Below are positions 1 through 64,000 of a DNA stretch of 64,000 nt, in pieces. A program made the position numbers and the translations under genes. A model generated the notes under the pieces. It was not told where the DNA came from, made no database searches, and saw nothing but the letters and a program-made list of their open reading frames with translations. This stretch comes from an uncultured Chloroflexia bacterium. GTDB taxonomy: Bacteria > Chloroflexota > Limnocylindria > Limnocylindrales > CSP1-4. The stretch is from NCBI GenBank assembly GCA_963713975.1, contig OY970218.1, forward strand, positions 2,016,001 to 2,080,000. The letters run 5' to 3'. Numbering within the stretch: the first letter of the stretch is position 1; each line of letters begins with the position of its first letter.

Positions 1-629
1 GTGCCGAGGTGCTGGCACATGCCTATGGCGCTCCCGCGACCGCCCCGGCGGAGGACACGACCGCCGTTCAGGGCGAGATCCGCTCGCGGCTCATGAAGGC
101 AGGCCGGATCGCGTTCGTGCCCGAGTCACCGCTCACCTTCGACCGCGCATATCGCCTCGTCCTCGAGCAGGACGGCATTCCCTGCTATCCGACCCTAGCG
201 GACGGCGCCGACCCGGTGTGCCCCTGGGAGGAGCCGCCCTCGGCGCTCGCCGGGCGCCTCGCGGAGCGAGGGATCCACATGGCCGAGCTCATCCCCGGAC
301 GCAATGACCGCGCCGTCGTGGATGCCTACGTGACCGCGTTCCGCGACGCGGGGATCCTGGTGCTGGCGGGGACCGAGCACAACACGCCGGACCGGATCCC
401 CGTGGAGCCGCGCTGTCGTGACGGGGCACCGCCGTCGGGGATGGCGCGAGCCCTGTTCTGGGAGGCCACCTGCGTCGTCGTGGCACACCAGCACGAGCGG
501 GCCGCCGGCCGTCCCGGCTATGTCGATGGTGACGGCAGTCCCGCAGCGGGCTACCCGGACACGGAGAGCCGGATCCGCCGGTTCCGCGAGCTGGGGGCGA
601 CCCTCATCGAAGCCGGGGAGGCACGCTGA
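1..629 (+). CDS. PHP-domain-containing protein, C-terminal part (5' end lies outside the window)
   Basis: Open frame from the window edge. Motifs GIPCYPTLADG, ELIPGRN and AGTEHNT resemble PHP-family proteins of sugar clusters. Stop overlaps the next ATG (TGATG). Confidence 0.6.
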   Translation, partial: AEVLAHAYGAPATAPAEDTTAVQGEIRSRLMKAGRIAFVPESPLTFDRAYRLVLEQDGIPCYPTLADGADPVCPWEEPPSALAGRLAERGIHMAELIPGRNDRAVVDAYVTAFRDAGILVLAGTEHNTPDRIPVEPRCRDGAPPSGMARALFWEATCVVVAHQHERAAGRPGYVDGDGSPAAGYPDTESRIRRFRELGATLIEAGEAR

Positions 630-2668
630 TGCATGATCCCGAGGCGCCCTCCGGGCTCGAGCCTCCGACCGCGATCATCGATGAGCTGATCGGACTCGCA
701 CGGCACTTCGGGGCGGACCCCGACTTCTCGCGCGGCGGTGGGGGCAACGCATCCGCGAAGGCCGACGGCGTGCTCTGGATCAAGCCCAGCGGCGTCTCCC
801 TCGCCACGCTGGCCGCGGAGGCGCTGGTGCCGCTCGACATGGCCCAGCTGCTCGCCCTGCTCGACGTGGATCCGGCGAGCCTGGAGCCCGGCGAGGATCC
901 GGTGATGCGTGTCGCCGCCGAGGCCCGGCTCGCCCATGCGCACGGGCGACGGCCCTCGGTGGAGCTGCTGTTCCACGCCCTGTTCCCGCAGCGGTTCGTC
1001 CTCCACACCCACCCGATCCTCATCAACGCCGTGAGCTGCAACCGCGATGGCCAGGAGCTGGCCGCCCGGCTGTTCGGCGACGCGGTCGTGTGGGTGCCGT
1101 ACACGGACCCGGGGCTCCAGCTCGCGGCGGCGATCGCGGCCGCCCGCCGGGCACACGAGGAGCGCACCGGGGCGCCGGCGCCGCAGATGACCCTGCTCGG
1201 GAACCACGGCCTGGTCGTCACCGGTGAGACCGCGCGGGAGATCGAGGACGCCACGGCATGGCTCGTGGCCCGGATCGCGGAGGCCGTCGCGGCGACCCCC
1301 GAGCCGTATTCCACCCTCGAGCAGGATCCCGATCGCGTCCGGCAGCTGGTCGATGCGCTCGCCCCAGCGCTGCGTGCCTCCCTCTCAAGCGACGACGAAC
1401 GGCGCATCCTCGTGTTCGACGACGATCCCGTCGCCGCCGGGTTCACGACGACCGCCGAGGGCAGGGCGTTCGTGGCCGGTGCGCCGCTCACGCCGGACCA
1501 GATCGTGTACGCGGGCTCGTGGCCCCTGTTGCTCGACATCGCCGAGGACGCGGATCCCTCCGCCATCCCCGTACTGGCGGCCGAGGGGGTGGCGGCGCAC
1601 GCCGCCCGAACTGGCGCAGCCCCCATCGTCACGGTCGTCCCGGGGCTCGGCCTGTTCGCCGTCGGCGACACCTGGGCCCAGGCCGACACCGCCCGCCACA
1701 TCTACCTCGACGCGTTGCGCGTGGGGGCCGGGGCGGTCCGCCTGGGTGCGGTCCGCCACCTCAGTGCATCGGAGCTGCAGTTCATCGAGGCCTGGGAGGC
1801 TGAGGCCTACCGCAAGCAGATCTCGGCCGGCGACCGGTCGCGCGGGCGACTCGCGGGTCGGGTCGCGCTGGTCACGGGCGCCGCCCAGGGTTTCGGTCTC
1901 GCGATCGCCGAGGGGCTGATCCGCGAGGGGGCCCACGTCGTCCTCGCGGACATCAACGTCGCCCTCGCCGAGCAGAACGCCGCGCGGCTCGCGGAGCTGC
2001 TGGGCCCCGGGGCCGCCGCCGCCGTGCCGATGAACGTGACCGACGAGGCGTCGGTCGCCGACGGGATCCACGCGGCCGTCCGATGCTACGGCGGTCTCGA
2101 CCTCCTGGTCTCGAACGCCGGCGTGTTGCGGGCCGGCAGCGTCACGGGCCAGCCGCTGGCCGACTTCGACCTGGTCACGCGCGTCAACTACCGCGGCTAC
2201 TTCCTGTGCGTGCGGTTCGCGGCGCCCGTGATGACCACCCAGCATGCGGTCCGCCCCGCCTGGCTGGGCGACATCATCGAGATCAACTCCAAGTCCGGCC
2301 TCGCCGGGTCCAGCCGCAACAGCGCCTACGCCGGCAGCAAGTTCGGCGGCATCGGCTTGACGCAGTCGTTCGCCCTCGAGCTCGTCGGTGACGGCATCAA
2401 GGTCAACGCCATCTGCCCCGGCAACTTCTTCGAGGGCCCGTTGTGGTCCGATCCCGTGAACGGGCTGTTCGTGCAGTACCTGCGCGAGGGCAAGGTGCCG
2501 GGCGCCACGACCGTCGAGGACGTCCGCCGATCCTACGAATCCAAGGTGCCCATGGGTCGCGGCTGCTCGCCGGCCGACATCCTCGAGGCCATCAACTACC
2601 TGGTTGCCCAGCAGTACGAGACTGGTCAGGCGCTGCCCGTCACTGGCGGCCAGGTCATGCTCAGCTGA
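629..2668 (+). CDS. Bifunctional class II aldolase-like domain / SDR (sorbitol-6-phosphate 2-dehydrogenase SrlD-like)
   Basis: N-terminal GGGNAS-K, PSVE..FH, HTHP and NHG (RhaE-like aldolase). C-terminal TGAAQGFG, NSKSG, YAGSKFGG and KVPMGRGC..GQ..VTGGQVM match SrlD-type SDRs. Confidence 0.85.
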   Translation: MHDPEAPSGLEPPTAIIDELIGLARHFGADPDFSRGGGGNASAKADGVLWIKPSGVSLATLAAEALVPLDMAQLLALLDVDPASLEPGEDPVMRVAAEARLAHAHGRRPSVELLFHALFPQRFVLHTHPILINAVSCNRDGQELAARLFGDAVVWVPYTDPGLQLAAAIAAARRAHEERTGAPAPQMTLLGNHGLVVTGETAREIEDATAWLVARIAEAVAATPEPYSTLEQDPDRVRQLVDALAPALRASLSSDDERRILVFDDDPVAAGFTTTAEGRAFVAGAPLTPDQIVYAGSWPLLLDIAEDADPSAIPVLAAEGVAAHAARTGAAPIVTVVPGLGLFAVGDTWAQADTARHIYLDALRVGAGAVRLGAVRHLSASELQFIEAWEAEAYRKQISAGDRSRGRLAGRVALVTGAAQGFGLAIAEGLIREGAHVVLADINVALAEQNAARLAELLGPGAAAAVPMNVTDEASVADGIHAAVRCYGGLDLLVSNAGVLRAGSVTGQPLADFDLVTRVNYRGYFLCVRFAAPVMTTQHAVRPAWLGDIIEINSKSGLAGSSRNSAYAGSKFGGIGLTQSFALELVGDGIKVNAICPGNFFEGPLWSDPVNGLFVQYLREGKVPGATTVEDVRRSYESKVPMGRGCSPADILEAINYLVAQQYETGQALPVTGGQVMLS

Positions 2669-2691
2669 CCCAACGCCGAGGAGCCTTCGAA

Positions 2692-4416
2692 GTGACCGAG
2701 CCCACCGCCACCGGTACCGCCGTCCCGGTCACCCAGCACGCGATCCAGATCGTGGCGCCGGGCGAGATCGTCCACAACCGGACCAAGCCGGTTCCGGCAC
2801 CCGGGCCCACCCAGGTCCTGCTGCGCATCGAGGCCGTCGGCATCTGCTTCTCGGACACCAAGCTGCTGCACGCGTTCACGGCCCACCCCCGCAAGGGCGA
2901 GGTGACCGGCGGCCTTGCTCCCGACGAGCTCGCGGAGATCCCGAGCTACGTCCCCGGCGAGGCGCCCACCGTTCCGGGACACGAGGTCGTCGCCCGGATC
3001 GTCGCGATCGGTGATTCCGTCCAGCGCCACCGGGTGGGCGAGCGGGTCCTGGTCCAGACCGACTACCGCCACCTGGCGACTGCGCGCTCCAACGCGGCCT
3101 TCGGCTACAACTTCGAGGGCGGGCTGCAGGAGTTCGTCATCGTCGACGAGCGGGTCGTGATCGAGCCCGGCACCGGGGAGCGGTTCTTGATCCCGGTCGA
3201 CGAGGAGCCGTCCGCCTCGGCGGTTGCGCTGCTCGAGCCGTGGGCATGTGTCGAGGCCTCGTACACGGTGCGCGAGCGGGGGACGCTCCTCCCCTCCGGT
3301 CGCCTCCTCGTGGTTGCCGATGGCGGGGCCACGGTGCGGGGCCTCGACACACTGCTCTCGGCCGCGACGCCTGCCGCCGCGACCGTCGTGGCGCCCGACG
3401 ACGCGCCGGCAGAAGCGGTCGAGGCGGCGCTCTCACGGGCTGGAGTCGCCGTGGTCCGCGCCGGCACGCCCGACGGGCTGCCGCCGGCGTCGTTCGATGA
3501 CATCGTCTACTTCGGGGCCGACGCGAACCGGATCGAGACGCTGGGGGCGCTCCTGGCCCCCCGCGGCGTGATCGACATCGTGCTCGGTGGCGGTCGTATT
3601 GGCCGCCCGGTGGCCGTCGACGTCGGACGTGTCCACTACGAACTGACCCGATGGGTGGGCACCCCGGGCAATTCGGCGGCCGACGGCTACGCCTGGATCC
3701 CGGCAGATGGCGAGCTCCGGGCCGGCGACCGGGAGGCGGTCATCGGCGCCGCGGGCCCGATGGGCTTCATGCATGCGGTTCGCGCCGTCACCGCGGGCCT
3801 CACGGGGCTGGACCTGACGGCCATCGACATCGACGACGCCCGCCTGGCCCACCTCGCGGAGGTTGCCGGGCCGCTCGCGGCGGAGCGCGGGGTCGCCGCC
3901 TCGTTCCTCAACAGCCGCACCACCGCGCCGGAGCCCGGCTTCAGCTACGTGGCCGTGATGGTCCCCGCGCCGGCCCTCGTCGTCCAGGCGCTGGACCTGG
4001 CGGGCGAGGACGCGCGCGTCAACCTGTTCGCGGGCTTCGCGGTCGGAACCCTGGCGGAGCTGGATCTCGACTCGCTGGTCACCAAGCGTGCCTACCTGTT
4101 CGGCACGAGTGGCTCCGAGATCGCCGACATGAAGGCCGTGCTCGCCAAGCTGGAGCGCGGCGACCTGGACACGAACCTCTCGCTGGACGCGGTGACCGGC
4201 ATGGAGGGGGTCCGTGACGCGCTCGCCGCGGTCGAGGCCCGCACGTCGGGCGGCAAGATCGTCGTCTACCCGTCGCTGCCCGAGATGGGCCTGGTCCGGC
4301 TCGCGGATCTGCCGCAACGCCTGCCCGGGGTCGCCGGCCGGATGCGGGACGGCCGCTGGACCCGCGACGCGGAGGCCGAGCTGCTCGCGGTGGCCGGGGG
4401 CGAACCGCGGCCATGA
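2692..4416 (+). CDS. Zn-binding medium-chain dehydrogenase, L-sorbose-1-phosphate reductase (SorE)-like, extended (574 aa)
   Basis: GTG at 2692 after a GAGGAG RBS. GICFSD, PGHE, LEPWACV, GAAGPMG, FAG, GTSGS and GGKIVVYP motifs of the SorE subfamily. Confidence 0.75.
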   Translation: MTEPTATGTAVPVTQHAIQIVAPGEIVHNRTKPVPAPGPTQVLLRIEAVGICFSDTKLLHAFTAHPRKGEVTGGLAPDELAEIPSYVPGEAPTVPGHEVVARIVAIGDSVQRHRVGERVLVQTDYRHLATARSNAAFGYNFEGGLQEFVIVDERVVIEPGTGERFLIPVDEEPSASAVALLEPWACVEASYTVRERGTLLPSGRLLVVADGGATVRGLDTLLSAATPAAATVVAPDDAPAEAVEAALSRAGVAVVRAGTPDGLPPASFDDIVYFGADANRIETLGALLAPRGVIDIVLGGGRIGRPVAVDVGRVHYELTRWVGTPGNSAADGYAWIPADGELRAGDREAVIGAAGPMGFMHAVRAVTAGLTGLDLTAIDIDDARLAHLAEVAGPLAAERGVAASFLNSRTTAPEPGFSYVAVMVPAPALVVQALDLAGEDARVNLFAGFAVGTLAELDLDSLVTKRAYLFGTSGSEIADMKAVLAKLERGDLDTNLSLDAVTGMEGVRDALAAVEARTSGGKIVVYPSLPEMGLVRLADLPQRLPGVAGRMRDGRWTRDAEAELLAVAGGEPRP

Positions 4417-5423
4417 GGGTCCTCCGCCTCCACGGTGCTCGGGACGCTCGGCTGGCCGACGAACCGGTGCCGGTGCCCGCCCCGGGCGAGGCGCTGGTGC
4501 AGGTCACGGCGGTCGGCATCTGCGGCTCTGACCTCCACTGGTTCACCGAGAGCTCGATCGGTGGCGTGGGTCTCACCACGCCGCTGGTGCTGGGCCATGA
4601 GGCCGCCGGGGTGATCGCCGATGGCCCCAGGGCGGGGGAGCGGGTGGCCATCGACCCGTCCGTCCCCTGCGGGCGCTGTGCGACCTGCGACCGTGGCCTC
4701 GGACACCTCTGCCCGAGCGTCCGGTTCCTGGGCTACGGCACGAGCGACGGCGCGCTGCGGGACTACATGGCGTGGCCGGAGGCGAGCCTCGTGCCCATCC
4801 CGGACGAGATCGACGACGTGGGTGGCGCGATGCTCGAGCCGCTGGGGGTCGCCATCCACGCGCTGCGGCTGGCTCGGCTCCGGCCCGGCGACCGCATCGG
4901 GATCTTCGGTGCGGGCCCCATCGGGCTCCTGCTGATCCAGCTGGCCCGCGCTTCAGGTGCCACGCAGGTCGTGGTCACGGACCGCCTGCCCCATCGGGTG
5001 GCCGCCGCCCGGGAGCTGGGCGCCGTCGCTGAGCTCGTGACCGACGGGTCGGAGCGTGCCGCGCTGGCCGACGCCACGGGTGGCCGGGGCGTGGACACCG
5101 CGATCGAGATCGCCGGCGAGGACGATGCCATCGGCGCCGCGATCGAGCTGGTCAAGCCGGCAGGCATCGTCGTGGTCGCCGGCATCCCCGACGGACCAAC
5201 CCTCACGATCACGGGTGCGACGGCGCGACGCAAGGGCGTGGACCTGCGCTTCTCCCGGCGGATGAACCGCGTCTATCCCCAGGCCATCGACCTCGTGACC
5301 CGCGGGCTCGTGGATCTCGACGCGGTCGTATCCGACCGCTACGCCCTGGACGACGCACCCGCCGCGCTGGCATCCGCGTCCCGCCGCGAGGGCCACAAGG
5401 TCATGGTGCTGACCAGCGCTTGA
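4413..5423 (+). CDS. Zn-dependent polyol (sorbitol/L-iditol-type) dehydrogenase
   Basis: GICGSDLH, GHE, CxxCxxC..C structural Zn site, EPL and GAGPIG; ATGA overlap with the upstream gene. Confidence 0.85.
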   Translation: MRVLRLHGARDARLADEPVPVPAPGEALVQVTAVGICGSDLHWFTESSIGGVGLTTPLVLGHEAAGVIADGPRAGERVAIDPSVPCGRCATCDRGLGHLCPSVRFLGYGTSDGALRDYMAWPEASLVPIPDEIDDVGGAMLEPLGVAIHALRLARLRPGDRIGIFGAGPIGLLLIQLARASGATQVVVTDRLPHRVAAARELGAVAELVTDGSERAALADATGGRGVDTAIEIAGEDDAIGAAIELVKPAGIVVVAGIPDGPTLTITGATARRKGVDLRFSRRMNRVYPQAIDLVTRGLVDLDAVVSDRYALDDAPAALASASRREGHKVMVLTSA

Positions 5424-5495
5424 CGCCGGGTCGGCGAAGGGCTGGCGAGGGATCGACCAGCGCTGCGATCAATTGCGGAATGGTCGAAGTCCGTC

Positions 5496-5550
5496 TTGAC
5501 ATCGCAACCAGATCCGATGCAAAGTGTATGCATTCGCAAGCAAGCGAAGG
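5496..5550 (+). promoter_or_regulatory. Putative sigma70-type promoter and DeoR operator region of the rha operon
   Basis: TTGACA at 5496-5501 in an AT-richer patch; short TCGCAA/TGCAAA repeats at 5502, 5518 and 5534. The -10 element is weak. Confidence 0.45.
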
Positions 5551-5577
5551 TCCATTGACCCGTCAGCGGAGTCGCCC

Positions 5578-6435
5578 GTGACCGCGAAGGCTGCCGATCT
5601 GCCCGATGCCGTGTTTGCCCGCGAGCGCCAGGAGCAGATTGCCCAGATCGTCGTCGAGTCCGGGCGCGCCCGGGTGACGGAGCTGGCGCGCCGGTTCGGG
5701 GTGTCGGCCGTCACCATCCGCAAGGATCTCCTCGTCCTCGAGGGCGAGCAGCGTCTCGTGCGCACCCACGGTGGCGCGATCGCTCCGCGGAGCACGGGCC
5801 GACCCGAGCTCGCCTTCGACCTCCGCGAGCGGCTGCACCGGTCGGAGAAGTCCCGGATCGGCGCCGCCGCCGCCACCCTTGTCCGGGACGGCGACAGCAT
5901 CGTGTTCGACGCCTCGACGACGGCCCTGTACGTGGCGCGCCAGCTCAAGGCACGTGAGGACTGGCACCAGCTGACGGTCGTCACCAACAGCATCCGGATC
6001 GCGATGGAGCTTGCCGGCCACCCGGGGATCACCGTCCTCCTGATCGGTGGCCGGGTCCGCTGGGAGGCGTTGTCGGTCGTCGGGCCGCTCGGTGACGGAG
6101 TGTTCCGGCGGGTCAACATCCAGAAGGCGTTCGTGGGAGCCGTCGGCCTCAACCTCGAGACCGGCCTGAGCGACGCGATGGAGGAGGAGGCGCAGATCAA
6201 GCGCTCCATGGTCGCGGCCGCCCACGAGGTCTACGCCCTGGTGGACCACACCAAGTGGGGTCGTGTGGCCTCGGCATCGTTCTGCCGCACCGACCGCATC
6301 ACCGGTGTCATCACCGACAGCGAGGCGCCCCCCGAGTTGGTCGAGCAGCTGGTCGCGATGGGCATCGACGTCACCCAGGTTGCCGCAGGCACGCGGCAGG
6401 ACGCCGCGCACCAGGTGAGCGGAGCCGCCGGATGA
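5578..6435 (+). CDS. DeoR/GlpR-family transcriptional regulator (probable rhamnose repressor)
   Basis: ERQEQI..HTH, VSAVTIRKDL, RTHGGA, DASTT, VTNS and DHTKWG; first gene of the rha operon; GTG start 5578. Confidence 0.9.
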   Translation: MTAKAADLPDAVFARERQEQIAQIVVESGRARVTELARRFGVSAVTIRKDLLVLEGEQRLVRTHGGAIAPRSTGRPELAFDLRERLHRSEKSRIGAAAATLVRDGDSIVFDASTTALYVARQLKAREDWHQLTVVTNSIRIAMELAGHPGITVLLIGGRVRWEALSVVGPLGDGVFRRVNIQKAFVGAVGLNLETGLSDAMEEEAQIKRSMVAAAHEVYALVDHTKWGRVASASFCRTDRITGVITDSEAPPELVEQLVAMGIDVTQVAAGTRQDAAHQVSGAAG

Positions 6436-8030
6436 CGAGCCCGGTCGCGGTCCCGAGCGCCGGGTCCGCGGGCGATTCCCAGTCGCCTCGCCTCGAGCTG
6501 CGCGGCATCTCCAAGCGATTCGGCGCCACGGCCGCCCTGACCGACGTGTCGATGGACCTGCGCTCCGGCGAGATCCACGCACTTGTCGGCGAGAACGGCG
6601 CGGGCAAGAGCACGCTGGTCAAGATCCTGGCGGGCGTCCATCAGCCCGACAGCGGCACCATCCTGCTTGACGGAGCGCCGACCCAGATCCACGGCCCCGC
6701 CCAGTCGCGGGCGCTTGGCATCGCCGTGGTCCACCAGGAGCCGCGCCTGTTCCCGGACCTGAGCGTCGCAGAGAATGTGTTCATCGGTCATGCCCCGTCC
6801 GGGCTGGCTGGCTCCATCGACTGGCGCGGAATGCGCCGGGCGGCGCAGGCTCTGTTCGATGAGCTCGACGTGCAGTTCGACGTCGGCGCGCCCGTCCGGG
6901 GCCTGTCGATGGCAGACCAGCAGCTGATCGAGATCGCCAAGGCGCTGTCGGTGGACGCGGGCGCCCTGATCCTCGACGAGCCGACCGCGTCGCTGTCTGC
7001 CCACGAGGTCGAGCGGCTGTTCACGATCGTCCGCCGCCTCCGCGATCGGGGCGTCGCGATCCTGTTCGTCAGCCACCGGCTGGACGAGGTGTTCGCCCTC
7101 TGCGATCGCGCGACCGTGTTCCGCGACGGGCGGCACGTCGTCACGATGGCGACTGCCGAGCTGACCACCGCTGACCTGATCCGCCACATGGTCGGCCGGA
7201 CGGTGTCGCTCTTCCCCAAGGTCGAGAACCCGATCGGCGAGGTCCTGCTCGAGGTGACCGGCCTGACCCGCGTGGGCGTGTTCCGCGACGTCGCGTTCAC
7301 GGTGCGCACGGGCGAGATCCTGGGCCTCGCCGGCCTCGTGGGCGCCGGCCGGTCCGAGGTCGCCCGGGTCCTGTTCGGGATCGACCGACGCGACAGCGGC
7401 GAGGTGCGGCTCGGCGGCAGGCTCGTGGACTTCTCCGCCCCGTCCGCCGCGATGAGCGAGGGTGTCGCCTACCTGCCGGAGGACCGCCACCAGGAGGGCC
7501 TGGTGCTCGACTTCTCGATCGCCCAGAACGTGACCCTGCCGATCCTGCCCCGCCTGTTCCCCCGCCTCCTCGTCTCTGCGGCGACAGAACGCCGCGTCGC
7601 CACGGAGCACACGGAGCAGTTCAACGTCCGGATGACCGGCGTCGACCAGGAGGTGGGCGCGCTGTCGGGCGGCAACCAGCAGAAGGTCGTCCTGGCCAAG
7701 TGGCTGGCCTCCGGTCCCCGCCTCCTCATCCTCGACGAGCCCACACGGGGCATCGACATCGGCGCCAAGGTGGAGGTCCACCGGCTCATCGCAGAGCTCG
7801 CGGCGTCGGGCCTCGCGATCATCCTCATCTCGAGCGACCTGCCCGAGGTCCTGGCCATGTCCGACCGGATCGTGGTCCTCCACGAGGGCCGGGTCACGGC
7901 CGAGATCGCCCGTGAGGATGCGACGCAGGAGAACGTGATGTTCGCCGCGACCGGCAGCGTCACCGCCGCCGGTGCGCCGCAGGACCCGGGGAGCGCCCCG
8001 CACGGCGAGGGTGAGGCGCCCCGTGGCTGA
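6432..8030 (+). CDS. rhaT: Rhamnose ABC transporter ATP-binding protein (CUT2)
   Basis: GENGAGKST, two NBDs, LDEPT and LSGGNQQKV; ATGA overlap with the DeoR gene. Confidence 0.9.
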   Translation: MTSPVAVPSAGSAGDSQSPRLELRGISKRFGATAALTDVSMDLRSGEIHALVGENGAGKSTLVKILAGVHQPDSGTILLDGAPTQIHGPAQSRALGIAVVHQEPRLFPDLSVAENVFIGHAPSGLAGSIDWRGMRRAAQALFDELDVQFDVGAPVRGLSMADQQLIEIAKALSVDAGALILDEPTASLSAHEVERLFTIVRRLRDRGVAILFVSHRLDEVFALCDRATVFRDGRHVVTMATAELTTADLIRHMVGRTVSLFPKVENPIGEVLLEVTGLTRVGVFRDVAFTVRTGEILGLAGLVGAGRSEVARVLFGIDRRDSGEVRLGGRLVDFSAPSAAMSEGVAYLPEDRHQEGLVLDFSIAQNVTLPILPRLFPRLLVSAATERRVATEHTEQFNVRMTGVDQEVGALSGGNQQKVVLAKWLASGPRLLILDEPTRGIDIGAKVEVHRLIAELAASGLAIILISSDLPEVLAMSDRIVVLHEGRVTAEIAREDATQENVMFAATGSVTAAGAPQDPGSAPHGEGEAPRG

Positions 8031-9051
8031 GTCCGACATGGCAGCAGCGCCCGAAGCAGGGCCGGCCAGGCGCAACTGGCTCCTGGCGATCGGTCGCCAG
8101 CGGGAGCTGAGCCTGCTCGCGATCATGTTCGTGCTGGGCGCCGGCGTGTCGATGATGGCACCCCAATTCCTGTCGGTGGAGAACTTCAGCCAGGTCGCGG
8201 TGCTGGCCTCGGTGGTCGCGATCGCCGCGGTCGGCGAGGCGATCGTCATCATCACGCGGGGGATCGACCTCTCGGTCGAGGCCATGATCGGGCTGGTCGC
8301 CTACAGCGTGGCCCGGAGCCTCGAGCTCCACATCGTGGATCCCGTCGGGGCGCTCGCCATGGGGCTCGCGATCGGCCTCGGGCTGGGCATGATCAACGGC
8401 TTCATCGTCGCGGTGCTCAAGGTGCCCGCGATCGTCGCCACCCTCGGGACGCTGAGCATCTTCCGCGGCATCGACTACGTGATCGCCGGTCCCGACCAGG
8501 TCCCCCTGGCGGGCCTGCCCGACGGGTTCACCGACCTGAGCCGCGCGGACATCTTCGGGATCCCGGTGTTCGTGCTGGTCGTGGTCGGGGTGGTCGCCGT
8601 CGGCTCCATCCTCCTGCGCTCGACGAGGTTCGGGCGCCAGGTCTACGCCGTGGGCAGCAACCCCGAGGCCGCCGCCATCCTGGGCATCCCCTCGCGGCTC
8701 GTCGTGTTCGTCGCATTCTCGCTGTGCGGGCTCATGGCGGGCCTGGCGGGCGTGATGTGGGTCATGCAGTTCGGGACGATCAACGGCACGGCCGCGACCG
8801 GGGCGACGCTGGCCATCATCGCCGCCGTGGTGGTCGGCGGCGTGAACACGCTGGGCGGGTCCGGGACGCTTGCCGGCGCGGCGATCGGTGCCCTGTTCCT
8901 GGGGTTCATCGCCAACGCGCTGATCCTCGTCGGCCTCTCGCAGTTCTGGCTCCAGGCCATCTACGGCGTCGTGATCCTGGTCGCGATCGCCAGTGACCAG
9001 CTGATCCGTCGCAGCGTCCAGCGGGCGAACACCCGGAGCGGTGCCCGATGA
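8023..9051 (+). CDS. rhaP: Rhamnose ABC transporter permease
   Basis: GIDLSV, VATLG, GRQVYAVGSN and AAVVVGG motifs; hydrophobic; rha context. Confidence 0.85.
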   Translation: MAESDMAAAPEAGPARRNWLLAIGRQRELSLLAIMFVLGAGVSMMAPQFLSVENFSQVAVLASVVAIAAVGEAIVIITRGIDLSVEAMIGLVAYSVARSLELHIVDPVGALAMGLAIGLGLGMINGFIVAVLKVPAIVATLGTLSIFRGIDYVIAGPDQVPLAGLPDGFTDLSRADIFGIPVFVLVVVGVVAVGSILLRSTRFGRQVYAVGSNPEAAAILGIPSRLVVFVAFSLCGLMAGLAGVMWVMQFGTINGTAATGATLAIIAAVVVGGVNTLGGSGTLAGAAIGALFLGFIANALILVGLSQFWLQAIYGVVILVAIASDQLIRRSVQRANTRSGAR

Positions 9052-10124
9052 GCGTCACGACCCAGTCCGGCACGGGCCTCGGCCGCTGGACGCGGCTGCT
9101 TGCCCGCTGGGAGATGCTGCTGCTGGTCGCGCTCCTGGGCCTGATCGTCCTCGGCAACGCCCTGTCGCCGTTCTTCCTGACCGCGGACAACTTCTCGAAC
9201 CTCGCCGCCGCCCTCATGGAAGTGGCGATCATGGCCCTGCCACTGACCCTGGTCATCATCCTGGGCGAGATCGACCTGTCCGTCGAGTCGATGGCAGGGC
9301 TCGCCAGCGCCGTTCTCGGCTTCCTGTGGGCGGCCGGTGTCCCGCTCGAGATCGCGATCCCGGCCGTCCTCCTGATCGGCGCCGCGGGAGGCGTGCTGAA
9401 CGGGACGCTCGTCGCGCGCGGCGGCCTGCCGTCGCTCGTCGTCACCCTGGGCACGCTCGCGCTGTTCCGGGGCCTGGCGCTGATCGTCCTCGGGCCGCGG
9501 GGCATCAGCAACTTCCCGCCCGCGTTCACGGAGCTCGGGTTCGGGGATGTGCCGGGCACGGCGATCCCCTGGTCGTTCGTGGTCTTCATCGGGCTCGCGC
9601 TGGTGATCGGCATCGTGCTCCACAGGACGTGGATCGGCCGCCAGACCTACGCGATCGGCAGGAACGCGGGAACGGCCCTCTACTCCGGGGTCAGGGTCGC
9701 CCGCATGCGCATCAGCCTGTTTGTCCTGTCGGGGATGGTCGCGGCGCTCGCGGGCGTGATCCTCACCTCGCGCCTGTCGAGCGCCCGGGCCGATGCCGGC
9801 AGCGGGATGACCATCACCGCCGTCACGGTGGTCCTGCTTGGCGGCGCCAACATCTTCGGGGGATCCGGGACGATCCCCGGCACGGTGCTCGCCGTGCTCA
9901 CCGTGGCGGTGATGCAGAACGCACTCCGCCTCGCCAACGTGTCGGTCGAGGTCCAGAGCATCGCCCTCGGGCTGCTCCTGATCCTGTCCGTCCTCATTCC
10001 CACCTTTGCTCGCCTGGCCAGGTCGGTCATCGATCGCGTCCGTGGACGCCGGCGCCAGCCGGCCGACGGGATCAAGGGAGAGCAGGCGCAACAAACCACA
10101 GGCACAGAGGAGGAACGGTCTTGA
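9048..10124 (+). CDS. rhaQ: Rhamnose ABC transporter permease
   Basis: WE N-terminal motif, GEIDLSV, VVTLGTLALFRGLA and VLLGGANIFGG. Confidence 0.85.
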   Translation: MSVTTQSGTGLGRWTRLLARWEMLLLVALLGLIVLGNALSPFFLTADNFSNLAAALMEVAIMALPLTLVIILGEIDLSVESMAGLASAVLGFLWAAGVPLEIAIPAVLLIGAAGGVLNGTLVARGGLPSLVVTLGTLALFRGLALIVLGPRGISNFPPAFTELGFGDVPGTAIPWSFVVFIGLALVIGIVLHRTWIGRQTYAIGRNAGTALYSGVRVARMRISLFVLSGMVAALAGVILTSRLSSARADAGSGMTITAVTVVLLGGANIFGGSGTIPGTVLAVLTVAVMQNALRLANVSVEVQSIALGLLLILSVLIPTFARLARSVIDRVRGRRRQPADGIKGEQAQQTTGTEEERS

Positions 10125-11218
10125 AGCTCAACTCTACAGGACGGTGGGTCGCCATCGTCGGCACCGCGGCGATCGTGCTCGCGGCATGCGGCAGCAGCGC
10201 CGCCACCACGGCCCCGGCCACCGAGGCCCCGGCCGCCACCGAGGCCCCGGCCGCCACCGAGGCGCCGGCCGAGTCGATGGCCGCAGGCCCGATGACCGTC
10301 GGCTACCTGCCCAAGGACATCGTCAACCAGTACTTCGCCGCCGCCAAGACCGGCGTCGACAAGGCAGCCGCCGAGCTTGGTGGCACGGTCACCCAGGTCG
10401 GCCCGAACGAGGCGAAGGCGGACCTCCAGATCCCGTTCATCACGGACCTCACCACGCAGGGCGTGTCCGCGATCATCATCTCTGCCGACGGCAAGGATGA
10501 GGTCGCCCCGGCCCTCAAGGAGGCCATGGGCAAGGGCATCAAGGTCGTCGGCTTCGACTCCAGCCCGGCCGTCGGCGCGTACGACGTGTTCGTCAACCAG
10601 GTCGACTTCTCCGGCGTCGGCGTGAACCTCGCCGACTGGGCCTGCGAGCTCGCCCCGGACTGCACCGGTGAGATCGCCATCCTCTCCGCGGCAGCCACGG
10701 CCACCAACCAGAACGAGTGGATCGAGCTCATGAAGTCGACCCTCGCCGGCGATCCCAAGTACGCGGGCCTCACGCTCGTCGACACCGTCTACGGCGACGA
10801 CGACGCGACCAAGAGCACCCAGCAGGCGCAGGCGCTGCTGACCAAGTTCCCCAACCTCAAGGTCATCGTCGCCCCGACCACCGTCGGCATCCTCGCGGGG
10901 GCGCAGGTCGTCTCCCAGGCCGGCAAGTCGGACGCCGTCAAGGTGACCGGCCTCGGCTTCCCCAACGACATGAAGCCATTCGTCGCGGACGGAACCTCCC
11001 CGGTCTTCGGCCTGTGGAGCGTTCCCGACCTCGGCTACCTCTCCTACGTGATCGCGGACAAGCTGGTCAAGGGCGAGATCACCGGCGCTCCGGGTGAGAC
11101 CTTCACCGTGCCCGGTCTCAACGGCGACCAGCCGTACACGATCGGCGCCGACAGCGTCGTCATCCTCGGGCCGGCGTTCCGGTTCGACGCGACGAACGTC
11201 GACCAGTTCGACTTCTAG
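10121..11218 (+). CDS. rhaS: Rhamnose ABC transporter substrate-binding lipoprotein
   Basis: TTG start after GAGGAGGA; lipobox LAAC; PK...NQYF, ATNQNEW, YGDDD, APTTVGI, TGLG.P, LW and terminal FDF, as in RhaS. Confidence 0.88.
   Translation: MKLNSTGRWVAIVGTAAIVLAACGSSAATTAPATEAPAATEAPAATEAPAESMAAGPMTVGYLPKDIVNQYFAAAKTGVDKAAAELGGTVTQVGPNEAKADLQIPFITDLTTQGVSAIIISADGKDEVAPALKEAMGKGIKVVGFDSSPAVGAYDVFVNQVDFSGVGVNLADWACELAPDCTGEIAILSAAATATNQNEWIELMKSTLAGDPKYAGLTLVDTVYGDDDATKSTQQAQALLTKFPNLKVIVAPTTVGILAGAQVVSQAGKSDAVKVTGLGFPNDMKPFVADGTSPVFGLWSVPDLGYLSYVIADKLVKGEITGAPGETFTVPGLNGDQPYTIGADSVVILGPAFRFDATNVDQFDF
10203..10270 (+). repeat. 18-bp in-frame tandem repeat encoding the (ATEAPA)n lipoprotein linker
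   Basis: About 3 copies of GCCACCGAGGCCCCGGCC directly after the lipobox. Confidence 0.75.
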
Positions 11219-11228
11219 CTCCTCCTGC

Positions 11229-11261
11229 AGGGAGTCCCGGCGGTCCCCGTCGGGACTCCCT
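11229..11261 (+). terminator. Strong stem-loop after rhaS (partial terminator or mRNA 3' stabiliser)
   Basis: AGGGAGTCCCG...CGGGACTCCCT inverted repeat; no U-tract. Confidence 0.65.
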
Positions 11262-11284
11262 CATCCAGCACCGGAGGCATTGCG

Positions 11285-11599
11285 ATGGAACGGGTCGCGT
11301 TCACCATGCGCCTGCTGCCCGGGGCCGAGCCGGAATACCGGCGCCGCCACGCCGACGTGTGGCCCGAGATGCTCCAGACCCTGAGGGACGGCGGCGTCAG
11401 CGACTACTCCATCTACCTGCTCGATCATCAGCTCATCGGCGTGTTCGACGTCGAGGACTTCGCCCGCTTCCGGGCCCATATGGCCGCCCAGCCCGTCAAC
11501 GACCGCTGGCAGGCCGACATGGCGAAGCTCATCGATCCGTGCACGGACCCGGCAACGGGGTTCCACCGCCGGCTCGAGGAGGTGTTCCACCTTGACTGA
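11285..11599 (+). CDS. rhaM: L-rhamnose mutarotase
   Basis: M.RVAF.M.L.PG...EY.RRH..VWPE, YSIY, RWQ..M and EVFHLD. Confidence 0.92.
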   Translation: MERVAFTMRLLPGAEPEYRRRHADVWPEMLQTLRDGGVSDYSIYLLDHQLIGVFDVEDFARFRAHMAAQPVNDRWQADMAKLIDPCTDPATGFHRRLEEVFHLD

Positions 11600-13082
11600 C
11601 CAACGCACCCTGCGCCTGGCCGCCGTCGACCTCGGCGCCGAGAGCGGCCGGGTCCTGATCGGCACCTTCGACGGCGGTCGGATCGCCATCGAGGAGGTCC
11701 AACGGTTCCCCAACGTCCCGGTCCGTGTGGGCGGGACGCTGCACTGGGACGCGCTGCGCCTGTTCGGTGATATCGCGACCGGCCTGCGCAAGGCGGGGGC
11801 CGCAGGCGACGTGGCCTCGGTCGCCGTCGATACCTGGGGCGTGGACTTCGGGCTGCTCGACGAGCGCGGGCGGCTGCTCGCGAACCCCGTCCACTACCGC
11901 GACGCGCGGACAGACGGCATGGTGGAGCGGGCGTTCGGCCTGGTTCCGCGCGACGAGATCTACGGCACCACCGGCATCCAGTTCATGGCCATCAACACCG
12001 TGTACCAGCTGCTGGCGATGGCAAGCACGGACGACCCCCTCCTGCGGCACGCCGACCGGCTGCTGATGATGGCCGACCTGTTCGCCCACTTCCTGTCGGG
12101 CGCCAGCGTCGCCGAGTACACGCTTGCCTCCACGAGCCAGGCGCTCGACGCGCGCGCCCGGGACTGGGCACGGCCGATGCTCGAGCGGCTTGGCATCCCG
12201 ACCGGCCTGCTGCCGGAGATCGTGGCGCCGGGGACGAATGTGGGCAGGCTCACCGGAGACCTCGCCGCCGCCTCCGGGCTCGCCGCCACCCGCGTGGTCC
12301 TGCCCGGCTCGCACGACACCGCCTCCGCCGTGGTCGGGACTCCGATCGCCTCCCCGTCGACCGCGTACCTGTCGTCGGGCACGTGGTCCCTGGTCGGTCT
12401 CGAGGTGCCGGAGCCCGTCATCTCGGACGTGTCCCTCGCGGCCAACCTCACCAACGAGGGCGGCGTCGCCGGCACGATCCGGCTGCTGCGCAACGTCGTG
12501 GGCCTGTGGCTCGTCCAGGAGAGCCGTCGCGCGCTGTGGCCCGATCGCGAGGCGCCGACGTACGAGGAGCTGGCAGGCCTGGCCGACACGGCGCGCCCCT
12601 TCACCGCGTTCATCGATCCGGACGACGAACGGTTCCTGCGACCCGGCGACCTCCCGGCGCGGGTGCGGGAGTTCTGCGCTGAGACGGGCCAGCCGGTGCC
12701 GCAGGACACGGCGACGCTCATCCGCGTGCTGCTCGAGAGCCTGGCGCTGCGCTATGCGGCCGCGATCGACCAGCTCGCAGCCGCCGCGGGTCACCCGGTC
12801 GATGCCCTCCACGTCGTGGGCGGCGGCTCCAACCACCGCCTCCTCTGCCGGCTCACCGCGGGTGCCACCGGCCTCCCGGTGCGGGCCGGTCCCGTCGAGG
12901 CCACCGCCATCGGCAACCTGGCCGTCCAGGCGATCGCCGCTGGGGAGCTCGCCTCCGTCGCGGAGGCACGCGAGCTGGCCGCCCGTTCCTTCCCCACGAC
13001 CACCTTCGAGCCGTCCGGCGACTGGACCGGGGCGCGTGAGCGCTTTGCCGAGGTCTGCGCCCGCCGGACCACCCCCGCCTGA
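11592..13082 (+). CDS. rhaB: Rhamnulokinase (FGGY family)
   Basis: AVDLGAESGRV, DTWGVDF, HYRD.RT, HDTASAV, SSGTWSL, TNEGG and EATAIGN. Confidence 0.92.
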   Translation: MTDQRTLRLAAVDLGAESGRVLIGTFDGGRIAIEEVQRFPNVPVRVGGTLHWDALRLFGDIATGLRKAGAAGDVASVAVDTWGVDFGLLDERGRLLANPVHYRDARTDGMVERAFGLVPRDEIYGTTGIQFMAINTVYQLLAMASTDDPLLRHADRLLMMADLFAHFLSGASVAEYTLASTSQALDARARDWARPMLERLGIPTGLLPEIVAPGTNVGRLTGDLAAASGLAATRVVLPGSHDTASAVVGTPIASPSTAYLSSGTWSLVGLEVPEPVISDVSLAANLTNEGGVAGTIRLLRNVVGLWLVQESRRALWPDREAPTYEELAGLADTARPFTAFIDPDDERFLRPGDLPARVREFCAETGQPVPQDTATLIRVLLESLALRYAAAIDQLAAAAGHPVDALHVVGGGSNHRLLCRLTAGATGLPVRAGPVEATAIGNLAVQAIAAGELASVAEARELAARSFPTTTFEPSGDWTGARERFAEVCARRTTPA

Positions 13083-13099
13083 GCACCAGGGAGACCGTC

Positions 13100-14317
13100 A
13101 TGGCCACCATCGCCGCCGTCGCAGCACCCGTGTCCGCACCCGCCGTCGAACGTGTCGACTGGGCCATGAACGGGGTCAACGTCGAGATCCCGTCGTGGGG
13201 CTTCGTGAACACGGGCACGCGGTTCCGCGTCTTCCCCCAGCAGGGCGTGCCGCGCACGGTGTTCGAGAAGATCGACGATGCCGCGACCGTCAACCGGTAC
13301 ACCGGGATCGCCGGCTCGGTCTCGCTCCACATCCCGTGGGACAAGGTGGACGACTACGCCGCGCTCGCGGCCTACGCGGCGGACCACGGCCTGGTCATCG
13401 GCGGCATCAACAGCAACACCTTCCAGGACGAGGATTACAAGCTCGGCTCGATCTGCAACCCGGATCCCCGGGTCCGCGCCAAGGCGGTGGCCGCGATCAT
13501 CGAGTGCTGCGAGATCGCGGGCGCCATGAACGCCCAGGCGGTCAAGGTGTGGCTGGGCGATGGCACCAACTACCCGGGTCAGGACGACCTCCGCTGGCGC
13601 CACCGCCGGCTGGTCGAGGGCCTGCGCGAGGCGTATGGCCACCTGCCCGCCGGCGTCCGCCTCTATCTCGAGTACAAGCTCTACGAGCCCGCGCTGTACG
13701 CCACCGACGTCCAGGACTGGGGCCAGAGCCTCAACGTCGTCCGCCAGCTGGGCGACCAGGCCGGGGTGTGCGTCGACACGGGCCACCACGCGATGGGCGT
13801 GAACATCGAGCAGATCGTGGCCCTGCTCCTGGCCGAGGGCCGCCTCGCCGCTTTCGACCTCAACGACAAGAAGTACGGCGACGACGACCTGATGGTCGGC
13901 TCCATCGACCCCTACCAGCTGTTCCGGATCGCCCACGAGCTGGTCAACGCCATGCGTGATGACACGGACCCCGTTGCCCAGGACTGCGCGAACCACACCA
14001 CCTACATGCTCGACCAGTGCCACAACATCGAGCCCAAGGTCCCGGCCATGATCCGCAGCGTGATGAACCTCCAGGAGACGATCGCGAAGGCACTCCTGGT
14101 GGACCGGGACGCACTGCTCGCCGCGCAGGCTGCGGGCGACGTCCTCGAGGCGAACCGGTGCCTGCAGGACGCGTTCTCGACAGACGTTCGGCCGCTGCTC
14201 GCCGAGCTGCGGGTCGCGCGCGGCTTGCCCGCAGATCCCTACCGGGCCTACCTCGACTCCGGCGAGGAGCAGGCGAAGTACGCGGCCCGCGTGGGAGGAA
14301 TCGCGGCGAGCTGGTGA
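13100..14317 (+). CDS. rhaI: L-rhamnose isomerase (RhaI type)
   Basis: PSWGF.NTGTRF, LHIPWD, NSNTFQ, W..DG.NYPGQ, EYK..EP, D.GHH, DDDL and DQCHN. Confidence 0.92.
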   Translation: MATIAAVAAPVSAPAVERVDWAMNGVNVEIPSWGFVNTGTRFRVFPQQGVPRTVFEKIDDAATVNRYTGIAGSVSLHIPWDKVDDYAALAAYAADHGLVIGGINSNTFQDEDYKLGSICNPDPRVRAKAVAAIIECCEIAGAMNAQAVKVWLGDGTNYPGQDDLRWRHRRLVEGLREAYGHLPAGVRLYLEYKLYEPALYATDVQDWGQSLNVVRQLGDQAGVCVDTGHHAMGVNIEQIVALLLAEGRLAAFDLNDKKYGDDDLMVGSIDPYQLFRIAHELVNAMRDDTDPVAQDCANHTTYMLDQCHNIEPKVPAMIRSVMNLQETIAKALLVDRDALLAAQAAGDVLEANRCLQDAFSTDVRPLLAELRVARGLPADPYRAYLDSGEEQAKYAARVGGIAASW

Positions 14318-14329
14318 CCCGCTGACGCT

Positions 14330-14414
14330 CGCCATCCCGGGGTGCCATCGCCCGCACTCCGGTATCGCCCTCGCCCGCCATCCCGGGGCGCCCTCGCCCC
14401 CCATCCGGCATCGG
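14330..14414. repeat. Degenerate 23-bp tandem repeat (about 3.7 copies, A-B-A-B pattern)
   Basis: CGCCATCCCGGGGTGCCATCGCC / CGCACTCCGGTATCGCCCTCGCC / CGCCATCCCGGGGCGCCCTCGCC / CCCCATCCGGCATCGG. Confidence 0.7.
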
Positions 14415-14661
14415 ATGAACGGCGCGCCATCCACGAGGGACCAGCGACCTCAAACTCGGCCTTCGCCGAGCGGTCCCGCACGATCCAGTCGGATCCCATT
14501 CGATAGCAGATGAACCGCTGGTCCTGCCCGGTCCCGGGCCCGATCCGCCCCCGCTTCGGGCACGGGCCCCGCGCTTCGGGCACCTGGCCGGGTCGCGGTG
14601 CGGTCGCGAAGGAGTTGCGCCAGGGGTTGCGGCAGGGTCGCGAAATCGTCGTGCGCGGACC

Positions 14662-14701
14662 TTGACAGGTGCGGTATCGTGTCGTGTGTTACCGATAACA
14701 C
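14662..14701 (+). promoter_or_regulatory. Promoter -35 box plus LacI-type palindromic operator of the fucose operon
   Basis: TTGACA at 14662-14667; GTGTTAcCGaTAACAC palindrome with central CG at 14686-14701, overlapping the expected -10. Confidence 0.75.
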
Positions 14702-14744
14702 CTCGCTCCCGAACGACTCACGGTCCCACCCTATGAGGAGCCCG

Positions 14745-16259
14745 ATGGTCGATCTCCTGGTCGAGATGGACGACATCTCCAAGAGCTTCCCGGGCGTGCA
14801 CGCGCTCGACGGGGCGCGGTTCGAGCTCCGGCCGGGCGAGGTCCACGCCCTGGTCGGGGAGAACGGCGCCGGCAAGTCCACCCTGATGAAGATCCTGTCC
14901 GGGATCTACCACCGTGACGGCGGGACGATCCGGGTCAAGGGCGCCGCGGTGGAGATCAACAGCCCGCGAGCCGCGCAGGACATGGGGATCAGCATCATCC
15001 ACCAGGAGCTGAACCTGATGGGCCACCTCACGGTCGCCCAGAACATCTTCATCGGGCGCGAGCCTCGGAAGCGGGTCGGCTTCTGGCTGGACGAGAAGGC
15101 CCTCAATCGCAACGCGGCGGCCCTGTTCGAGGAGCTCCACATCCGGCTCGATCCGCGGGTGCGGGTCTCGGGTCTCGCGGTCGCGCAGCAGCAGATGGTC
15201 GAGATCGCGAAGGCGCTCTCGTTCAAGTCGGACGTCCTGATCATGGACGAGCCCACCGCGGCCCTGACCGACACCGAGATCGACGAGCTGTTCCGGATTA
15301 TCCGCCACCTGCGTGAGGGTGGTGTCGGCGTCGTCCACATCTCGCACCGGCTCGAGGAGCTCAAGCAGATCTCGGACCGCGTGACGGTGATGCGCGATGG
15401 CCGCTACATCGACACCGTCAACACGGCCGACGTCGGCATCCAGGAGATCATCAGCATGATGGTCGGCCGGACGATCTTCGAAGAGGCACCCGAGCTGCCG
15501 GAGGTGCCCAACGATGAGGTCGTGCTCGAGGTCCGCAACCTGACTCGGGGCCGGGACATCCGCGACGTCAGCTTCCAGCTCCACCGGGGTGAGATCCTGG
15601 GCGTGGCGGGCCTCGTCGGCGCGGGCCGGACCGAGGTGATGCGGGCCGTGTTCGGGGCCGACCCGCGGGACTCGGGCGAGATCCTGGTCCACGGCGAGCC
15701 CGTGCCGATCAAGTCGCCCGACGACGCCGTGCGCCACGGGATCGGCTACCTGTCCGAGGACCGCAAGCGCTATGGCCTGGCGCTGAAGATGGACGTCGAG
15801 GCCAACGTCGTCATGGCCAGCCTGGCGAAGTTCACCGGCAGGCTCGGCCGGATCCAGTTCGGTAGGACTCGCGCCACGGCCCTCGAGCACGTCGAAAGCC
15901 TGGCGATCAAGACCCCGAGCGTGGGCCAGCGGACGAAGAACCTGTCCGGCGGCAACCAGCAGAAGGTGGTCATCGCCAAGTGGCTGACCGCCGACACGGA
16001 GATCCTGATCTTCGACGAGCCCACCCGCGGCATCGACGTCGGCGCCAAGAGCGAGATCTACAGGCTCCTCAACGACCTCGCCGCCCAGGGACGGGCGATC
16101 ATCATGATCAGCTCCGAGCTCCCGGAGATCCTGCGGATGAGCCACCGGATCCTGGTGATGTGCGAGGGTCGGATCACCGGCGAGCTCACGGCCGCCGAGG
16201 CCACCCAGGAACGGATCATGACCTTCGCGACCCAGCGCGACGCGGTGGCCGCCGCATGA
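14745..16259 (+). CDS. Sugar (fucose-type) ABC transporter ATP-binding protein
   Basis: ATG 14745 after GAGGAG; [23 protein letters not shown] and [12 protein letters not shown]. Confidence 0.9.
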
Positions 16260-16305
16260 GCACCATCGACCCCCAACGGCCCACCACCCCGCACGAGGCA
16301 ATCCG

Positions 16306-17292
16306 ATGACAGTGACAACCGGGCCGACCAGGTCGCGGCTGGGATCGATGGCAACCGGGGACTCGGTCCAGCGCGTGCTCGCGCTCGGGGCGCTGGTCAT
16401 CCTGCTCGCCTTCTTCTCGGTGATCTCGACGCCGTTCCGGACCCCGGACAACTACATCTCGATCCTCGTCGCGACGGCCGTCAACGGTGTCCTCGCGATG
16501 GGCGTGACGTTCGTGATCATCACGGGCGGCATCGACCTGTCGGTGGGCACCACCATGACCTTCTGCTCGGTGGTCCTGGGCCTGGTCGTCACGCAGGCAG
16601 GCTTGCCGCTGTTCATCGGCCTTCCGGCCGCGCTCCTCGCCGGAGCCCTCGTCGGCTCCGTCAACGGCATCCTGATCGCCAAGGCGAAGATCCCGCCGTT
16701 CATCGCGACCCTGGGCATGATGAGCATCACGCGCGGCCTCGCGCAGGTCCTGTCCGACGTGAAGCCCATCTACTTCGAGGGCACGCCCGCGTTCTACGAC
16801 CTGTTCATGGGCAAGTACGTGTTCGGCATCCCCAATGTCGTGTTCATCATGTTCGGTGCGGCCGTCGTCGCATCGCTCGTCCTCACCAAGACCTCCCTCG
16901 GCCGGTACACGTTCGCCCTGGGCTCCAACGAGGAGGCCACGCGCCTGTCGGGCGTGAACGTGGACCGCTGGAAGATCGCCGTGTACGCCGTCGGCGGCCT
17001 GTACGCGGGCCTCGCGGGCACCCTGATCGCCGCCCGCATGAACTCGGCCCAGCCGTCCGTCGGCATGGGCTACGAGCTCGACGCCATCGCCGCAGCCGTC
17101 ATCGGCGGCACGTCCCTGTCAGGCGGCGAGGGCAGCATCTTCGGCACGGTTATCGGTGCGTTCATCATCAGCACGCTGACGATCGGCCTGTCCATCACCG
17201 GCGTTCCCGACCAGTGGAAGCTGGTGATCACGGGTCTCGTGGTCATCGGCGCCGTCTGGCTCGACATCCTGCGCCGCAATCGGCGCGGCTAG
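16306..17292 (+). CDS. Sugar ABC transporter permease (RbsC-like)
   Basis: GGIDLSVG, PPFIATLG, GSNEEA.RLSG and YELDAIAAAVIGGTSL.GG. Confidence 0.9.
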   Translation: MTVTTGPTRSRLGSMATGDSVQRVLALGALVILLAFFSVISTPFRTPDNYISILVATAVNGVLAMGVTFVIITGGIDLSVGTTMTFCSVVLGLVVTQAGLPLFIGLPAALLAGALVGSVNGILIAKAKIPPFIATLGMMSITRGLAQVLSDVKPIYFEGTPAFYDLFMGKYVFGIPNVVFIMFGAAVVASLVLTKTSLGRYTFALGSNEEATRLSGVNVDRWKIAVYAVGGLYAGLAGTLIAARMNSAQPSVGMGYELDAIAAAVIGGTSLSGGEGSIFGTVIGAFIISTLTIGLSITGVPDQWKLVITGLVVIGAVWLDILRRNRRG

Positions 17293-17393
17293 CACCAGGC
17301 CCTCGGGCCCCAACCATCCGGACCAAGCGCCGGTCGGCCGACCTCCTTGGCGGCCCCGGCACCAAGGTCAAGCACCCTTCACGGAGGAGGAGC

Positions 17394-18389
17394 ATGAAGC
17401 TCACAGGGATCATCCGCCCGGCGGCGGCACTCATGGCAGTCGGCATCCTCGTTGCGGCCTGCGGCGGCAGCAGCAGCTCGCCCGCGGCATCCGCCGAAGC
17501 CAGCGCTGCGACCGGCGAGGCACCCTACATCGCGATCGTGTCCAAGGGCTCGCAGCACCAGTTCTGGCAGGCTGTCCAGAAGGGCGCTGTCGACGAGGCC
17601 GCGAAGCTTGGCGCGACCGTCACGTACGAGGGCCCGGCATCGGAGTCAGAGGTCGACAAGCAGCTCACCATGCTGCAGACGGCACTCGACAAGAAGCCGG
17701 CCGCGATCTGCTTCGCCGCGCTCGACAGCAAGGCCGCGACGCCGCTGCTCGAGAAGGCCAAGGCTGCCGGCATCCCGGTCGTCGGGTTCGACTCCGGCGT
17801 TGACAGCGAAATCCCGGTCACAACCGTGACCACCGACAACGCCAAGGCTGCCGGCGAGGCCGCCGACCAGATGGCGAAGCTCATCGGCGATAGCGGCAAG
17901 GTGGCGGTCATCGTTCATGACCAGACCTCCAAGACCGGCCAGGACCGCCGCGACGGCTTCGTCAACCAGATCGAGGCCGCGCACCCCAACATCGAGGTCG
18001 TGGCGATCGAGTACGGCGCCGGCGACCCGGTGAAGTCGGCTGACTTCGCCAAGGCCATCATGACCGCCAACCCGGACCTCAAGGGCTTCTTCGGCGCCAA
18101 CGAGGGCTCCATCAAGGGCGTGCTGAACGCGCTGAAGGAGACCGGCAAGGAGGGCGAGATCGTGGCCATCGGCTACGACTCCGGCCAGCAGCAGATCGAC
18201 GCCATCAACGACGGCACCGAGGCCGGCGCCATCACCCAGAACCCCGTCGGCATCGGCGCCAAGTGCGTCTCGGCGGCGTTGGACGCCATCGCGGGCAAGT
18301 CGATGGACAAGATCATCGATACCGGCTTCTACTGGTACGACAAGACCAACATCAACAATCCTGAGATCCAGGCGGTCCTCTACCAGTAG
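17394..18389 (+). CDS. Sugar ABC transporter substrate-binding lipoprotein (probably fucose/L-galactose-type)
   Basis: ATG after GGAGGAGGAG; lipobox VAAC; SKG.QHQFWQAV, FDSG, TDN, GANEGS and TQNP. Substrate inferred from the fucU/fucI context. Confidence 0.85.
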   Translation: MKLTGIIRPAAALMAVGILVAACGGSSSSPAASAEASAATGEAPYIAIVSKGSQHQFWQAVQKGAVDEAAKLGATVTYEGPASESEVDKQLTMLQTALDKKPAAICFAALDSKAATPLLEKAKAAGIPVVGFDSGVDSEIPVTTVTTDNAKAAGEAADQMAKLIGDSGKVAVIVHDQTSKTGQDRRDGFVNQIEAAHPNIEVVAIEYGAGDPVKSADFAKAIMTANPDLKGFFGANEGSIKGVLNALKETGKEGEIVAIGYDSGQQQIDAINDGTEAGAITQNPVGIGAKCVSAALDAIAGKSMDKIIDTGFYWYDKTNINNPEIQAVLYQ

Positions 18390-18420
18390 GCCACCCGGCT
18401 CCCTGAGCACGGTCGTACCC

Positions 18421-18455
18421 GCCGGGGGCTGTCCGCACCGCGGACAGCCCCCGGC
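18421..18455 (+). terminator. Perfect 16-bp stem-loop after the SBP gene
   Basis: GCCGGGGGCTGTCCGC-ACC-GCGGACAGCCCCCGGC. Confidence 0.7.
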
Positions 18456-18497
18456 CTCCATCAGGCCCAGCCAGTCGCCCACCTGGACTCCCCAACA

Positions 18498-19556
18498 ATG
18501 AGCAACATCAACGACGTTGCGAAGCGCGCCGGTTTGTCCGCCATGACCGTCTCGAGGGTCGTCAACGGCACCGGGTACACCAGCTCCGATGCCCGTGCCC
18601 GCGTGGAGGCGGCCATCGAGGAGCTGGGCTACGTGCCCAATGCCCTGGCCCGCCAGCTCCGGTCCAAGCGCACCAAGACCATCGCGCTCGTCGTCTCCGA
18701 CATCTCGAACCCCTTCTTCACCACCATCGCCCGCGGCGTCGAGGACGTGGCAGCGGCGCATGGCTTCTCGGTGATGTACTGCAACACCGACGAGTCCGAG
18801 GCAGAGGAGGAGCAGTACCTCCTCATGCTGATCGAGCGCCAGGTGGACGGCGTCCTGCTGGTCCCCGCGCGCAGCTCCGGCGCCTCGTTCCGTCTCCTCC
18901 AGGCCCACCGCATGCCGGTCGTCGTCCTGGACCGCCGCGTGGCGGCCCGCGACGTGGACAGCGTCCGCTGCGACTCCGAGGCCGGCGCCCACGCGCTGAC
19001 CCGCCACCTCATCGGGCTCGGCCACCGGCGGATCGCCGTGCTGACCGGTCGCCGCAACGTCTCGACGTCGGTCGACCGTGTCGCCGGGTGCCGGCGAGCC
19101 CTCCAGGAGACGGGGCTGGTGCTGGACGACGCACTGGTCCACTGGGGCGGCTTCAACTTCGGCAAGCTCAACCAGGCCGACGGGCACCGCATGGCCCAGG
19201 AGGTGCTGGCCACGGATGGCGATTGCCCGACCGCGCTGTTCTGCGCCAACAACTTCATCGCCTTCGGGGCGATCCGGGCGTTGCGCGAGGCCGGTCTGCG
19301 GGTTCCCGACGACATGTCCGTGGTCGCGTTTGACGACCTGCCGGAGGAGTGGGTGAGCGAGCCGTTCCTGACGGTCGCGGCCCAGCCGGCGTACGAGATC
19401 GGGCACCGCGCGGCCACCATCCTGCTCGGACAGCTCTCCGGCGACCTCCAGCCCGCGGGCGAGAACGTGATGCTGCCATTCGAGCTGATCATCCGGCGGT
19501 CGAGTGGGCCGCCCCGCGTCGTGCCCGCGAGCGCCATGACTGCGGCAATCGCGTGA
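18498..19556 (+). CDS. LacI-family transcriptional regulator
   Basis: DVAKRAGLSAMTVSRVVN HTH, YVPNALAR hinge and FDD. Confidence 0.93.
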   Translation: MSNINDVAKRAGLSAMTVSRVVNGTGYTSSDARARVEAAIEELGYVPNALARQLRSKRTKTIALVVSDISNPFFTTIARGVEDVAAAHGFSVMYCNTDESEAEEEQYLLMLIERQVDGVLLVPARSSGASFRLLQAHRMPVVVLDRRVAARDVDSVRCDSEAGAHALTRHLIGLGHRRIAVLTGRRNVSTSVDRVAGCRRALQETGLVLDDALVHWGGFNFGKLNQADGHRMAQEVLATDGDCPTALFCANNFIAFGAIRALREAGLRVPDDMSVVAFDDLPEEWVSEPFLTVAAQPAYEIGHRAATILLGQLSGDLQPAGENVMLPFELIIRRSSGPPRVVPASAMTAAIA

Positions 19557-19566
19557 AGGAGAACCC

Positions 19567-19986
19567 ATGCTGAAGACCCGCCTGCTCCACCCGGAGATCC
19601 TGCAAGCCCTGGGCGAGGCGGGTCACGGCGCGCAGGTCCTCATCGCGGATGGCAACTACCCGCTGGCGACGCGATCCAACCCCGATGCCCGCCGGGTGTT
19701 CCTCAACCTCGCGCCGGGGCAGCTCAGCGTTACCGACGTCCTCGACGTCATCGCGGATGCGATCCCTGTCGAGGCGGCCTATGTCATGGGCCCGGATGAC
19801 GGCACGGAGCCCTCCATCTACGCCGGCTTCCGCGAGCTGCTCCCGGACAACGAGCTCGAGCGCCTCGGTCGCTTCGAGTTCTACGACATGGCCCGCGGAC
19901 CGGACACGGCGCTGGCGATCGCCACGGGCGAGCAGCGCATCTACGCCAACATCCTGCTCACGATCGGCGTGGTGATGCCCGAGTAG
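19567..19986 (+). CDS. fucU: RbsD/FucU-family L-fucose mutarotase
   Basis: MLK, GHG..V.IADGNYP, RFEFY and ATGE...YANI; adjacent to fucI. Confidence 0.8.
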
Positions 19987-20054
19987 GGCGGCCACAGGAA
20001 GCAATCGAACCCGTCAAAGCATCGACTGGCGTCCCAGGAATCGAGGCAACCGAC

Positions 20055-21860
20055 ATGACCACCGTCAATACCACCGGACGTTTCGTGGGCGACTGGCCGC
20101 GGATCGGCATCCGTCCCGCCGTGGACGGCCGGATGCACGGCGTGCGCGAGTCGCTCGAGGAGCAGACACGGGCGATGGCCCTCCGGACCGCGGACCTGCT
20201 CCGGGCAAGCCTGCGGTACCCGGATGGGACGCCCGTGGAGGTCGTCGTCCCGGACCACAACATCGGTGGCGTGTACGAGGCGGCCAAGGTCGCCGAGCTG
20301 TTCCGCAAGGAGGGCGTGGGCGTCTCGATCACCATCACGCCCTGCTGGTGCTACGGCTCCGAGACGATGGACATGGACCCCCTGACGCCCAAGGCGGTCT
20401 GGGGCTTCAACGGCACCGAGCGCCCGGGCGCCGTGTACCTCGCCGCGGTGCTCGCCGCACACACCCAGAAGGGCCTCCCCGCGTTCGGGATCTACGGGCG
20501 CGACGTCCAGGACGCCAGCGATGGCACGATCCCGGACGACGTCGCGGTCAAGCTCCTGCGGTTCGCGAAGGCGGGGATGGCCGCCGCGATCCTGCGCGGC
20601 AAGTCGTACCTGTCCCTGGGCGGCGTGTCGATGGGCATCGCCGGGTCGATCGTGGACCAGCCGTTCTTCGAGAAGTACCTCGGCATGCGTGTCGAAGCCG
20701 TCGACATGTCCGAGATCTACCGCCGGCTCGAGGAGGAGATCTACGACCCGGTCGAGTTCGAGAAGGGCCTTGCCTGGGCCAAGACGAACTGCACCGAGGG
20801 TCGGGACATCAATGTCCCCGCGAAGCAGAAGACCCGCGAGGGGCTCGACGCCGACTGGGCCACGGTCGTCAAGATGTTCCTCATCGCGCGCGACCTGCTG
20901 GTGGGCAATCCGAGGCTTGCCGAGCTCGGGTTCCCCGAGGAGGCCCTGGGTCGCAACGCCATCCTGGGTGGCTTCCAGGGCCAGCGTCACTGGACCGACC
21001 ACAGCCCCAACGGCGACTTCATGGAGGCCATCCTCAACTCGTCGTTCGACTGGAACGGCATCCGGGCGCCGCACATGTTCGCCACCGAGAACGACTCGCT
21101 CAACGGCACGACGATGCTGCTGATGTACCTGCTGACCAATCGGGCCCAGATCTTCGCGGACGTCCGGACGTTCTGGAGCGCGGACGCGGTGGAGCGGGTC
21201 ACGGGCTACAAGCCCGACGGCCTGGCCTCCGACGGCTTCATCCACCTGATCAACTCCGGCGCGGCCACCCTCGATGCCACGGGCGCGATGACCGACGCGG
21301 ACGGCAAGCCTGCGATGAAGCCGTTCTGGGAGATCACCGAGGGCGATGTCGGGGCCGCGCTCGCGGCGACGACCTGGTACCCGGCGGACCGGGGCTACTT
21401 CCGGGGTGGCGGGTACTCCAGCCAGTTTGTGTCCAAGGGCGGTATGCCCGTGACCATGGCTCGCGTGAACCTCGTCAGCGGCGTTGGCCCCGTCCTCCAG
21501 ATCGCCGAGGGCTGGACCGTGGAGCTCCCCACAGAGGTCCACGACATCCTCGACCAGCGGACCAACCCCACCTGGCCGACCCACTGGTTCGTGCCGCGGA
21601 CCACGGGCATGGGCCCCTTCCGCGACGTCTACACCGTGATGGCCAACTGGGCCGCCAACCACGGCGCCATCAGCTACGGCCACATCGGTGCGGACCTGAT
21701 CAGCCTCGCCTCGGTCCTGCGGATCCCGGTCCACATGCACAACGTGCCGGAGGAGGACGTCTTCCGACCGTCCGCGTGGGCGAACCTGGGCACCGCCGAT
21801 CCCGAGGGCGCGGACTTCCGCGCCTGTGCCAACTTCGGTCCGCTGTACGGCCGCAAGTAG
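20055..21860 (+). CDS. fucI: L-fucose isomerase
   Basis: [53 protein letters not shown] and ANHG. Confidence 0.96.
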
Positions 21861-21882
21861 CGCTCGCTCCGCTCCTCCTCCA

Positions 21883-21921
21883 GCCGAGGCCCCCACCCGC
21901 TCCGCGGGTGGGGGCTTCGGC
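21883..21921. terminator. Bidirectional hairpin between convergent fucI and lacI
   Basis: GCCGAGGCCCCCACCCGC-TCC-GCGGGTGGGGGCTTCGGC. Confidence 0.7.
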
Positions 21922-21934
21922 GCGTCCGGCCGGG

Positions 21935-22957
21935 CTACGTGCCCGGAGACCCATCCGTGCCGAGCCGGCCCCCGCTCGATCGGCGCACCACGAGCTCCGT
22001 TGGCAGCACCTCGTCGCGGGTCGGTCCATCCGGGTCCGCCTGGCGCTCCAGGAGTACCGAGACGGCCCGTCGCCCGATCTCCGCGGCCGGCTGTGCGATC
22101 ACGGTCAGGAACGGGAAGGTGACCATCGCCCGGGGCAGGTCGTCGAAGCCCACGACAGCCACGTCGTCGGGGACCCGGAGCCCGAGCTCGTCGAGGGCGT
22201 GCAGGACGCCGATGGCGATGAAGTTGTTGGTTGCGAACAGCGCCGTCGGTGCCGGCTCACGCTGCATCGCGGCCAGGGCCATGTCGTGGCCGCTCTCGAT
22301 CGAGAAGGCGCCGTGGATGACGACGGGTTCGCCGAGCCCGGCCTCGTCCACCACGGCGCGGCGGAAGCCGGCGACCCGGTCGACCGCGGTGGGGACCGAC
22401 GCAGGTCCCGAGAGCACGGCGAGGTGCTGATGTCCGAGCCCGACGAGCAGTTGGCCGAGCTCGCGCGCCCCGCCCTCGGAGTCTGCCCGGACCACGTCCA
22501 CGTCCGCAGCCTGCGGTCGCCGGTCCACGACCACCAGCGGGACGCCACGGTCACGACACAGGCGCACGGTCCCTGCGCCGGTAGCGGCCGGCACGAGCAG
22601 CAGGCCGTCGACCTGTCGTTGCAGCAGCAGGGCGGCCAACCGCGCCTCCTCGTCCTCGCGTTCGTCACTGTTGGCCAGCAGCATCGAGATCCCCGCTTCT
22701 CGGGCCGCGGTCTCGACGCCCTGGGCGAGCGTGGTGAAGAACGGGTTCGTCATGTCCGGCAGGAGCAGCGCGATCGTGTCGGTCCGGTTCGTCCGCAGGT
22801 TTCGGGCCACGGTGTTCGGCATGTAGCCCGTCTCCGTGAGCGCCGCCTCCACCCGGGCCCGGAGCTTCGGGCTCACCGATCCGGACCCGTTGACCACCCG
22901 GGACACCGTCATGGGCGAGACGCCGGCCCGCCGTGCGACATCGGTCAGGTTCGCCAT
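21935..22957 (-). CDS. LacI-family transcriptional regulator (close paralog of 18498-19556)
   Basis: MANLTDVARRAGVSPMTVSRVVN; last gene of the epimerase-kinase-nucleotidyltransferase operon. Confidence 0.92.
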   Translation of the reverse strand: MANLTDVARRAGVSPMTVSRVVNGSGSVSPKLRARVEAALTETGYMPNTVARNLRTNRTDTIALLLPDMTNPFFTTLAQGVETAAREAGISMLLANSDEREDEEARLAALLLQRQVDGLLLVPAATGAGTVRLCRDRGVPLVVVDRRPQAADVDVVRADSEGGARELGQLLVGLGHQHLAVLSGPASVPTAVDRVAGFRRAVVDEAGLGEPVVIHGAFSIESGHDMALAAMQREPAPTALFATNNFIAIGVLHALDELGLRVPDDVAVVGFDDLPRAMVTFPFLTVIAQPAAEIGRRAVSVLLERQADPDGPTRDEVLPTELVVRRSSGGRLGTDGSPGT

Positions 22958-22961
22958 GACC

Positions 22962-23867
22962 CTAGAACCCCCGGAGCTTCGTGCTCGATCTTGCCGGCAG
23001 TCCCGCGTGCGGCAGGCGCTGGAGCACCACGTACTCGATACCGTGCTCGCGGCAGAAGTCGGCCTTCTCCGGCTGGTCGCCGTCCTCGTTGACGACATAG
23101 CGGGCGGGCCGGATCCTGGCGATCTCGGGCTCCGCGTCCATCCAGCCAGAGCCCGACGAGACGACACACTGGTGGACGCTGCGCACGGCGCCGACCATGT
23201 ACTGCCGCTCCTGCTCGCGCTGCAGCGGATGCCCCGGACCCTTGAGGAGCTCCACGTTCCGGTCACTGCCGACGACCGCGTACAGCGCGCCGTAGGCCGC
23301 GGCGTCCATGAAGAACCGGATGTGGCCCGAGTGCAGCCAGTCGTAGCAGCCGGTGATCACGACGCGTGGAATGTCGGCAGCTGGCGGCGTGGGATCGGGG
23401 ATCGGGAAGCCTGCGCGGTCCGATGGCGAGATCGTCCGATACGCGACGCCGCGCTCGCCAGCCGCGGCCCGGAGCCCCGCATCGTCGTCCTCGGTGCGGA
23501 CCACGAGCGTGGCCGCCCGGGCGGCAAGCATGTCCATGTCCTCGGCCACGGGCCGGTCGACGACCTCGACGCGCTCGACCCAGCGGATGGACTCCGCGAG
23601 GAACCGACGCTCGGCGACGGGGAAGGCGGGCGGCGAGCCCGTGACGGCGGCCAGGAGCGCATCGGACGGGACGCGGACATGGAGCGGACCCAGCGCGGCG
23701 GCCTCCTGGAGGAAGCGGACGTCACCGGAACGGAGGTTGTCCAGGCTCGCCTCGACGACCACGGGCGCGCGCTCAGGCGCGACCACGGGCGCGCGCTCAG
23801 GCGCGACCACGGGCGCGCGCTCAGGCGCGACCACGGGCGCGCGCTCAGGCGCGGGATCCGTCGTCAC
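22962..23867 (-). CDS. Tandem-domain cytidylyltransferase-like (HxGH) nucleotidyltransferase
   Basis: C-domain TGCYDWLHSGH..GSD..LKG..ER and terminal RSST. The N-domain is a degenerate copy (ASLDNLRSGD..SD..ER). GTG start overlaps the kinase stop (GTGA). Confidence 0.8.
   Translation of the reverse strand: MTTDPAPERAPVVAPERAPVVAPERAPVVAPERAPVVVEASLDNLRSGDVRFLQEAAALGPLHVRVPSDALLAAVTGSPPAFPVAERRFLAESIRWVERVEVVDRPVAEDMDMLAARAATLVVRTEDDDAGLRAAAGERGVAYRTISPSDRAGFPIPDPTPPAADIPRVVITGCYDWLHSGHIRFFMDAAAYGALYAVVGSDRNVELLKGPGHPLQREQERQYMVGAVRSVHQCVVSSGSGWMDAEPEIARIRPARYVVNEDGDQPEKADFCREHGIEYVVLQRLPHAGLPARSSTKLRGF
23756..23851. repeat. Perfect 24-bp tandem repeat x4 encoding (APERAPVV)4
   Basis: CGACCACGGGCGCGCGCTCAGGCG starting at 23756, 23780, 23804 and 23828. 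Confidence 0.95.
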
Positions 23868-24712
23868 GCGCGGCGCACCGCGATCCGCGCCGAACCTGCG
23901 GGCGGCTCCTCGGACGCCACGATCACGTAGCCGCCACCGCAGCCGGACAGCATCGCGCCGGCGTGCTCGGCGGCATAGGCGCCCACCAGGCCGAGGAGGT
24001 CGATGGTGATCGTGGGGTGCGCGTAGACCTGCGGCAGGAGGGCGTCCCAGGACCGGGTGCACTCGTTGAGCGACTCGCCGAGCGCCGGGAGGTCCATGGC
24101 CACGATCGCGTCGTAGCAGGCCTTCCCACTGGCGCTGAGGCGGGCCACCCACGCGGGATCAAGGCGCTTGTCCCCGAGCGGGCCGTAGCCCGGTGGGCGC
24201 TGCCCGATCGGGACCAGGTGGATGACCCGTTCCAGCCACGCTGCCACCGCGGGGTCCACGGTGGACTCAACGTGGGCCGGGAACCAGCCGCCATCCACGG
24301 TGGCGTCGTAGTCCAGCCGGCTGACGCCGGGGTAGATGAGCCCGCACATGTCCTGTGACCCGGAGGGCTCGATGAGATTGGCGTTCTCGGCCACGTAGAG
24401 CTCGCGGACCAGGCCGGCCGGCGCCCGGTTGGCCGGGAGGTAGTCACCCCACAGCGCCCTGGCGGCGGCCCTCGTGCCGGTCGCCATCCCGCAGCGGTCC
24501 ATGTAGCGGACCGTGGGCTCCAGCGAGACGACCACCATCGATCCCGGTGGCTCCGGGTTGATCGAGGACAGGAACGGCTGGTCGATCCAGCCCCCGGCCA
24601 TCTGCAGCCGGTAGGGCAGGGGACCGATCGCCCCCTCGAGAGCGGAGGGCATGCCGGTGGTCGGGGAGGTGGCGTTGGTCGGGGAGACTCCGCTCGTGGC
24701 CGACCCGGTCAT
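23864..24712 (-). CDS. Atypical GHMP-family sugar kinase (fucokinase/HddA-related)
   Basis: PYRLQMAGGWIDQP (motif I), SGSQD and LSGCGGGY (motif III); the GSGLGSS loop is replaced by RCGMATGT. Confidence 0.72.
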   Translation of the reverse strand: MTGSATSGVSPTNATSPTTGMPSALEGAIGPLPYRLQMAGGWIDQPFLSSINPEPPGSMVVVSLEPTVRYMDRCGMATGTRAAARALWGDYLPANRAPAGLVRELYVAENANLIEPSGSQDMCGLIYPGVSRLDYDATVDGGWFPAHVESTVDPAVAAWLERVIHLVPIGQRPPGYGPLGDKRLDPAWVARLSASGKACYDAIVAMDLPALGESLNECTRSWDALLPQVYAHPTITIDLLGLVGAYAAEHAGAMLSGCGGGYVIVASEEPPAGSARIAVRRA

Positions 24713-24717
24713 CGTCG

Positions 24718-25779
24718 TCAGCCCTCGACGACGCGCTTGCCGGCCTTGCGGTCGGCGTACTGGTCGGCGATCCAGGCATAGGTCTCGGCCATGCCGTCGC
24801 GGAGCGGCGTGTTGGGCTCCCAGCCCAGGACCTGCTGGATGAAGGTGTTGTCGCTGTTGCGGCCCGCGACGCCCTTGGGTGCATCCAGCTTGTAGGTGCG
24901 CTCCAGCTTCACGTCCGCGATCTCCTCGACCATCGAGACCAGCTCGTTGATCGAGACGAGCTCGCTGGAGCCCAGGTTGATCGGCGTGGCGATCAGGTCC
25001 GGGCTGTGCATGATCCGGTCGATGCCGTGGACGCAGTCGTCGATGTAGCAGAAGCTGCGGGTCTGGGTGCCGTCGCCCCAGATCTCGATCCGCATGTCGC
25101 CGCTGTCCTGGGCCTCGATCACCTTGCGGCACATGGCCGCCGGCGCCTTCTCGCGGCCACCGAACCAGGTGCCGTTGGGGCCGTAGATGTTGTGGAAGCG
25201 CGCGATGTGGGTCTCGAGACCGCGCTCCGCCCAGTACTCCTCGCAGAACATCTCGGAGATCAGCTTCTCCCAGCCGTAGCCGCGCTCGGCCATCGCCGGG
25301 TAGGCGTCGGACTCCTTGAGCGCGATCACCTCGGGCGTCTTCTGGAGGTCCGTGTTGTAGGCGCAGGCCGACGAGGAGAAGAAGTAGCGCGAGGCGCCGG
25401 CCCGGTAGGAGGCCTCGGTCAGGTGGGTGTTGACGAGGATGCTGCGCAGGCATTCGACGCGGAAGTTCTCGATGAAGCCCATGCCGCCCATGTCGGCCGC
25501 CAGGTTGTAGACCTCCACGGCACCCTTGACGGCGTCGATGGCGTTCTGCTCGTGGCTCAGGTCCATCGAGATGGACTCGACGCCCGGCACCCGCAGGTAC
25601 CAGTCCGGGAGGGGCTTGCGATCGATGGCCCGGATGTTGGTGTAGCCCTGCTCCGCGAAGTAGCGCGTCAGCGAGCCTGCGATGAAGCCGCCGGCGCCTG
25701 CGATGACGATCAGGTCGTCCTTGGCGAGGCCGCGGCTGACCGTCGTGCCGGGGATGGTGTCGTTGAACTCGGTCGTCAT
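24718..25779 (-). CDS. gme: GDP-mannose 3',5'-epimerase
   Basis: GAGGFI, LAADMGGMGFI, SSSAC (catalytic Cys), YGWEK, RFHNIYGP.GTW.GGREKAPAA (catalytic Lys), WGDG.QTRSF and GRNSDN, all GME signatures. Confidence 0.88.
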   Translation of the reverse strand: MTTEFNDTIPGTTVSRGLAKDDLIVIAGAGGFIAGSLTRYFAEQGYTNIRAIDRKPLPDWYLRVPGVESISMDLSHEQNAIDAVKGAVEVYNLAADMGGMGFIENFRVECLRSILVNTHLTEASYRAGASRYFFSSSACAYNTDLQKTPEVIALKESDAYPAMAERGYGWEKLISEMFCEEYWAERGLETHIARFHNIYGPNGTWFGGREKAPAAMCRKVIEAQDSGDMRIEIWGDGTQTRSFCYIDDCVHGIDRIMHSPDLIATPINLGSSELVSINELVSMVEEIADVKLERTYKLDAPKGVAGRNSDNTFIQQVLGWEPNTPLRDGMAETYAWIADQYADRKAGKRVVEG

Positions 25780-25845
25780 CGAGGTTCCTCTGGTCGGGTG
25801 CCAGGGGTCGAGCCCCGGGCGTCACTTCTGGTTTGTTTTCTCCTG

Positions 25846-25879
25846 TGGTAACGTTACCAAGCATTGCTCCAGTTGTCCA
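25846..25879 (-). promoter_or_regulatory. Promoter TGGACA-N17-TAACGT of the gme operon, overlapped by a perfect LacI-type operator
   Basis: -35 at 25879-25874 and -10 at 25856-25851; palindrome TGGTAACGTTACCA at 25846-25859 in the gme/manC divergent region. Confidence 0.8.
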
Positions 25880-25942
25880 TGCCTCAATTCCACCGGCTGC
25901 AGACCGACAGCCGGCCATCCACCAGGAACAGGCGGTGCACCG

Positions 25943-27091
25943 ATGTACGCAGTGATCCTCGCCGGCGGTGGAGGCACTCGCCTGTGGCCGCTCTCGCGCC
26001 CGGAACGACCGAAGCCGTTCCTGCCGCTGATCGGTGACCGGACGCTCCTCCAGCGGACGTGGGACCGGATCGTTCCGGAGCTGGTGGACGCGGGCGATGT
26101 GGCCGTGGTCACCGACCGCCGGTACGTGGGCATCGTCCGGGACCAGCTCCCGGACCTCCTCTCCGACATGCTCCTCGCGGAGCCCGTGGGGCGGAACACC
26201 GCGGCGGCGGTCGCGTTCGCGGCGGCTGCCCTCGAGCGCCCGGACGACGAGGTGATGCTCGTCCTGCCGGCCGACCACCTCGTCGCGGACGAGCCGGGGT
26301 TCCGGGACATCCTCCGGCGTGCGGCCACGCTCGCCGGACGGGCGGGTGCCGACGGCGGGCCCGGTCGTCTGGTCACCCTCGGCATCGCACCGGACGGTCC
26401 GGAGACCGGATACGGGTACATCGTGGCCGGCGACGAGATCCCCGGATCCGGGGCCGCGGTCGTCGTCTCCCGGTTCGTGGAGAAGCCGTCGGGCGCGAAC
26501 GCAGAGGCGATGCTCGCCGGCCCCGTCCCGGTCGCCTGGAACGCGGGCATCTTCCTGTGGCGGCGTGACGCGCTCCGGGCCGCGTTCGAGGCGGGCTCGC
26601 CCGACATCCTCGCGGACATAGGGGTCGGCGTCGCCGGTGGGGAAGCGGGGGGAGCAGCCGGCCTGGACGCCGCGTACGCCCGCGTCCGCCCGACCTCGAT
26701 CGACTACGCGGTTCTCGAGCCGGCTGCCGCGATGGGCGGCGTGGCGATGCTCAGCGCCGATGTCGGGTGGAGCGATCTCGGCAGCTGGAGCGCTCTCCGG
26801 GACGCCCTGCTTGCGCTCGCCGCGGACGGTGCCGGCGAGAGCGCGGCCCAGGGCGTCGTGGGCCGTGGCCCGCGCCGCGACATGGGTTCGCAGCGGACGC
26901 TGGTCCTGGCAGGCGATCGCCCGATCGTAACGATCGGGCTGCGGGACGTGATCGTGGTCGACGCCGGGGACGTGGTGCTGGTCGCCGCCGCCGACGCCTC
27001 GCAGCAGGTCAAGGTCGCGGCGGAGGCGTGGTCCGCGGCGGGCGGCGGCATCCGGGAGGCAGGCGGCGCGGCCGCGGAGGCGCGAAGATAG
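25943..27091 (+). CDS. manC: Mannose-1-phosphate guanylyltransferase
   Basis: VILAGG.GTRLWPLSR...PK, EP.GRNTA, PADH, PETGYGYI, FVEKP, WNAGIF, SIDYAVLE and GWSDLGSW. Confidence 0.92.
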   Translation: MYAVILAGGGGTRLWPLSRPERPKPFLPLIGDRTLLQRTWDRIVPELVDAGDVAVVTDRRYVGIVRDQLPDLLSDMLLAEPVGRNTAAAVAFAAAALERPDDEVMLVLPADHLVADEPGFRDILRRAATLAGRAGADGGPGRLVTLGIAPDGPETGYGYIVAGDEIPGSGAAVVVSRFVEKPSGANAEAMLAGPVPVAWNAGIFLWRRDALRAAFEAGSPDILADIGVGVAGGEAGGAAGLDAAYARVRPTSIDYAVLEPAAAMGGVAMLSADVGWSDLGSWSALRDALLALAADGAGESAAQGVVGRGPRRDMGSQRTLVLAGDRPIVTIGLRDVIVVDAGDVVLVAAADASQQVKVAAEAWSAAGGGIREAGGAAAEARR

Positions 27092-27149
27092 CGGGAGCGT
27101 CGCGATCAGGGACATGACGCGGCCAGCCACGGGACTCGCGGGAGGGGAC

Positions 27150-27992
27150 ATGCAGCTAAGCGACCGCAAGGTCTTCGCCCTCCTGGGCGAGGTGGTGGAC
27201 GGGAACCCCACCGAGGAGATGATCCAGGCCGCCTTCGGGGCGGTGGGGCTGCCGTGGAAATACGTCTCGATCCCGGTTCCGGCGGGGTCGTTCGAGGCGG
27301 CCTGGGCGGCCGCTCGCCGGCTGGGCTTCGCAGGCCTGAACGTCACCAAGCCGTACAAGATCGAGGCCGCCCGCCTCGCGGACCGCCTGACCCCCGCGGC
27401 GGCAGCGATGGGTGCCGTCAACTGCGTCTACCGCGAGGGCGCCGACCTCGTGGGCGACAACACGGATGGACGGGGGCTGGCCCGGGCCGTCGCCGATGTC
27501 CTCCGGATCGAAGGCACCTCCGTCATCGTGCTCGGCGCCGGCGGTGCGGCGCGGGCGGTCGCCGTGGAGCTGGCGTTCGCCGGCGCTCGCGAGATCGTGG
27601 TCGTGGCCCGTTCCGAGGCCGCCGGCCGCTCGCTGGTCGAGGCGATCACAGCCACCGGCACCGCGGCCCGGTTCGAGCCCTGGTCCGGGGTGGTGGCGGT
27701 TCCGGCGGGCTGTGACCTCCTCGTCAACGCGACGTCGGTCGGCATGTTCGACCCGGAGGAGCGACCGGCGGTGGACCTGTCGTCGGCGGGCACCGCGACG
27801 GTCGTCGCCGACGTGGTCATCGCCCCGAGGCCCACGTCCCTCCTCGCCGAGGCAGCCGGGCGGGGGCTCACGACCGTGCACGGGAACGAGATGCTGGTGC
27901 GCCAGGCGGCCATCGGGTTCGAGCTGTGGACCGGTCGCGAGGCGCCGCTGCCGGTTCTGCGGGCCACGCTGGCAGCCGCCCTGGACGGGTAG
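27150..27992 (+). CDS. Shikimate/quinate dehydrogenase-family protein (divergent substrate site)
   Basis: NVT.PYK, GAVN, NTDG, GAGGAA, NATSVGM and MLVRQA; ATG 27150 after GGAGG. Confidence 0.85.
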   Translation: MQLSDRKVFALLGEVVDGNPTEEMIQAAFGAVGLPWKYVSIPVPAGSFEAAWAAARRLGFAGLNVTKPYKIEAARLADRLTPAAAAMGAVNCVYREGADLVGDNTDGRGLARAVADVLRIEGTSVIVLGAGGAARAVAVELAFAGAREIVVVARSEAAGRSLVEAITATGTAARFEPWSGVVAVPAGCDLLVNATSVGMFDPEERPAVDLSSAGTATVVADVVIAPRPTSLLAEAAGRGLTTVHGNEMLVRQAAIGFELWTGREAPLPVLRATLAAALDG

Positions 27993-28056
27993 GTTCCGCC
28001 GTCGGCGGCTGGTGGACCGCGTCCGCATGACCCAATGGCGTGGGGTGCGCCGCTGG

Positions 28057-28186
28057 GAGGTTCAACCGTCGGGTCCGGTCCGGTTTGCGCCGCCTAGCGG
28101 CACGTCTGTCGGCTGGACCGGGCACGGGGAGCAACGAATGTGCCGCCTAGCGACTGAAACCTCGGTCCACCCAACAGTTGAACCTC
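28057..28186. mobile_element. 130-bp MITE/REP-like element with 49-bp imperfect inverted arms
   Basis: Both ends read GAGGTTCAACyGTyGGGT-N7-GGTTT..GyCGC..GCGGCACrT inward; the spacer is about 32 bp. Confidence 0.55.
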
Positions 28187-28239
28187 TGGGCGGCATGGAC
28201 CCCGGCCGCCCGGCGGGAGGTGCGTGCAGCGCAGGACCG

Positions 28240-29151
28240 CTAGGTCCCGGATGCCTCTCGCCGCAGCCGGCCGCCCACGTGGAACAGCAGCCAGTGGAGG
28301 AACGCGAAGTACAGGAACAACAGGAACAGCAGGATCGACCCGATGCTGATGAACAGGTTCATCGTGTTCGCCGTGTCTGCGACCTGCGTGCGCAGCTCCG
28401 CGAGCCGCGTCTGCGCTTCGCTGAGGACCGAGGTCACGTTCGTCAGGCCCGCCTGCACTGTCGCGGTCTTCTCGGCGACTACGGTGGCCACCTGCTGGAC
28501 GGGTCCGTCGGTGATCGCATTGCTGACGTCGGTGATCTTGCCGTCGATCTCCTGGACCTTCGCATCCACGGCGGTCAGCGCATCGATGGGGCCCTGCGGC
28601 ACCGTGAATCCCGGGATGAGCCGGTCGAGGACCTGGAGCCGGTCGAGGGCCGCCATCGCCGTGTCCCGGACCCCGCTGTACGACGTACGGAAGTCCTGGT
28701 AGCGGCTCTGCAGGTTCGAGAACTGGTCGCGGAGGCCACTCAGCAGCCCGGGCCCGGCGCTGGCGTCTGCGGCACGGGCGGCCAGGGAGTTGGCGGTGTC
28801 CGTCAGGACGCCGACGCGACCGTTGATCTCGGACACCTTCGCCGACGCGTTGTCGATCAGGGGCACCGCCTGGGCCATCTTGGCGTCGATCGTGCCCGAC
28901 ACGTCGTCAACGGTTGATACTGCCCAGCCTCGGCCGAGCAGCACCACCACAGCCAGCGCCAGGAACAGGACGATCCCGACGATCCCGGCGGTCTGCGCGC
29001 CGATGCCGAGGGCCTTGTTGCGCCTGCTCCGGGACGGGGCCGCTACGGGGTCGGTGGCGTCGGCGGCGACCAACTCAGCGGTGGGCGCGGCCGACTGCAC
29101 TGGTTCCGGCACAGGATCAGGCAGGGGTGACGTTTCCGTCTCGTCGGTCAT
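28240..29151 (-). CDS. Hypothetical membrane protein (two TM helices flanking an amphipathic/coiled-coil region)
   Basis: GAGGAG RBS; hydrophobic segments near both ends and a heptad-rich core. Confidence 0.7.
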   Translation of the reverse strand: MTDETETSPLPDPVPEPVQSAAPTAELVAADATDPVAAPSRSRRNKALGIGAQTAGIVGIVLFLALAVVVLLGRGWAVSTVDDVSGTIDAKMAQAVPLIDNASAKVSEINGRVGVLTDTANSLAARAADASAGPGLLSGLRDQFSNLQSRYQDFRTSYSGVRDTAMAALDRLQVLDRLIPGFTVPQGPIDALTAVDAKVQEIDGKITDVSNAITDGPVQQVATVVAEKTATVQAGLTNVTSVLSEAQTRLAELRTQVADTANTMNLFISIGSILLFLLFLYFAFLHWLLFHVGGRLRREASGT

Positions 29152-29330
29152 CGCTGATCTCCTCGTCAGAGTCGTGGGCCGCGCGGCGGCCTGCATGACG
29201 GCTGGGCCCCGATGCCGTCCACGGCGAGCCTACCGCACGATGCTGTCGCCGCATGCGCCGCACGGCGCTCGACGATGCGCCGCACGTGCAAGGATGAGGG
29301 CGCCCGGCAACCCTAGGCAGGAGGCAACCG

Positions 29331-30281
29331 ATGACGCAGACCAGCCTCGGCGTGCTGCTCTGGAGCCAGGCCACGGACTGGCCCGCGTTCGAAGCGGCCG
29401 CAACGCGAGCCGACGACCTCGGCTACGACCACCTGTGGGCCTGGGACCACCTGTATGCCATCTTCGGCGACCCGTACCAGCCGATCTTCGAGGGCTACAC
29501 GACGCTCGCGGCCTGGGCGAAGGTCACGCGGCGCGCCCGCCTCGGCCTGCTCGTCGGGGCCAACACGTTCCGCAACCCGGCCCTGGTCGCCAAGACGCTG
29601 GTGACCATCGACCACCTGAGCGACGGACGAGCGATCGCGGGCCTGGGTGGTGCCTGGTTCGATCTCGAGCACACCGCAACCGGCATCGATTTCGGAAGCG
29701 GGTTTGGCGAGCGGCTCGACTGGCTGGACGAGGCGGCCGGCTGCATGCGCGCCCTGTTCGAAGGCGCGGAGGTGACCTCGGCCCCAGGTGGCCACTACGC
29801 CCTGGATGCCTTCCGGCTGCTCCCGCCGCCGGTCCAGCCCCGTCTCCCGATCATGATCGGCGGGGCCGGGGAGCGCAAGACGCTGCGCACGGTGGCCCGC
29901 TATGCCGACATGTGGAACGCGATGGGCCCGGTCGACTTCCTGCGCCACAAGGTGGAGGTGCTCCGCCGCCACTGTGACGAGGTTGGGCGCGATTTCGGGG
30001 AGATCGAGCTCACGGCGGGCTGCAAGCCGGTCATCCGTGACACGGAGGCAGAGGCGGTCCGGGTCTGGGAAGCGCAGATGGCACACAACCGGACTCCGAT
30101 GTCCGAGGTCCTCGACGACGACACCTTCTGGGTGGGCACGCCCGAGCTGGTCGCCGGGCGGATGCTGGACCGCAAGGCCCTCGGCTTCCACACCTTCCTT
30201 GCCGAGATGGCGGCACCCTTCGACGCCGAGACCATGGAGCGCTGGATCAACGAGGTCCGTCCGATGGTGGACGGGGACTGA
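29331..30281 (+). CDS. LLM-class (luciferase-like) flavin/F420-dependent oxidoreductase
   Basis: WDH, E..T.LAA, RNPALVAK...T.DH.S.GR, G.GW...E and PIMIGG.GERKTLR.VA.YAD.WN. Confidence 0.88.
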   Translation: MTQTSLGVLLWSQATDWPAFEAAATRADDLGYDHLWAWDHLYAIFGDPYQPIFEGYTTLAAWAKVTRRARLGLLVGANTFRNPALVAKTLVTIDHLSDGRAIAGLGGAWFDLEHTATGIDFGSGFGERLDWLDEAAGCMRALFEGAEVTSAPGGHYALDAFRLLPPPVQPRLPIMIGGAGERKTLRTVARYADMWNAMGPVDFLRHKVEVLRRHCDEVGRDFGEIELTAGCKPVIRDTEAEAVRVWEAQMAHNRTPMSEVLDDDTFWVGTPELVAGRMLDRKALGFHTFLAEMAAPFDAETMERWINEVRPMVDGD

Positions 30282-30299
30282 GGTCGACGACGGGCGCCG

Positions 30300-30518
30300 G
30301 TGCCTCGCTGCACTCGTCAGCCAGGCCGTGAGATCGCGGGCCTCCAGCCGGCGCGGGCGGATGTCATCCTTGCCGGCGCCTGCGTCATCCGGGCCGTCAT
30401 GGAACGCCTGTGCAGGTCATCATTGGTGGTGAGCGATCAGGGCCTGCGGCACGGGGTGCTCGTGGACCGGTTCGGAGCTGACCCGACCCACGAGTCGAGG
30501 ATAGGAAGAGGTAGCTGA
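30300..30518 (+). pseudogene. ppx: 3' remnant of a Ppx/GppA exopolyphosphatase gene
   Basis: Only the C-terminal GLQPARADVILAGA....VM......VSDQGLRHG segment is present; there is no room for the N-terminal ~250 aa. Confidence 0.65.
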
Positions 30519-30637
30519 TGCGGCGCTTCGCGGTCGAGACGGTGGTCGACGGGCTGATCATCCTGGTGATCTTCCTGGTCATGGGCCTGTTCTCCGTCGC
30601 CCAGCCGTTCCCGTTCGGGCCGGAATTGCCCCCTTGA
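30518..30637 (+). other. Out-of-frame N-terminal 39 codons of the downstream ABC1 kinase (frameshift near 30626-30633)
   Basis: GGAAGAGG RBS + ATG; MRRFAVETVVDGLIILVIFLVMGLFSVAQPFPFGPELPP*; one added base would fuse it to 30634. Confidence 0.6.
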
Positions 30638-32688
30638 TCGAGCTCAAGGGCGTCGGTGTCGCAGCCTTCCTCGTTGCGGCGGCCATCCTGGTCCTGGGCC
30701 AGCGCTACGTGCGGCCGATGATCGTGGCGTTCACCGGCCGGCTCCTGCTGTCGACGATGGGCCTGTTCCTTGTCATCGTGAACTACCTCGTCCTGTGGGT
30801 CGCCTCGCTGCTTGCGCCCGACCTTGCGATCGTCGCCCAGCCTGCGAGCCTGTGGCTCCTTGTGATTGCCATCCTGTACACGGTCCTCGGCACGGTGGCG
30901 GACGCCCTCCTAGGCCTGAACCGCCCCCACGTCCCGACAGCGGACAGCGACAAGCTGTGGCGCTTCCTCGAATCGCTGCCCACCCCGCGCCGGAACGTGA
31001 TCATCGAGAACCTCCGGCTCCAGCAGATCTACGACATGGTGTATGCGGTGGCCCTCGATTCGTCGCTGGCCAAGACGCCGATCGGGCCGTTCCGCATCTG
31101 GTTCGCCAGCCGCGTCCTCGGCGAGACCGACATCGTTGCCGATGCCACCGGACCGGAGCGGTTCCGGATGCTCCTCCAGCAGCTGGGCCCGACCTACGTG
31201 AAGATCGGCCAGATGATCGCCAGTCGTGGCGATGCGCTCCCGCCGGACCTGATCGAGGAGCTGTCCAAGCTCCAGAGTGACGCCGCGCCATTCCCGTGGG
31301 AAGACGCCCGCCAGATGATCCAGGACGAGCTGGGCAAGCCCCCCGAGGAGCTGTTCGCGACGATCGAGCACGAGCCGTTCGCGGCGGCGTCCACGGCCCA
31401 GGTCCACCGTGCCACCCTGCACGACGGGACGGTCGTCGCGGTGAAGGTCCAGCGGCCGCGCATCGTCGCCAAGACCAAGGCCGACCTGGGCGTGATCACC
31501 CAGCTCGCGCTGATCTCGGAGCGCCGTCTCGCCCTCGCGCGCAAGGTGGGCGTGGTGGGGATGGTCAACGAGTTCGCCGGGGGTGTCCTCAAGGAGCTGG
31601 ACTACCGCAACGAGGCGTACCACGCGAAGCGCCTCGCGGACAACATGGCGAAGTTCCCGGAGATCACGGTCCCACGCATCTACGATGACCTCTCGGCAGC
31701 GCGCGTCCTGACCATGGAGTTCATCGACGGGATCAAGATCTCCAAGACGGAGAAACTCCACGAGGCCGGCTTCGACACCGATGCGCTCGGCACGACGTTC
31801 ATCCGCGCGGTCATCAAGCAGGTCCTCATCGACGGCTTCTTCCACGGCGACCCGCACCCCGGCAACCTGCTCGCGGATCCCGCTGACAAGCGCCTCGTGT
31901 TCCTGGATATGGGGCTTGTCGGCCAGCTCGACTCATCGCAGCGGATGAACCTGCTCGGCCTCATCTATGCGCTCAAGGCGATCGATATCCCTGGGATCGC
32001 CGATGGCTTCATCGCCCTCGGCACGCCTGGCAGGCACTTCGACGAGGCGCAATTCCGCAGCGACGTTGACCGGCTTGCCCGCCAGTACCTCGTGTACGGG
32101 GCGGTGACGTCGGTCGGCGGGGCGATCTCGGGCTTCATGGGAGCGGTGTTCAACAACGGGCTGAGGCTTCACAGCAGCCTGACGCTGGCCATCAAGGCGA
32201 CGGTCCAGGCCGAGGAGACGGCGATCGCGCTCTCGCCCAAGGTGGACCTGGCAGATGCCGCCATGACCGAGGCGCGGGCCGCCCTGCTGGAGTCCCTGGA
32301 ACCGGACCGGGTCGCCCAGCAGGTGCAGCGCACGGCCGTCCGGGTGGGCAAGGAGCTCGCCCAGCGCGCCCCGTCACTGGAGAGCGCCGCCCTCAAGTGG
32401 CTGGACCTGTTCAACAAGGGCAAGATCGTCGTGGAGGTCGACACGTCGCAGCTGACCGTCGCCATCGAGAAGGTGGGCGGTCTCGGCAAGCAGGCGACGA
32501 CGGGCCTGATCGTGGTCGGCCAGCTCATCGGCACGGCAATCGCGATGATCATCCTGCTCCAGCCGGCGCTGAGCGACTTCGTCGGCCTGGCCTACGTGGC
32601 GATGATCGCCTTCGGCGTGACGCTGGTCGTGAGCTTCGTCGTCCTGTTCCGGATGCTGTTCGGCTCGGACGCCGAACCATCGGACTGA
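30634..32688 (+). CDS. ABC1/UbiB (AarF) atypical kinase with N-terminal holin-like membrane domain (true start probably 30518, frameshifted)
   Basis: LGPTYVKIGQ, AAASTAQVH, VAVKVQRP, ELDY.NEA, HGDPHPGN and DMG; TM helices at both ends. Confidence 0.85.
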   Translation: MIELKGVGVAAFLVAAAILVLGQRYVRPMIVAFTGRLLLSTMGLFLVIVNYLVLWVASLLAPDLAIVAQPASLWLLVIAILYTVLGTVADALLGLNRPHVPTADSDKLWRFLESLPTPRRNVIIENLRLQQIYDMVYAVALDSSLAKTPIGPFRIWFASRVLGETDIVADATGPERFRMLLQQLGPTYVKIGQMIASRGDALPPDLIEELSKLQSDAAPFPWEDARQMIQDELGKPPEELFATIEHEPFAAASTAQVHRATLHDGTVVAVKVQRPRIVAKTKADLGVITQLALISERRLALARKVGVVGMVNEFAGGVLKELDYRNEAYHAKRLADNMAKFPEITVPRIYDDLSAARVLTMEFIDGIKISKTEKLHEAGFDTDALGTTFIRAVIKQVLIDGFFHGDPHPGNLLADPADKRLVFLDMGLVGQLDSSQRMNLLGLIYALKAIDIPGIADGFIALGTPGRHFDEAQFRSDVDRLARQYLVYGAVTSVGGAISGFMGAVFNNGLRLHSSLTLAIKATVQAEETAIALSPKVDLADAAMTEARAALLESLEPDRVAQQVQRTAVRVGKELAQRAPSLESAALKWLDLFNKGKIVVEVDTSQLTVAIEKVGGLGKQATTGLIVVGQLIGTAIAMIILLQPALSDFVGLAYVAMIAFGVTLVVSFVVLFRMLFGSDAEPSD

Positions 32689-32717
32689 GGGCGGCTACAC
32701 GACCGCCGGCGACGCAG

Positions 32718-32752
32718 GACCGCCGGGCCGGCAAGGTGCCGGCCCGGCGGTC
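32718..32752. terminator. Bidirectional hairpin between convergent genes
   Basis: GACCGCCGGGCCGGCA-AGG-TGCCGGCCCGGCGGTC. Confidence 0.7.
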
Positions 32753-32799
32753 GGGCGCTTGGTCGGGGATGTGCCCCGGCAGGGGCCGGGGTCGACGGG

Positions 32800-33204
32800 T
32801 CAGCTCGCCGCGGGTGCGGTCAGGCCGAAGGCGTCCTTCACGTCACGGGAGTTGAGGTACAGGATGATGATGCCCGGGAGGATCATCATGCCCAGACCGA
32901 GGCCACTGCCCGGGTACTGGATCATCCACAGGAATGCCTCGAAGACGGCCAGGCCGGCGACGACCATGGCCAGCATCCAGGCCCACGGCTGCATCGACCA
33001 CAGGCCGAACGCCGCGGCGAGCCACAGCACGCCGCCGATGATGGCGAGCCAGCCCCAGAGGCCGACGGACTCGAACGCGGGGACGTCACCAAGGATTCCG
33101 AACCAGTCGAAGCCGAGGAGCCGGAGGCCCAGGAACAGCCAGGCAAAGCCGGCCATTGCGGCAAAGAAGCCGATGACGGAGATCAGGACGGGCGGGTTCT
33201 TCAC
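32800..33204 (-). CDS. Small 4-TM membrane protein
   Basis: Four hydrophobic segments, GLWSMQPWAW and YLNSRDVKDAF; GGGAG RBS before GTG. Confidence 0.75.
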   Translation of the reverse strand: MKNPPVLISVIGFFAAMAGFAWLFLGLRLLGFDWFGILGDVPAFESVGLWGWLAIIGGVLWLAAAFGLWSMQPWAWMLAMVVAGLAVFEAFLWMIQYPGSGLGLGMMILPGIIILYLNSRDVKDAFGLTAPAAS

Positions 33205-33267
33205 GGTAGTTGCTCCCTCAGGTTGTTGGAACGGATCCGCCGGCCTGGGCAGGCCGGCGGGGTTGGA

Positions 33268-33570
33268 TCAGAGCCCGAGGACCTTGGCCTTGGCGGCCGC
33301 GAACTCCTCGTCGCTCAGGACCCCGGACGTGTGCAGGGCGGCCAACTGGTTCAGCTGCGCCGTGTCGATCCCGGCCGCTGCCGGGGCTTCGGCGGGCGGT
33401 GCCTCGACGTAGACCACCTCGGGCTCGGCCGCGGCCTGCTCGGCCTGCTGCTGGGCGGCCTGGTTGGCGTACTTCTGGTCCTGGTGGTGGCGCACCGCCC
33501 CGGCGGTGCCTGCAACCACGGCAGTCGTGGCCGCCGCCCGCATGAGGGGCCGGCCGCGTCGTCGCATCAT
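33268..33570 (-). CDS. SHOCT-domain protein
   Basis: RAAATTAVVAGTA N-terminus; QLAALHTSGVLSDEEFAAAKAKVL SHOCT motif. Confidence 0.85.
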   Translation of the reverse strand: MMRRRGRPLMRAAATTAVVAGTAGAVRHHQDQKYANQAAQQQAEQAAAEPEVVYVEAPPAEAPAAAGIDTAQLNQLAALHTSGVLSDEEFAAAKAKVLGL

Positions 33571-33600
33571 CGTTCGCTCTCCTTGTGTGTTGCTGGCCGG

Positions 33601-34053
33601 TCAGGCACTGAGGGCGGCCACGGCCGCCATGTGGGCTTCGAGCTCCTCGCTGACCTCCTCGAGGATCTCCGGCGGGACGACCGCACGGGTCACGAGGAAG
33701 CCGCCGGCCGCCGTGAGGGCGTCCTTGATGTCCACGGCCCAGTGGTGCTCGAACAGCATGACCAGCCCCGAGGTGTTGGTCGGCAGCGCGTCCGCGATGC
33801 TCTCGAGATCCTCGGGGGTGAACAGGGCCATGCTGTCGCCGAGCAGCGTGGCGAACGATGCGAACCTCGGGTCATCCTTGGCGTCGAGCTCGAGGATGAC
33901 CTCCTCGCCGTCTGCGGACTTGCCGACGAACACGAGGTCGACGAGGCGGATGGTCTTGTTCTCGACCACCTTCTCGATCTCGCGGGCGATGCTGCCGTCG
34001 AAGTTGTTGCCATCAAAGCCGATGACGATGTACTCGAGCGGTCCGAGTGTCAC
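33601..34053 (-). CDS. DUF6325/DUF1269-related protein
   Basis: MTLGPLEY.VI.F.G..F.G.I, IRLVDLVFV.K and FEH.WA; typical partner of the SHOCT gene. Confidence 0.75.
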   Translation of the reverse strand: MTLGPLEYIVIGFDGNNFDGSIAREIEKVVENKTIRLVDLVFVGKSADGEEVILELDAKDDPRFASFATLLGDSMALFTPEDLESIADALPTNTSGLVMLFEHHWAVDIKDALTAAGGFLVTRAVVPPEILEEVSEELEAHMAAVAALSA

Positions 34054-34196
34054 TGGTGTCCTCCGTCTTGCGGTTGTCGAGCCTGGGTGTCTGCGTCCAT
34101 CCCGCCGCCTGCGCGCTCGGGCTCGCCGGGTTCGTGTCTAGTATCGCCGATCCGGAGCCACCTCCCCCACGTAATTGGCGACCACTTCCTGGCGGG

Positions 34197-37100
34197 CTAC
34201 CCGCCCGCGCCCGCGCCGATGCCGGCCTCGGCGGCGGCCTGGTGGAGTGCGGTCTCGTCGGCCAGCTTGGCGGGCTTCAGGTCGAAGATCACCTTCCGGA
34301 CGGTGCCGGTGAACGCGTACGGGGCCTTGCTCTTGTAGACGGAGTCCACCACGAGGCCGTTGTCCCGTCCCACGTCCATGCCCGCGTACGAGGAGAACGC
34401 GATCGGCACCGTCCGATCGATCCGTCCCTCGCCGATCCGCGTCCCGTTGGCGTAGAGGCCGACGGTGCCGCCCGTTCCGGGCCTGGGCTCGTCGGCGTCG
34501 AACTGCATCCGGACCGTGACGTCGCCGATCGGAAGCTTCTCCGTCGCGACCTGCCTGTACTGCTCCACGCCCAGCATCGAGTACGAGTGGTGGAGGAGGC
34601 CGTCGCCGTCGACCCACAGCGCGAATCCGCCGATCTCATCGGCGTTGGCGACGATCACGCCCTCCGCGCCACCTTCCGGCACGTGGAGGTCTCCCTCGAT
34701 GGCGTACGAGCGGCCGTAGATGCGCGGAACCATCCCGCGCTGCACGTTCTGCACGTCGCCGTAGAAGGTGAACCGCGTGGTGGTGGGGAGCGGCGGCAGG
34801 ATCCCGAAGAAGATCGACATCCCACCGAGGAGTGGGAGGACCCTGTTCCGTTCCGCCTCCGTCCAGAAGAGCTCCCTGAGCTCGGCCAGCTTCTCCGGCT
34901 TCTCCGCGGCGAGATCGTGTGCCTGCGTGAAGTCGTCCGGGAGGTAGTACAGCTCCCAGGTGTCCTTCTCGGGGTCGTAGATGCCCGGTGCGAGCGTGCG
35001 GATGGTGGCCGGCGAGAAGTCCCAGGGGATCCGGTCGAGCCTCGCGCAGGCCCACCAGCCATCCTTGTAGATGGCCCGGGAGCCCATGGATTCGAAGTAC
35101 TGGACGGTGTGGCGCTCCTCGGCCGCGGCGTCGTCGAAGGTGTGGAGGAAGCTGGTGCCGTCCATCGGCTCCTGGGCGATTCCATCGACGAAGGTCGCCT
35201 GCGGCAGGCCGATCGCCTCGAGGATGGTCGGACCGATGTCCGTGCAATGGGTGAACTGCGGGCGCAGACTGCCCGCGTCCTGGATGCGCTTGGGCCACGC
35301 GACGACCATCGGGTTGCGCGTGCCGCCGAGGTGGCTGCCGGTCTGCTTGCCCCACTGGAAGGGCGTGTTGCCAGCCCAGCCCCAGGCGGCAGCATAGTGG
35401 GGCGCGGTCTCGACGCCGCCCAGCGCTTCAATCCCGCCGTACTGCTCGATGAGCGCGAGCTGCTGCTCCGGGGTGAGCGGGATCCCGTTGAGGAAGGTGA
35501 GCTCGTTGAACGAGCCCGTGATCGTTCCCTCCATGCTGGCGCCGTTGTCGCCCCAGATGTACACGATCAGAGTGTTGTCGAGGTCGCCCATCTCCTCGAT
35601 CGAGTCGAGCAGGCGCCCGACGTTCCAGTCGGCGTTCTCCGAGTAGCCGGCGAATACCTCCATCTGGCGGACGTAGAGCTTCTTCTCGGTCTCGGACAGC
35701 GAGTCCCAGGCGGGGAACAGGTCCGGCCGCTGCGTGAGCTCGGCGTCCTGCGGGACGACGCCCAGCTCCTTCTGGCGTGCGAAGACCTGCTCGCGGTAGA
35801 CGTCCCAGCCGGCGTCGAACCGGCCCTTGTACTTGTCGGCCCACGTGCTGTCCACGTGGTGCGGGGCATGCGCGCAGCCGGTCGAGTAGTACAGGAACCA
35901 CGGCTTCACGGCGTCCTGGGCGCGGACGGCGTGGAGCCATTCGACGGCCTTGTCCGTGATGTCATCCGGGAAGTAGTACTGCGCGCCATCCTTGCCCTGT
36001 GGCACGCCGATCGTCCCGTTGTCCTGGGTGATGATCGGGTCGTACTGGCCCGCGGCCCCGGACAGGAAGCCCCACCAGTGGTCGAAGCCCCAGCCGCTCG
36101 GCCAGCGGTCGAACGGTCCGGCCGCGCCCTGCACGTTGTCCGGGGTCAGGTGCCACTTGCCGAACCCGCCCGTGACGTAGCCGTTGTCCCTCAGGATCCG
36201 CGGGAAGGGCGCGCAGGACTTGGGCACCGCCGCCGTGTAGCCCGGGAACGGCCCCGGGTATTCCGCGATCGAGCCAAACCCGACGCGGTGCTGGTTCCGA
36301 CCCGTCAGCGTGGCGGCGCGGGTCGGCGAGCAGATCGCGGTCACGTGGAAGCGGTTGTAGGTCAGGCCCATGTCGCGAACGCGGCTCATGGCCGGCGTGG
36401 CGATCGGACCGCCGAAGGTGTCGGGGTTCCCGAAGCCGGCGTCGTCGATCAGCACCAGGAGGACGTTCGGTGCGCCCTTGGGCGGTTGGGGCTGCATCAC
36501 CACCGTCCAGTCGGCGACAGACTCGCCCAGCGTGCGACCGGCCGTTCCGGCAAACCGGGGATCGGGCAGCGGCAGGACCGTCCGGTCCGGCGCGAACTTG
36601 CCCATCGCCTCGGCCAGGGAGTCCTTCAGCGCGGCCGTCCCCTTCTTGTCGGACTGCGCGATCGAACGGGCGAGGGCACCGGGGAGAGCCCGCTCGACGG
36701 CGAGGCGGTCCTCGTCGTCGAACATCGCGATGACGGCGGCCCGGCCCGGTGGCAGCGCCTCGCCGATCTTGTCGTGGATGCCTGACTGGACCTTGTGTCC
36801 GGCGAGCTTGCCAATTACCGCACCCGCAGCGGCGCCGACCACCGTCGCCGCGAGAAGCGGCGGCGCCGCAAGACCGACAAGGAACCCGACACCTCCACCC
36901 CATGCCAGGCCCTTGCGGCCGAGCTCGTCGCCGGTCTGCTGGACCGTCACCTCGCCGTCCATGTCGTGGGTGACGAGGATGGCGCCCTCGATCCGGACGG
37001 CCTTTGCCTTGACCTGCACGATCAGCGCGTCGAAGTCCTTCGTCGCCGTTTCAATGTCGCGGTACCCCGCGACGAGCACGTCCGTGAGCGCCTGGGTCAT
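34197..37100 (-). CDS. Cys-type arylsulfatase with N-terminal DUF1269-like domain
   Basis: PNVLLVLIDD.G, CSPTRAATLTGR (FGly motif), GKWH and DNG; the first ~170 aa carry a Gly/Ala hydrophobic hairpin. Confidence 0.88.
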   Translation of the reverse strand: MTQALTDVLVAGYRDIETATKDFDALIVQVKAKAVRIEGAILVTHDMDGEVTVQQTGDELGRKGLAWGGGVGFLVGLAAPPLLAATVVGAAAGAVIGKLAGHKVQSGIHDKIGEALPPGRAAVIAMFDDEDRLAVERALPGALARSIAQSDKKGTAALKDSLAEAMGKFAPDRTVLPLPDPRFAGTAGRTLGESVADWTVVMQPQPPKGAPNVLLVLIDDAGFGNPDTFGGPIATPAMSRVRDMGLTYNRFHVTAICSPTRAATLTGRNQHRVGFGSIAEYPGPFPGYTAAVPKSCAPFPRILRDNGYVTGGFGKWHLTPDNVQGAAGPFDRWPSGWGFDHWWGFLSGAAGQYDPIITQDNGTIGVPQGKDGAQYYFPDDITDKAVEWLHAVRAQDAVKPWFLYYSTGCAHAPHHVDSTWADKYKGRFDAGWDVYREQVFARQKELGVVPQDAELTQRPDLFPAWDSLSETEKKLYVRQMEVFAGYSENADWNVGRLLDSIEEMGDLDNTLIVYIWGDNGASMEGTITGSFNELTFLNGIPLTPEQQLALIEQYGGIEALGGVETAPHYAAAWGWAGNTPFQWGKQTGSHLGGTRNPMVVAWPKRIQDAGSLRPQFTHCTDIGPTILEAIGLPQATFVDGIAQEPMDGTSFLHTFDDAAAEERHTVQYFESMGSRAIYKDGWWACARLDRIPWDFSPATIRTLAPGIYDPEKDTWELYYLPDDFTQAHDLAAEKPEKLAELRELFWTEAERNRVLPLLGGMSIFFGILPPLPTTTRFTFYGDVQNVQRGMVPRIYGRSYAIEGDLHVPEGGAEGVIVANADEIGGFALWVDGDGLLHHSYSMLGVEQYRQVATEKLPIGDVTVRMQFDADEPRPGTGGTVGLYANGTRIGEGRIDRTVPIAFSSYAGMDVGRDNGLVVDSVYKSKAPYAFTGTVRKVIFDLKPAKLADETALHQAAAEAGIGAGAGG

Positions 37101-37216
37101 CCGAGCTCCGTCCTCCGTCTGTCCTGCTCGCAGCTCCCGCGAGCGGGCCTGTGCCGACATCCTAGTAGTCAAGCGCTGATCATGCGCTCGTGCGTCACCC
37201 GCACGAGGTGATTGTC

Positions 37217-38491
37217 TCAACCGTGCCTTGCCCTGCGACCCCGCCTGCCCGGTGCCTGGAGCTCGGCGGCCTCCGGGATGGCCGGGTTGACGGCGGCGGC
37301 CCTCGAGAACCAGGTTGCGTAGCGCCGTGCTCCCCAGGCCGCCGACGCGCCGTGCGCAACGAGGCTGAGAACCACGGTCAGCAGGACGACGTCCGCGATG
37401 GCCGTCGCGCCGGGCACGGCCGCCTGTACGACGACGCTGGCAAACACGATCGATGCGAGCCCACGCGGGCCGAACCAGCCGATGTAGGCCACCGTGGGCA
37501 CCGCGAGGCCGGTGCGCAGGGTCGCGATTGCCACCGGGATCATCCGCACCACCGTGAGGCTGAGCGCCGCGTACAGCACGGTCTCCGGTGTCGCCCGCAC
37601 GAGCACGGGTATCAGCAACCCGGCCCCAAGGAGCAGGAACCCGACGGCGGCCAGCACATCGGCCAGCTGCTCGGGCAGGTGGAACGCGTCATCGTCCAGG
37701 TGGCCCCGGGCGACGGTGCCCGCACACAGGCCGGCCACCCAGACCGCGAGGAACCCGCTTGCCTCGAACCCGTCCGCGATCGAGAAGGTCGCGATCGCCA
37801 GCGAGGTCAGGGCGACGGACAGCCAGCGCTCGTCGATGAGTCCGCGCGCCGCGGCCGCCCGGATCGCCATGCCGCCGGCGAGTCCGGCCACGAGGCCGAT
37901 CACCGTCGAGCCCCCGAGCGCCACGACCAGCGTCTCGACGGCGTGGAGATCGGTCTCCATGCCGGAGCTCACCTGGCCGATGGCCAGCAGGATCGTGACG
38001 AACGGCAGCGCGAGCCCGTCGTTGAGGCCGCTCTCCACGTTCAGTGCGTTGCGCACGACGGCCGGCACCCTTGGATTGGCTACGACGGCCTGGCCCAGGG
38101 CCGCATCGGTCGGGGCGAGGATGACCCCGACGAGGGCGGCCTGCCAGAGTTGGATCCCGGGCACCAGCACGAGCGCCACGATCGTCCCGGCGACGATGGT
38201 GAGCGGCATGCCGATTCCCAGCAGGCGGCCCGAGAGGCTCGGCTCCCGCGTCCACCGCCGGATGTTCAGGCTCGAAGCGTCCGCGAACAGGACCATGACG
38301 AGGGCGGCCGTCAGCAGCGCGATGAACAGGTCATCCCACTCGGTGAACTCCACCAGTCCCAGCACGGGCCCGGCCAGGAGGCCGACCACCACGAAGAAGA
38401 TCGGCGCGGTGACCATCGTGGTCCCGAGCCGCCGCGACAGCACGGCGTAGCCCAGCACCGCCAGGGCGCCAAGCGTCAGGGGCGCGATCAC
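37217..38491 (-). CDS. Cation:proton antiporter (CPA1/NhaP-like)
   Basis: LF.DA, LAPTDAALG, NVESGLNDG, R..PV and GWFGPRGLAS. Confidence 0.88.
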   Translation of the reverse strand: MIAPLTLGALAVLGYAVLSRRLGTTMVTAPIFFVVVGLLAGPVLGLVEFTEWDDLFIALLTAALVMVLFADASSLNIRRWTREPSLSGRLLGIGMPLTIVAGTIVALVLVPGIQLWQAALVGVILAPTDAALGQAVVANPRVPAVVRNALNVESGLNDGLALPFVTILLAIGQVSSGMETDLHAVETLVVALGGSTVIGLVAGLAGGMAIRAAAARGLIDERWLSVALTSLAIATFSIADGFEASGFLAVWVAGLCAGTVARGHLDDDAFHLPEQLADVLAAVGFLLLGAGLLIPVLVRATPETVLYAALSLTVVRMIPVAIATLRTGLAVPTVAYIGWFGPRGLASIVFASVVVQAAVPGATAIADVVLLTVVLSLVAHGASAAWGARRYATWFSRAAAVNPAIPEAAELQAPGRRGRRARHG

Positions 38492-38512
38492 CTGGGACGC
38501 CCCACGCTCGGA

Positions 38513-39919
38513 TCAGGTTCCATGGCAGTGCTTGACCTTCCGCCCGCTCCCGCACGGGCACGGGTCGTTGCGACCGCACGTCGCCACGGCGGCGCGGATG
38601 CGCTCGTCCTTGGCGCGGTACCGGCCCATCAGCTGTGACGGCGGCAGGTCCCGCCGCAGCAGCTCGGACATCATGCGCATCGGCCGGTCCACGTGGCCGA
38701 AGAACGCCTTGTAGCCCGCGCACAGGTAGTTGAGTCCCGGCTCGCCGTCCGGCGTCCGGATGAAGCGGTCCTTGGGGCAACCGCCGTGGCACGCGAACCG
38801 GACGTCGCATGCCCGGCAGTACTCCGGCAGGGTGTCGAGCTTGTCCTGCCCGAAGCGGCGCTGCTGCTCTGACCCCACCAGCTCCGCCATCGGGGTCTCG
38901 TTGATGTTGCCCAGCCGGTAGGCCTCCTCCACGAAGTGGTCGCATGAGTAGAGGTCCCCGTTGTGCTCCAGGGCCAACGCGGTGCCGCAGGTCTCCGAGT
39001 GGATGCACAGCGTCGGCGGCTCCTCGTGCCAGCTCGCCAGCGCCACGTCGAACATCTGGACGAAGACGTCGCCGATGTCGCGTCGTACCCACTCCTCGAA
39101 CACGCCGACCAGGAACGACCCGTACTGCTCCGGGGTCACCGACCGGTGCGTGACGAGGTCCCCGGCCTGGCGGTAGAGGGGACGATCCCGCCACGAGGTC
39201 CACGGGGCCGGCCGGGACAGCCCGGGCGTCCGGGCGCGGCCCAGGTCCTCGAGTGGCACGTCGATGGCCGGACCCGGGAGGCGCTCGATGATCGGGATGA
39301 ACTGCATGAAGCGCGAGCCGCACTCGTCACGCAGGAAGCGGTACACCTCGACGGGATGGTCCGCATTGGCACGGTGCAGCGTGGTGAGCGTGTTGTACTC
39401 GACCCCGTGCGCTCGGAGCCGGTCCAGGCCCTGGCGGACGCGCTCGAACGTGGGCTTGCCGCCGCGGTCCACGCGGTAGGCGTCGTGCATCGCCGGCGGC
39501 CCGTCGATGCTGATGCCCACCAGGTAGTCGTGCTCCTTGAAGAACGCGGCCAGCTCGTCGTCGATCAGGGTCCCGTTCGTCTGGATCGTGTACTCGACGG
39601 TCATCCCTGGGCGCCGGTGCTTCTCCACGTAGCCGGTCGCCCGGCGGAAGAAGTCCACGCCCATCAGGGTGGGCTCGCCGCCCTGCCACGCGATGTTCAC
39701 GTGCGGCACGCGGTGCGCCTCGATCAGCTGGCGGATGTACTGCTCCAGCTGCTCGTCCGCCATCCGGAAGCGGCTGCCCGGGTAGAGCATCTCCTTGGAC
39801 AGGAAGAAGCAGTACTCGCAGTCCAGGTTGCAGGTGGCGCCCGTGGGCTTCGCCAGGAGGTGGAATGCAGGCGGTCCGGCGGTCTGCGCCGCGCCCTCCG
39901 GTTCCCGGGTGCCGATCAT
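38513..39919 (-). CDS. Anaerobic sulfatase maturase (radical SAM/SPASM) with C-terminal SEC-C motif
   Basis: KPTGATCNLDCEYC, WQGGEPTL, QTNG, YSCDHF, C..C.....C.GGC.K.R and GRNDPCPCGSG.K.K.C; same operon as the sulfatase. Confidence 0.92.
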   Translation of the reverse strand: MIGTREPEGAAQTAGPPAFHLLAKPTGATCNLDCEYCFFLSKEMLYPGSRFRMADEQLEQYIRQLIEAHRVPHVNIAWQGGEPTLMGVDFFRRATGYVEKHRRPGMTVEYTIQTNGTLIDDELAAFFKEHDYLVGISIDGPPAMHDAYRVDRGGKPTFERVRQGLDRLRAHGVEYNTLTTLHRANADHPVEVYRFLRDECGSRFMQFIPIIERLPGPAIDVPLEDLGRARTPGLSRPAPWTSWRDRPLYRQAGDLVTHRSVTPEQYGSFLVGVFEEWVRRDIGDVFVQMFDVALASWHEEPPTLCIHSETCGTALALEHNGDLYSCDHFVEEAYRLGNINETPMAELVGSEQQRRFGQDKLDTLPEYCRACDVRFACHGGCPKDRFIRTPDGEPGLNYLCAGYKAFFGHVDRPMRMMSELLRRDLPPSQLMGRYRAKDERIRAAVATCGRNDPCPCGSGRKVKHCHGT

Positions 39920-40052
39920 GCCCGCGCCCGGCCGGTCGACGCAGCGCGGGTCGTTGGCAGGTCTCGTGTCGCCAGGGCGTGGAGGGGACGTCCGGCTTCG
40001 TGCATCATCCAACTGTACGATGGCCTCGATGTCGCCCGGAGGAAGCAGGATC

Positions 40053-40790
40053 GTGAACCAGCCCGCCGCCGAGCGTGGCACGCCACCTGCTCCCAGCCAT
40101 CCGGATTCCACTTCGACCCCGGTGGTCGACGAGGCCGCCCAGCAGCTGCGGGCCCCGTGGGCCGCCAGCGTCGCCGGGATCCTGTTCGCGGTCCTCTACG
40201 GCGTGGCCATGGTGCTGATGCGAAGCTCCCCCCTGTCGACGGCCGACGACCAGGAGATCGTGCGCCTGTTTGCGGTGGGCGCCGACCAGTCGCTCCTGGT
40301 CGCGGGGCTCTACCTGGTGCCGTTCGCCGGCATCACGTTCCTGTGGTTCGTGGCCGTGATCCGGGACCAGCTCGGCGATCGCGAGGACCGCTTCTTCGCG
40401 ACCGTCTTCTTCGGCAGCGGCCTGCTGTTCATGGCCATGCTGTTCGCCGCCGGCGCCATCGCGAGCGCCCCGGCGGTAGGAGTCCGGTACCTTCGGCTGG
40501 ACGTGCCGGCAGCCGCGGAGATGGACGTGGTGCGGTCGGTGTCGTACACGCTGCTGTTCGTGTTCTCCACGCGCATGGCGGCCGTGTGCCTCATGTCCAT
40601 CGCGACCCTCGGCCTGCGCAGCCGGACGTTCCCGCGCTGGTTCGCCTTGACGGGCTACCTGATCGCCGCGGTGCTGCTGCTCGTGGTGAGCTTCTTTGAC
40701 TGGGTCGTCCTGCTCTTCCCGGCCTGGGTCGCCGTTGTCAGCGTGTTCATCCTCCGCCGGGAGCGGGCCCGGGCGCGGTCGTCATCCTGA
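40053..40790 (+). CDS. Hypothetical multi-pass membrane protein
   Basis: GTG after GGAGGA; about 6 TM segments; PFAGI.FLWF..V.R...G.RED.FF motif. Confidence 0.75.
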   Translation: MNQPAAERGTPPAPSHPDSTSTPVVDEAAQQLRAPWAASVAGILFAVLYGVAMVLMRSSPLSTADDQEIVRLFAVGADQSLLVAGLYLVPFAGITFLWFVAVIRDQLGDREDRFFATVFFGSGLLFMAMLFAAGAIASAPAVGVRYLRLDVPAAAEMDVVRSVSYTLLFVFSTRMAAVCLMSIATLGLRSRTFPRWFALTGYLIAAVLLLVVSFFDWVVLLFPAWVAVVSVFILRRERARARSSS

Positions 40791-40947
40791 CCGGGGCGTG
40801 ACGTGCCGGGCCCTCGGGAACGGCTGATCGTGCCGATCCGGTGAAGCACGTCGACCGGCGTTCGGTACGATCAATCCCCCTCAATGGCCGGTTGGGACGT
40901 TCCCGACCGCAGAGGGATCCGAATCAACCTGAAGGGGTGAACCGCAC

Positions 40948-41307
40948 ATGACCTTGATCGAACTGCTCTGGTACATGTTCGTGCTGTACCTGTGGGTGAT
41001 GGTGATCTGGATCTTCATCTCCTGCTTCATGGACATCTTCCGCCGCGACGACATCCACGGCGGCATGAAGGCGGTGTGGATCTTCGTGCTGTTCGTCATC
41101 CCGCTGTTCGGCTGCCTGATCTACATCATCGCCCGGCCCAAGGTCACGGCCCAGGACGTGCAGATGATGACCCAGGCCCAGGCCGCAACGACCGCGGCGT
41201 CGCAGGTGTCCACGGCGGACGAGCTCGCCAAGCTCGCCCAGCTGCGCGACGCCGGCGCGATCACGATCCCCGAGTACGACTCCCTCAAGGCCAAGCTGCT
41301 GGCCTGA
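40948..41307 (+). CDS. PLDc_N + SHOCT small membrane protein
   Basis: DIFRRDD..G..KA.W......P..G.L.Y.I.R and ELAKLA.LRD.G.IT..EY..LKAK. Confidence 0.85.
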   Translation: MTLIELLWYMFVLYLWVMVIWIFISCFMDIFRRDDIHGGMKAVWIFVLFVIPLFGCLIYIIARPKVTAQDVQMMTQAQAATTAASQVSTADELAKLAQLRDAGAITIPEYDSLKAKLLA

Positions 41308-41330
41308 TCGCGAGCCCATCGCGATCCGCG

Positions 41331-41361
41331 AGGCCGGCCCCCGACCGGGGGCCGGCCTTTC
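41331..41361 (+). terminator. Intrinsic terminator-like hairpin
   Basis: AGGCCGGCCCCC-GACC-GGGGGCCGGCCT followed by TTC. Confidence 0.7.
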
Positions 41362-41373
41362 TCGTGCCTGCGG

Positions 41374-42600
41374 TCACACGGCCTGGCGGACGCCCCGCCC
41401 GAGACGCCGCGGTGAGAGCCGAAGGCAGGCGCCGGTGAGCAGCACGGCCACGAGCACCAGCAGCCACAGGCTCGCGGTGAAGTTGCCGGTGACGTCGCGC
41501 GCGGCCCCCAGGACGAACGGTCCGACGGATGCGATCCCGTAGCCGCCGAGGAACATGAGCGCGGCCACGGAGCCCACGCTCGCCGGACCCTCGGCGACAT
41601 CGAGCGGCAGCGTGAGCACGAGCGGGAAGATGATATTGAGCGCCAGTCCCAGCACGATCACGGCCGGATAGGCCAGCGCCGGCGCGAGGATGAGCACAGC
41701 CAGTGCGGTGGCGGCCACGATCGACGCCGTGGCGAGGATCGGCCGGCGATTGGGGAAGCGGTCCGCGACGAGCGGCACCGTCAGCACCGTGACCAGGCCG
41801 GCTGCATTGAGCAGTGCCACCAGGGCCCCTGCCGCCGCGGGTGTCCAGCCCTGTTCCACGAACGCGCTCGGGAGCCACGACACGACACCGTAGAACAGGA
41901 CCGACTGGAGGCCGAAGATGATGGCCAGCAGCCATGCGGTCCGGCTGCGCCACGGCAAGGGCCGCCGTCCGCCCGCGGCACGCACCTCGTGGTGGTCCCG
42001 GGGAACGAGGAGCAGCCAGGCAACGATCGTCAGGGACGATGCCAGCGACAGGATCAGGAGGCTGACCCGCCAGTCGCCGCCGAACGCCAGCGGAACCGCG
42101 AGCGCGGCCGCGATCGTCGATCCGGCAGCTAGCCCGGCCGCGTAGGCGCCCGTCCCGAGGGCGGGCCGGGACGGCAGGCGCTGGGCCACGACCATCGACG
42201 GGATGGCGCCGGCGATCCCGATCGCGACGCCGATCCCGAACGTGGCGAGCAGGATCAGCGGGTACACGGGCGCCGCTGCCCGCAGGACGCCGAAGGCGGC
42301 GACGCCCGCCAGGCAGGCTGCGAGCGCCCAGCGCGGTCCGATCCGGGCGGCGACGCGCGGCCCGAACGGCGCGAAGATGCCCATGCACAGGATCGGAATG
42401 GTGGCCATCAGCCCCGCGACGCTTCCGGGCAGCCCGAGGTCCTCGCGGATGAACGGGAGTAGCGGTCCGATGCCGATCAGCTGCGGCCGCAGTGCCAGCG
42501 AGGCGATGAACAGCGCGGCGACAACGGCCAGCGAGACGTTGCCGGCGACGGGCGGGGTGGCGATGGACGCGCCGGTGCTGGGAGGACGGGGCTGGGTCAT
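41374..42600 (-). CDS. MFS transporter, CynX/NimT family
   Basis: LR..L..IGPLL..I..DLG, FGLQS..FY...SWLP and GY.IAS.GP...G..RD.TG; about 12 TM segments. Confidence 0.85.
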   Translation of the reverse strand: MTQPRPPSTGASIATPPVAGNVSLAVVAALFIASLALRPQLIGIGPLLPFIREDLGLPGSVAGLMATIPILCMGIFAPFGPRVAARIGPRWALAACLAGVAAFGVLRAAAPVYPLILLATFGIGVAIGIAGAIPSMVVAQRLPSRPALGTGAYAAGLAAGSTIAAALAVPLAFGGDWRVSLLILSLASSLTIVAWLLLVPRDHHEVRAAGGRRPLPWRSRTAWLLAIIFGLQSVLFYGVVSWLPSAFVEQGWTPAAAGALVALLNAAGLVTVLTVPLVADRFPNRRPILATASIVAATALAVLILAPALAYPAVIVLGLALNIIFPLVLTLPLDVAEGPASVGSVAALMFLGGYGIASVGPFVLGAARDVTGNFTASLWLLVLVAVLLTGACLRLSPRRLGRGVRQAV

Positions 42601-42651
42601 GTGCCGAGAGTAGGGGAGGAGTGGGCGCCCCGCGGGGCTCTCGCGTGCAGC

Positions 42652-43950
42652 TCAGCCCCCCGGCTCGACGAAGGTCGTGCGGCCGTCGAGGTACCTGACA
42701 CCCACCGGCGTGGCGCCTTCCATGTAGACCCGGCCCAGGCGCGGCGTGAAGGCGTCGAGTACCTCCCACGAGATGGAGCCCCGCAGCTCCGCCAGGTCGT
42801 GGACGGTCATCGCCCCCCCGTCGCCGCTGAGCATGACGATCTCGTCCCAGGAATCGAACCCGGGGACGTCCGTCACGTCGAGCGCGAGGGCGTCGCTGCT
42901 GATCCGGCCGATCACGGGGACCCGGTGGCCCCGGACCACGCCCCAGCTGCCGGCGGCGTAGGCCCGGGCCCAGCCGTCGGCGTAGCCGAGCGCGACAGTC
43001 ACGATCACGCTGGGCCGGGTCGCGGTCCACGTGCCCCCGTAGCCCACCGAGGCGCCGGCGGGGATCGCCGAAAGCGTCGTGGCCCGCACGCGGATTGCCA
43101 GCGCCGGCCGGAGGTCCGCGACGTGTTCTTCGTGACCCGCGGGCAGCATGACCTCGGGCGGCACCACGCCGTAGAACCCGAGGCCGATGCGCACCAGGTC
43201 ATACGACGGGGCCGTGCCGCCCAGCAGTCCGCCCGTGGCGTCGAGATGCCGGAGCCCGGGCTCGATGCCGGCGCCACGCAAGGCGGCGAGCGCCGCCTCG
43301 AAGTGCTCCACCTGGGCGGCGGTCGCGACCGGATCCTCCGGCGTGGCGAGGTGGGACCAGGTGCCCGCCAGCCCGTCGAGCCCCGCGTCCAGCAGGGCCC
43401 TCGCAGCGTCCGCGACGCGATCGACAGCGAGGCCTCCCCGGCCCATGCCGGTGTCGACCCCGAGGTGGATCCTCGGGCCGGGCCCTCCGGATCGCGCCAG
43501 TGAACCGGCGGGGTCTGCCGTGCCGCGCACGTGGGCGGCCAGAGCGGTGACCGACCCATCATCGGCCGCGACCAGGTCGAGATCGGCGTCCACCGCCGCG
43601 TCGAGCATGGCCGGGGGCACGCTGTAGAGGACCAGGATCCGGCTGCGGACCCCGGCATCCCGAAGCGCGAGGGCCTCGTCCAGGGTTGCTACCAGGAGCA
43701 TGTCCGCCCCGCCCCGGACCGCAGCCAGGGCGGCCGCGAGGAGGCCGTGGCCATACCCGTCCGCCTTGACCACGACACCCATGAGCGTCCCGGGCGGTAG
43801 CAGCGTCCGGAGCCGACGAGCGTTCGCGGCCAGGACCGCGGTGTCCACCTCCATCCAGGCGAGCCGTGGAAGCCCCGGCAGGCCCGCCCCGGCCAGGCGC
43901 GTCTCCATGGCGGCGGATGGCATCGCGGTCGGCTCGAGCTCGGTGGACAT
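42652..43950 (-). CDS. alr: Alanine racemase
   Basis: VVKADGYGHG (PLP Lys), VAT..EA, DTGMGR, SHLA, VGYG and GYADG. Confidence 0.9.
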   Translation of the reverse strand: MSTELEPTAMPSAAMETRLAGAGLPGLPRLAWMEVDTAVLAANARRLRTLLPPGTLMGVVVKADGYGHGLLAAALAAVRGGADMLLVATLDEALALRDAGVRSRILVLYSVPPAMLDAAVDADLDLVAADDGSVTALAAHVRGTADPAGSLARSGGPGPRIHLGVDTGMGRGGLAVDRVADAARALLDAGLDGLAGTWSHLATPEDPVATAAQVEHFEAALAALRGAGIEPGLRHLDATGGLLGGTAPSYDLVRIGLGFYGVVPPEVMLPAGHEEHVADLRPALAIRVRATTLSAIPAGASVGYGGTWTATRPSVIVTVALGYADGWARAYAAGSWGVVRGHRVPVIGRISSDALALDVTDVPGFDSWDEIVMLSGDGGAMTVHDLAELRGSISWEVLDAFTPRLGRVYMEGATPVGVRYLDGRTTFVEPGG

Positions 43951-43997
43951 CGACGACGTGAACCTCCGGGGCGGCGGCTGGGGTCCGATAGAGAAGG

Positions 43998-44027
43998 TTT
44001 ACTTTCGCGGTAGATAACGTTTACTAT
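43998..44027 (+). promoter_or_regulatory. Promoter TTTACT-N18-TACTAT overlapped by a LacI-type operator
   Basis: Near-palindrome TAGATAACGTTTACTA at 44011-44026, upstream of an operon that encodes its own LacI. Confidence 0.65.
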
Positions 44028-44061
44028 GCGGCATCGCACGCCGAATTGGAAGGAGTCAGCC

Positions 44062-45675
44062 TTGGCCATCGAACCCGCGGATGTCCTGATCGTCGGCGCC
44101 GGCGCCTCGGGTGGCGTGGTGGCGCTGCGGCTCGCCCAGGCGGGGTTCCGCGTGGTCTGCCTGGAGCAGGGTGACTGGCACGACAAGGCGGACTACCGGG
44201 GCGCGGAGCTGGACTGGGAGCTGACCATGCGCAAGCAGTGGTCCACGAGCCCCAACGTCCGCGGCCTGCCCGAGGACTACCCGATCGACGAGCGCAATGC
44301 GGAGGTGTCGCCGTTGATGTTCTCGGGTGTCGGCGGCTCCATGCTCATCTTCGCGGGCGCCTGGCCGCGCCTGCTGCCGTCCGACTTCCGGGTCCGCTCG
44401 CTGGATGGGGTCGCGGACGACTGGCCGCTGGACTACGAGGAGTTGCGCCCGTACTACGAGCGGACGGACCGGCAGATGGGCGTCTCGGGCATGGGGGGCG
44501 ACCCCGCCTACCCCGCCGGTGGCGAGGATCCGCCCCTGCCGCCCCTGCCCCTGGGGGCCGGCGGCCTCAAGGTCGCCCGTGCCCATACCCGCCTGGGCTG
44601 GCACTGGTGGCCGGAGCCCAACTCCATCCTCTCGGTCCCGTACGACGACCGGCGCCCGTGTGTCCAGCGGGGAACCTGCCAGCAGGGCTGTAACGAGGGC
44701 GCGAAGGCCTCCACCGACCTGACCCACTGGCCCAAGGCCATCGCGCTCGGGGCACGCCTCGTGACCGGTGCCCGGGTCCGACGCCTGGAGACGGATGCCG
44801 CCGGCCTCGTGACCGGCGCCACCTGGCTGGACCGCGACGGCGCCGAGCACTTCGAGCCCGCCAGGGTCACCGTGCTCGCGGCGAATGCCATCGGGACGGC
44901 CCGGCTCCTGCTGCTGTCCGACGCGGCGGCCCACCGGGGCGGCCTCGCCAATTCGTCCGGCCTCGTCGGCAAGCGTCTGATGATGCATCCGTTCGCGAAC
45001 GTCGGCGGCCTGTTCGACGAGGACCTCGAGAGCTGGCAGGGCCAGTTCGGGTGCTCGATCGAATCGTTCGAGTTCTACGAGACGGACGAGCGGCGAGGCT
45101 TCGTCCGCGGCGCGAAGTGGGGGCTCGCACCGACGTTCGGGCCGATCAACGCTGCCCTGCCCAGCCGGGCCGGGACGCAGGTCTGGGGACCCGACCACCA
45201 CCTCCACGTCCGCTCCCACCTCGGGCGGGGCGCCAATTGGGGCCTGTTCGGCGAGGACCTCCCCGACGAGGCGAACCGCGTCACGCTGTCCAGGACGCTC
45301 ACGGACTCCTCGGGCATCCCGGCCCCGGAGGTCACCTACCGGGTCTCCGAGAACTCGCGGCGGCTGCTGGACTTCCACATCGAGAAGGCCACCGAGTCGC
45401 TGCTCGCGGCCGGCGCCTATACCGTCGAGGTGGACCGGCTGATGCGCTATTCCGGCTGGCACCTGTTGGGCACCGCTCGCATGGGCGACGACCCGGAGAC
45501 TTCCGTCCTCGATCGCTGGAACCGCGCCCACGATGTCCCGAACCTCTACGTCGTGGACGGAAGCTCGTTCGTAACCTCGGGTGGCGTCAACCCGACCTCG
45601 TCGATCTCCGCGCTCGCCCTGCGCGCGGCGGACCACATGGTGGAGACGCGCTTCAACCAGCGGATGCCGTCATGA
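44062..45675 (+). CDS. GMC-family flavoprotein oxidoreductase, large subunit
   Basis: TTG after AAGGAG; GAGASG, LEQG, CVQRGTCQQGC Fe-S motif, HLLGTARMG and NPT. Confidence 0.9.
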   Translation: MAIEPADVLIVGAGASGGVVALRLAQAGFRVVCLEQGDWHDKADYRGAELDWELTMRKQWSTSPNVRGLPEDYPIDERNAEVSPLMFSGVGGSMLIFAGAWPRLLPSDFRVRSLDGVADDWPLDYEELRPYYERTDRQMGVSGMGGDPAYPAGGEDPPLPPLPLGAGGLKVARAHTRLGWHWWPEPNSILSVPYDDRRPCVQRGTCQQGCNEGAKASTDLTHWPKAIALGARLVTGARVRRLETDAAGLVTGATWLDRDGAEHFEPARVTVLAANAIGTARLLLLSDAAAHRGGLANSSGLVGKRLMMHPFANVGGLFDEDLESWQGQFGCSIESFEFYETDERRGFVRGAKWGLAPTFGPINAALPSRAGTQVWGPDHHLHVRSHLGRGANWGLFGEDLPDEANRVTLSRTLTDSSGIPAPEVTYRVSENSRRLLDFHIEKATESLLAAGAYTVEVDRLMRYSGWHLLGTARMGDDPETSVLDRWNRAHDVPNLYVVDGSSFVTSGGVNPTSSISALALRAADHMVETRFNQRMPS

Positions 45676-46154
45676 GCACGCCCCCGCTGGACGCCGACCG
45701 GATCGCAGTGCTGGGCTCCATCGCCGGACGGCTGATCCCCGAGGCCCACGGCATGCCGTCCGCGGGCGAGGTCGTGGGCGAGGCGCGCCTGCGGTTCGTG
45801 CTCGGATCCCGCCCGGACCTGGCCGCCCCGCTGCGCGAGGCGCTCCGGCCGGAGCTCGGCCCCGATCCTGCCGCCCGGCTGACCGTCCTCGAGCGCGACG
45901 AGCCTGACCATCACGCCGCGCTGGTGTCCGTCATCGTGTTCGGCTACTACACCGACAAGCGTGTCCGGGAGCTGCTGGGCTACCCCGGACAGGAGGCCAG
46001 GACCCTGTACTCGTGGAAGGTCCCGGACTTCATCGAGGAGGGCCTCACAGACCAGGTGCTGGCCCGCGGACCCGTGTGGCGGGACCCCGCCACGGGCCGG
46101 CGCGCCACCACGGACACCGGCACCGCGTTCGCGGCCGGCGAGGAGACGACATGA
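45672..46154 (+). CDS. Gluconate-2-dehydrogenase subunit-3-like small subunit
   Basis: LIP....MPSA and YY....V...LGYPG; coupled to the GMC gene by ATGA. Confidence 0.7.
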   Translation: MSTPPLDADRIAVLGSIAGRLIPEAHGMPSAGEVVGEARLRFVLGSRPDLAAPLREALRPELGPDPAARLTVLERDEPDHHAALVSVIVFGYYTDKRVRELLGYPGQEARTLYSWKVPDFIEEGLTDQVLARGPVWRDPATGRRATTDTGTAFAAGEETT

Positions 46155-47617
46155 CCGCAACCCCCATCGCAGCCGACTGGCTGGCGCGCTTCCTGGCCGA
46201 CTGGGTCCCCGGCACCGGCGAGGATCGCGAGATCCGCGAGCCCGCCACCGGGCTGCCATTGTTGACGGTCCCCCAGGCCACGCCGCAGGACGTCGCCCGT
46301 GCGGCCGCCGCGGCGGCCGCCGCCCAGCCGGCCTGGGCGGCCACCAGCTACGTGGAGCGGGCGAGGATCCTGCGACGCGCGGCGGACATCTACGAGGCGC
46401 ACCGCGAGGAGTTCGGCACCTGGACCCAGCGGGAGACCGGCGCGGTCCACGGCAAGATGCACCACGAGCAGAACTTCACCATCGCCGAGCTCCTCAACGC
46501 CTCGACCATGCCGTCCCAGCCCTACGGCTCCCTGGTGCCGTCCGTGCAGCCGGGACGGCTGTCGATGGTGCGACGCGTGCCCGTCGGCGTCGTCGGCGCC
46601 ATCACGCCCTGGAACTCGCCCAGCGTGCTAGCGATGCGCGTGATCGCCCCCGCGCTTGCCCTCGGCAACGCCGTCGTCATCAAGCCCGACCCCCAGACGC
46701 CCGTGTGTGGTGGCGCGGTGTTCGCCGCGGTGTTTGCAGAGGCGGGCCTGCCGGAGGGGCTGCTCCAGGTCGTCGTCGGCGGCGCCGAGACCGGGGAGGC
46801 GATCGTCACCGACCCCAACGTAAACGTGGTCTCCTTCACCGGCTCCACTGCCGCGGGTCGCCGGGTTGGGGAGCTGGCGGGACGCCTGCTCAAGAAGGTC
46901 TCGCTTGAGCTCGGCGGCAACAACGCGTTCGTCGTGCTCGAGGACGCCGATCTGGACGCGGCCGCGTCCGCCGGCGCCTACGCCTCGTTCCAGTTCCAGG
47001 GCCAGGTCTGCTTTGCCGCCGGTCGCCACATCGTCCACCGCAGCGTGGCCGCGGACTACGTGGCGGCGCTGGCCGAGAAGGCGCGGCGTCTCCGGACGGG
47101 CGACCCATACCGTCAGGACGTGGACCTAGGCCCGATCGTCAACGAGAAGCAGCTCGCCCGCGTGGATGACATCGTGCGCCGGTCCATCGAGGGCGGCGCC
47201 AGGCTGGTCGAGGGCGGCACCCATGACGGCCTGTTCTACCGCCCGACCGTCCTCGCCGACGTGACGACCGATCTCGCGGCCTGGACCGACGAGGTCTTCG
47301 GGCCGGTGGCCCCGGTCGTCACCTTCGGGACCGACGAGGAGGCGCTTGCCCTGGCCAACGACAGCGAGTACGGGCTCGCCGGGGCGGTCTACACACGGTC
47401 GATCTCGCGAGGCCTCGCGCTCGCCCAGCAGATCCGCAGCGGCATGGTCCACGTCAACGACCAGACCGTGAACGACGAGGCGGTCATCCCGTTCGGCGGG
47501 ATGGGGGCCTCGGGCAACGGCAGCCGGTTCGGCGGGGCGGCGAACTGGGACGAGTTCACGCAGTGGCAGTGGGTCACGGTGCGGGACGAGCCCAAGTCGT
47601 TCCCGTTCCCGTACTGA
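46151..47617 (+). CDS. Aldehyde dehydrogenase (benzaldehyde dehydrogenase-like)
   Basis: ITPWN, KP...TP..GG, FTGST, LELGGNN, QGQVC, EVFGP and N.DEFT.W.W.T. Confidence 0.88.
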   Translation: MTATPIAADWLARFLADWVPGTGEDREIREPATGLPLLTVPQATPQDVARAAAAAAAAQPAWAATSYVERARILRRAADIYEAHREEFGTWTQRETGAVHGKMHHEQNFTIAELLNASTMPSQPYGSLVPSVQPGRLSMVRRVPVGVVGAITPWNSPSVLAMRVIAPALALGNAVVIKPDPQTPVCGGAVFAAVFAEAGLPEGLLQVVVGGAETGEAIVTDPNVNVVSFTGSTAAGRRVGELAGRLLKKVSLELGGNNAFVVLEDADLDAAASAGAYASFQFQGQVCFAAGRHIVHRSVAADYVAALAEKARRLRTGDPYRQDVDLGPIVNEKQLARVDDIVRRSIEGGARLVEGGTHDGLFYRPTVLADVTTDLAAWTDEVFGPVAPVVTFGTDEEALALANDSEYGLAGAVYTRSISRGLALAQQIRSGMVHVNDQTVNDEAVIPFGGMGASGNGSRFGGAANWDEFTQWQWVTVRDEPKSFPFPY

Positions 47618-47627
47618 GCGCAACGGC

Positions 47628-48716
47628 GTGTCGTCCATCACCGAGGTGGCCAGGCTGGCCGGCGTGTCCACGGCCACCGCGTCCCGTGTCGTGTCGGAGT
47701 CTGACTATCCGGTCAGCGCCCGGACGCGGGAGCGCGTGCTCGAGGCGGCCCGGATCCTGGACTATGTGCCCAACGCCCTCGCCCGGGGGCTGCTCACCCG
47801 CCGCGTTCCCGTGGTCGGCGTGATCGTCCACGACATCACCGACCCGTACTTCGCGGAGGTGGTCCGGGGCGTGGAGGACGCGGCGTCGCCGGCCGGCTAC
47901 CTCGTGATCACCTGCAGCTCGGATCGGGACCCGGGACGAGAGCGCTCGTATGTCCGTTTGCTGCGCTCGATGCGCGCCGCGGCCGTCATCTTCGCGGGCA
48001 GCGGCCTGGACGACCCGGACCTCAACGAGGAGATGGGCAGGCACATCGCCGCGATGACGGCGGACGGAGCGGCCGTGATCCACCTCTCGCCCCATGCCCA
48101 CGGCGAGCCCGAGGTGAGCGTGGACAACGCGGCCGGGATCGCCTCGATGGTGGCGGCGCTGGTCGCCCTCGGCCATCGACGGATCGCGTTCCTCGAGGGT
48201 CCGTCGACCCTGTTCGTCGCCCGTCGTCGCCTCGAGGGGTACCGGCGCGGCCTTGCCGACGCGGGGATCGGCTTCGACGAGCGGCTGGTCGTGAGCACGG
48301 GCTTCGACCGCGAGGCCGGTGCCGCCGGCGTGGACGCGCTCCTCGCAGGGGACGCGTCGTTCACCGCAATCTGCTGCGCCAACGACCTGCTGGCGCTCGG
48401 CGCGCTGGGACGCCTCGGCGAACTGGAGGTCGAGGTCCCGCGTGACATCTCGGTGGCCGGCTTCGACGACATCTCGACCGCGGCCCTGACCGCGCCCAGC
48501 CTCTCCACGGTCCACCTGCCCCTGCGCGAGATGGGCCGGCGCGGGTTCGAACAGGCCGACCGCCTGCTGAGCGGCGGACAGGCAGAACAGGAGCTGATGA
48601 CGACCGAGCTCGTGATGCGGGACTCGACGGGAGCCCCGCCCGCGATCGCCCTGCCCGACCAGTTGCGGGCCGCCGCAGCACCCACCACCACGATCGACAC
48701 GGGAGGACCCGCATGA
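47628..48716 (+). CDS. LacI-family transcriptional regulator
   Basis: EVARLAGVSTATASRV, YVPNALARGL and GFDD. Confidence 0.92.
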   Translation: MSSITEVARLAGVSTATASRVVSESDYPVSARTRERVLEAARILDYVPNALARGLLTRRVPVVGVIVHDITDPYFAEVVRGVEDAASPAGYLVITCSSDRDPGRERSYVRLLRSMRAAAVIFAGSGLDDPDLNEEMGRHIAAMTADGAAVIHLSPHAHGEPEVSVDNAAGIASMVAALVALGHRRIAFLEGPSTLFVARRRLEGYRRGLADAGIGFDERLVVSTGFDREAGAAGVDALLAGDASFTAICCANDLLALGALGRLGELEVEVPRDISVAGFDDISTAALTAPSLSTVHLPLREMGRRGFEQADRLLSGGQAEQELMTTELVMRDSTGAPPAIALPDQLRAAAAPTTTIDTGGPA

Positions 48717-49627
48717 GCCTCAACCTCCGGGGAATCGTCCCGGCCTGCGTCGTCACGTTCGATGCCGACGGCAAGTTCGACGAGCCCGCCTACCGGCGCT
48801 ACCTCCAATGGCTCCTGCCGCAGGGCCCGGTCGCGCTCGCCATCAACGCCGACACCGGCGAGGGCCCGCACCTGTGGCCCGAGGAGCGAGAGCGCGTCCT
48901 GCGGGTCGCCGTGGACGAGGCCGGGGACGTGCCCGTGGTCGCGGGCCTGTCGGCCTCGTTCACCGCCCAGGCCGTGGACGAGGCGAAACGGGCCGAGGCG
49001 GCGGGCGCCGCGGGGCTACTCGTGTTCCCGATCCCGGCCTACCAGGGCACGCCGCTCGACCCGGCGCTGCCGGTGGCCTACCACGAGGCGATCGCGCGCG
49101 GCTGCGGCCTGCCGCTGATCGCGTTCCAGCTCCAGCCCGCGCTGGGCGGCGTGATCTTCAGCGAGGAGACACTGACCCGGATCGCCGCCATCGACAGCGT
49201 CGTGGCGCTCAAGGAGGCGTCCTTCGACGCCCGGCTCTATCTCGCCACGCGGCGCATGATCGAGCGCCTGGAGCGGCCGATCGACCTGCTCACGGGCGAC
49301 GACAACTTCATCTACGAGTCGTTCCTGATGGGCGCCGAGGGAGCCCTCATCGGCTTCGGGACGCTGGCCACGGATCTCCAGGTGGAGATGTACGGGCTCA
49401 CCCGAGAGGGCCGCTGGGACGAGGCGCGGGCCATCTGGGAGCGGATCCTGCCGCTCGAGGAGGCCGTCTACGGGCAGCCGGTACGCGACTATCGCGCCCG
49501 GACCAAGGTCGCGCTCCGGCACCTGGGCGTGATCGAGAGCACCGTCATGCGGCCGCCGCTCCTGCCGGTCTCAGCGGCGGCCGAGGACGCGGTCGTCGCG
49601 GCGCTGGTCGCGGCGGGCCTCGCCTGA
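48713..49627 (+). CDS. DHDPS/NAL-family class I aldolase/dehydratase (non-canonical)
   Basis: DTGE, Schiff-base Lys in ALKEAS, TG.D, GA.G and terminal RPPL. Confidence 0.85.
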   Translation: MSLNLRGIVPACVVTFDADGKFDEPAYRRYLQWLLPQGPVALAINADTGEGPHLWPEERERVLRVAVDEAGDVPVVAGLSASFTAQAVDEAKRAEAAGAAGLLVFPIPAYQGTPLDPALPVAYHEAIARGCGLPLIAFQLQPALGGVIFSEETLTRIAAIDSVVALKEASFDARLYLATRRMIERLERPIDLLTGDDNFIYESFLMGAEGALIGFGTLATDLQVEMYGLTREGRWDEARAIWERILPLEEAVYGQPVRDYRARTKVALRHLGVIESTVMRPPLLPVSAAAEDAVVAALVAAGLA

Positions 49628-50439
49628 TGGGACAGGATCCGGCGCGCGGGAGCGGGGCACGGGCCGGTGGCGTGGTCCCTGCCGGTGGTGCGGCCCTCGC
49701 CGGACGGGTCGTGCTCGTCACCGGCAGCAGCCGCGGCATCGGTGCGGAGGTCGCCGTCAAGGCCGCCTCCGAGGGCGCGACCGTCGCCGTGCACTACCTG
49801 ACCTCGGCTTCCGGTGCCGAGCGCACCCTGGAGCGGGTTCGGGCAGCCGGGACGGACGGCGGGACCTTCCTCGCGGACCTCGGCGACGGCACACAGGCCG
49901 AGGAGCTGGTCGCGCGGGTGATCGAGCGCTTCGGGCGCTTGGACGCCCTGGTCAACAACGCCGGGCGGACCCTCGTCGGGCCGTTCCTCGAGATGGAGGC
50001 CGCCGCCTGGGACGAGGTCATCCGGACCGACCTGACGGCCGCCTTCCATACCTGCCGCGCCGTGCTGCCCTCGATGGTCGAGCGCGGGGACGGGACGATC
50101 GTCAACATCGCGTCCCGGCTCGGCCAGGTCGGCGTTGCCGAGACGGCCGCCTACAGCGCGGCCAAGGCGGGGCTGATCGGCCTGACCCGGGCCCTCGCCC
50201 GGGAGTTCGGACCGCGGGGGATCCGCGTCAACGCGGTCGCGCCGGGCATGACGCTCACGGAGATGACCACCGACCTCGCCGACAGCGAGGAGGGGAGCCG
50301 CCGCCTGCGGGACATGCCGCTGGGCAGGTTCGGGCGGGCGGAGGAGGTGGCCGACGCCGTCGTCTTCCTGCTCACCGACGCGTCGAGCCTGTTCCTGGGC
50401 CAGACGCTCAATCCCAACGGCGGGGGGTACATGGCGTGA
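49627..50439 (+). CDS. SDR oxidoreductase (FabG-like)
   Basis: TGSSRGIG, NNAG, YSAAK and VNAVAPG. Confidence 0.9.
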   Translation: MGQDPARGSGARAGGVVPAGGAALAGRVVLVTGSSRGIGAEVAVKAASEGATVAVHYLTSASGAERTLERVRAAGTDGGTFLADLGDGTQAEELVARVIERFGRLDALVNNAGRTLVGPFLEMEAAAWDEVIRTDLTAAFHTCRAVLPSMVERGDGTIVNIASRLGQVGVAETAAYSAAKAGLIGLTRALAREFGPRGIRVNAVAPGMTLTEMTTDLADSEEGSRRLRDMPLGRFGRAEEVADAVVFLLTDASSLFLGQTLNPNGGGYMA

Positions 50440-52007
50440 GCAAGGTGATCGACGTCCGCGAGGCCGTGGACCTCGTGCGCGACGGGGCGACGGTGGTCGT
50501 CGGCGGCTCCGGAGCGGGGCACGCGCTGCCGCAGCGGTTCATCGACGAGCTGGAAGCCGTGTTCACGGCCGAGGGCCGGCCGCGCGACCTGACCACGGTT
50601 CGCGTGGTGGGCATCGGCGACTTCGCCGATCGCGGGTTCTCGCAGCTGGGCCTGCCCGGGCTCATGCGCCGGACCATCGGCAGCAACATCGGCAACGAGC
50701 CGCGGCTGGGTGCCCTGGTCGAGGCGAACCAGCTGGAGTCGTACTCGTTCCCACAGGGGGTCCTCTCCCAGCTGATGCGCGAGATCGCGGCGGGGAGGCC
50801 CGGTCTCGTGACGTCGGTCGGCCTCGGGACCTACGTGGATCCTCGCCAGACCGGGGGCAAACAGAACGCCGTCACCACCGAGGACCTCGTGGAGGTCGTG
50901 ACCCTGCGGGACCGCGAGTGGCTGCTGTTCCATGCCTTTCCCATCGACGTCGCCGTCATCCGGGGGACCACCGCGGACGAGGACGGCAACATCACGATGG
51001 AGGGCGAGGCCGTCCAGGGCGAGATGCTGGCGATGGCGATGGCGGCTCGCAACAGCGGCGGGATCGTGATCGCCCAGGTCAAGCGGCTGGCCCGCCGGGG
51101 CAGCCTGTCGCTGCGCGACGTCAAGGTGCCGGCGGCGCTCGTGGACCACGTCTACGTGGACCCGGACCAGTGGCAGACGTACATCACGCAGGACTCGCCC
51201 TACTACTCGGGCGCCGTTCGCCGGCCGGTGACGAGCGAGCCGCCGCTACCGCTCGACGTGCGCAAGATCATCGCGCGGCGCTCGCTCCTGGAGTTCCGGC
51301 CGGGGGCCATCTGCAACCTGGGCTTCGGCATCAGCCAGCTGATCGGGCGCGTGGCCTGGGAGGAGGGGATCACCGATGCGCTGGTCCTCACCGTGGAGCA
51401 GGGCATCTTCGGCGGCGTCCCCGTGGCCGGCAACGAGGGCGGGGCCGGCTTCAACTACCAGGCGATGATCGACCAGCCCGACATGTTCGGGTTCTACGAC
51501 GGCGGCGGGCTGGACGTGGCCAGCCTGTCCTTCGCCGAGGTGGACGCCGAGGGCAACGTCAACGTCCATGCGTTTGAGGGTCGCGTCCGCGGCCCGGGCG
51601 GCTTCCCGAACATCAGCGCCCGGACGGGCAAGATCAACTTCGTCGGGACCCTGACGGCGCAGGGCCTGGAGCTCGCGATCGACGGCGACGGCGTGCGGGT
51701 CGTGCGGGAGGGGAGCCTGCCCAAGTTCGTCCCGGCCGTGCGTGAGGTCTCGTTCAGCGGGCACCTTGCGCGCCAGCGCGGCCAGGAGGTGCGCTACATC
51801 ACCGACCGCGCCGTGTTCGCCCTGGCCGACGACGGCCTGGTCCTGACCGAGGTCGCGCCCGGCATCGACGTGGATCGCGACGTGCTGGGGCAGATGGCCT
51901 TCCGGCCCCGGGTCGCCGGCGACCTCCGGCTGATGGACCGGCGGCTGTACGTGACGGGGCCGATGGGCCTGGCGGCCGACTTTGCCGCGGGCGGGTCCGG
52001 CTCGTGA
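50436..52007 (+). CDS. Family I acyl-CoA:carboxylate CoA-transferase (YdiF/Pct-like)
   Basis: VGLGTYVDPR, TTADEDGN, NLGFG, EQG catalytic Glu, GNVNV, GGF.NI and YITDRAVF. Confidence 0.9.
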   Translation: MSKVIDVREAVDLVRDGATVVVGGSGAGHALPQRFIDELEAVFTAEGRPRDLTTVRVVGIGDFADRGFSQLGLPGLMRRTIGSNIGNEPRLGALVEANQLESYSFPQGVLSQLMREIAAGRPGLVTSVGLGTYVDPRQTGGKQNAVTTEDLVEVVTLRDREWLLFHAFPIDVAVIRGTTADEDGNITMEGEAVQGEMLAMAMAARNSGGIVIAQVKRLARRGSLSLRDVKVPAALVDHVYVDPDQWQTYITQDSPYYSGAVRRPVTSEPPLPLDVRKIIARRSLLEFRPGAICNLGFGISQLIGRVAWEEGITDALVLTVEQGIFGGVPVAGNEGGAGFNYQAMIDQPDMFGFYDGGGLDVASLSFAEVDAEGNVNVHAFEGRVRGPGGFPNISARTGKINFVGTLTAQGLELAIDGDGVRVVREGSLPKFVPAVREVSFSGHLARQRGQEVRYITDRAVFALADDGLVLTEVAPGIDVDRDVLGQMAFRPRVAGDLRLMDRRLYVTGPMGLAADFAAGGSGS

Positions 52008-52035
52008 GCGGCCCCGGCAGCCCGGAGCCCGCCCG

Positions 52036-52815
52036 ATGAGCGGCCTCGTCGCCCTGACCTTGGGTCCCGTCGCGCACCTCGAGCTGGTCAACCCGCCGCT
52101 CAACCTGGTCACGCGCGAGCTCCTCGAGGAGCTCGGGGAGGCACTGTCCGTGCTGGAGGCCGCGCCTGCCGGTGACATCCGTGCCGTCGTGGTCTCCGGA
52201 CGTGGCGACCGGGCGTTCTCCGCCGGGTCCCACGTCGGCGAGTTCGCCGGGCAGCGCGGAAGCGCGGGCCGCGAGCGTCTCGCGCTGGAGGCGGACACCG
52301 TGCGGCGTCTCGCGGACCTGCCGATGCCCACGGTCGCCGCCATCGAGGGCAACGCGCTGGGCGGCGGCCTGGAGATCGCCCTGGCGTGCGACATCCGGGT
52401 CGCGTCCGAGCGGGCGAGGCTGGGCCTGCCGGAGGTCCGGCTCGCAGTGATCCCGGGCGCGGGGGGCACGCAGCGTCTGCCGCGCGTGGTCGGGGTCGCC
52501 CGCGCCAAGGAGCTGATCCTCACCGGCGCCGTCCTGGATGGCCTGGAGGCGGAACGGATCGGCCTCGTCAGCCGGGCAGTGCCGGCGGGCACGGCCAGGG
52601 CCGCGGCCCTCGAGATCGCCCGGGGGATCGCCGAGCACGGCCCCCTCGCGGTCCGCGAGGCCAAGCAGCTGGTCGACGCTGCCTGGGCGTCCGACCCCGG
52701 GACGGGCCTCGCCGCCGAGCTCGAGGCATCCGTCCGAATCTTCGCGAGCGAGGACATGGTCGAGGGGGCGGACGCCTTCCTCGCCAAGCGCTCACCCACC
52801 TATCGCGGCCGATGA
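52036..52815 (+). CDS. Enoyl-CoA hydratase/isomerase
   Basis: AFSAG, G.ALGGGLE.ALACD.R and PE..L..IPGAGGTQRLPR. Confidence 0.9.
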   Translation: MSGLVALTLGPVAHLELVNPPLNLVTRELLEELGEALSVLEAAPAGDIRAVVVSGRGDRAFSAGSHVGEFAGQRGSAGRERLALEADTVRRLADLPMPTVAAIEGNALGGGLEIALACDIRVASERARLGLPEVRLAVIPGAGGTQRLPRVVGVARAKELILTGAVLDGLEAERIGLVSRAVPAGTARAAALEIARGIAEHGPLAVREAKQLVDAAWASDPGTGLAAELEASVRIFASEDMVEGADAFLAKRSPTYRGR

Positions 52816-52846
52816 TCACGACCGCCCGCACGAGGAGCCATCGCCC

Positions 52847-53893
52847 ATGAGCAATGTCGGCCGGTTCGGCGTCTTCCTGCCCTCGTACATCTGGGAGGGC
52901 GACGGGCGCGAGCGCGCCCTGGGCATCAAGGCCTTCGCGCGGCGGGTCGAGGAGCTGGGCTTCGACAGCCTGTTCATCACCGACCACCTGCTGGCCGCCC
53001 GCCGGTTCTACTCGGTCAACTGGCTGGAGCCGCTGATGGCCCTGGGGGTCGCGGCCGGGGTAACCGAGCGAGTGCGCCTCGGGACGTCGATCCTGATCAT
53101 GCCCCTGCGCAACCCGGTCATCCTGGCCAAGGAGCTGGCGACCCTCCAGTTCCTGTCCGACAACCGGGTCATCCTCGGCGCGGGCGTCGGCTGGAACGAT
53201 GCCGAGTACGAGGCGGTGGGCGTCCACAAGTCGGAGCGCGGCAAGCGGACCGACGAGATGCTCGACATCATGATGCCGCTGCTCGAGGGGGAGACGGTCA
53301 CCCACCACGGCCAGTTCTACTCGATGGACGACGTGTTCATCGAGCCGCGGACGGCGCAGCGGCCGCTCCTCTGGATCGGCGGCGGGTCGCAGCTCGCCGA
53401 CCCGAAGTCGCCGGACGTGCCGAAGTTCGTCCAGTCCGTGAAGGACCGGACGGTCAAGGCCGACGGCTGGATCCCGCGCCCCACCTGCCCCCCGCAAGAC
53501 ATCGCCCGCGACTGGCAGGAGCTCCAGCTCGCGATGCGCGAGGCGGGTCGGAATCCGGCGGACACCCTCGTCGCCCACGAGAACTTCCTGCACCTCGTCA
53601 TGACCAACGACCGGGAGCGCGCCCGTGAGGAGCAGCACCGGACGTTCCTCAAGGTCATGAGCGGCGAGCGCGGGCCCGCGTACCTCGAGTCCGTCTACCT
53701 GTTCGGGACCCCGGACGAGATCATCGCGTCGCTCCAGGCTCGCGTGGACGCGGGCGTCGAGTACTTCTTCCTGCACACGATGACGCCGGATCCGGACCAG
53801 CTCCAGCTGTGGGTCGACAAGATCATCCCGAACGTCGTCTTCCCGCCGACCGCGGGCCCCGTGCGGCGCCCGCCGAGCCCCTGGCGGCGATGA
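52847..53893 (+). CDS. LLM-class flavin-dependent oxidoreductase
   Basis: GFDS..ITDH, EP...L, GTSIL..PLRNP..LAK..ATL, G.GW...E and DGW. Confidence 0.88.
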   Translation: MSNVGRFGVFLPSYIWEGDGRERALGIKAFARRVEELGFDSLFITDHLLAARRFYSVNWLEPLMALGVAAGVTERVRLGTSILIMPLRNPVILAKELATLQFLSDNRVILGAGVGWNDAEYEAVGVHKSERGKRTDEMLDIMMPLLEGETVTHHGQFYSMDDVFIEPRTAQRPLLWIGGGSQLADPKSPDVPKFVQSVKDRTVKADGWIPRPTCPPQDIARDWQELQLAMREAGRNPADTLVAHENFLHLVMTNDRERAREEQHRTFLKVMSGERGPAYLESVYLFGTPDEIIASLQARVDAGVEYFFLHTMTPDPDQLQLWVDKIIPNVVFPPTAGPVRRPPSPWRR

Positions 53894-54747
53894 CCCGCCG
53901 CGTTGGCCTCCTGGGCAAGCCGCTCCGGCGGCGGCACTCGCAGGTCATGCACGACGCAGCCTTTGACGCGGCCGGGATCGATGCCAGGTACGTGCTCCTG
54001 GAGCTGGACGAGGCCGCTGTCCCGGAGGCGGTGGCCGCTGCCCGCGGCCCGGACTGGCTGGGCCTGGGGGTCACGGCGCCGTACAAGCGGCTGGTGGCAG
54101 GCCTGTGCGACGCGGTGGACGCCGACGCCACCGCGATCGGTGCGGTCAACAACGTCGAGCGGACATCCGATGGACGCCTCGTGGGTTTCAACACCGACGC
54201 ACCCGGGTTCCGTGCGGGCGCCGAGCTCGCCATGGGCTGGCCACTGACCGGGGCCGAGATCGTGGTCTCGGGGGCCGGGGGGGCGGCACGTGCGGTCGTG
54301 TTCGCGTGCCTCCGCGCCGGCGCCAAACGCGTGACGGTCGGCAGCCGGGTGCTGACGTCCGCGGAGGCGCTCGCCGGGCAGTTCCACGGTGTCGGGCACG
54401 TGAAGGTCAAGGCCGTGACCCTGGGCGGCGCCGCCCACGCCAAGGCGCTCCGATCGGCGGACCTCGCCGTGAATGCGACCACCGTGGGCATGATCGACCC
54501 CGGGATGACGATGGACGTCAACCTGCTGCCGCCCGGCTCCACCGTGTTCGACCTCGTCTACGTCCCGGCCGAGACGCCGCTGCTCCGTGCCGCGCGCGCC
54601 CGCGGCCTCAAGGCGGCCAACGGATCCGAGATGCTGATCGCGCAGGCCGCCGCCGCCTTCGAGCGCTGGACCGGCGTCTCCGGCATGGCGGGCGTCATGC
54701 GCTCGGCCGTCGCACCGTTGCTCGCAGACGCCGGCTCGCCGGCCTGA
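53890..54747 (+). CDS. Shikimate dehydrogenase-family protein
   Basis: VTAPYK, GAVN, NTD..GF, GAGGAA, NAT.VGM, DLVY.P.ET and MLIAQA. Confidence 0.87.
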   Translation: MTRRVGLLGKPLRRRHSQVMHDAAFDAAGIDARYVLLELDEAAVPEAVAAARGPDWLGLGVTAPYKRLVAGLCDAVDADATAIGAVNNVERTSDGRLVGFNTDAPGFRAGAELAMGWPLTGAEIVVSGAGGAARAVVFACLRAGAKRVTVGSRVLTSAEALAGQFHGVGHVKVKAVTLGGAAHAKALRSADLAVNATTVGMIDPGMTMDVNLLPPGSTVFDLVYVPAETPLLRAARARGLKAANGSEMLIAQAAAAFERWTGVSGMAGVMRSAVAPLLADAGSPA

Positions 54748-54750
54748 CCG

Positions 54751-55632
54751 ATGCGCTTCGCGACGATCCTGGACGACGGGCCGCCGGTGGTCGCGGTGGT
54801 CCGCGATACCCGCTGCCTGCCTCTGCCACCGGGCGTGGCGGCGTCCGTCCGTGCCGTTGCGGGCGGGGGCGCCGCGGCCCTTGCGGCCATCACGGACTGG
54901 GCCGAAGGCCACCACGCAGCCGACTGGCGCGCGCTGGACGGGGTGAGGCTCGGGCCGGTTGTCCCGGACCCGGGGGCCATCTACACCATCGGGCTCAACT
55001 ACCGTGGGCCGGGAGATGCGCCGGGCGAGACCGAGGCCGCGTCCGCCGGTCCCGGCCGGCCGCTGGTCTACGGCAAGGCGGCGACCTCGGTGGCCGGACA
55101 CGGCTCGGTGCTGGCCTGGGACCGCTCCCTGACGGCCAACGTCGATGCCGAGGTCGAGTTGGCGGTGGTCATCGGGGAGCCCGTCTTCGCCGTCGCGCCC
55201 GCGGACGCCATGCGCCATGTGTTCGGGTACACGTGCATCAACGACGTGTCGTCGCGTGATCCCTGGCTGGATGGCGACCAGTGGCTGCTGGGCAAGTCGA
55301 TGCCGGGCTTCTGCCCCGTTGGCCCCTGGATCGTGACCAGTGACGAGATCGACCCCGCGGACCTCCGCCTGGGCTGCACGATCAACGGCGATCCCATCCA
55401 GGACGATCGCACGGCGCGGATGCGGTTCTCGGTCGCGGAGGTGATCTCGTACCTCAGCCACCACGCGTTGCTGCGCCCGGGCGATCTCATTGCCACCGGC
55501 ACGCCGGCGCGTCTCGCCGGGCCACCGGGACCTGACCGTCACCTCCGGCCCGGCGATGTCGTCACGACCTGGATCGAGCAGATCGGCGAGTTGACCATCA
55601 CCATCGGCGATGGCGAGGAGGGACCGCGATGA
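54751..55632 (+). CDS. Fumarylacetoacetate hydrolase (FAH)-family protein
   Basis: GLNY, D.EVEL.VVIG, NDVS.RD, GKS...FCP.GP and PGDLIATGTP. Confidence 0.9.
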   Translation: MRFATILDDGPPVVAVVRDTRCLPLPPGVAASVRAVAGGGAAALAAITDWAEGHHAADWRALDGVRLGPVVPDPGAIYTIGLNYRGPGDAPGETEAASAGPGRPLVYGKAATSVAGHGSVLAWDRSLTANVDAEVELAVVIGEPVFAVAPADAMRHVFGYTCINDVSSRDPWLDGDQWLLGKSMPGFCPVGPWIVTSDEIDPADLRLGCTINGDPIQDDRTARMRFSVAEVISYLSHHALLRPGDLIATGTPARLAGPPGPDRHLRPGDVVTTWIEQIGELTITIGDGEEGPR

Positions 55633-56417
55633 AGCCCGCAACCGTGTTCCTGGGCGAGATGACCACCCTCGAGGTCGAGGCGTTCCTGCGGGAACATCGG
55701 ACCGTGATCGTGCCGGTGGGCTCCACCGAGCAGCACGGCCCGCATGCGCCACTCCTGACGGACGTCCTGATCCCGGTCGAGGTCGCGAGACGTGTTGCAC
55801 CGCGAGTGGGCGCGGTCGTGGCGCCGCCCGTCAACTACGCCCTGTCCTACCCCCATGCGGGCTTCACGGGCGTCGTCCACATCCGGATCCCGACCTTCAT
55901 GGCGTTGATCGAGGACCTGGCCGTCTCGCTCGCGGCCGTCGGCTTCACCCGGATCGTGTTCCTCAACGGCCACTACGACAACACGTATGCCATCGCGTAT
56001 GCCTGCGCGACCGCGGCCGAGCGCATGCCCAGCGGTGTGCGTGCCTTCCCCGTCAACTACTGGGACGGCATGACGCCGGCCGAGGCGGCGGAGTTCTTCG
56101 ATCCGACGAACGGCCTCCACGCCAACAAGGGCGAGACCTCGGCGGTCCTCGCCATCCGCCCGGATCTCGTGGACATGGACCTCGCGAACGTGGAGTTCCC
56201 GCCGTTCCCCGATGTCGCCAGCCCGGCGTCGGTGCACACGGCGTTCTTCTTCTCGGCCCCGGGATCCGTTCACCGCGCCACCGAGTCCGGCACCTGGGGC
56301 GATGCCCGCGAGTCCACGGCCGAGTTCGGCGAGCGCTACCTGGACGTCGTCGTGGCGTCCACCACCAGGGTCCTCGGCGACATCGAGCGTACCTTCGAGG
56401 CCATGCCGCCGCGGTAG
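55629..56417 (+). CDS. Creatininase-family amidohydrolase
   Basis: P.GSTEQHGPH.PL.TD, NGH..N, HA...ETS and G.WGD. Confidence 0.88.
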   Translation: MKPATVFLGEMTTLEVEAFLREHRTVIVPVGSTEQHGPHAPLLTDVLIPVEVARRVAPRVGAVVAPPVNYALSYPHAGFTGVVHIRIPTFMALIEDLAVSLAAVGFTRIVFLNGHYDNTYAIAYACATAAERMPSGVRAFPVNYWDGMTPAEAAEFFDPTNGLHANKGETSAVLAIRPDLVDMDLANVEFPPFPDVASPASVHTAFFFSAPGSVHRATESGTWGDARESTAEFGERYLDVVVASTTRVLGDIERTFEAMPPR

Positions 56418-56483
56418 CGCGGATGGGTCCGGGATCCGTCGTTCGACTTCGACCGGGCACGCAACGGACGTGGCCGAGACGCA

Positions 56484-56542
56484 CGAAGGCGGGGCCACGT
56501 TGGCCCCGCCTTCGGTTCGTGCGAGCCTCCCCAGAGGCTCGC
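56484..56542. terminator. Twin hairpins between convergent operons
   Basis: CGAAGGCGGGGCCA-CGT-TGGCCCCGCCTTCG, then GCGAGCCTC...GAGGCTCGC. Confidence 0.7.
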
Positions 56543-56552
56543 CGGGTGGGTA

Positions 56553-57080
56553 TCAGCTGGACGGCGGCAGGATCACCGCGTCGATCACGTGGATCACGCC
56601 GTTGGAAGCCTCGACATCGGTTGTGACGACCTTGGCGCTGTCGTTGAGGTAGACGGTCCCATCCTTGACCGCGATCGTGATCGCCGGTCCTGCGACGGAG
56701 TCGGCGGAGGTCAGGCCGACGACCTGGTCTGCGGTCACCTTGCCCGAGACCACGTGGTACAGCAGGATCTGCTTGAGGGCTTCGGGGTCGGCCAGCAGGC
56801 CATCGAGCGTGCCGTCGGGCAGCGCGGCGAAGGCCGCATCGGTGGGTGCGAAGACGGTGAAGGGGCCGTCGCCCTTGAGCGTGTCCACGAGACCGGCGGC
56901 CGTCGCGGCCTCGAGCAAGGTGCCGAACGAGCCAGCGGTGGTCGCCGTCTCCACGATGTCGCCCATCTCCGCCGCCATCGAGGGCTCGGGGGTCGCCGGC
57001 GCCGGCGTGGGCGCGGCGGTGGAGCAGGCGGAGACGACGATGGCGACGGCGGCCAGCGAGAGCAGGATCGTGCGCTTCAT
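56553..57080 (-). CDS. Fasciclin (FAS1) domain lipoprotein, MPT70/MPT83-like
   Basis: Lipobox VSAC; [26 protein letters not shown] and [10 protein letters not shown]. Confidence 0.93.
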
Positions 57081-57159
57081 TCAGGTTCCTTTCGGGGAGC
57101 GGTTGACATGGCTTGTGGTCGTTGCTCTGGTTCGCACCGGCGAACCGTTCTGCCTCTCC

Positions 57160-57185
57160 TTCGGTACGAGCCCGCCGGCGGATGG
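57160..57185 (-). promoter_or_regulatory. SigK-type ECF promoter CCATCC-N15-CCGAA
   Basis: Minus strand CCATCC (57185-57180), 15-nt spacer, CCGAA (57164-57160), about 80 nt upstream of the fasciclin ATG. Confidence 0.7.
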
Positions 57186-57222
57186 GTCGGGCCGCGCCGC
57201 GCGGTCTGCCGGGTCGCCGTGA

Positions 57223-57332
57223 TGTGCGACAGTCTTCCTGCGTCCGGAAGCCGCACAGGAGTCGTCGACGTCATGAGCACACAGGCCACCCCCATCCATC
57301 CGCTCCTCGCCGCGGCCGAGGCGATCCTGCCC
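57223..57332 (+). repeat. 110-bp direct repeat, copy 1 (upstream region + RBS + first 20 codons of the amidohydrolase)
   Basis: Ungapped match to 59483-59592 with 15 mismatches (hand count). Confidence 0.9.
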
Positions 57333-58499
57333 GACGTGATCGACGTCCGGCGGCGGCTTCACGGACGCCCGGAGATCGGTCTCCACTTGCCCGCGACCCA
57401 GGCGATGGTCGTCGAGGCACTGCGGGCGATCGGCCTCGAACCCAGGCTCGGCGAGTCCACCAGCTCGGTCGTGGTCGTCATCGAGGGGGGCCGGCCCGGG
57501 CCGACGATCCTGCTGCGCGGCGACATGGACGGGTTGCCGCTCCACGAGGACACCGGGCTCGAGTTCGCCTCCGAGGATCCCGGGACGATGCACGCCTGCG
57601 GCCACGACACGCACATGGCGATGCTCCTCGGCGCCGCCCGCCTGCTCGCCGAGCGACGCGATTTGCTTGCCGGCCGCGTCCTGCTCATGTTCCAGCCGGG
57701 CGAGGAGGGCTACCACGGCTCCCGGTTCATGCTCGAGGAAGGACTCCTGGAGGATGGTGCGCACGGTTCAGGCGGCGTCGAGCGTGCGTTCGCGATCCAC
57801 ATCGGCACCGAGTACCCGGCGGGCACCATCGCCCTGCGCCCGGGTGCGCTCCTCGCCGCCAATGACGAGATCCGGGCGACGGTCTGGGGTCGGGGCGGCC
57901 ATGCCTCTGCCCCTCACCTGGCCCTCGACCCGATCCCCACGGCGGCCGAGCTGGTGCTCGCGCTCCAGGTCGCGGTGACGCGCTCGGTCGATGCGTTCGA
58001 CCCCGCCGTGCTGTCGATCACGCGGATCAGCGGCGGGACGACCAACAACGTCATTCCCGAGACGGTCGAGATGGAGGGCACGATCCGCACCGTTTCGGCA
58101 GAGACCCGAGAGCTCATGCGCGGCCTCGTCGCCCGGGTGGCGGCGGGGGTCGCGGCGGCGCACGGGACCCGCGTCGACCTGGAGATCGAGCCCGGCTACC
58201 CGGTCACCATGTGCGATCCGGGCGTGACTGCGTGGATCCGGGCGCTGGCCATCGACCTCGCGGGCGAGGCGTCCGTGATCGACCTCGTGCAGCCGATCAT
58301 GGGTGCCGAGGACTTCTCCTACGTCACGGAGCGGGTTCCCGGCATGATGGCGTTCCTCGGGGCTCGCCCGGCATCCGAGGACCCCGCGACGGCACCCGGC
58401 AACCACTCCAACCGCGTCGTGTTCGACGAGCCGTCGATGGCGCTGGGCGTCGCCCTGTACGCCGCGGCGGCGCTCAACTTCCTCGGCAACCCGACATGA
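57273..58499 (+). CDS. M20D amidohydrolase (hippurate hydrolase-like)
   Basis: RR.LH..PE, LRGDMDGLP, MHACGHD.H, FQPGEEG, GGHAS.PH and AEDFS. Confidence 0.92.
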   Translation: MSTQATPIHPLLAAAEAILPDVIDVRRRLHGRPEIGLHLPATQAMVVEALRAIGLEPRLGESTSSVVVVIEGGRPGPTILLRGDMDGLPLHEDTGLEFASEDPGTMHACGHDTHMAMLLGAARLLAERRDLLAGRVLLMFQPGEEGYHGSRFMLEEGLLEDGAHGSGGVERAFAIHIGTEYPAGTIALRPGALLAANDEIRATVWGRGGHASAPHLALDPIPTAAELVLALQVAVTRSVDAFDPAVLSITRISGGTTNNVIPETVEMEGTIRTVSAETRELMRGLVARVAAGVAAAHGTRVDLEIEPGYPVTMCDPGVTAWIRALAIDLAGEASVIDLVQPIMGAEDFSYVTERVPGMMAFLGARPASEDPATAPGNHSNRVVFDEPSMALGVALYAAAALNFLGNPT

Positions 58500-59023
58500 C
58501 ATTCCTTGACCTGGCCTGCCGGCGTCACAGCGTGCGCTCCTACCGCTCCCATGCCGTGCCGGACGATGCGCTGGCCACGGTGCTCGAGGCAGGCCGCGTC
58601 GCGCCGACCGCCGCCAATCGTCAGCCGATCCGGATCATCGTGATCCACACGGCCGGCCGCGAGGCGGAGCTCCGACGGATCTACGACCGCGACTGGTTCG
58701 TGCAGGCGCCGCTGCTGCTGTGCGTGTGCGCGGTGCGCGACGAGGCCTGGAGCCGCACGATGTACGACGGCCGGAGCCACGCCGACGTGGACGCCGCGAT
58801 CGTCATGGACCACATGGTCCTCGCGGCGGCGGACCTCGGGCTCGGGACCTGCTGGATCGCGGCCTTCGACCCGGCCGCCGCAAGGGAGGTCCTGGCGGTG
58901 CCCCCGGAGGGCGAGCCGATGCTGTTCTCGCCGCTGGGCTACCCGGCCGCCGACGGCGAGGCCTCCGCGCGACACCAGCAGCGCCGCCCGCTGGAGGAGC
59001 TCGTCCGCTACGAGCGCTGGTAG
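58496..59023 (+). CDS. Nitroreductase-family protein
   Basis: R.SVR.Y, APTAANRQP, LGLGTCWI and LGYP. Confidence 0.9.
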   Translation: MTFLDLACRRHSVRSYRSHAVPDDALATVLEAGRVAPTAANRQPIRIIVIHTAGREAELRRIYDRDWFVQAPLLLCVCAVRDEAWSRTMYDGRSHADVDAAIVMDHMVLAAADLGLGTCWIAAFDPAAAREVLAVPPEGEPMLFSPLGYPAADGEASARHQQRRPLEELVRYERW

Positions 59024-59038
59024 GCTCAGCGTCGGGGG

Positions 59039-59332
59039 CTACTCGCCTGCCACGTCTCCCTTGAAGCACGTGGTCAGCACGCCATCGACCGGGTCCGCAG
59101 GTACGGACGCCATGTTCGACTCCGGCGGGCAATCCTCGCCTTCACCGACGATGGCGATCACCTTGTGGGTGTGCGGCTCCGCGCAGGACACGACGGTGGA
59201 GCCCTCGTCGGACTGCCGGACGCACGTTCCGACGGGAAGCGGCACCTCCGGCTGGCGAAGGCCCCTGCAACCGCCGAGCGGCAGGGCCAGCACGATCACG
59301 GTCGCGACCGCCACCCTCCGCCGATCTCTCAT
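59039..59332 (-). CDS. Small Cys-rich lipoprotein
   Basis: Basic N-terminus, hydrophobic core and lipobox LGGC; VG.CV...V.C...H...CP...CF pattern. Confidence 0.6.
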   Translation of the reverse strand: MRDRRRVAVATVIVLALPLGGCRGLRQPEVPLPVGTCVRQSDEGSTVVSCAEPHTHKVIAIVGEGEDCPPESNMASVPADPVDGVLTTCFKGDVAGE

Positions 59333-59482
59333 GGTCCCTCCACGACCCTGACGGAGCGCCGGGCCGCTCACCCAAGCGCCGCCCGCTCACATGATCCCAT
59401 GCCGACGCCCGTTCGGACGATCACGAACACGGGTCGGTGACGAAGCGGCCAGGTGCGGAGGACCGGCCCAACGGATCCTCGG

Positions 59483-59592
59483 TGTGCGACAGTCTCCCTG
59501 CGTCCAGGAGCAGCACGGGAGTCGTCGACGGCATGACCACACAGGCCAACCCCACCCATCCGCCCCTCGCTGCGGCGGAATCGATCATGCCC
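59483..59592 (+). repeat. 110-bp direct repeat, copy 2
   Basis: About 86% identical to 57223-57332. Confidence 0.9.
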
Positions 59593-59610
59593 GCGGCGGG
59601 GCCGGCGTAG
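59533..59610 (+). pseudogene. Truncated duplicate of the amidohydrolase 5' end (25-aa ORF)
   Basis: MTTQANPTHPPLAAAESIMPAAGPA* versus MSTQATPIHPLLAAAEAILP; stops 2 nt before the aminotransferase GTG. Confidence 0.65.
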
Positions 59611-59612
59611 CC

Positions 59613-60806
59613 GTGTCGATCCCGTTCGCCCGCCGGATGGAGGAGGTCAGGCCGTCCGCCATCCGGGACCTGCTTGTGCACGGCGCCGATCCCGAGGTGA
59701 TCTCGTTCGGCGGCGGCTACCCGGATCCTGCGCTGTTCCCCCGTGAAGAGCTGGCATCGGTCTTCCAGGGCCTGCTCTCTGGCGGCGATGGTTCCGTGCT
59801 CCAGTACACAGTCTCGGACGGGCTGCCGATCCTGAGGGAGCAGATCGCGGCACGGATGACCCGTGACGGTACGGAGACCCGGGCGGGCGAGGTCCTCGTC
59901 CTCCATGGCGCACAGCAGGGCCTGGACCTGGCGGCGAAGCTCGTGCTGGATCCGGGGGACGTCGTCGTCACGGAGAACCCGACCTTCCTCGGCGCGCTGA
60001 TCGCGTTCAACCCGTTCGAGCCCGCCTATGCTCCCGTCCGCACCGACGACGACGGCATGGACATCGACGACCTGGAGCGAGTGCTGGCCCGGACGCCGCG
60101 CGCCAGGCTGCTGTACACGATGCCGGACTTCGGCAATCCCACTGGCGTCACCCTCAGCCTCGACCGCCGGCGGCGGCTGATCGAGCTCGCCAACCGGTAC
60201 AACCTGCTGGTCGTCGAGGACTCGCCGTACCGCGACCTCCGCTACGAGGGCCAATCGCTGCCCACGCTGCGGAGCCTCGACACCGAGGGACGGGTCGTCT
60301 ACCTCGGAAGCTTCTCCAAGATCCTCGTGCCCGGGATGCGGCTCGGGTGGGCGGTCGCAAGCGGCGACATCGTCTCGAGGCTGGGGCTCCTCAAGCTCGC
60401 CGCCGACACCCAGTGCAGCACCCTGAACATGGCGGCCGCATCGGCCTACCTCGAGCGCTACGACATCGACGAGCACATCGGACGCATCCGGGATGCCTAC
60501 CGGCGCAAGCGGGACCTCATGCTCGGGGTGATCGCGGCATCGTTCCCGGCCGGCGTCGCCTGCACCCGCCCGGACGGCGGGCTGTTCACCTGGCTCACGT
60601 TCCCGGACGGGTTCGACGCGACGGCCTTCCTGCGCGACGAGCTGCTGCCGAAGGCGAAGGTCGCATGGGTTCCCGGGGCCACGTTCTACCCGGGGGTGCA
60701 GGAGCCCAACCACGCGCGGGTCAACTTCTCGGGCGTGTCCGAGGAGCGGATCGTGGAGGGGATGACACGGATGGGGGACCTGCTCCGGGCGACGCTGGGG
60801 TCCTAG
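59613..60806 (+). CDS. PLP-dependent aminotransferase class I/II (LysN/MocR-catalytic-domain-like)
   Basis: SAIR.L, ISF.GG.PDP, NPTG, ED.PY and GSFSK...PG.RLGW; GTG start 59613 inferred. Confidence 0.9.
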   Translation: MSIPFARRMEEVRPSAIRDLLVHGADPEVISFGGGYPDPALFPREELASVFQGLLSGGDGSVLQYTVSDGLPILREQIAARMTRDGTETRAGEVLVLHGAQQGLDLAAKLVLDPGDVVVTENPTFLGALIAFNPFEPAYAPVRTDDDGMDIDDLERVLARTPRARLLYTMPDFGNPTGVTLSLDRRRRLIELANRYNLLVVEDSPYRDLRYEGQSLPTLRSLDTEGRVVYLGSFSKILVPGMRLGWAVASGDIVSRLGLLKLAADTQCSTLNMAAASAYLERYDIDEHIGRIRDAYRRKRDLMLGVIAASFPAGVACTRPDGGLFTWLTFPDGFDATAFLRDELLPKAKVAWVPGATFYPGVQEPNHARVNFSGVSEERIVEGMTRMGDLLRATLGS

Positions 60807-60864
60807 CAGGGGTCGGCCCTGCAGATCGCCGTCCGGCGGTCCCACGGCCCCGGGTCTGCGGTCC

Positions 60865-61043
60865 GGATATCACCAGCAGTGCTATGTGCCCGAATATGTG
60901 GCCTTTGCTCGCCTGTATCCACGCGGTCGGGTCACCCCGCGGCACGTCCCGAGCACGGATCGTGCTCGACGGGCGGCCGGTGACCCTGATCCCGGGCAAC
61001 GAAACGCGAGTCTTGCGGCCCGCTAGCACCAGCGGTGATATCC
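60865..61043. mobile_element. 179-bp MITE-like element with 20-bp terminal inverted repeats and nested hairpins
   Basis: GGATATCACCAGCAGTGCTA ... TAGCACCAGCGGTGATATCC; internal GGGTCACC/GGTGACCC and CGAGCACG-GAT-CGTGCTCG. Confidence 0.5.
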
Positions 61044-61115
61044 AGGCCCCAAGGCCGACGGCCGTTCCAGGCGCGGCCCTGGCACGCGCCCCGGCACGCG
61101 CCCCGGCCAGCGGCT

Positions 61116-61784
61116 TCAGGCTGTCTTCGTCCCGGCGGCCGCGAAGGTCATCGCCCGCTGGAGGGCGGCGCCCCTGAGGTCGGCTGCGATCGCCACCGGG
61201 CCACCCAGTGCCCGGGCGTTGATCGCCGCCTGGGCCGCCTCCTCCACGATGCCGCCCACCATGATGGCAAGCTCCGGCGTGCGGTGGAACACGAGGACCC
61301 CGTGGTTGGCCAGCAGCACGGCGGGCACACCGGGACGCACCGCCAAGCGGATGTTGGCCACGGCCTCGGCCGAGCCCCGAGGCCCATACGCGGCGACGGG
61401 GACCCCGTCGGCAAGGCCGAACATGGCGAGCGCCTCGATCCAGCAGTCGATCGGCTGCCGGGCGACGGCGAAGGCGGTGGCATAGGGCGAGTGGGTATGG
61501 ACGACGCAGCCGACATCGGCGTTGTCCTCGTACATGGCGGCGTGCATCGCCACGACCGCCCCCTGGATCGGGGGCAGGCTGCCCTCGATCAGCGTGCCGT
61601 CCAGCCCCACCCTGGCGATACCCACCGGCCCAAGCCCTCTCAGTGAGGAGGCGGAGGTGAAGTACATCTCCTCGGCCCCGGGGACGCGGATGCTCACGTT
61701 GCCGTGCCCGTTCGCCGCGATCGCGCCACTGCCGAGGACGCTCGACGCGGCGGCCAACACCTGGTCTACGACCGTCCTGTCCAC
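61116..61784 (-). CDS. Class II aldolase/adducin-family protein
   Basis: GNVS.R, MH...Y, HTHSPYATAFA and LLANHG; GTG start after GGAG inferred. Confidence 0.85.
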   Translation of the reverse strand: MDRTVVDQVLAAASSVLGSGAIAANGHGNVSIRVPGAEEMYFTSASSLRGLGPVGIARVGLDGTLIEGSLPPIQGAVVAMHAAMYEDNADVGCVVHTHSPYATAFAVARQPIDCWIEALAMFGLADGVPVAAYGPRGSAEAVANIRLAVRPGVPAVLLANHGVLVFHRTPELAIMVGGIVEEAAQAAINARALGGPVAIAADLRGAALQRAMTFAAAGTKTA

Positions 61785-61894
61785 GACCACGCTCCACACA
61801 ACGGTCGGCGCCTGCAACTGGATGCTGCGGGACGCAGGCCCAGAGGGTAGTCGAACGGCCTGCTCGCCGCTCGAAACGGGAGTAGGCTCCGCCC

Positions 61895-63115
61895 ATGGAT
61901 AGCGTCCCCGTCCTGGTCATCGGCGGTGGGTCGGCCGGCCTGGCAATCAGCCACGAGCTCGGCGGTCGCGGGATCGACCACGTCGTCCTGGAGCGCGGCC
62001 GGATCGGCCAGGCATGGCGGGATCGATGGGACAGCTTCTGCCTTGTCACGCCGAACTGGTCCATCCGGCTCCCTGGCGGGAGCTACGCGGGGGACGATCC
62101 CGACGGTTTCATGCCCAGGGACGAGATCGTCGACCACCTCCGCAGATATGCGGCCGCCTCGGGGTCACCGGTGCGGGAAGGCGTCGACGTCCTGACGATC
62201 GACCGGACGTCGGGAGGCTTCATCGCCCGGACGTCGGTCGGAGACCTGCGGTCCCGCCGCGTGGTCCTGTGCACGGGGGCGTTCCAGCAGGCCCACCGCC
62301 CCGCAGGGGCGGACTCGTTGCCCTCGGGCCTGCTGCAGATCGACGCCGAGGGCTACCGGAACGCGGACGACCTGCCTCCGGGCCCCGTCCTGATCGTCGG
62401 CAGCGGACAGTCGGGCGCACAGCTGGCCGAGGAGCTGACCGACGCCGGCCGCGACGTGGTCCTCTCATGCGGGAGGGCCCCGTGGGCGCCGCGCCGCTTG
62501 GGCGACCGCGACCTCTTCTGGTGGCTCACGCAGTCGGGCTTCATGGATCAGCCGGTCGCCACCCTGCCGTCTCCTGCCGCCCGCCTCCTCTCGAACCCTC
62601 TGGCGAGCGGCCACGAGGGCGGCCACGACCTGCACCTCCGGACGCTGCGTGCGAAGGGGGTAACGCTCGCCGGTCGCTTCCAGGGGGCCGGTGGCGCCGA
62701 GGCCCGCTTCGCGCCGAACCTGTCGGAGTCCGTGGCATGGGGCGACGATCGTTACCGGGAGCTCCGCTCCTTGTTCGGCGATGTCGCCGCGCGGTTGGGC
62801 GTGCAGCCGCCGGAAATGCCTGACCCGGAGCCGTTCGACGACCGGGCGCCCGAAACCGTGTCGCTGAAGGGTTTCGGCGCGGTCGTCTTCACCGGGGGCT
62901 TCCGGCCCGACTACCGATCATGGCTACCCTGGCCGGACGCGTTCGACGAGGTCGGCTTCCCGATCCAGCAGGACGGTGCAAGCACCACGGTGGACGGGCT
63001 CTACTTCGTGGGCGTCCACTTCCTGCGGACGCGCAAGTCGTCGATCCTCCTTGGTGTCGGCGAGGACGCGGCGGTCGTCGCAGGGACCATCGACACCAGC
63101 ATGGCCGCGGGCTGA
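61895..63115 (+). CDS. Flavin-containing monooxygenase-like oxidoreductase (MSMEG_0569/TrkA-like)
   Basis: GGGSAG, W...RWDSF.LVTPNW, VGSGQSG.Q.AEEL and GLYFVG. Confidence 0.85.
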   Translation: MDSVPVLVIGGGSAGLAISHELGGRGIDHVVLERGRIGQAWRDRWDSFCLVTPNWSIRLPGGSYAGDDPDGFMPRDEIVDHLRRYAAASGSPVREGVDVLTIDRTSGGFIARTSVGDLRSRRVVLCTGAFQQAHRPAGADSLPSGLLQIDAEGYRNADDLPPGPVLIVGSGQSGAQLAEELTDAGRDVVLSCGRAPWAPRRLGDRDLFWWLTQSGFMDQPVATLPSPAARLLSNPLASGHEGGHDLHLRTLRAKGVTLAGRFQGAGGAEARFAPNLSESVAWGDDRYRELRSLFGDVAARLGVQPPEMPDPEPFDDRAPETVSLKGFGAVVFTGGFRPDYRSWLPWPDAFDEVGFPIQQDGASTTVDGLYFVGVHFLRTRKSSILLGVGEDAAVVAGTIDTSMAAG

Positions 63116-63148
63116 CGCCGTAGCCTGGACCAGGGCCCCCTCGAGCCG

Positions 63149-64000
63149 TCAGCGGTGCAGGTTGTGCGCCGCCACGAAGCTCAGGCCGTGCTCGGTCAGC
63201 GCCCGGGCCGTGTGGTTCGTGGCGTCCAGCTTGTCGGTGAAGTCGTCTGCGAGGGCATCCCAGTCACCGCTCGCGATCACCTCGTCCTTGTCCCGGAAGT
63301 AGTCCAGGATGTCCGACGGATGGGGGTGCGCGGCATCGACCGCGGGATCGCCGCCCTCGTGCTTGGCCGAGATGTTGGCCACGTGGTCCGCAAGCTCGAT
63401 GAGCTCCTCGCGGCGGTCGTACGGCTGGCGCACGATGCTCTTCTGCGTCTCCGTGATGTGGTGCTCGAAGCGCACCGCGTCCTCGAACCCCAGCGCGCGC
63501 CGGATGTCGGCCGCGATCTCCAGGGTCTGGTTGTCCACCGAGTTGCTCCAGTTGAACCCCACCAGCGGTGTGGTGCCGTCCTCGCGGGCGAACAGCTTTG
63601 CCCCCACGAGCGTCCACAGCCCGGCGAACGGGTTGTCGTTGCCCATGAACACGGAGATCTTGAACTCGATGTCCACGCCCAGGCGGTACAGCAGGTAGCC
63701 CGCGAGGACCGTGCCCGGGTTCAGGTTGAGCACCTGCCGGACGCCGTACTCCGTGTAGTAGTGGAGGAACTCGTCCACCCACATCAGGGGATGGTCGTTT
63801 GGCTGGCCGACGCCGCCGAAGTAGCCGGTGATCGTAGCCGCACCGTCGAGATGGACGTTGGAGCCGTCGGTGCCCTTGGTGTCGAGCGTCTCGACGACGC
63901 TGGCGCCGATGATCTGCATCGCCGCCGCCACCGCCGCCAGGTCGCCGTCCGCCTCCTGCTCCTTCATCTTGCGAACCCTGATCCAGCGCCCCGGCATGAG
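63149..64000 (-). CDS. Conserved hypothetical protein, C-terminal part (5' end lies beyond the window)
   Basis: Open frame with GC3 bias and enzyme-like composition (ETLDTKGTDGSNVH, GYFGG.GQPN, FKISVF.G.DN, FEHH, SAKHEG). Confidence 0.75.
   Translation of the reverse strand, partial: LMPGRWIRVRKMKEQEADGDLAAVAAAMQIIGASVVETLDTKGTDGSNVHLDGAATITGYFGGVGQPNDHPLMWVDEFLHYYTEYGVRQVLNLNPGTVLAGYLLYRLGVDIEFKISVFMGNDNPFAGLWTLVGAKLFAREDGTTPLVGFNWSNSVDNQTLEIAADIRRALGFEDAVRFEHHITETQKSIVRQPYDRREELIELADHVANISAKHEGGDPAVDAAHPHPSDILDYFRDKDEVIASGDWDALADDFTDKLDATNHTARALTEHGLSFVAAHNLHR

Follow-up and report, generated by a model that had tools for sequence, protein, structure and literature searches.

A repressor-controlled operon that probably feeds L-galactose into central metabolism through GDP-sugars

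The pyrophosphorylase (Isselbacher-type) form of the Leloir pathway comprises GalK, UDP-sugar pyrophosphorylase, GalE and UDP-glucose pyrophosphorylase. In plants, the Smirnoff-Wheeler (mannose/L-galactose) pathway leads from mannose through L-galactose to ascorbate, with a HIT-family GDP-L-galactose phosphorylase and a phosphatase, while nucleotide-heptose activation (HddA/HddC; HldE, which unites a kinase and the RfaE-II adenylyltransferase) provides ADP- or GDP-linked heptoses for the biosynthesis of LPS and S-layer. Bacteroides fragilis possesses FKP, an L-fucokinase/GDP-L-fucose pyrophosphorylase, which is reported to convert L-galactose to GDP-L-galactose in vitro (PMC11982464). Biosynthetic roles have been published for bacterial GME (PMC6678494, PMC8787198). 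Catabolism of L-galactose has been described in Bacteroides vulgatus and, with the lgu genes, in Luteolibacter sp. LG18, as an oxidative route through L-galactonate and D-tagaturonate to KDG that involves no nucleotide sugars (PMC12632266). Our literature search found no description of a GDP-linked catabolic route for L-galactose.

Here we describe a repressor-controlled operon that is conserved next to genes for fucose uptake in soil bacteria from several phyla. Its probable role is to channel L-galactose, a rare sugar, into central metabolism by way of GDP-sugars. It lies in a window of 64,000 nucleotides, the whole stretch of DNA analysed, from an uncultured Chloroflexia bacterium (Table 1). 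The initial annotation had read it as gme-kinase-transferase-lacI, divergent from manC and next to fucose genes, and the gene calls agree throughout: the kinase ATG lies 5 nt past the GME stop, the transferase starts with a GTG that overlaps the kinase stop as GTGA, and the lacI ATG follows 4 nt past the transferase stop. In line with the initial annotation, no glycosyltransferase, flippase or gmd gene was found among the ORFs scanned in 629-21860 and 27114-32688.

Table 1. Features of the operon and its surroundings, in window positions
Feature	Position	Strand	Remarks
L-fucose-type uptake and isomerase genes, adjoining operon	14598-21860	+	ORF family scan
ABC transporter (ATPase, permease, binding protein)	14598-18389	+	fucose-type context
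Second LacI	18498-19556	+	fucose-type context
FucU mutarotase	19567-19986	+	fucose-type context
FucI isomerase	20055-21860	+	fucose-type context
lacI, final operon gene	21935-22957	-	340 aa; GC3 frame analysis and translation
HxGH transferase gene	22962-23867	-	301 aa; GC3 frame analysis and translation
24-bp perfect tandem repeat, 4.1 copies	23756-23853	.	in frame, 5' end of transferase gene
GHMP-like kinase gene	23864-24712	-	282 aa; GC3 frame analysis and translation
GME-like gene	24718-25779	-	353 aa; GC3 frame analysis and translation
Candidate LacI-type operator TGGTAACGTTACCA	25846-25859	.	perfect 14-bp palindrome
ManC-like gene, divergent	25943-27091	+	GC3 frame analysis and translation

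The gene identities were borne out by family, PDB and structure matches, the kinase being assigned to no family by Pfam or NCBIfam (GHMP_kinases_C only at E 0.059). The GME-like protein matches Arabidopsis GME (PDB 2c59) at E 6e-79, and S143, C145, Y174, K178, N203, K217, R243 and R306, counted by eye on the alignment with a chain offset of +2, are all kept, so that by this alignment the GME catalytic residues are intact. The epimerase retains all GME-specific catalytic and diphosphate-binding residues, and its identity across phyla is 68-95%. The kinase has more than 6897 homologues, and among the 120 matches listed every named one is a "hypothetical protein". Profile searches of the kinase against solved structures gave no significant match (FKP at E 0.33), while the top Foldseek matches of its AlphaFold2 model, which is of moderate confidence (pLDDT 67), are GHMP sugar-1-kinases: the heptokinase WcbL (4usk, E 5e-6), followed by FKP in its fucokinase part (9iip, E 1e-5). 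The motifs GGWIDQP, G-x-A-x-G-x-R, PSGxQDM and SGCGGGY are invariant and the phosphate-binding motif, GMATGTR, is atypical. The protein is thus kinase-like, of GHMP fold and from an unannotated family, and we propose that it phosphorylates a hexose of L-fucose configuration, L-galactose, at the anomeric carbon.

The transferase is a tandem cytidylyltransferase-fold protein, with a degenerate N-terminal domain (RSGD) and a C-terminal domain carrying HSGH and RSSTxLRGF, which by motif conservation over 24 homologues is the catalytic one. It matches Pfam CTP_transf_like (PF01467), NCBIfam rfaE_dom_II (9.7e-17, under that model's cut-off) and, by sequence, human ECT (3elb) and HldC (5x9q), and its AlphaFold2 model (pLDDT 90) aligns with ECT across both domains (Foldseek TM 0.68). 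These closest characterised relatives (ECT, glycerol-3-phosphate cytidylyltransferase and the heptose-1-phosphate adenylyltransferase HldC/RfaE-II) take CTP or ATP, and we know of no guanylyltransferase with the HxGH fold. We nevertheless propose that the protein is a sugar-1-phosphate guanylyltransferase, which would take GTP. The 24-bp repeat in its gene encodes four copies of APERAPVV, not found in 23 aligned homologues.

The divergent ManC-like protein has NTP_transferase and ManC beta-helix domains. Orthologues that share at least 80% identity with it are confined to the vicinity of the module, in three of the eight module-positive genomes, and a housekeeping ManC (about 46-55% identity) is present in 40 of 41 relatives; by these comparisons the divergent gene encodes an accessory mannose-1-phosphate guanylyltransferase, a paralogue tied to the module and distinct from the housekeeping ManC. 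The lacI product combines LacI HTH and Peripla_BP domains. Its candidate operator, TGGTAACGTTACCA, sits in a 163-bp divergent control region, with 67 nt separating it from the start codon (ATG) of gme and 84 nt from that of manC, and is the sole perfect copy in the genome of 3,624,741 bp, with one further site at up to two mismatches. In a search of the window alone at up to three mismatches, 0.40 chance matches are expected, and therefore the weight of the operator rests on its conservation, with zero or one mismatch, upstream of GME in 32 of the 43 Chloroflexota-labelled loci. These data support an operator dedicated to this locus. The initial annotation had placed a perfect LacI operator on the gme -10 box: the palindrome is indeed perfect, but its placement on a -10 element is only loosely supported, as a sigma-70 scan found no promoter, TGGACA-17 nt-TAACGT was read by eye on the gme strand and a TGGACA/TAGACA element stands at matching spacing in 12 of 33 aligned rows.

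Co-occurrence of the kinase and transferase with GME had been suggested as a check of the initial annotation, and the three genes do travel together. In 74 of 80 genome loci (43 Chloroflexota-labelled and 37 other) they are present and colinear, and by record title the loci belong to Chloroflexota, Verrucomicrobiota, Acidobacteriota, Planctomycetota, Alphaproteobacteria and Methylomirabilota. In 75 loci GME precedes the kinase on a shared strand, in 78 the transferase follows the kinase, and GME is absent beside the kinase, despite room, in four (L058, L076, L080 and L086). Among the 41 relatives, GME and the kinase gene are found in exactly the same eight. Recurrent neighbours are LacI/AraC regulators, FucP or ABC transporters, FucU, GH29 fucosidase, ManC, NUDIX and PMI-like proteins, with ManC, NUDIX and PMI each in a minority of loci. 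The 43 Chloroflexota-labelled loci hold LacI (39), FucU (15), FucI (13) and ManC (13), with the fucose-type genes of the window flanking the module in 13-15, and PMI-like ORFs in five, four of them within the operon between transferase and lacI and one (L018) after lacI. The 37 others hold AraC (11), GH29 (9), NUDIX (8), ManC (8), FucP (6; TIGR00885 above its cut-off) and FucU (5), and in four loci (L062, L063, L081 and L082) the GH29 gene is inserted within the trio. Oxidative-looking enzymes, AKR/FAH and SDR with a 4dlf-like amidohydrolase, also occur beside the module. In ten metagenome loci the kinase and transferase genes stand on a stretch devoid of GME and fucose genes, and the identifiable conserved neighbours of this group are TldD/PmbA-like and radical-SAM proteins.

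A second architecture, FucP-GH29-GME-[FKP-type guanylyltransferase]-FucU-kinase, has a homologue of the Bacteroides FKP guanylyltransferase domain in place of the HxGH transferase. Of 40 such metagenome loci, 30 have GME as the gene directly before the FKP-type one; seven of the remaining ten have too little upstream sequence, and three (L108, L110 and L111) are roomy yet lack GME. Fusions of kinase to transferase (about 537 aa) and of GME to kinase (about 528-632 aa; P0123, P0136, P0137, P0140 and P0147) occur among the orthologues. In another fusion, P0124, the N-terminal 540 aa match FKP of B. fragilis in its L-fucose-1-phosphate guanylyltransferase part (5yys, E 2.7e-16), and the C-terminal part, at the fucokinase position, is a kinase orthologue 61% identical to that of the window. 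Colinearity, fusion proteins and this exchange of the transferase all point, at the level of sequence, to the kinase/nucleotidyltransferase/epimerase logic that the initial annotation had put forward.

We hypothesise that this is a sugar-inducible operon for the assimilation of L-galactose via GDP-sugars, a reading that we hold to be rather likely and in which we infer substrate, nucleotide, direction of flux and inducer alike; the comparative support is strong, and on sequence the interpretation is partly supported. The sugar would be released by GH29-type glycosidases, imported through fucose-type transporters, brought to the beta-anomer by FucU and phosphorylated at C1 by the GHMP-fold kinase. 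The tandem HxGH transferase, or in other lineages the FKP-type guanylyltransferase, would then form GDP-L-galactose, the former from the sugar-1-phosphate and GTP, and GME would epimerise it at C3 and C5 to GDP-D-mannose. Mannose-1-phosphate could be freed by ManC running in reverse with pyrophosphate, or by a NUDIX hydrolase, and would reach fructose-6-phosphate through phosphomannomutase and phosphomannose isomerase; a PGM/PMM-family gene and a PMI-like gene are located elsewhere in the genome of the window. LacI would bind the one palindrome of the gme-manC control region, and its repression would probably be lifted by the sugar or an intermediate.

It is unlikely, in our judgement, that the locus instead serves salvage for biosynthesis, an FKP-like pair making GDP-L-fucose (and GDP-L-galactose) for the cell's own glycans while GME tunes the GDP-mannose/GDP-L-galactose pool. 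Such a role would fit the first two steps, which are those of the FKP salvage route, the many loci with an FKP-type domain, the three of these without GME and the published roles of bacterial GME cited above. It would also fit a remote paralogue, a transferase::kinase fusion of 30-34% identity that branches as its own clade (support 100) and clearly belongs to glycan-synthesis loci, amid GT4, GT2, GT1, GMD, Fcl and flippase genes. However, this holds only for that paralogue: when the families of 115 neighbour ORFs are ranked by frequency, the first 25 include no glycosyltransferase, and the GT4, flippase, GMD and Fcl of locus L099 have no homologue across the 80 loci. The regulator genes, LacI and AraC, are of the sugar type, the context is catabolic and not biosynthetic, as initially annotated, and PMI-like, NUDIX and dedicated ManC proteins suit flow towards mannose phosphates. 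Moreover, the genome already has gmd-fcl homologues about 523 kb away, from which GDP-fucose is, by gene content, made de novo, and salvage would leave the tightest linkage of GME and the GME::kinase fusion unexplained.

The transport and glycosidase neighbours (FucP, FucU, GH29, with FucI) are all annotated for L-fucose and none is specific to L-galactose, and the GME mechanism has no obvious need for the 6-OH, so L-fucose itself might be the substrate. The GME homologue would then turn its GDP derivative, by 3,5-epimerisation, into GDP-6-deoxy-D-mannose (GDP-D-rhamnose) or another 6-deoxy sugar of this kind, to be catabolised or exported into glycans. We regard this as highly improbable: D-rhamnose-1-phosphate has no known onward route and none is encoded nearby, PMI-like genes within the operon would make no sense for a 6-deoxy sugar, and the loci often hold a separate L-fucose route (FucI, AKR/FAH, or SDR with the 4dlf-like amidohydrolase). 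We likewise give very little credence to another substrate and nucleotide, for example a heptose, hexose or polyol phosphate linked to ADP or CDP (cf. HldE, TagD), on which the SDR would act in place of a GDP-sugar. The closest NCBIfam and PDB matches to the catalytic transferase domain (RfaE-II/HldC, ECT, glycerol-3-phosphate cytidylyltransferase) and the modelled kinase's best structural match, a heptokinase, are compatible with it, but the residues and cross-phylum identity of the epimerase are those of a GME, a GDP-forming FKP-type domain stands in for the transferase beside GME, and the recurrent neighbour families identified include no GmhA or GmhB of the heptose pathway.

Assimilation of L-galactose as proposed would resemble the Isselbacher-type Leloir pathway in its order of GHMP-fold anomeric kinase, nucleotidyltransferase and SDR epimerase on a nucleotide sugar, in freeing a common hexose-1-phosphate with recycling of the nucleotide, and in sugar-responsive repression. 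It would differ in using GDP instead of UDP, a C3/C5 double epimerisation from L- to D-sugar instead of one at C4, a transferase of HxGH cytidylyltransferase fold or FKP type instead of GalT (HIT) or USP, and a kinase from an unannotated GHMP branch, with mannose-1-phosphate and not glucose-1-phosphate as product. With FKP it would share a GHMP kinase forming a beta-L-sugar-1-phosphate, followed by guanylylation, and homologues of the FKP guanylyltransferase domain partner the kinase family of the window in P0124 and the 40 metagenome loci. However, FKP is a single fused protein serving glycan synthesis without a linked GME, its guanylyltransferase role is taken here, as proposed, by an unrelated tandem HxGH protein, and the kinase of the window has diverged so far that sequence searches do not connect the two. 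The Smirnoff-Wheeler pathway has in common a ManC-type GDP-mannose pyrophosphorylase, a GME with the same catalytic residues, and GDP-L-galactose and L-galactose-1-phosphate as intermediates, but the flux proposed here goes the opposite way and employs a kinase together with a pyrophosphorylase. The oxidative L-galactose route shares the presumed nutrient and similar organisms (Verrucomicrobiota), but none of its enzymes is in the conserved trio. Finally, nucleotide-heptose activation likewise pairs or fuses a sugar kinase with an HxGH-fold sugar-1-phosphate nucleotidyltransferase, and, in structure and sequence, nothing stands closer to the kinase and transferase of the window than its enzymes, but it acts on heptoses, requires GmhA and GmhB, which are unlinked here, and lacks GME and fucose-type transport genes.

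Gene calling by third-position GC (GC3) and reading-frame analysis, in a window with a G+C content of about 70%, gave four tightly packed genes on the minus strand with a ManC-like gene divergent from them, as listed in the table below. This arrangement bears out the initial annotation, whose gene coordinates agree exactly with our calls. An orthologue of 85% identity, whose alignment begins at residue 1, backs the start of the ManC-like gene. On the plus strand upstream of the module, that is the genes for GME (GDP-mannose 3,5-epimerase), the kinase-like protein and the HxGH transferase, are a sugar ABC transporter, a second LacI, FucU and FucI. Directly upstream of these fucose genes is a complete L-rhamnose catabolic cluster (window 629-14317), consisting of a RhaD-type aldolase/dehydrogenase fusion, a DeoR regulator, an ABC transporter, RhaM, RhaB and RhaI. 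With rhamnose and fucose clusters alongside it, the module is therefore placed in an island for L-configured plant-wall sugars. The 3.62-Mb host genome also has a PGM/PMM-family gene beside its housekeeping ManC, a PMI-like (phosphomannose isomerase-like) gene elsewhere and, about 523 kb from the module, gmd-fcl for de novo GDP-fucose synthesis. A search of sequencing runs for this DNA listed no RNA run, and each of the 12 DNA runs listed contained at most 0.06 of its sequence words.

Genes of the operon, the divergent ManC-like gene and an example of the fused paralogue
Feature	Coordinates	Strand or orientation	Remarks
SDR epimerase (GME), 353 aa	24718-25779	-	GC3/frame call
Kinase-like protein, 282 aa	23864-24712	-	ATG 5 nt past epimerase stop
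HxGH transferase, 301 aa	22962-23867	-	GTG start and preceding stop overlap as GTGA
LacI-family regulator, 340 aa	21935-22957	-	ATG 4 nt past preceding stop
ManC-like gene	25943-27091	divergent from operon	163-bp spacer between
Fused paralogue (example)	L099 5926-7077		HxGH::GHMP-like domain, unannotated

The epimerase is similar over its full length to Arabidopsis GME (2c59; E 6e-79), the next SDR family being MoeE5 (E 5.7e-25). The review PMC8787198 gives eight catalytic and substrate-binding residues of GME, namely the S/Y/K triad, the acid-base pair Cys145/Lys217, Arg306, Arg243 and Asn203, and by our own count on the printed alignment, with a chain offset of +2, all eight are kept in the window protein. 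Judged by its sequence, it is predicted to be a genuine GDP-mannose 3,5-epimerase. Across the phyla with module loci, GME identity is 68-95%.

The ManC-like protein carries NTP_transferase and ManC beta-helix Pfam domains, both above their cut-offs, and scores 236 bits against a cut-off of 373 with TIGR01479, a model that also spans a PMI domain absent here. That it is simply the housekeeping gene is ruled out by the distribution of ManC among 41 relatives of the window genome. Of these, 40 have a housekeeping ManC of about 46-55% identity, the 1.1-Mb genomes included, and the window type (at least 80% identity) occurs only in three module-positive genomes, always adjoining the module. On this distribution, the divergent ManC belongs to the module. 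In two relatives a module gene matches in several consecutive pieces, the linked ManC at G015:C19:443660-444733 and the kinase at G007:C19:76227-77062, which suggests frameshifts, either as module decay or as assembly errors.

The kinase-like protein has no NCBIfam match and no Pfam family above cut-off, GHMP_kinases_C reaching E 0.059 and 14.2 bits, below the Pfam cut-off of 21. Solved structures searched with the single sequence and with a 35-sequence profile gave nothing significant, 9iip reaching only E 0.33 in the profile search, on motif I. The family is very large and highly conserved, with more than 6897 homologues found, and every named one among the 120 listed is a 'hypothetical protein'. 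An AF2 model of moderate quality (pLDDT 67, pTM 0.71) was matched by Foldseek, with probability 1.00 and a TM of about 0.5, to WcbL, the fucokinase of FKP (the Bacteroides fragilis fucokinase/GDP-L-fucose pyrophosphorylase), galactokinase and mevalonate kinase. The best matches are anomeric sugar kinases, these being the heptokinase WcbL, the FKP fucokinase part and a B. thetaiotaomicron heptose kinase, and in the ESM Atlas the closest named clusters are GHMP. The model thus predicts a GHMP-kinase fold. When the GHMP consensus motifs II (glycine-rich, phosphate-binding) and III are used for comparison, motif III (SGCGGGY) is invariant, and motif II takes the atypical form GMATGTR, with G75, A77, G79 and R81 invariant across 35 sequences.

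The transferase consists of two cytidylyltransferase-fold domains (PF01467 at 40.9 bits, cut-off 21). The HxGH motif (as HSGH) and the C-terminal R-S-S-T motif survive in the C-terminal domain alone, with H179, G181, H182, R293, S295 and T296 invariant among 24 transferase sequences; the N-terminal domain reads RSGD, without the first His of HxGH. Its confident AF2 model (pLDDT 90) can be superposed on human ethanolamine-phosphate cytidylyltransferase across the two domains (TM 0.68) and, when the domains are taken singly, on HldC, a heptose-1-phosphate adenylyltransferase (28% identity), and RfaE domain II is the top NCBIfam model. CTP or ATP is the nucleotide used by characterised relatives of the HxGH domain, and we infer the use of GTP only from the linkage to GME and from the FKP-type substitute found at other loci. 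In frame at the start of the gene is a perfect 24-bp tandem repeat of 4.1 copies (window 23756-23853), which encodes APERAPVV four times and is absent from 23 aligned homologues. As the repeat lies just past the GTGA overlap, the transferase may in truth begin further downstream, or the repeat may have expanded recently.

A scan using one genome per species gave 272 kinase-family places, of which the best 80 were studied, 43 labelled as Chloroflexota and 37 others. GME lies upstream of the kinase on the same strand in 75 of the 80 loci (immediately in 72), and the transferase downstream of it in 78 (immediately in 75). The initial annotation had proposed co-occurrence of the kinase and transferase with GME across genomes as a check, and the complete trio is indeed present in 74/80 loci, made up of all 43 Chloroflexota-labelled loci and 31 of the 37 others. 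The exceptions are L059, which meets a contig end, L058, L076, L080 and L086, where there is room but GME is absent, and L055 and L076, where the transferase is absent. Among the 41 relatives of the window genome, kinase and GME occur in exactly the same eight. Kinase matches were found in 3/301 sampled Chloroflexota genomes and in 36/301 genomes from the phylum of the Verrucomicrobiae carrier G339, six of these 36 being of the orthologue type (E <=1e-100). The module is an accessory unit that is patchily distributed. In a tree of 142 kinase domains, from which short-flank loci and kinase matches of under 220 residues were excluded, a fused paralogue forms a separate clade (support 100), and GME is in the locus for 116 of the 131 remaining rows with scorable flanks. 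At ten metagenome loci the stretch that holds the kinase and transferase genes (58% and 51-54% identity to those of the window) shows neither GME nor a fucose gene, so the pair can function in a different context or together with a GME that lies elsewhere. Such GME-less pairs include L159, L160, L163, L174, L176, L184 and L185, with TldD/PmbA-like and radical-SAM proteins as the conserved neighbours that could be identified.

Among longer proteins searched for, orthologue-level fusions were found, namely kinase::transferase (about 537 aa), GME::kinase (about 528-632 aa, five clusters) and P0124 (819 aa), the most telling of them. P0124 matches the L-fucose-1-phosphate guanylyltransferase part of FKP over its first 540 residues (E 2.7e-16), and its last 260 are 61% identical to the window kinase, exactly at the position of the FKP fucokinase domain. 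A metagenome scan seeded with P0124 gave 79 loci, 40 with an FKP-type gene, and GME is immediately upstream of that gene in 30 of the 40; seven of the remainder have too little upstream sequence, and L108, L110 and L111 have room but no GME. Thus the kinase and the epimerase stay the same while two unrelated nucleotidyltransferases take turns between them. According to PMC11982464, FKP forms GDP-L-fucose and, less well, GDP-L-galactose. Because a homologue of FKP takes its place beside GME, the HxGH protein would by analogy also make a GDP-beta-L-hexose, the substrate of GME, and this is the best available argument for its activity. It is less likely that the HxGH protein carries out a GalT-like exchange in which GDP-mannose donates the GMP, since an FKP-type pyrophosphorylase replaces it in other loci. 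We rejected the GDP- and ADP-heptose pathways (HddA/HddC, HldE) in view of the true GME and the fucose-type context, and neither GmhA nor GmhB was among the recurrent neighbour families identified at the 80 loci. One FKP-type locus, L112, has the order LacI, SDR, 4dlf-like amidohydrolase, FucP, GH29, GME, FKP-type guanylyltransferase, FucU, kinase, so that an SDR dehydrogenase and a homologue of 4dlf, presumably an L-fucono-1,5-lactonase, stand in the operon of the module (L112 1992-3743). If 4dlf is this lactonase, oxidative and GDP routes share one operon in L112.

The regulator has HTH_LacI and periplasmic-binding-protein-like domains. At 25846-25859 we read from the sequence, and then confirmed by pattern search, a perfect palindrome, TGGTAACGTTACCA, with the central CG typical of LacI-family sites; it was not reported by the repeat search. 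It is the single perfect copy genome-wide, with one further site at up to two mismatches. Of the 43 Chloroflexota-labelled loci, 32 have a copy with 0-1 mismatch upstream of GME, and of the 11 without it two end inside GME at a contig edge and several have lacI upstream of GME instead. As a phylogenetic footprint, the conserved palindrome points to a local repressor that is dedicated and autoregulated. The initial annotation had recognised a perfect LacI operator, which stands, and had placed it on the -10 box of the gme gene, for which the case is weaker. A sigma-70 scan of the control region gave no consensus promoter, and TGGACA/TAGACA 17 nt upstream of TAACGT inside the operator recurs in 12/33 aligned rows; there are also rows in which TTGACA lies only 4-6 nt upstream of the operator. 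Under either placement of the elements, the predicted operator would overlap a plausible core promoter.

To name the neighbours, ORFs of the 80 loci were clustered and the recurrent clusters assigned with Pfam and NCBIfam. The Chloroflexota-labelled loci have LacI in 39, FucU in 15, FucI in 13, ManC in 13 and ABC transporter parts in 7-15. In 5-6 of the 43 there are an aldo-keto reductase, an FAA-hydrolase-family enzyme and an SDR, which look like an oxidative deoxy-sugar route, and PMI-like ORFs occur in five, lying between transferase and lacI in L012, L021, L023 and L046 and after lacI in L018. Among the 37 other loci we found a divergent AraC (11), a NUDIX hydrolase (8), ManC (8), FucP (6, called with TIGR00885 above cut-off), FucU (5) and a GH29 alpha-L-fucosidase (9), the last lying within the trio in L062, L063, L081 and L082. 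No glycosyltransferase was among the 25 commonest families in 115 neighbour ORFs from 16 of these 37 loci (the first 115 of 259 ORFs selected from L054-L090). In the Verrucomicrobiae locus L086 (3234-7929), where no GME adjoins it, the pair comes directly after GH43, GH28 and pectinesterase/GDSL genes, an arrangement that ties it to pectin breakdown.

The distant paralogue, which accounts for 30 of the 36 matches in the Verrucomicrobiota phylum, has other company. All 12 paralogues fetched (L095-L106) have one HxGH domain fused to a kinase domain (30-34% identity, about 385 aa). Scans of 68 of the 77 ORFs selected around them (less eight ORFs of L099 and L097:3481-7056; L102 was outside the selection), and separately of most L099 genes, showed that they lie among glycosyltransferases, sugar-nucleotide SDRs, GMD, Fcl and a flippase. 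The fused paralogue probably salvages sugars for glycan synthesis in the manner of FKP. Biosynthetic loci are thus picked up by the method, and the GME-linked module lies outside such a locus. The initial annotation had named a location mainly in polysaccharide loci as a finding that would speak against its proposal, and it is the fused paralogue alone that is located there.

From the genes for uptake, release and mutarotation one can tell that the sugar has the configuration of L-fucose, and no more than that. GDP-L-fucose would be converted by GME to a 6-deoxy-mannose nucleotide without evident fate, and GDP-L-galactose would give GDP-mannose. The optional members, that is the ManC paralogue, the NUDIX hydrolase and the PMI-like protein, are all predicted to act on mannose nucleotides or phosphates. 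Many module loci have a separate L-fucose route, with FucI or oxidative enzymes, which suggests that the module handles the 6-hydroxy analogue of L-fucose. We consider a GDP-linked L-galactose function of the operon, from L-galactose through L-Gal-1-P, GDP-L-Gal and GDP-mannose to Man-1-P, to be reasonably likely. Our judgement is evenly divided on the wider reading, in which all of the following would hold together: an unrecognised catabolic route, in which GME runs 'backwards', converts an L-hexose to a D-hexose while it is carried as a nucleotide sugar; soil and peat bacteria from at least five phyla widely possess this route; its nucleotidyltransferase is interchangeably of the HxGH or FKP type, split or fused; the HxGH protein is the first sugar-1-phosphate guanylyltransferase of the cytidylyltransferase fold; and the 'hypothetical' kinase family (more than 6897 found) is the missing bacterial L-galactose 1-kinase.

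L-galactose is found in plant pectin (RG-II), some xyloglucans, and algal and invertebrate glycans. If correct, the proposal would provide a second, ATP-cheap entry of this sugar into central metabolism, a catabolic role for bacterial GME, and functions for two large unannotated protein families. The L-hexose 1-kinase, guanylyltransferase and robust GME would be parts for enzymatic production of GDP-L-galactose and L-sugars, and the repressor with its operator offers a ready candidate for a biosensor that responds to the inducing sugar.

In excerpts of the literature, bacterial GME is presented only in LPS and antibiotic synthesis (PMC6678494, PMC8787198) and bacterial L-galactose catabolism only as oxidative (PMC12632266), and in open-access papers and preprints we found no L-galactose 1-kinase, bacterial L-galactose-1-phosphate guanylyltransferase or GDP-dependent L-galactose catabolism. 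What is new here would be Leloir logic on GDP-sugars with two unannotated enzyme families. A pyrophosphorylase at both ends would allow GTP and pyrophosphate to be recycled, and the net cost would be one ATP per hexose, the same as that of the Leloir pathway. The module has no GalT-type (HIT) or GalE-type assignment, having GME and the HxGH transferase instead; it is thus not a member of the Leloir pathway, but would follow a Leloir-like logic with GDP and a 3,5-epimerase.
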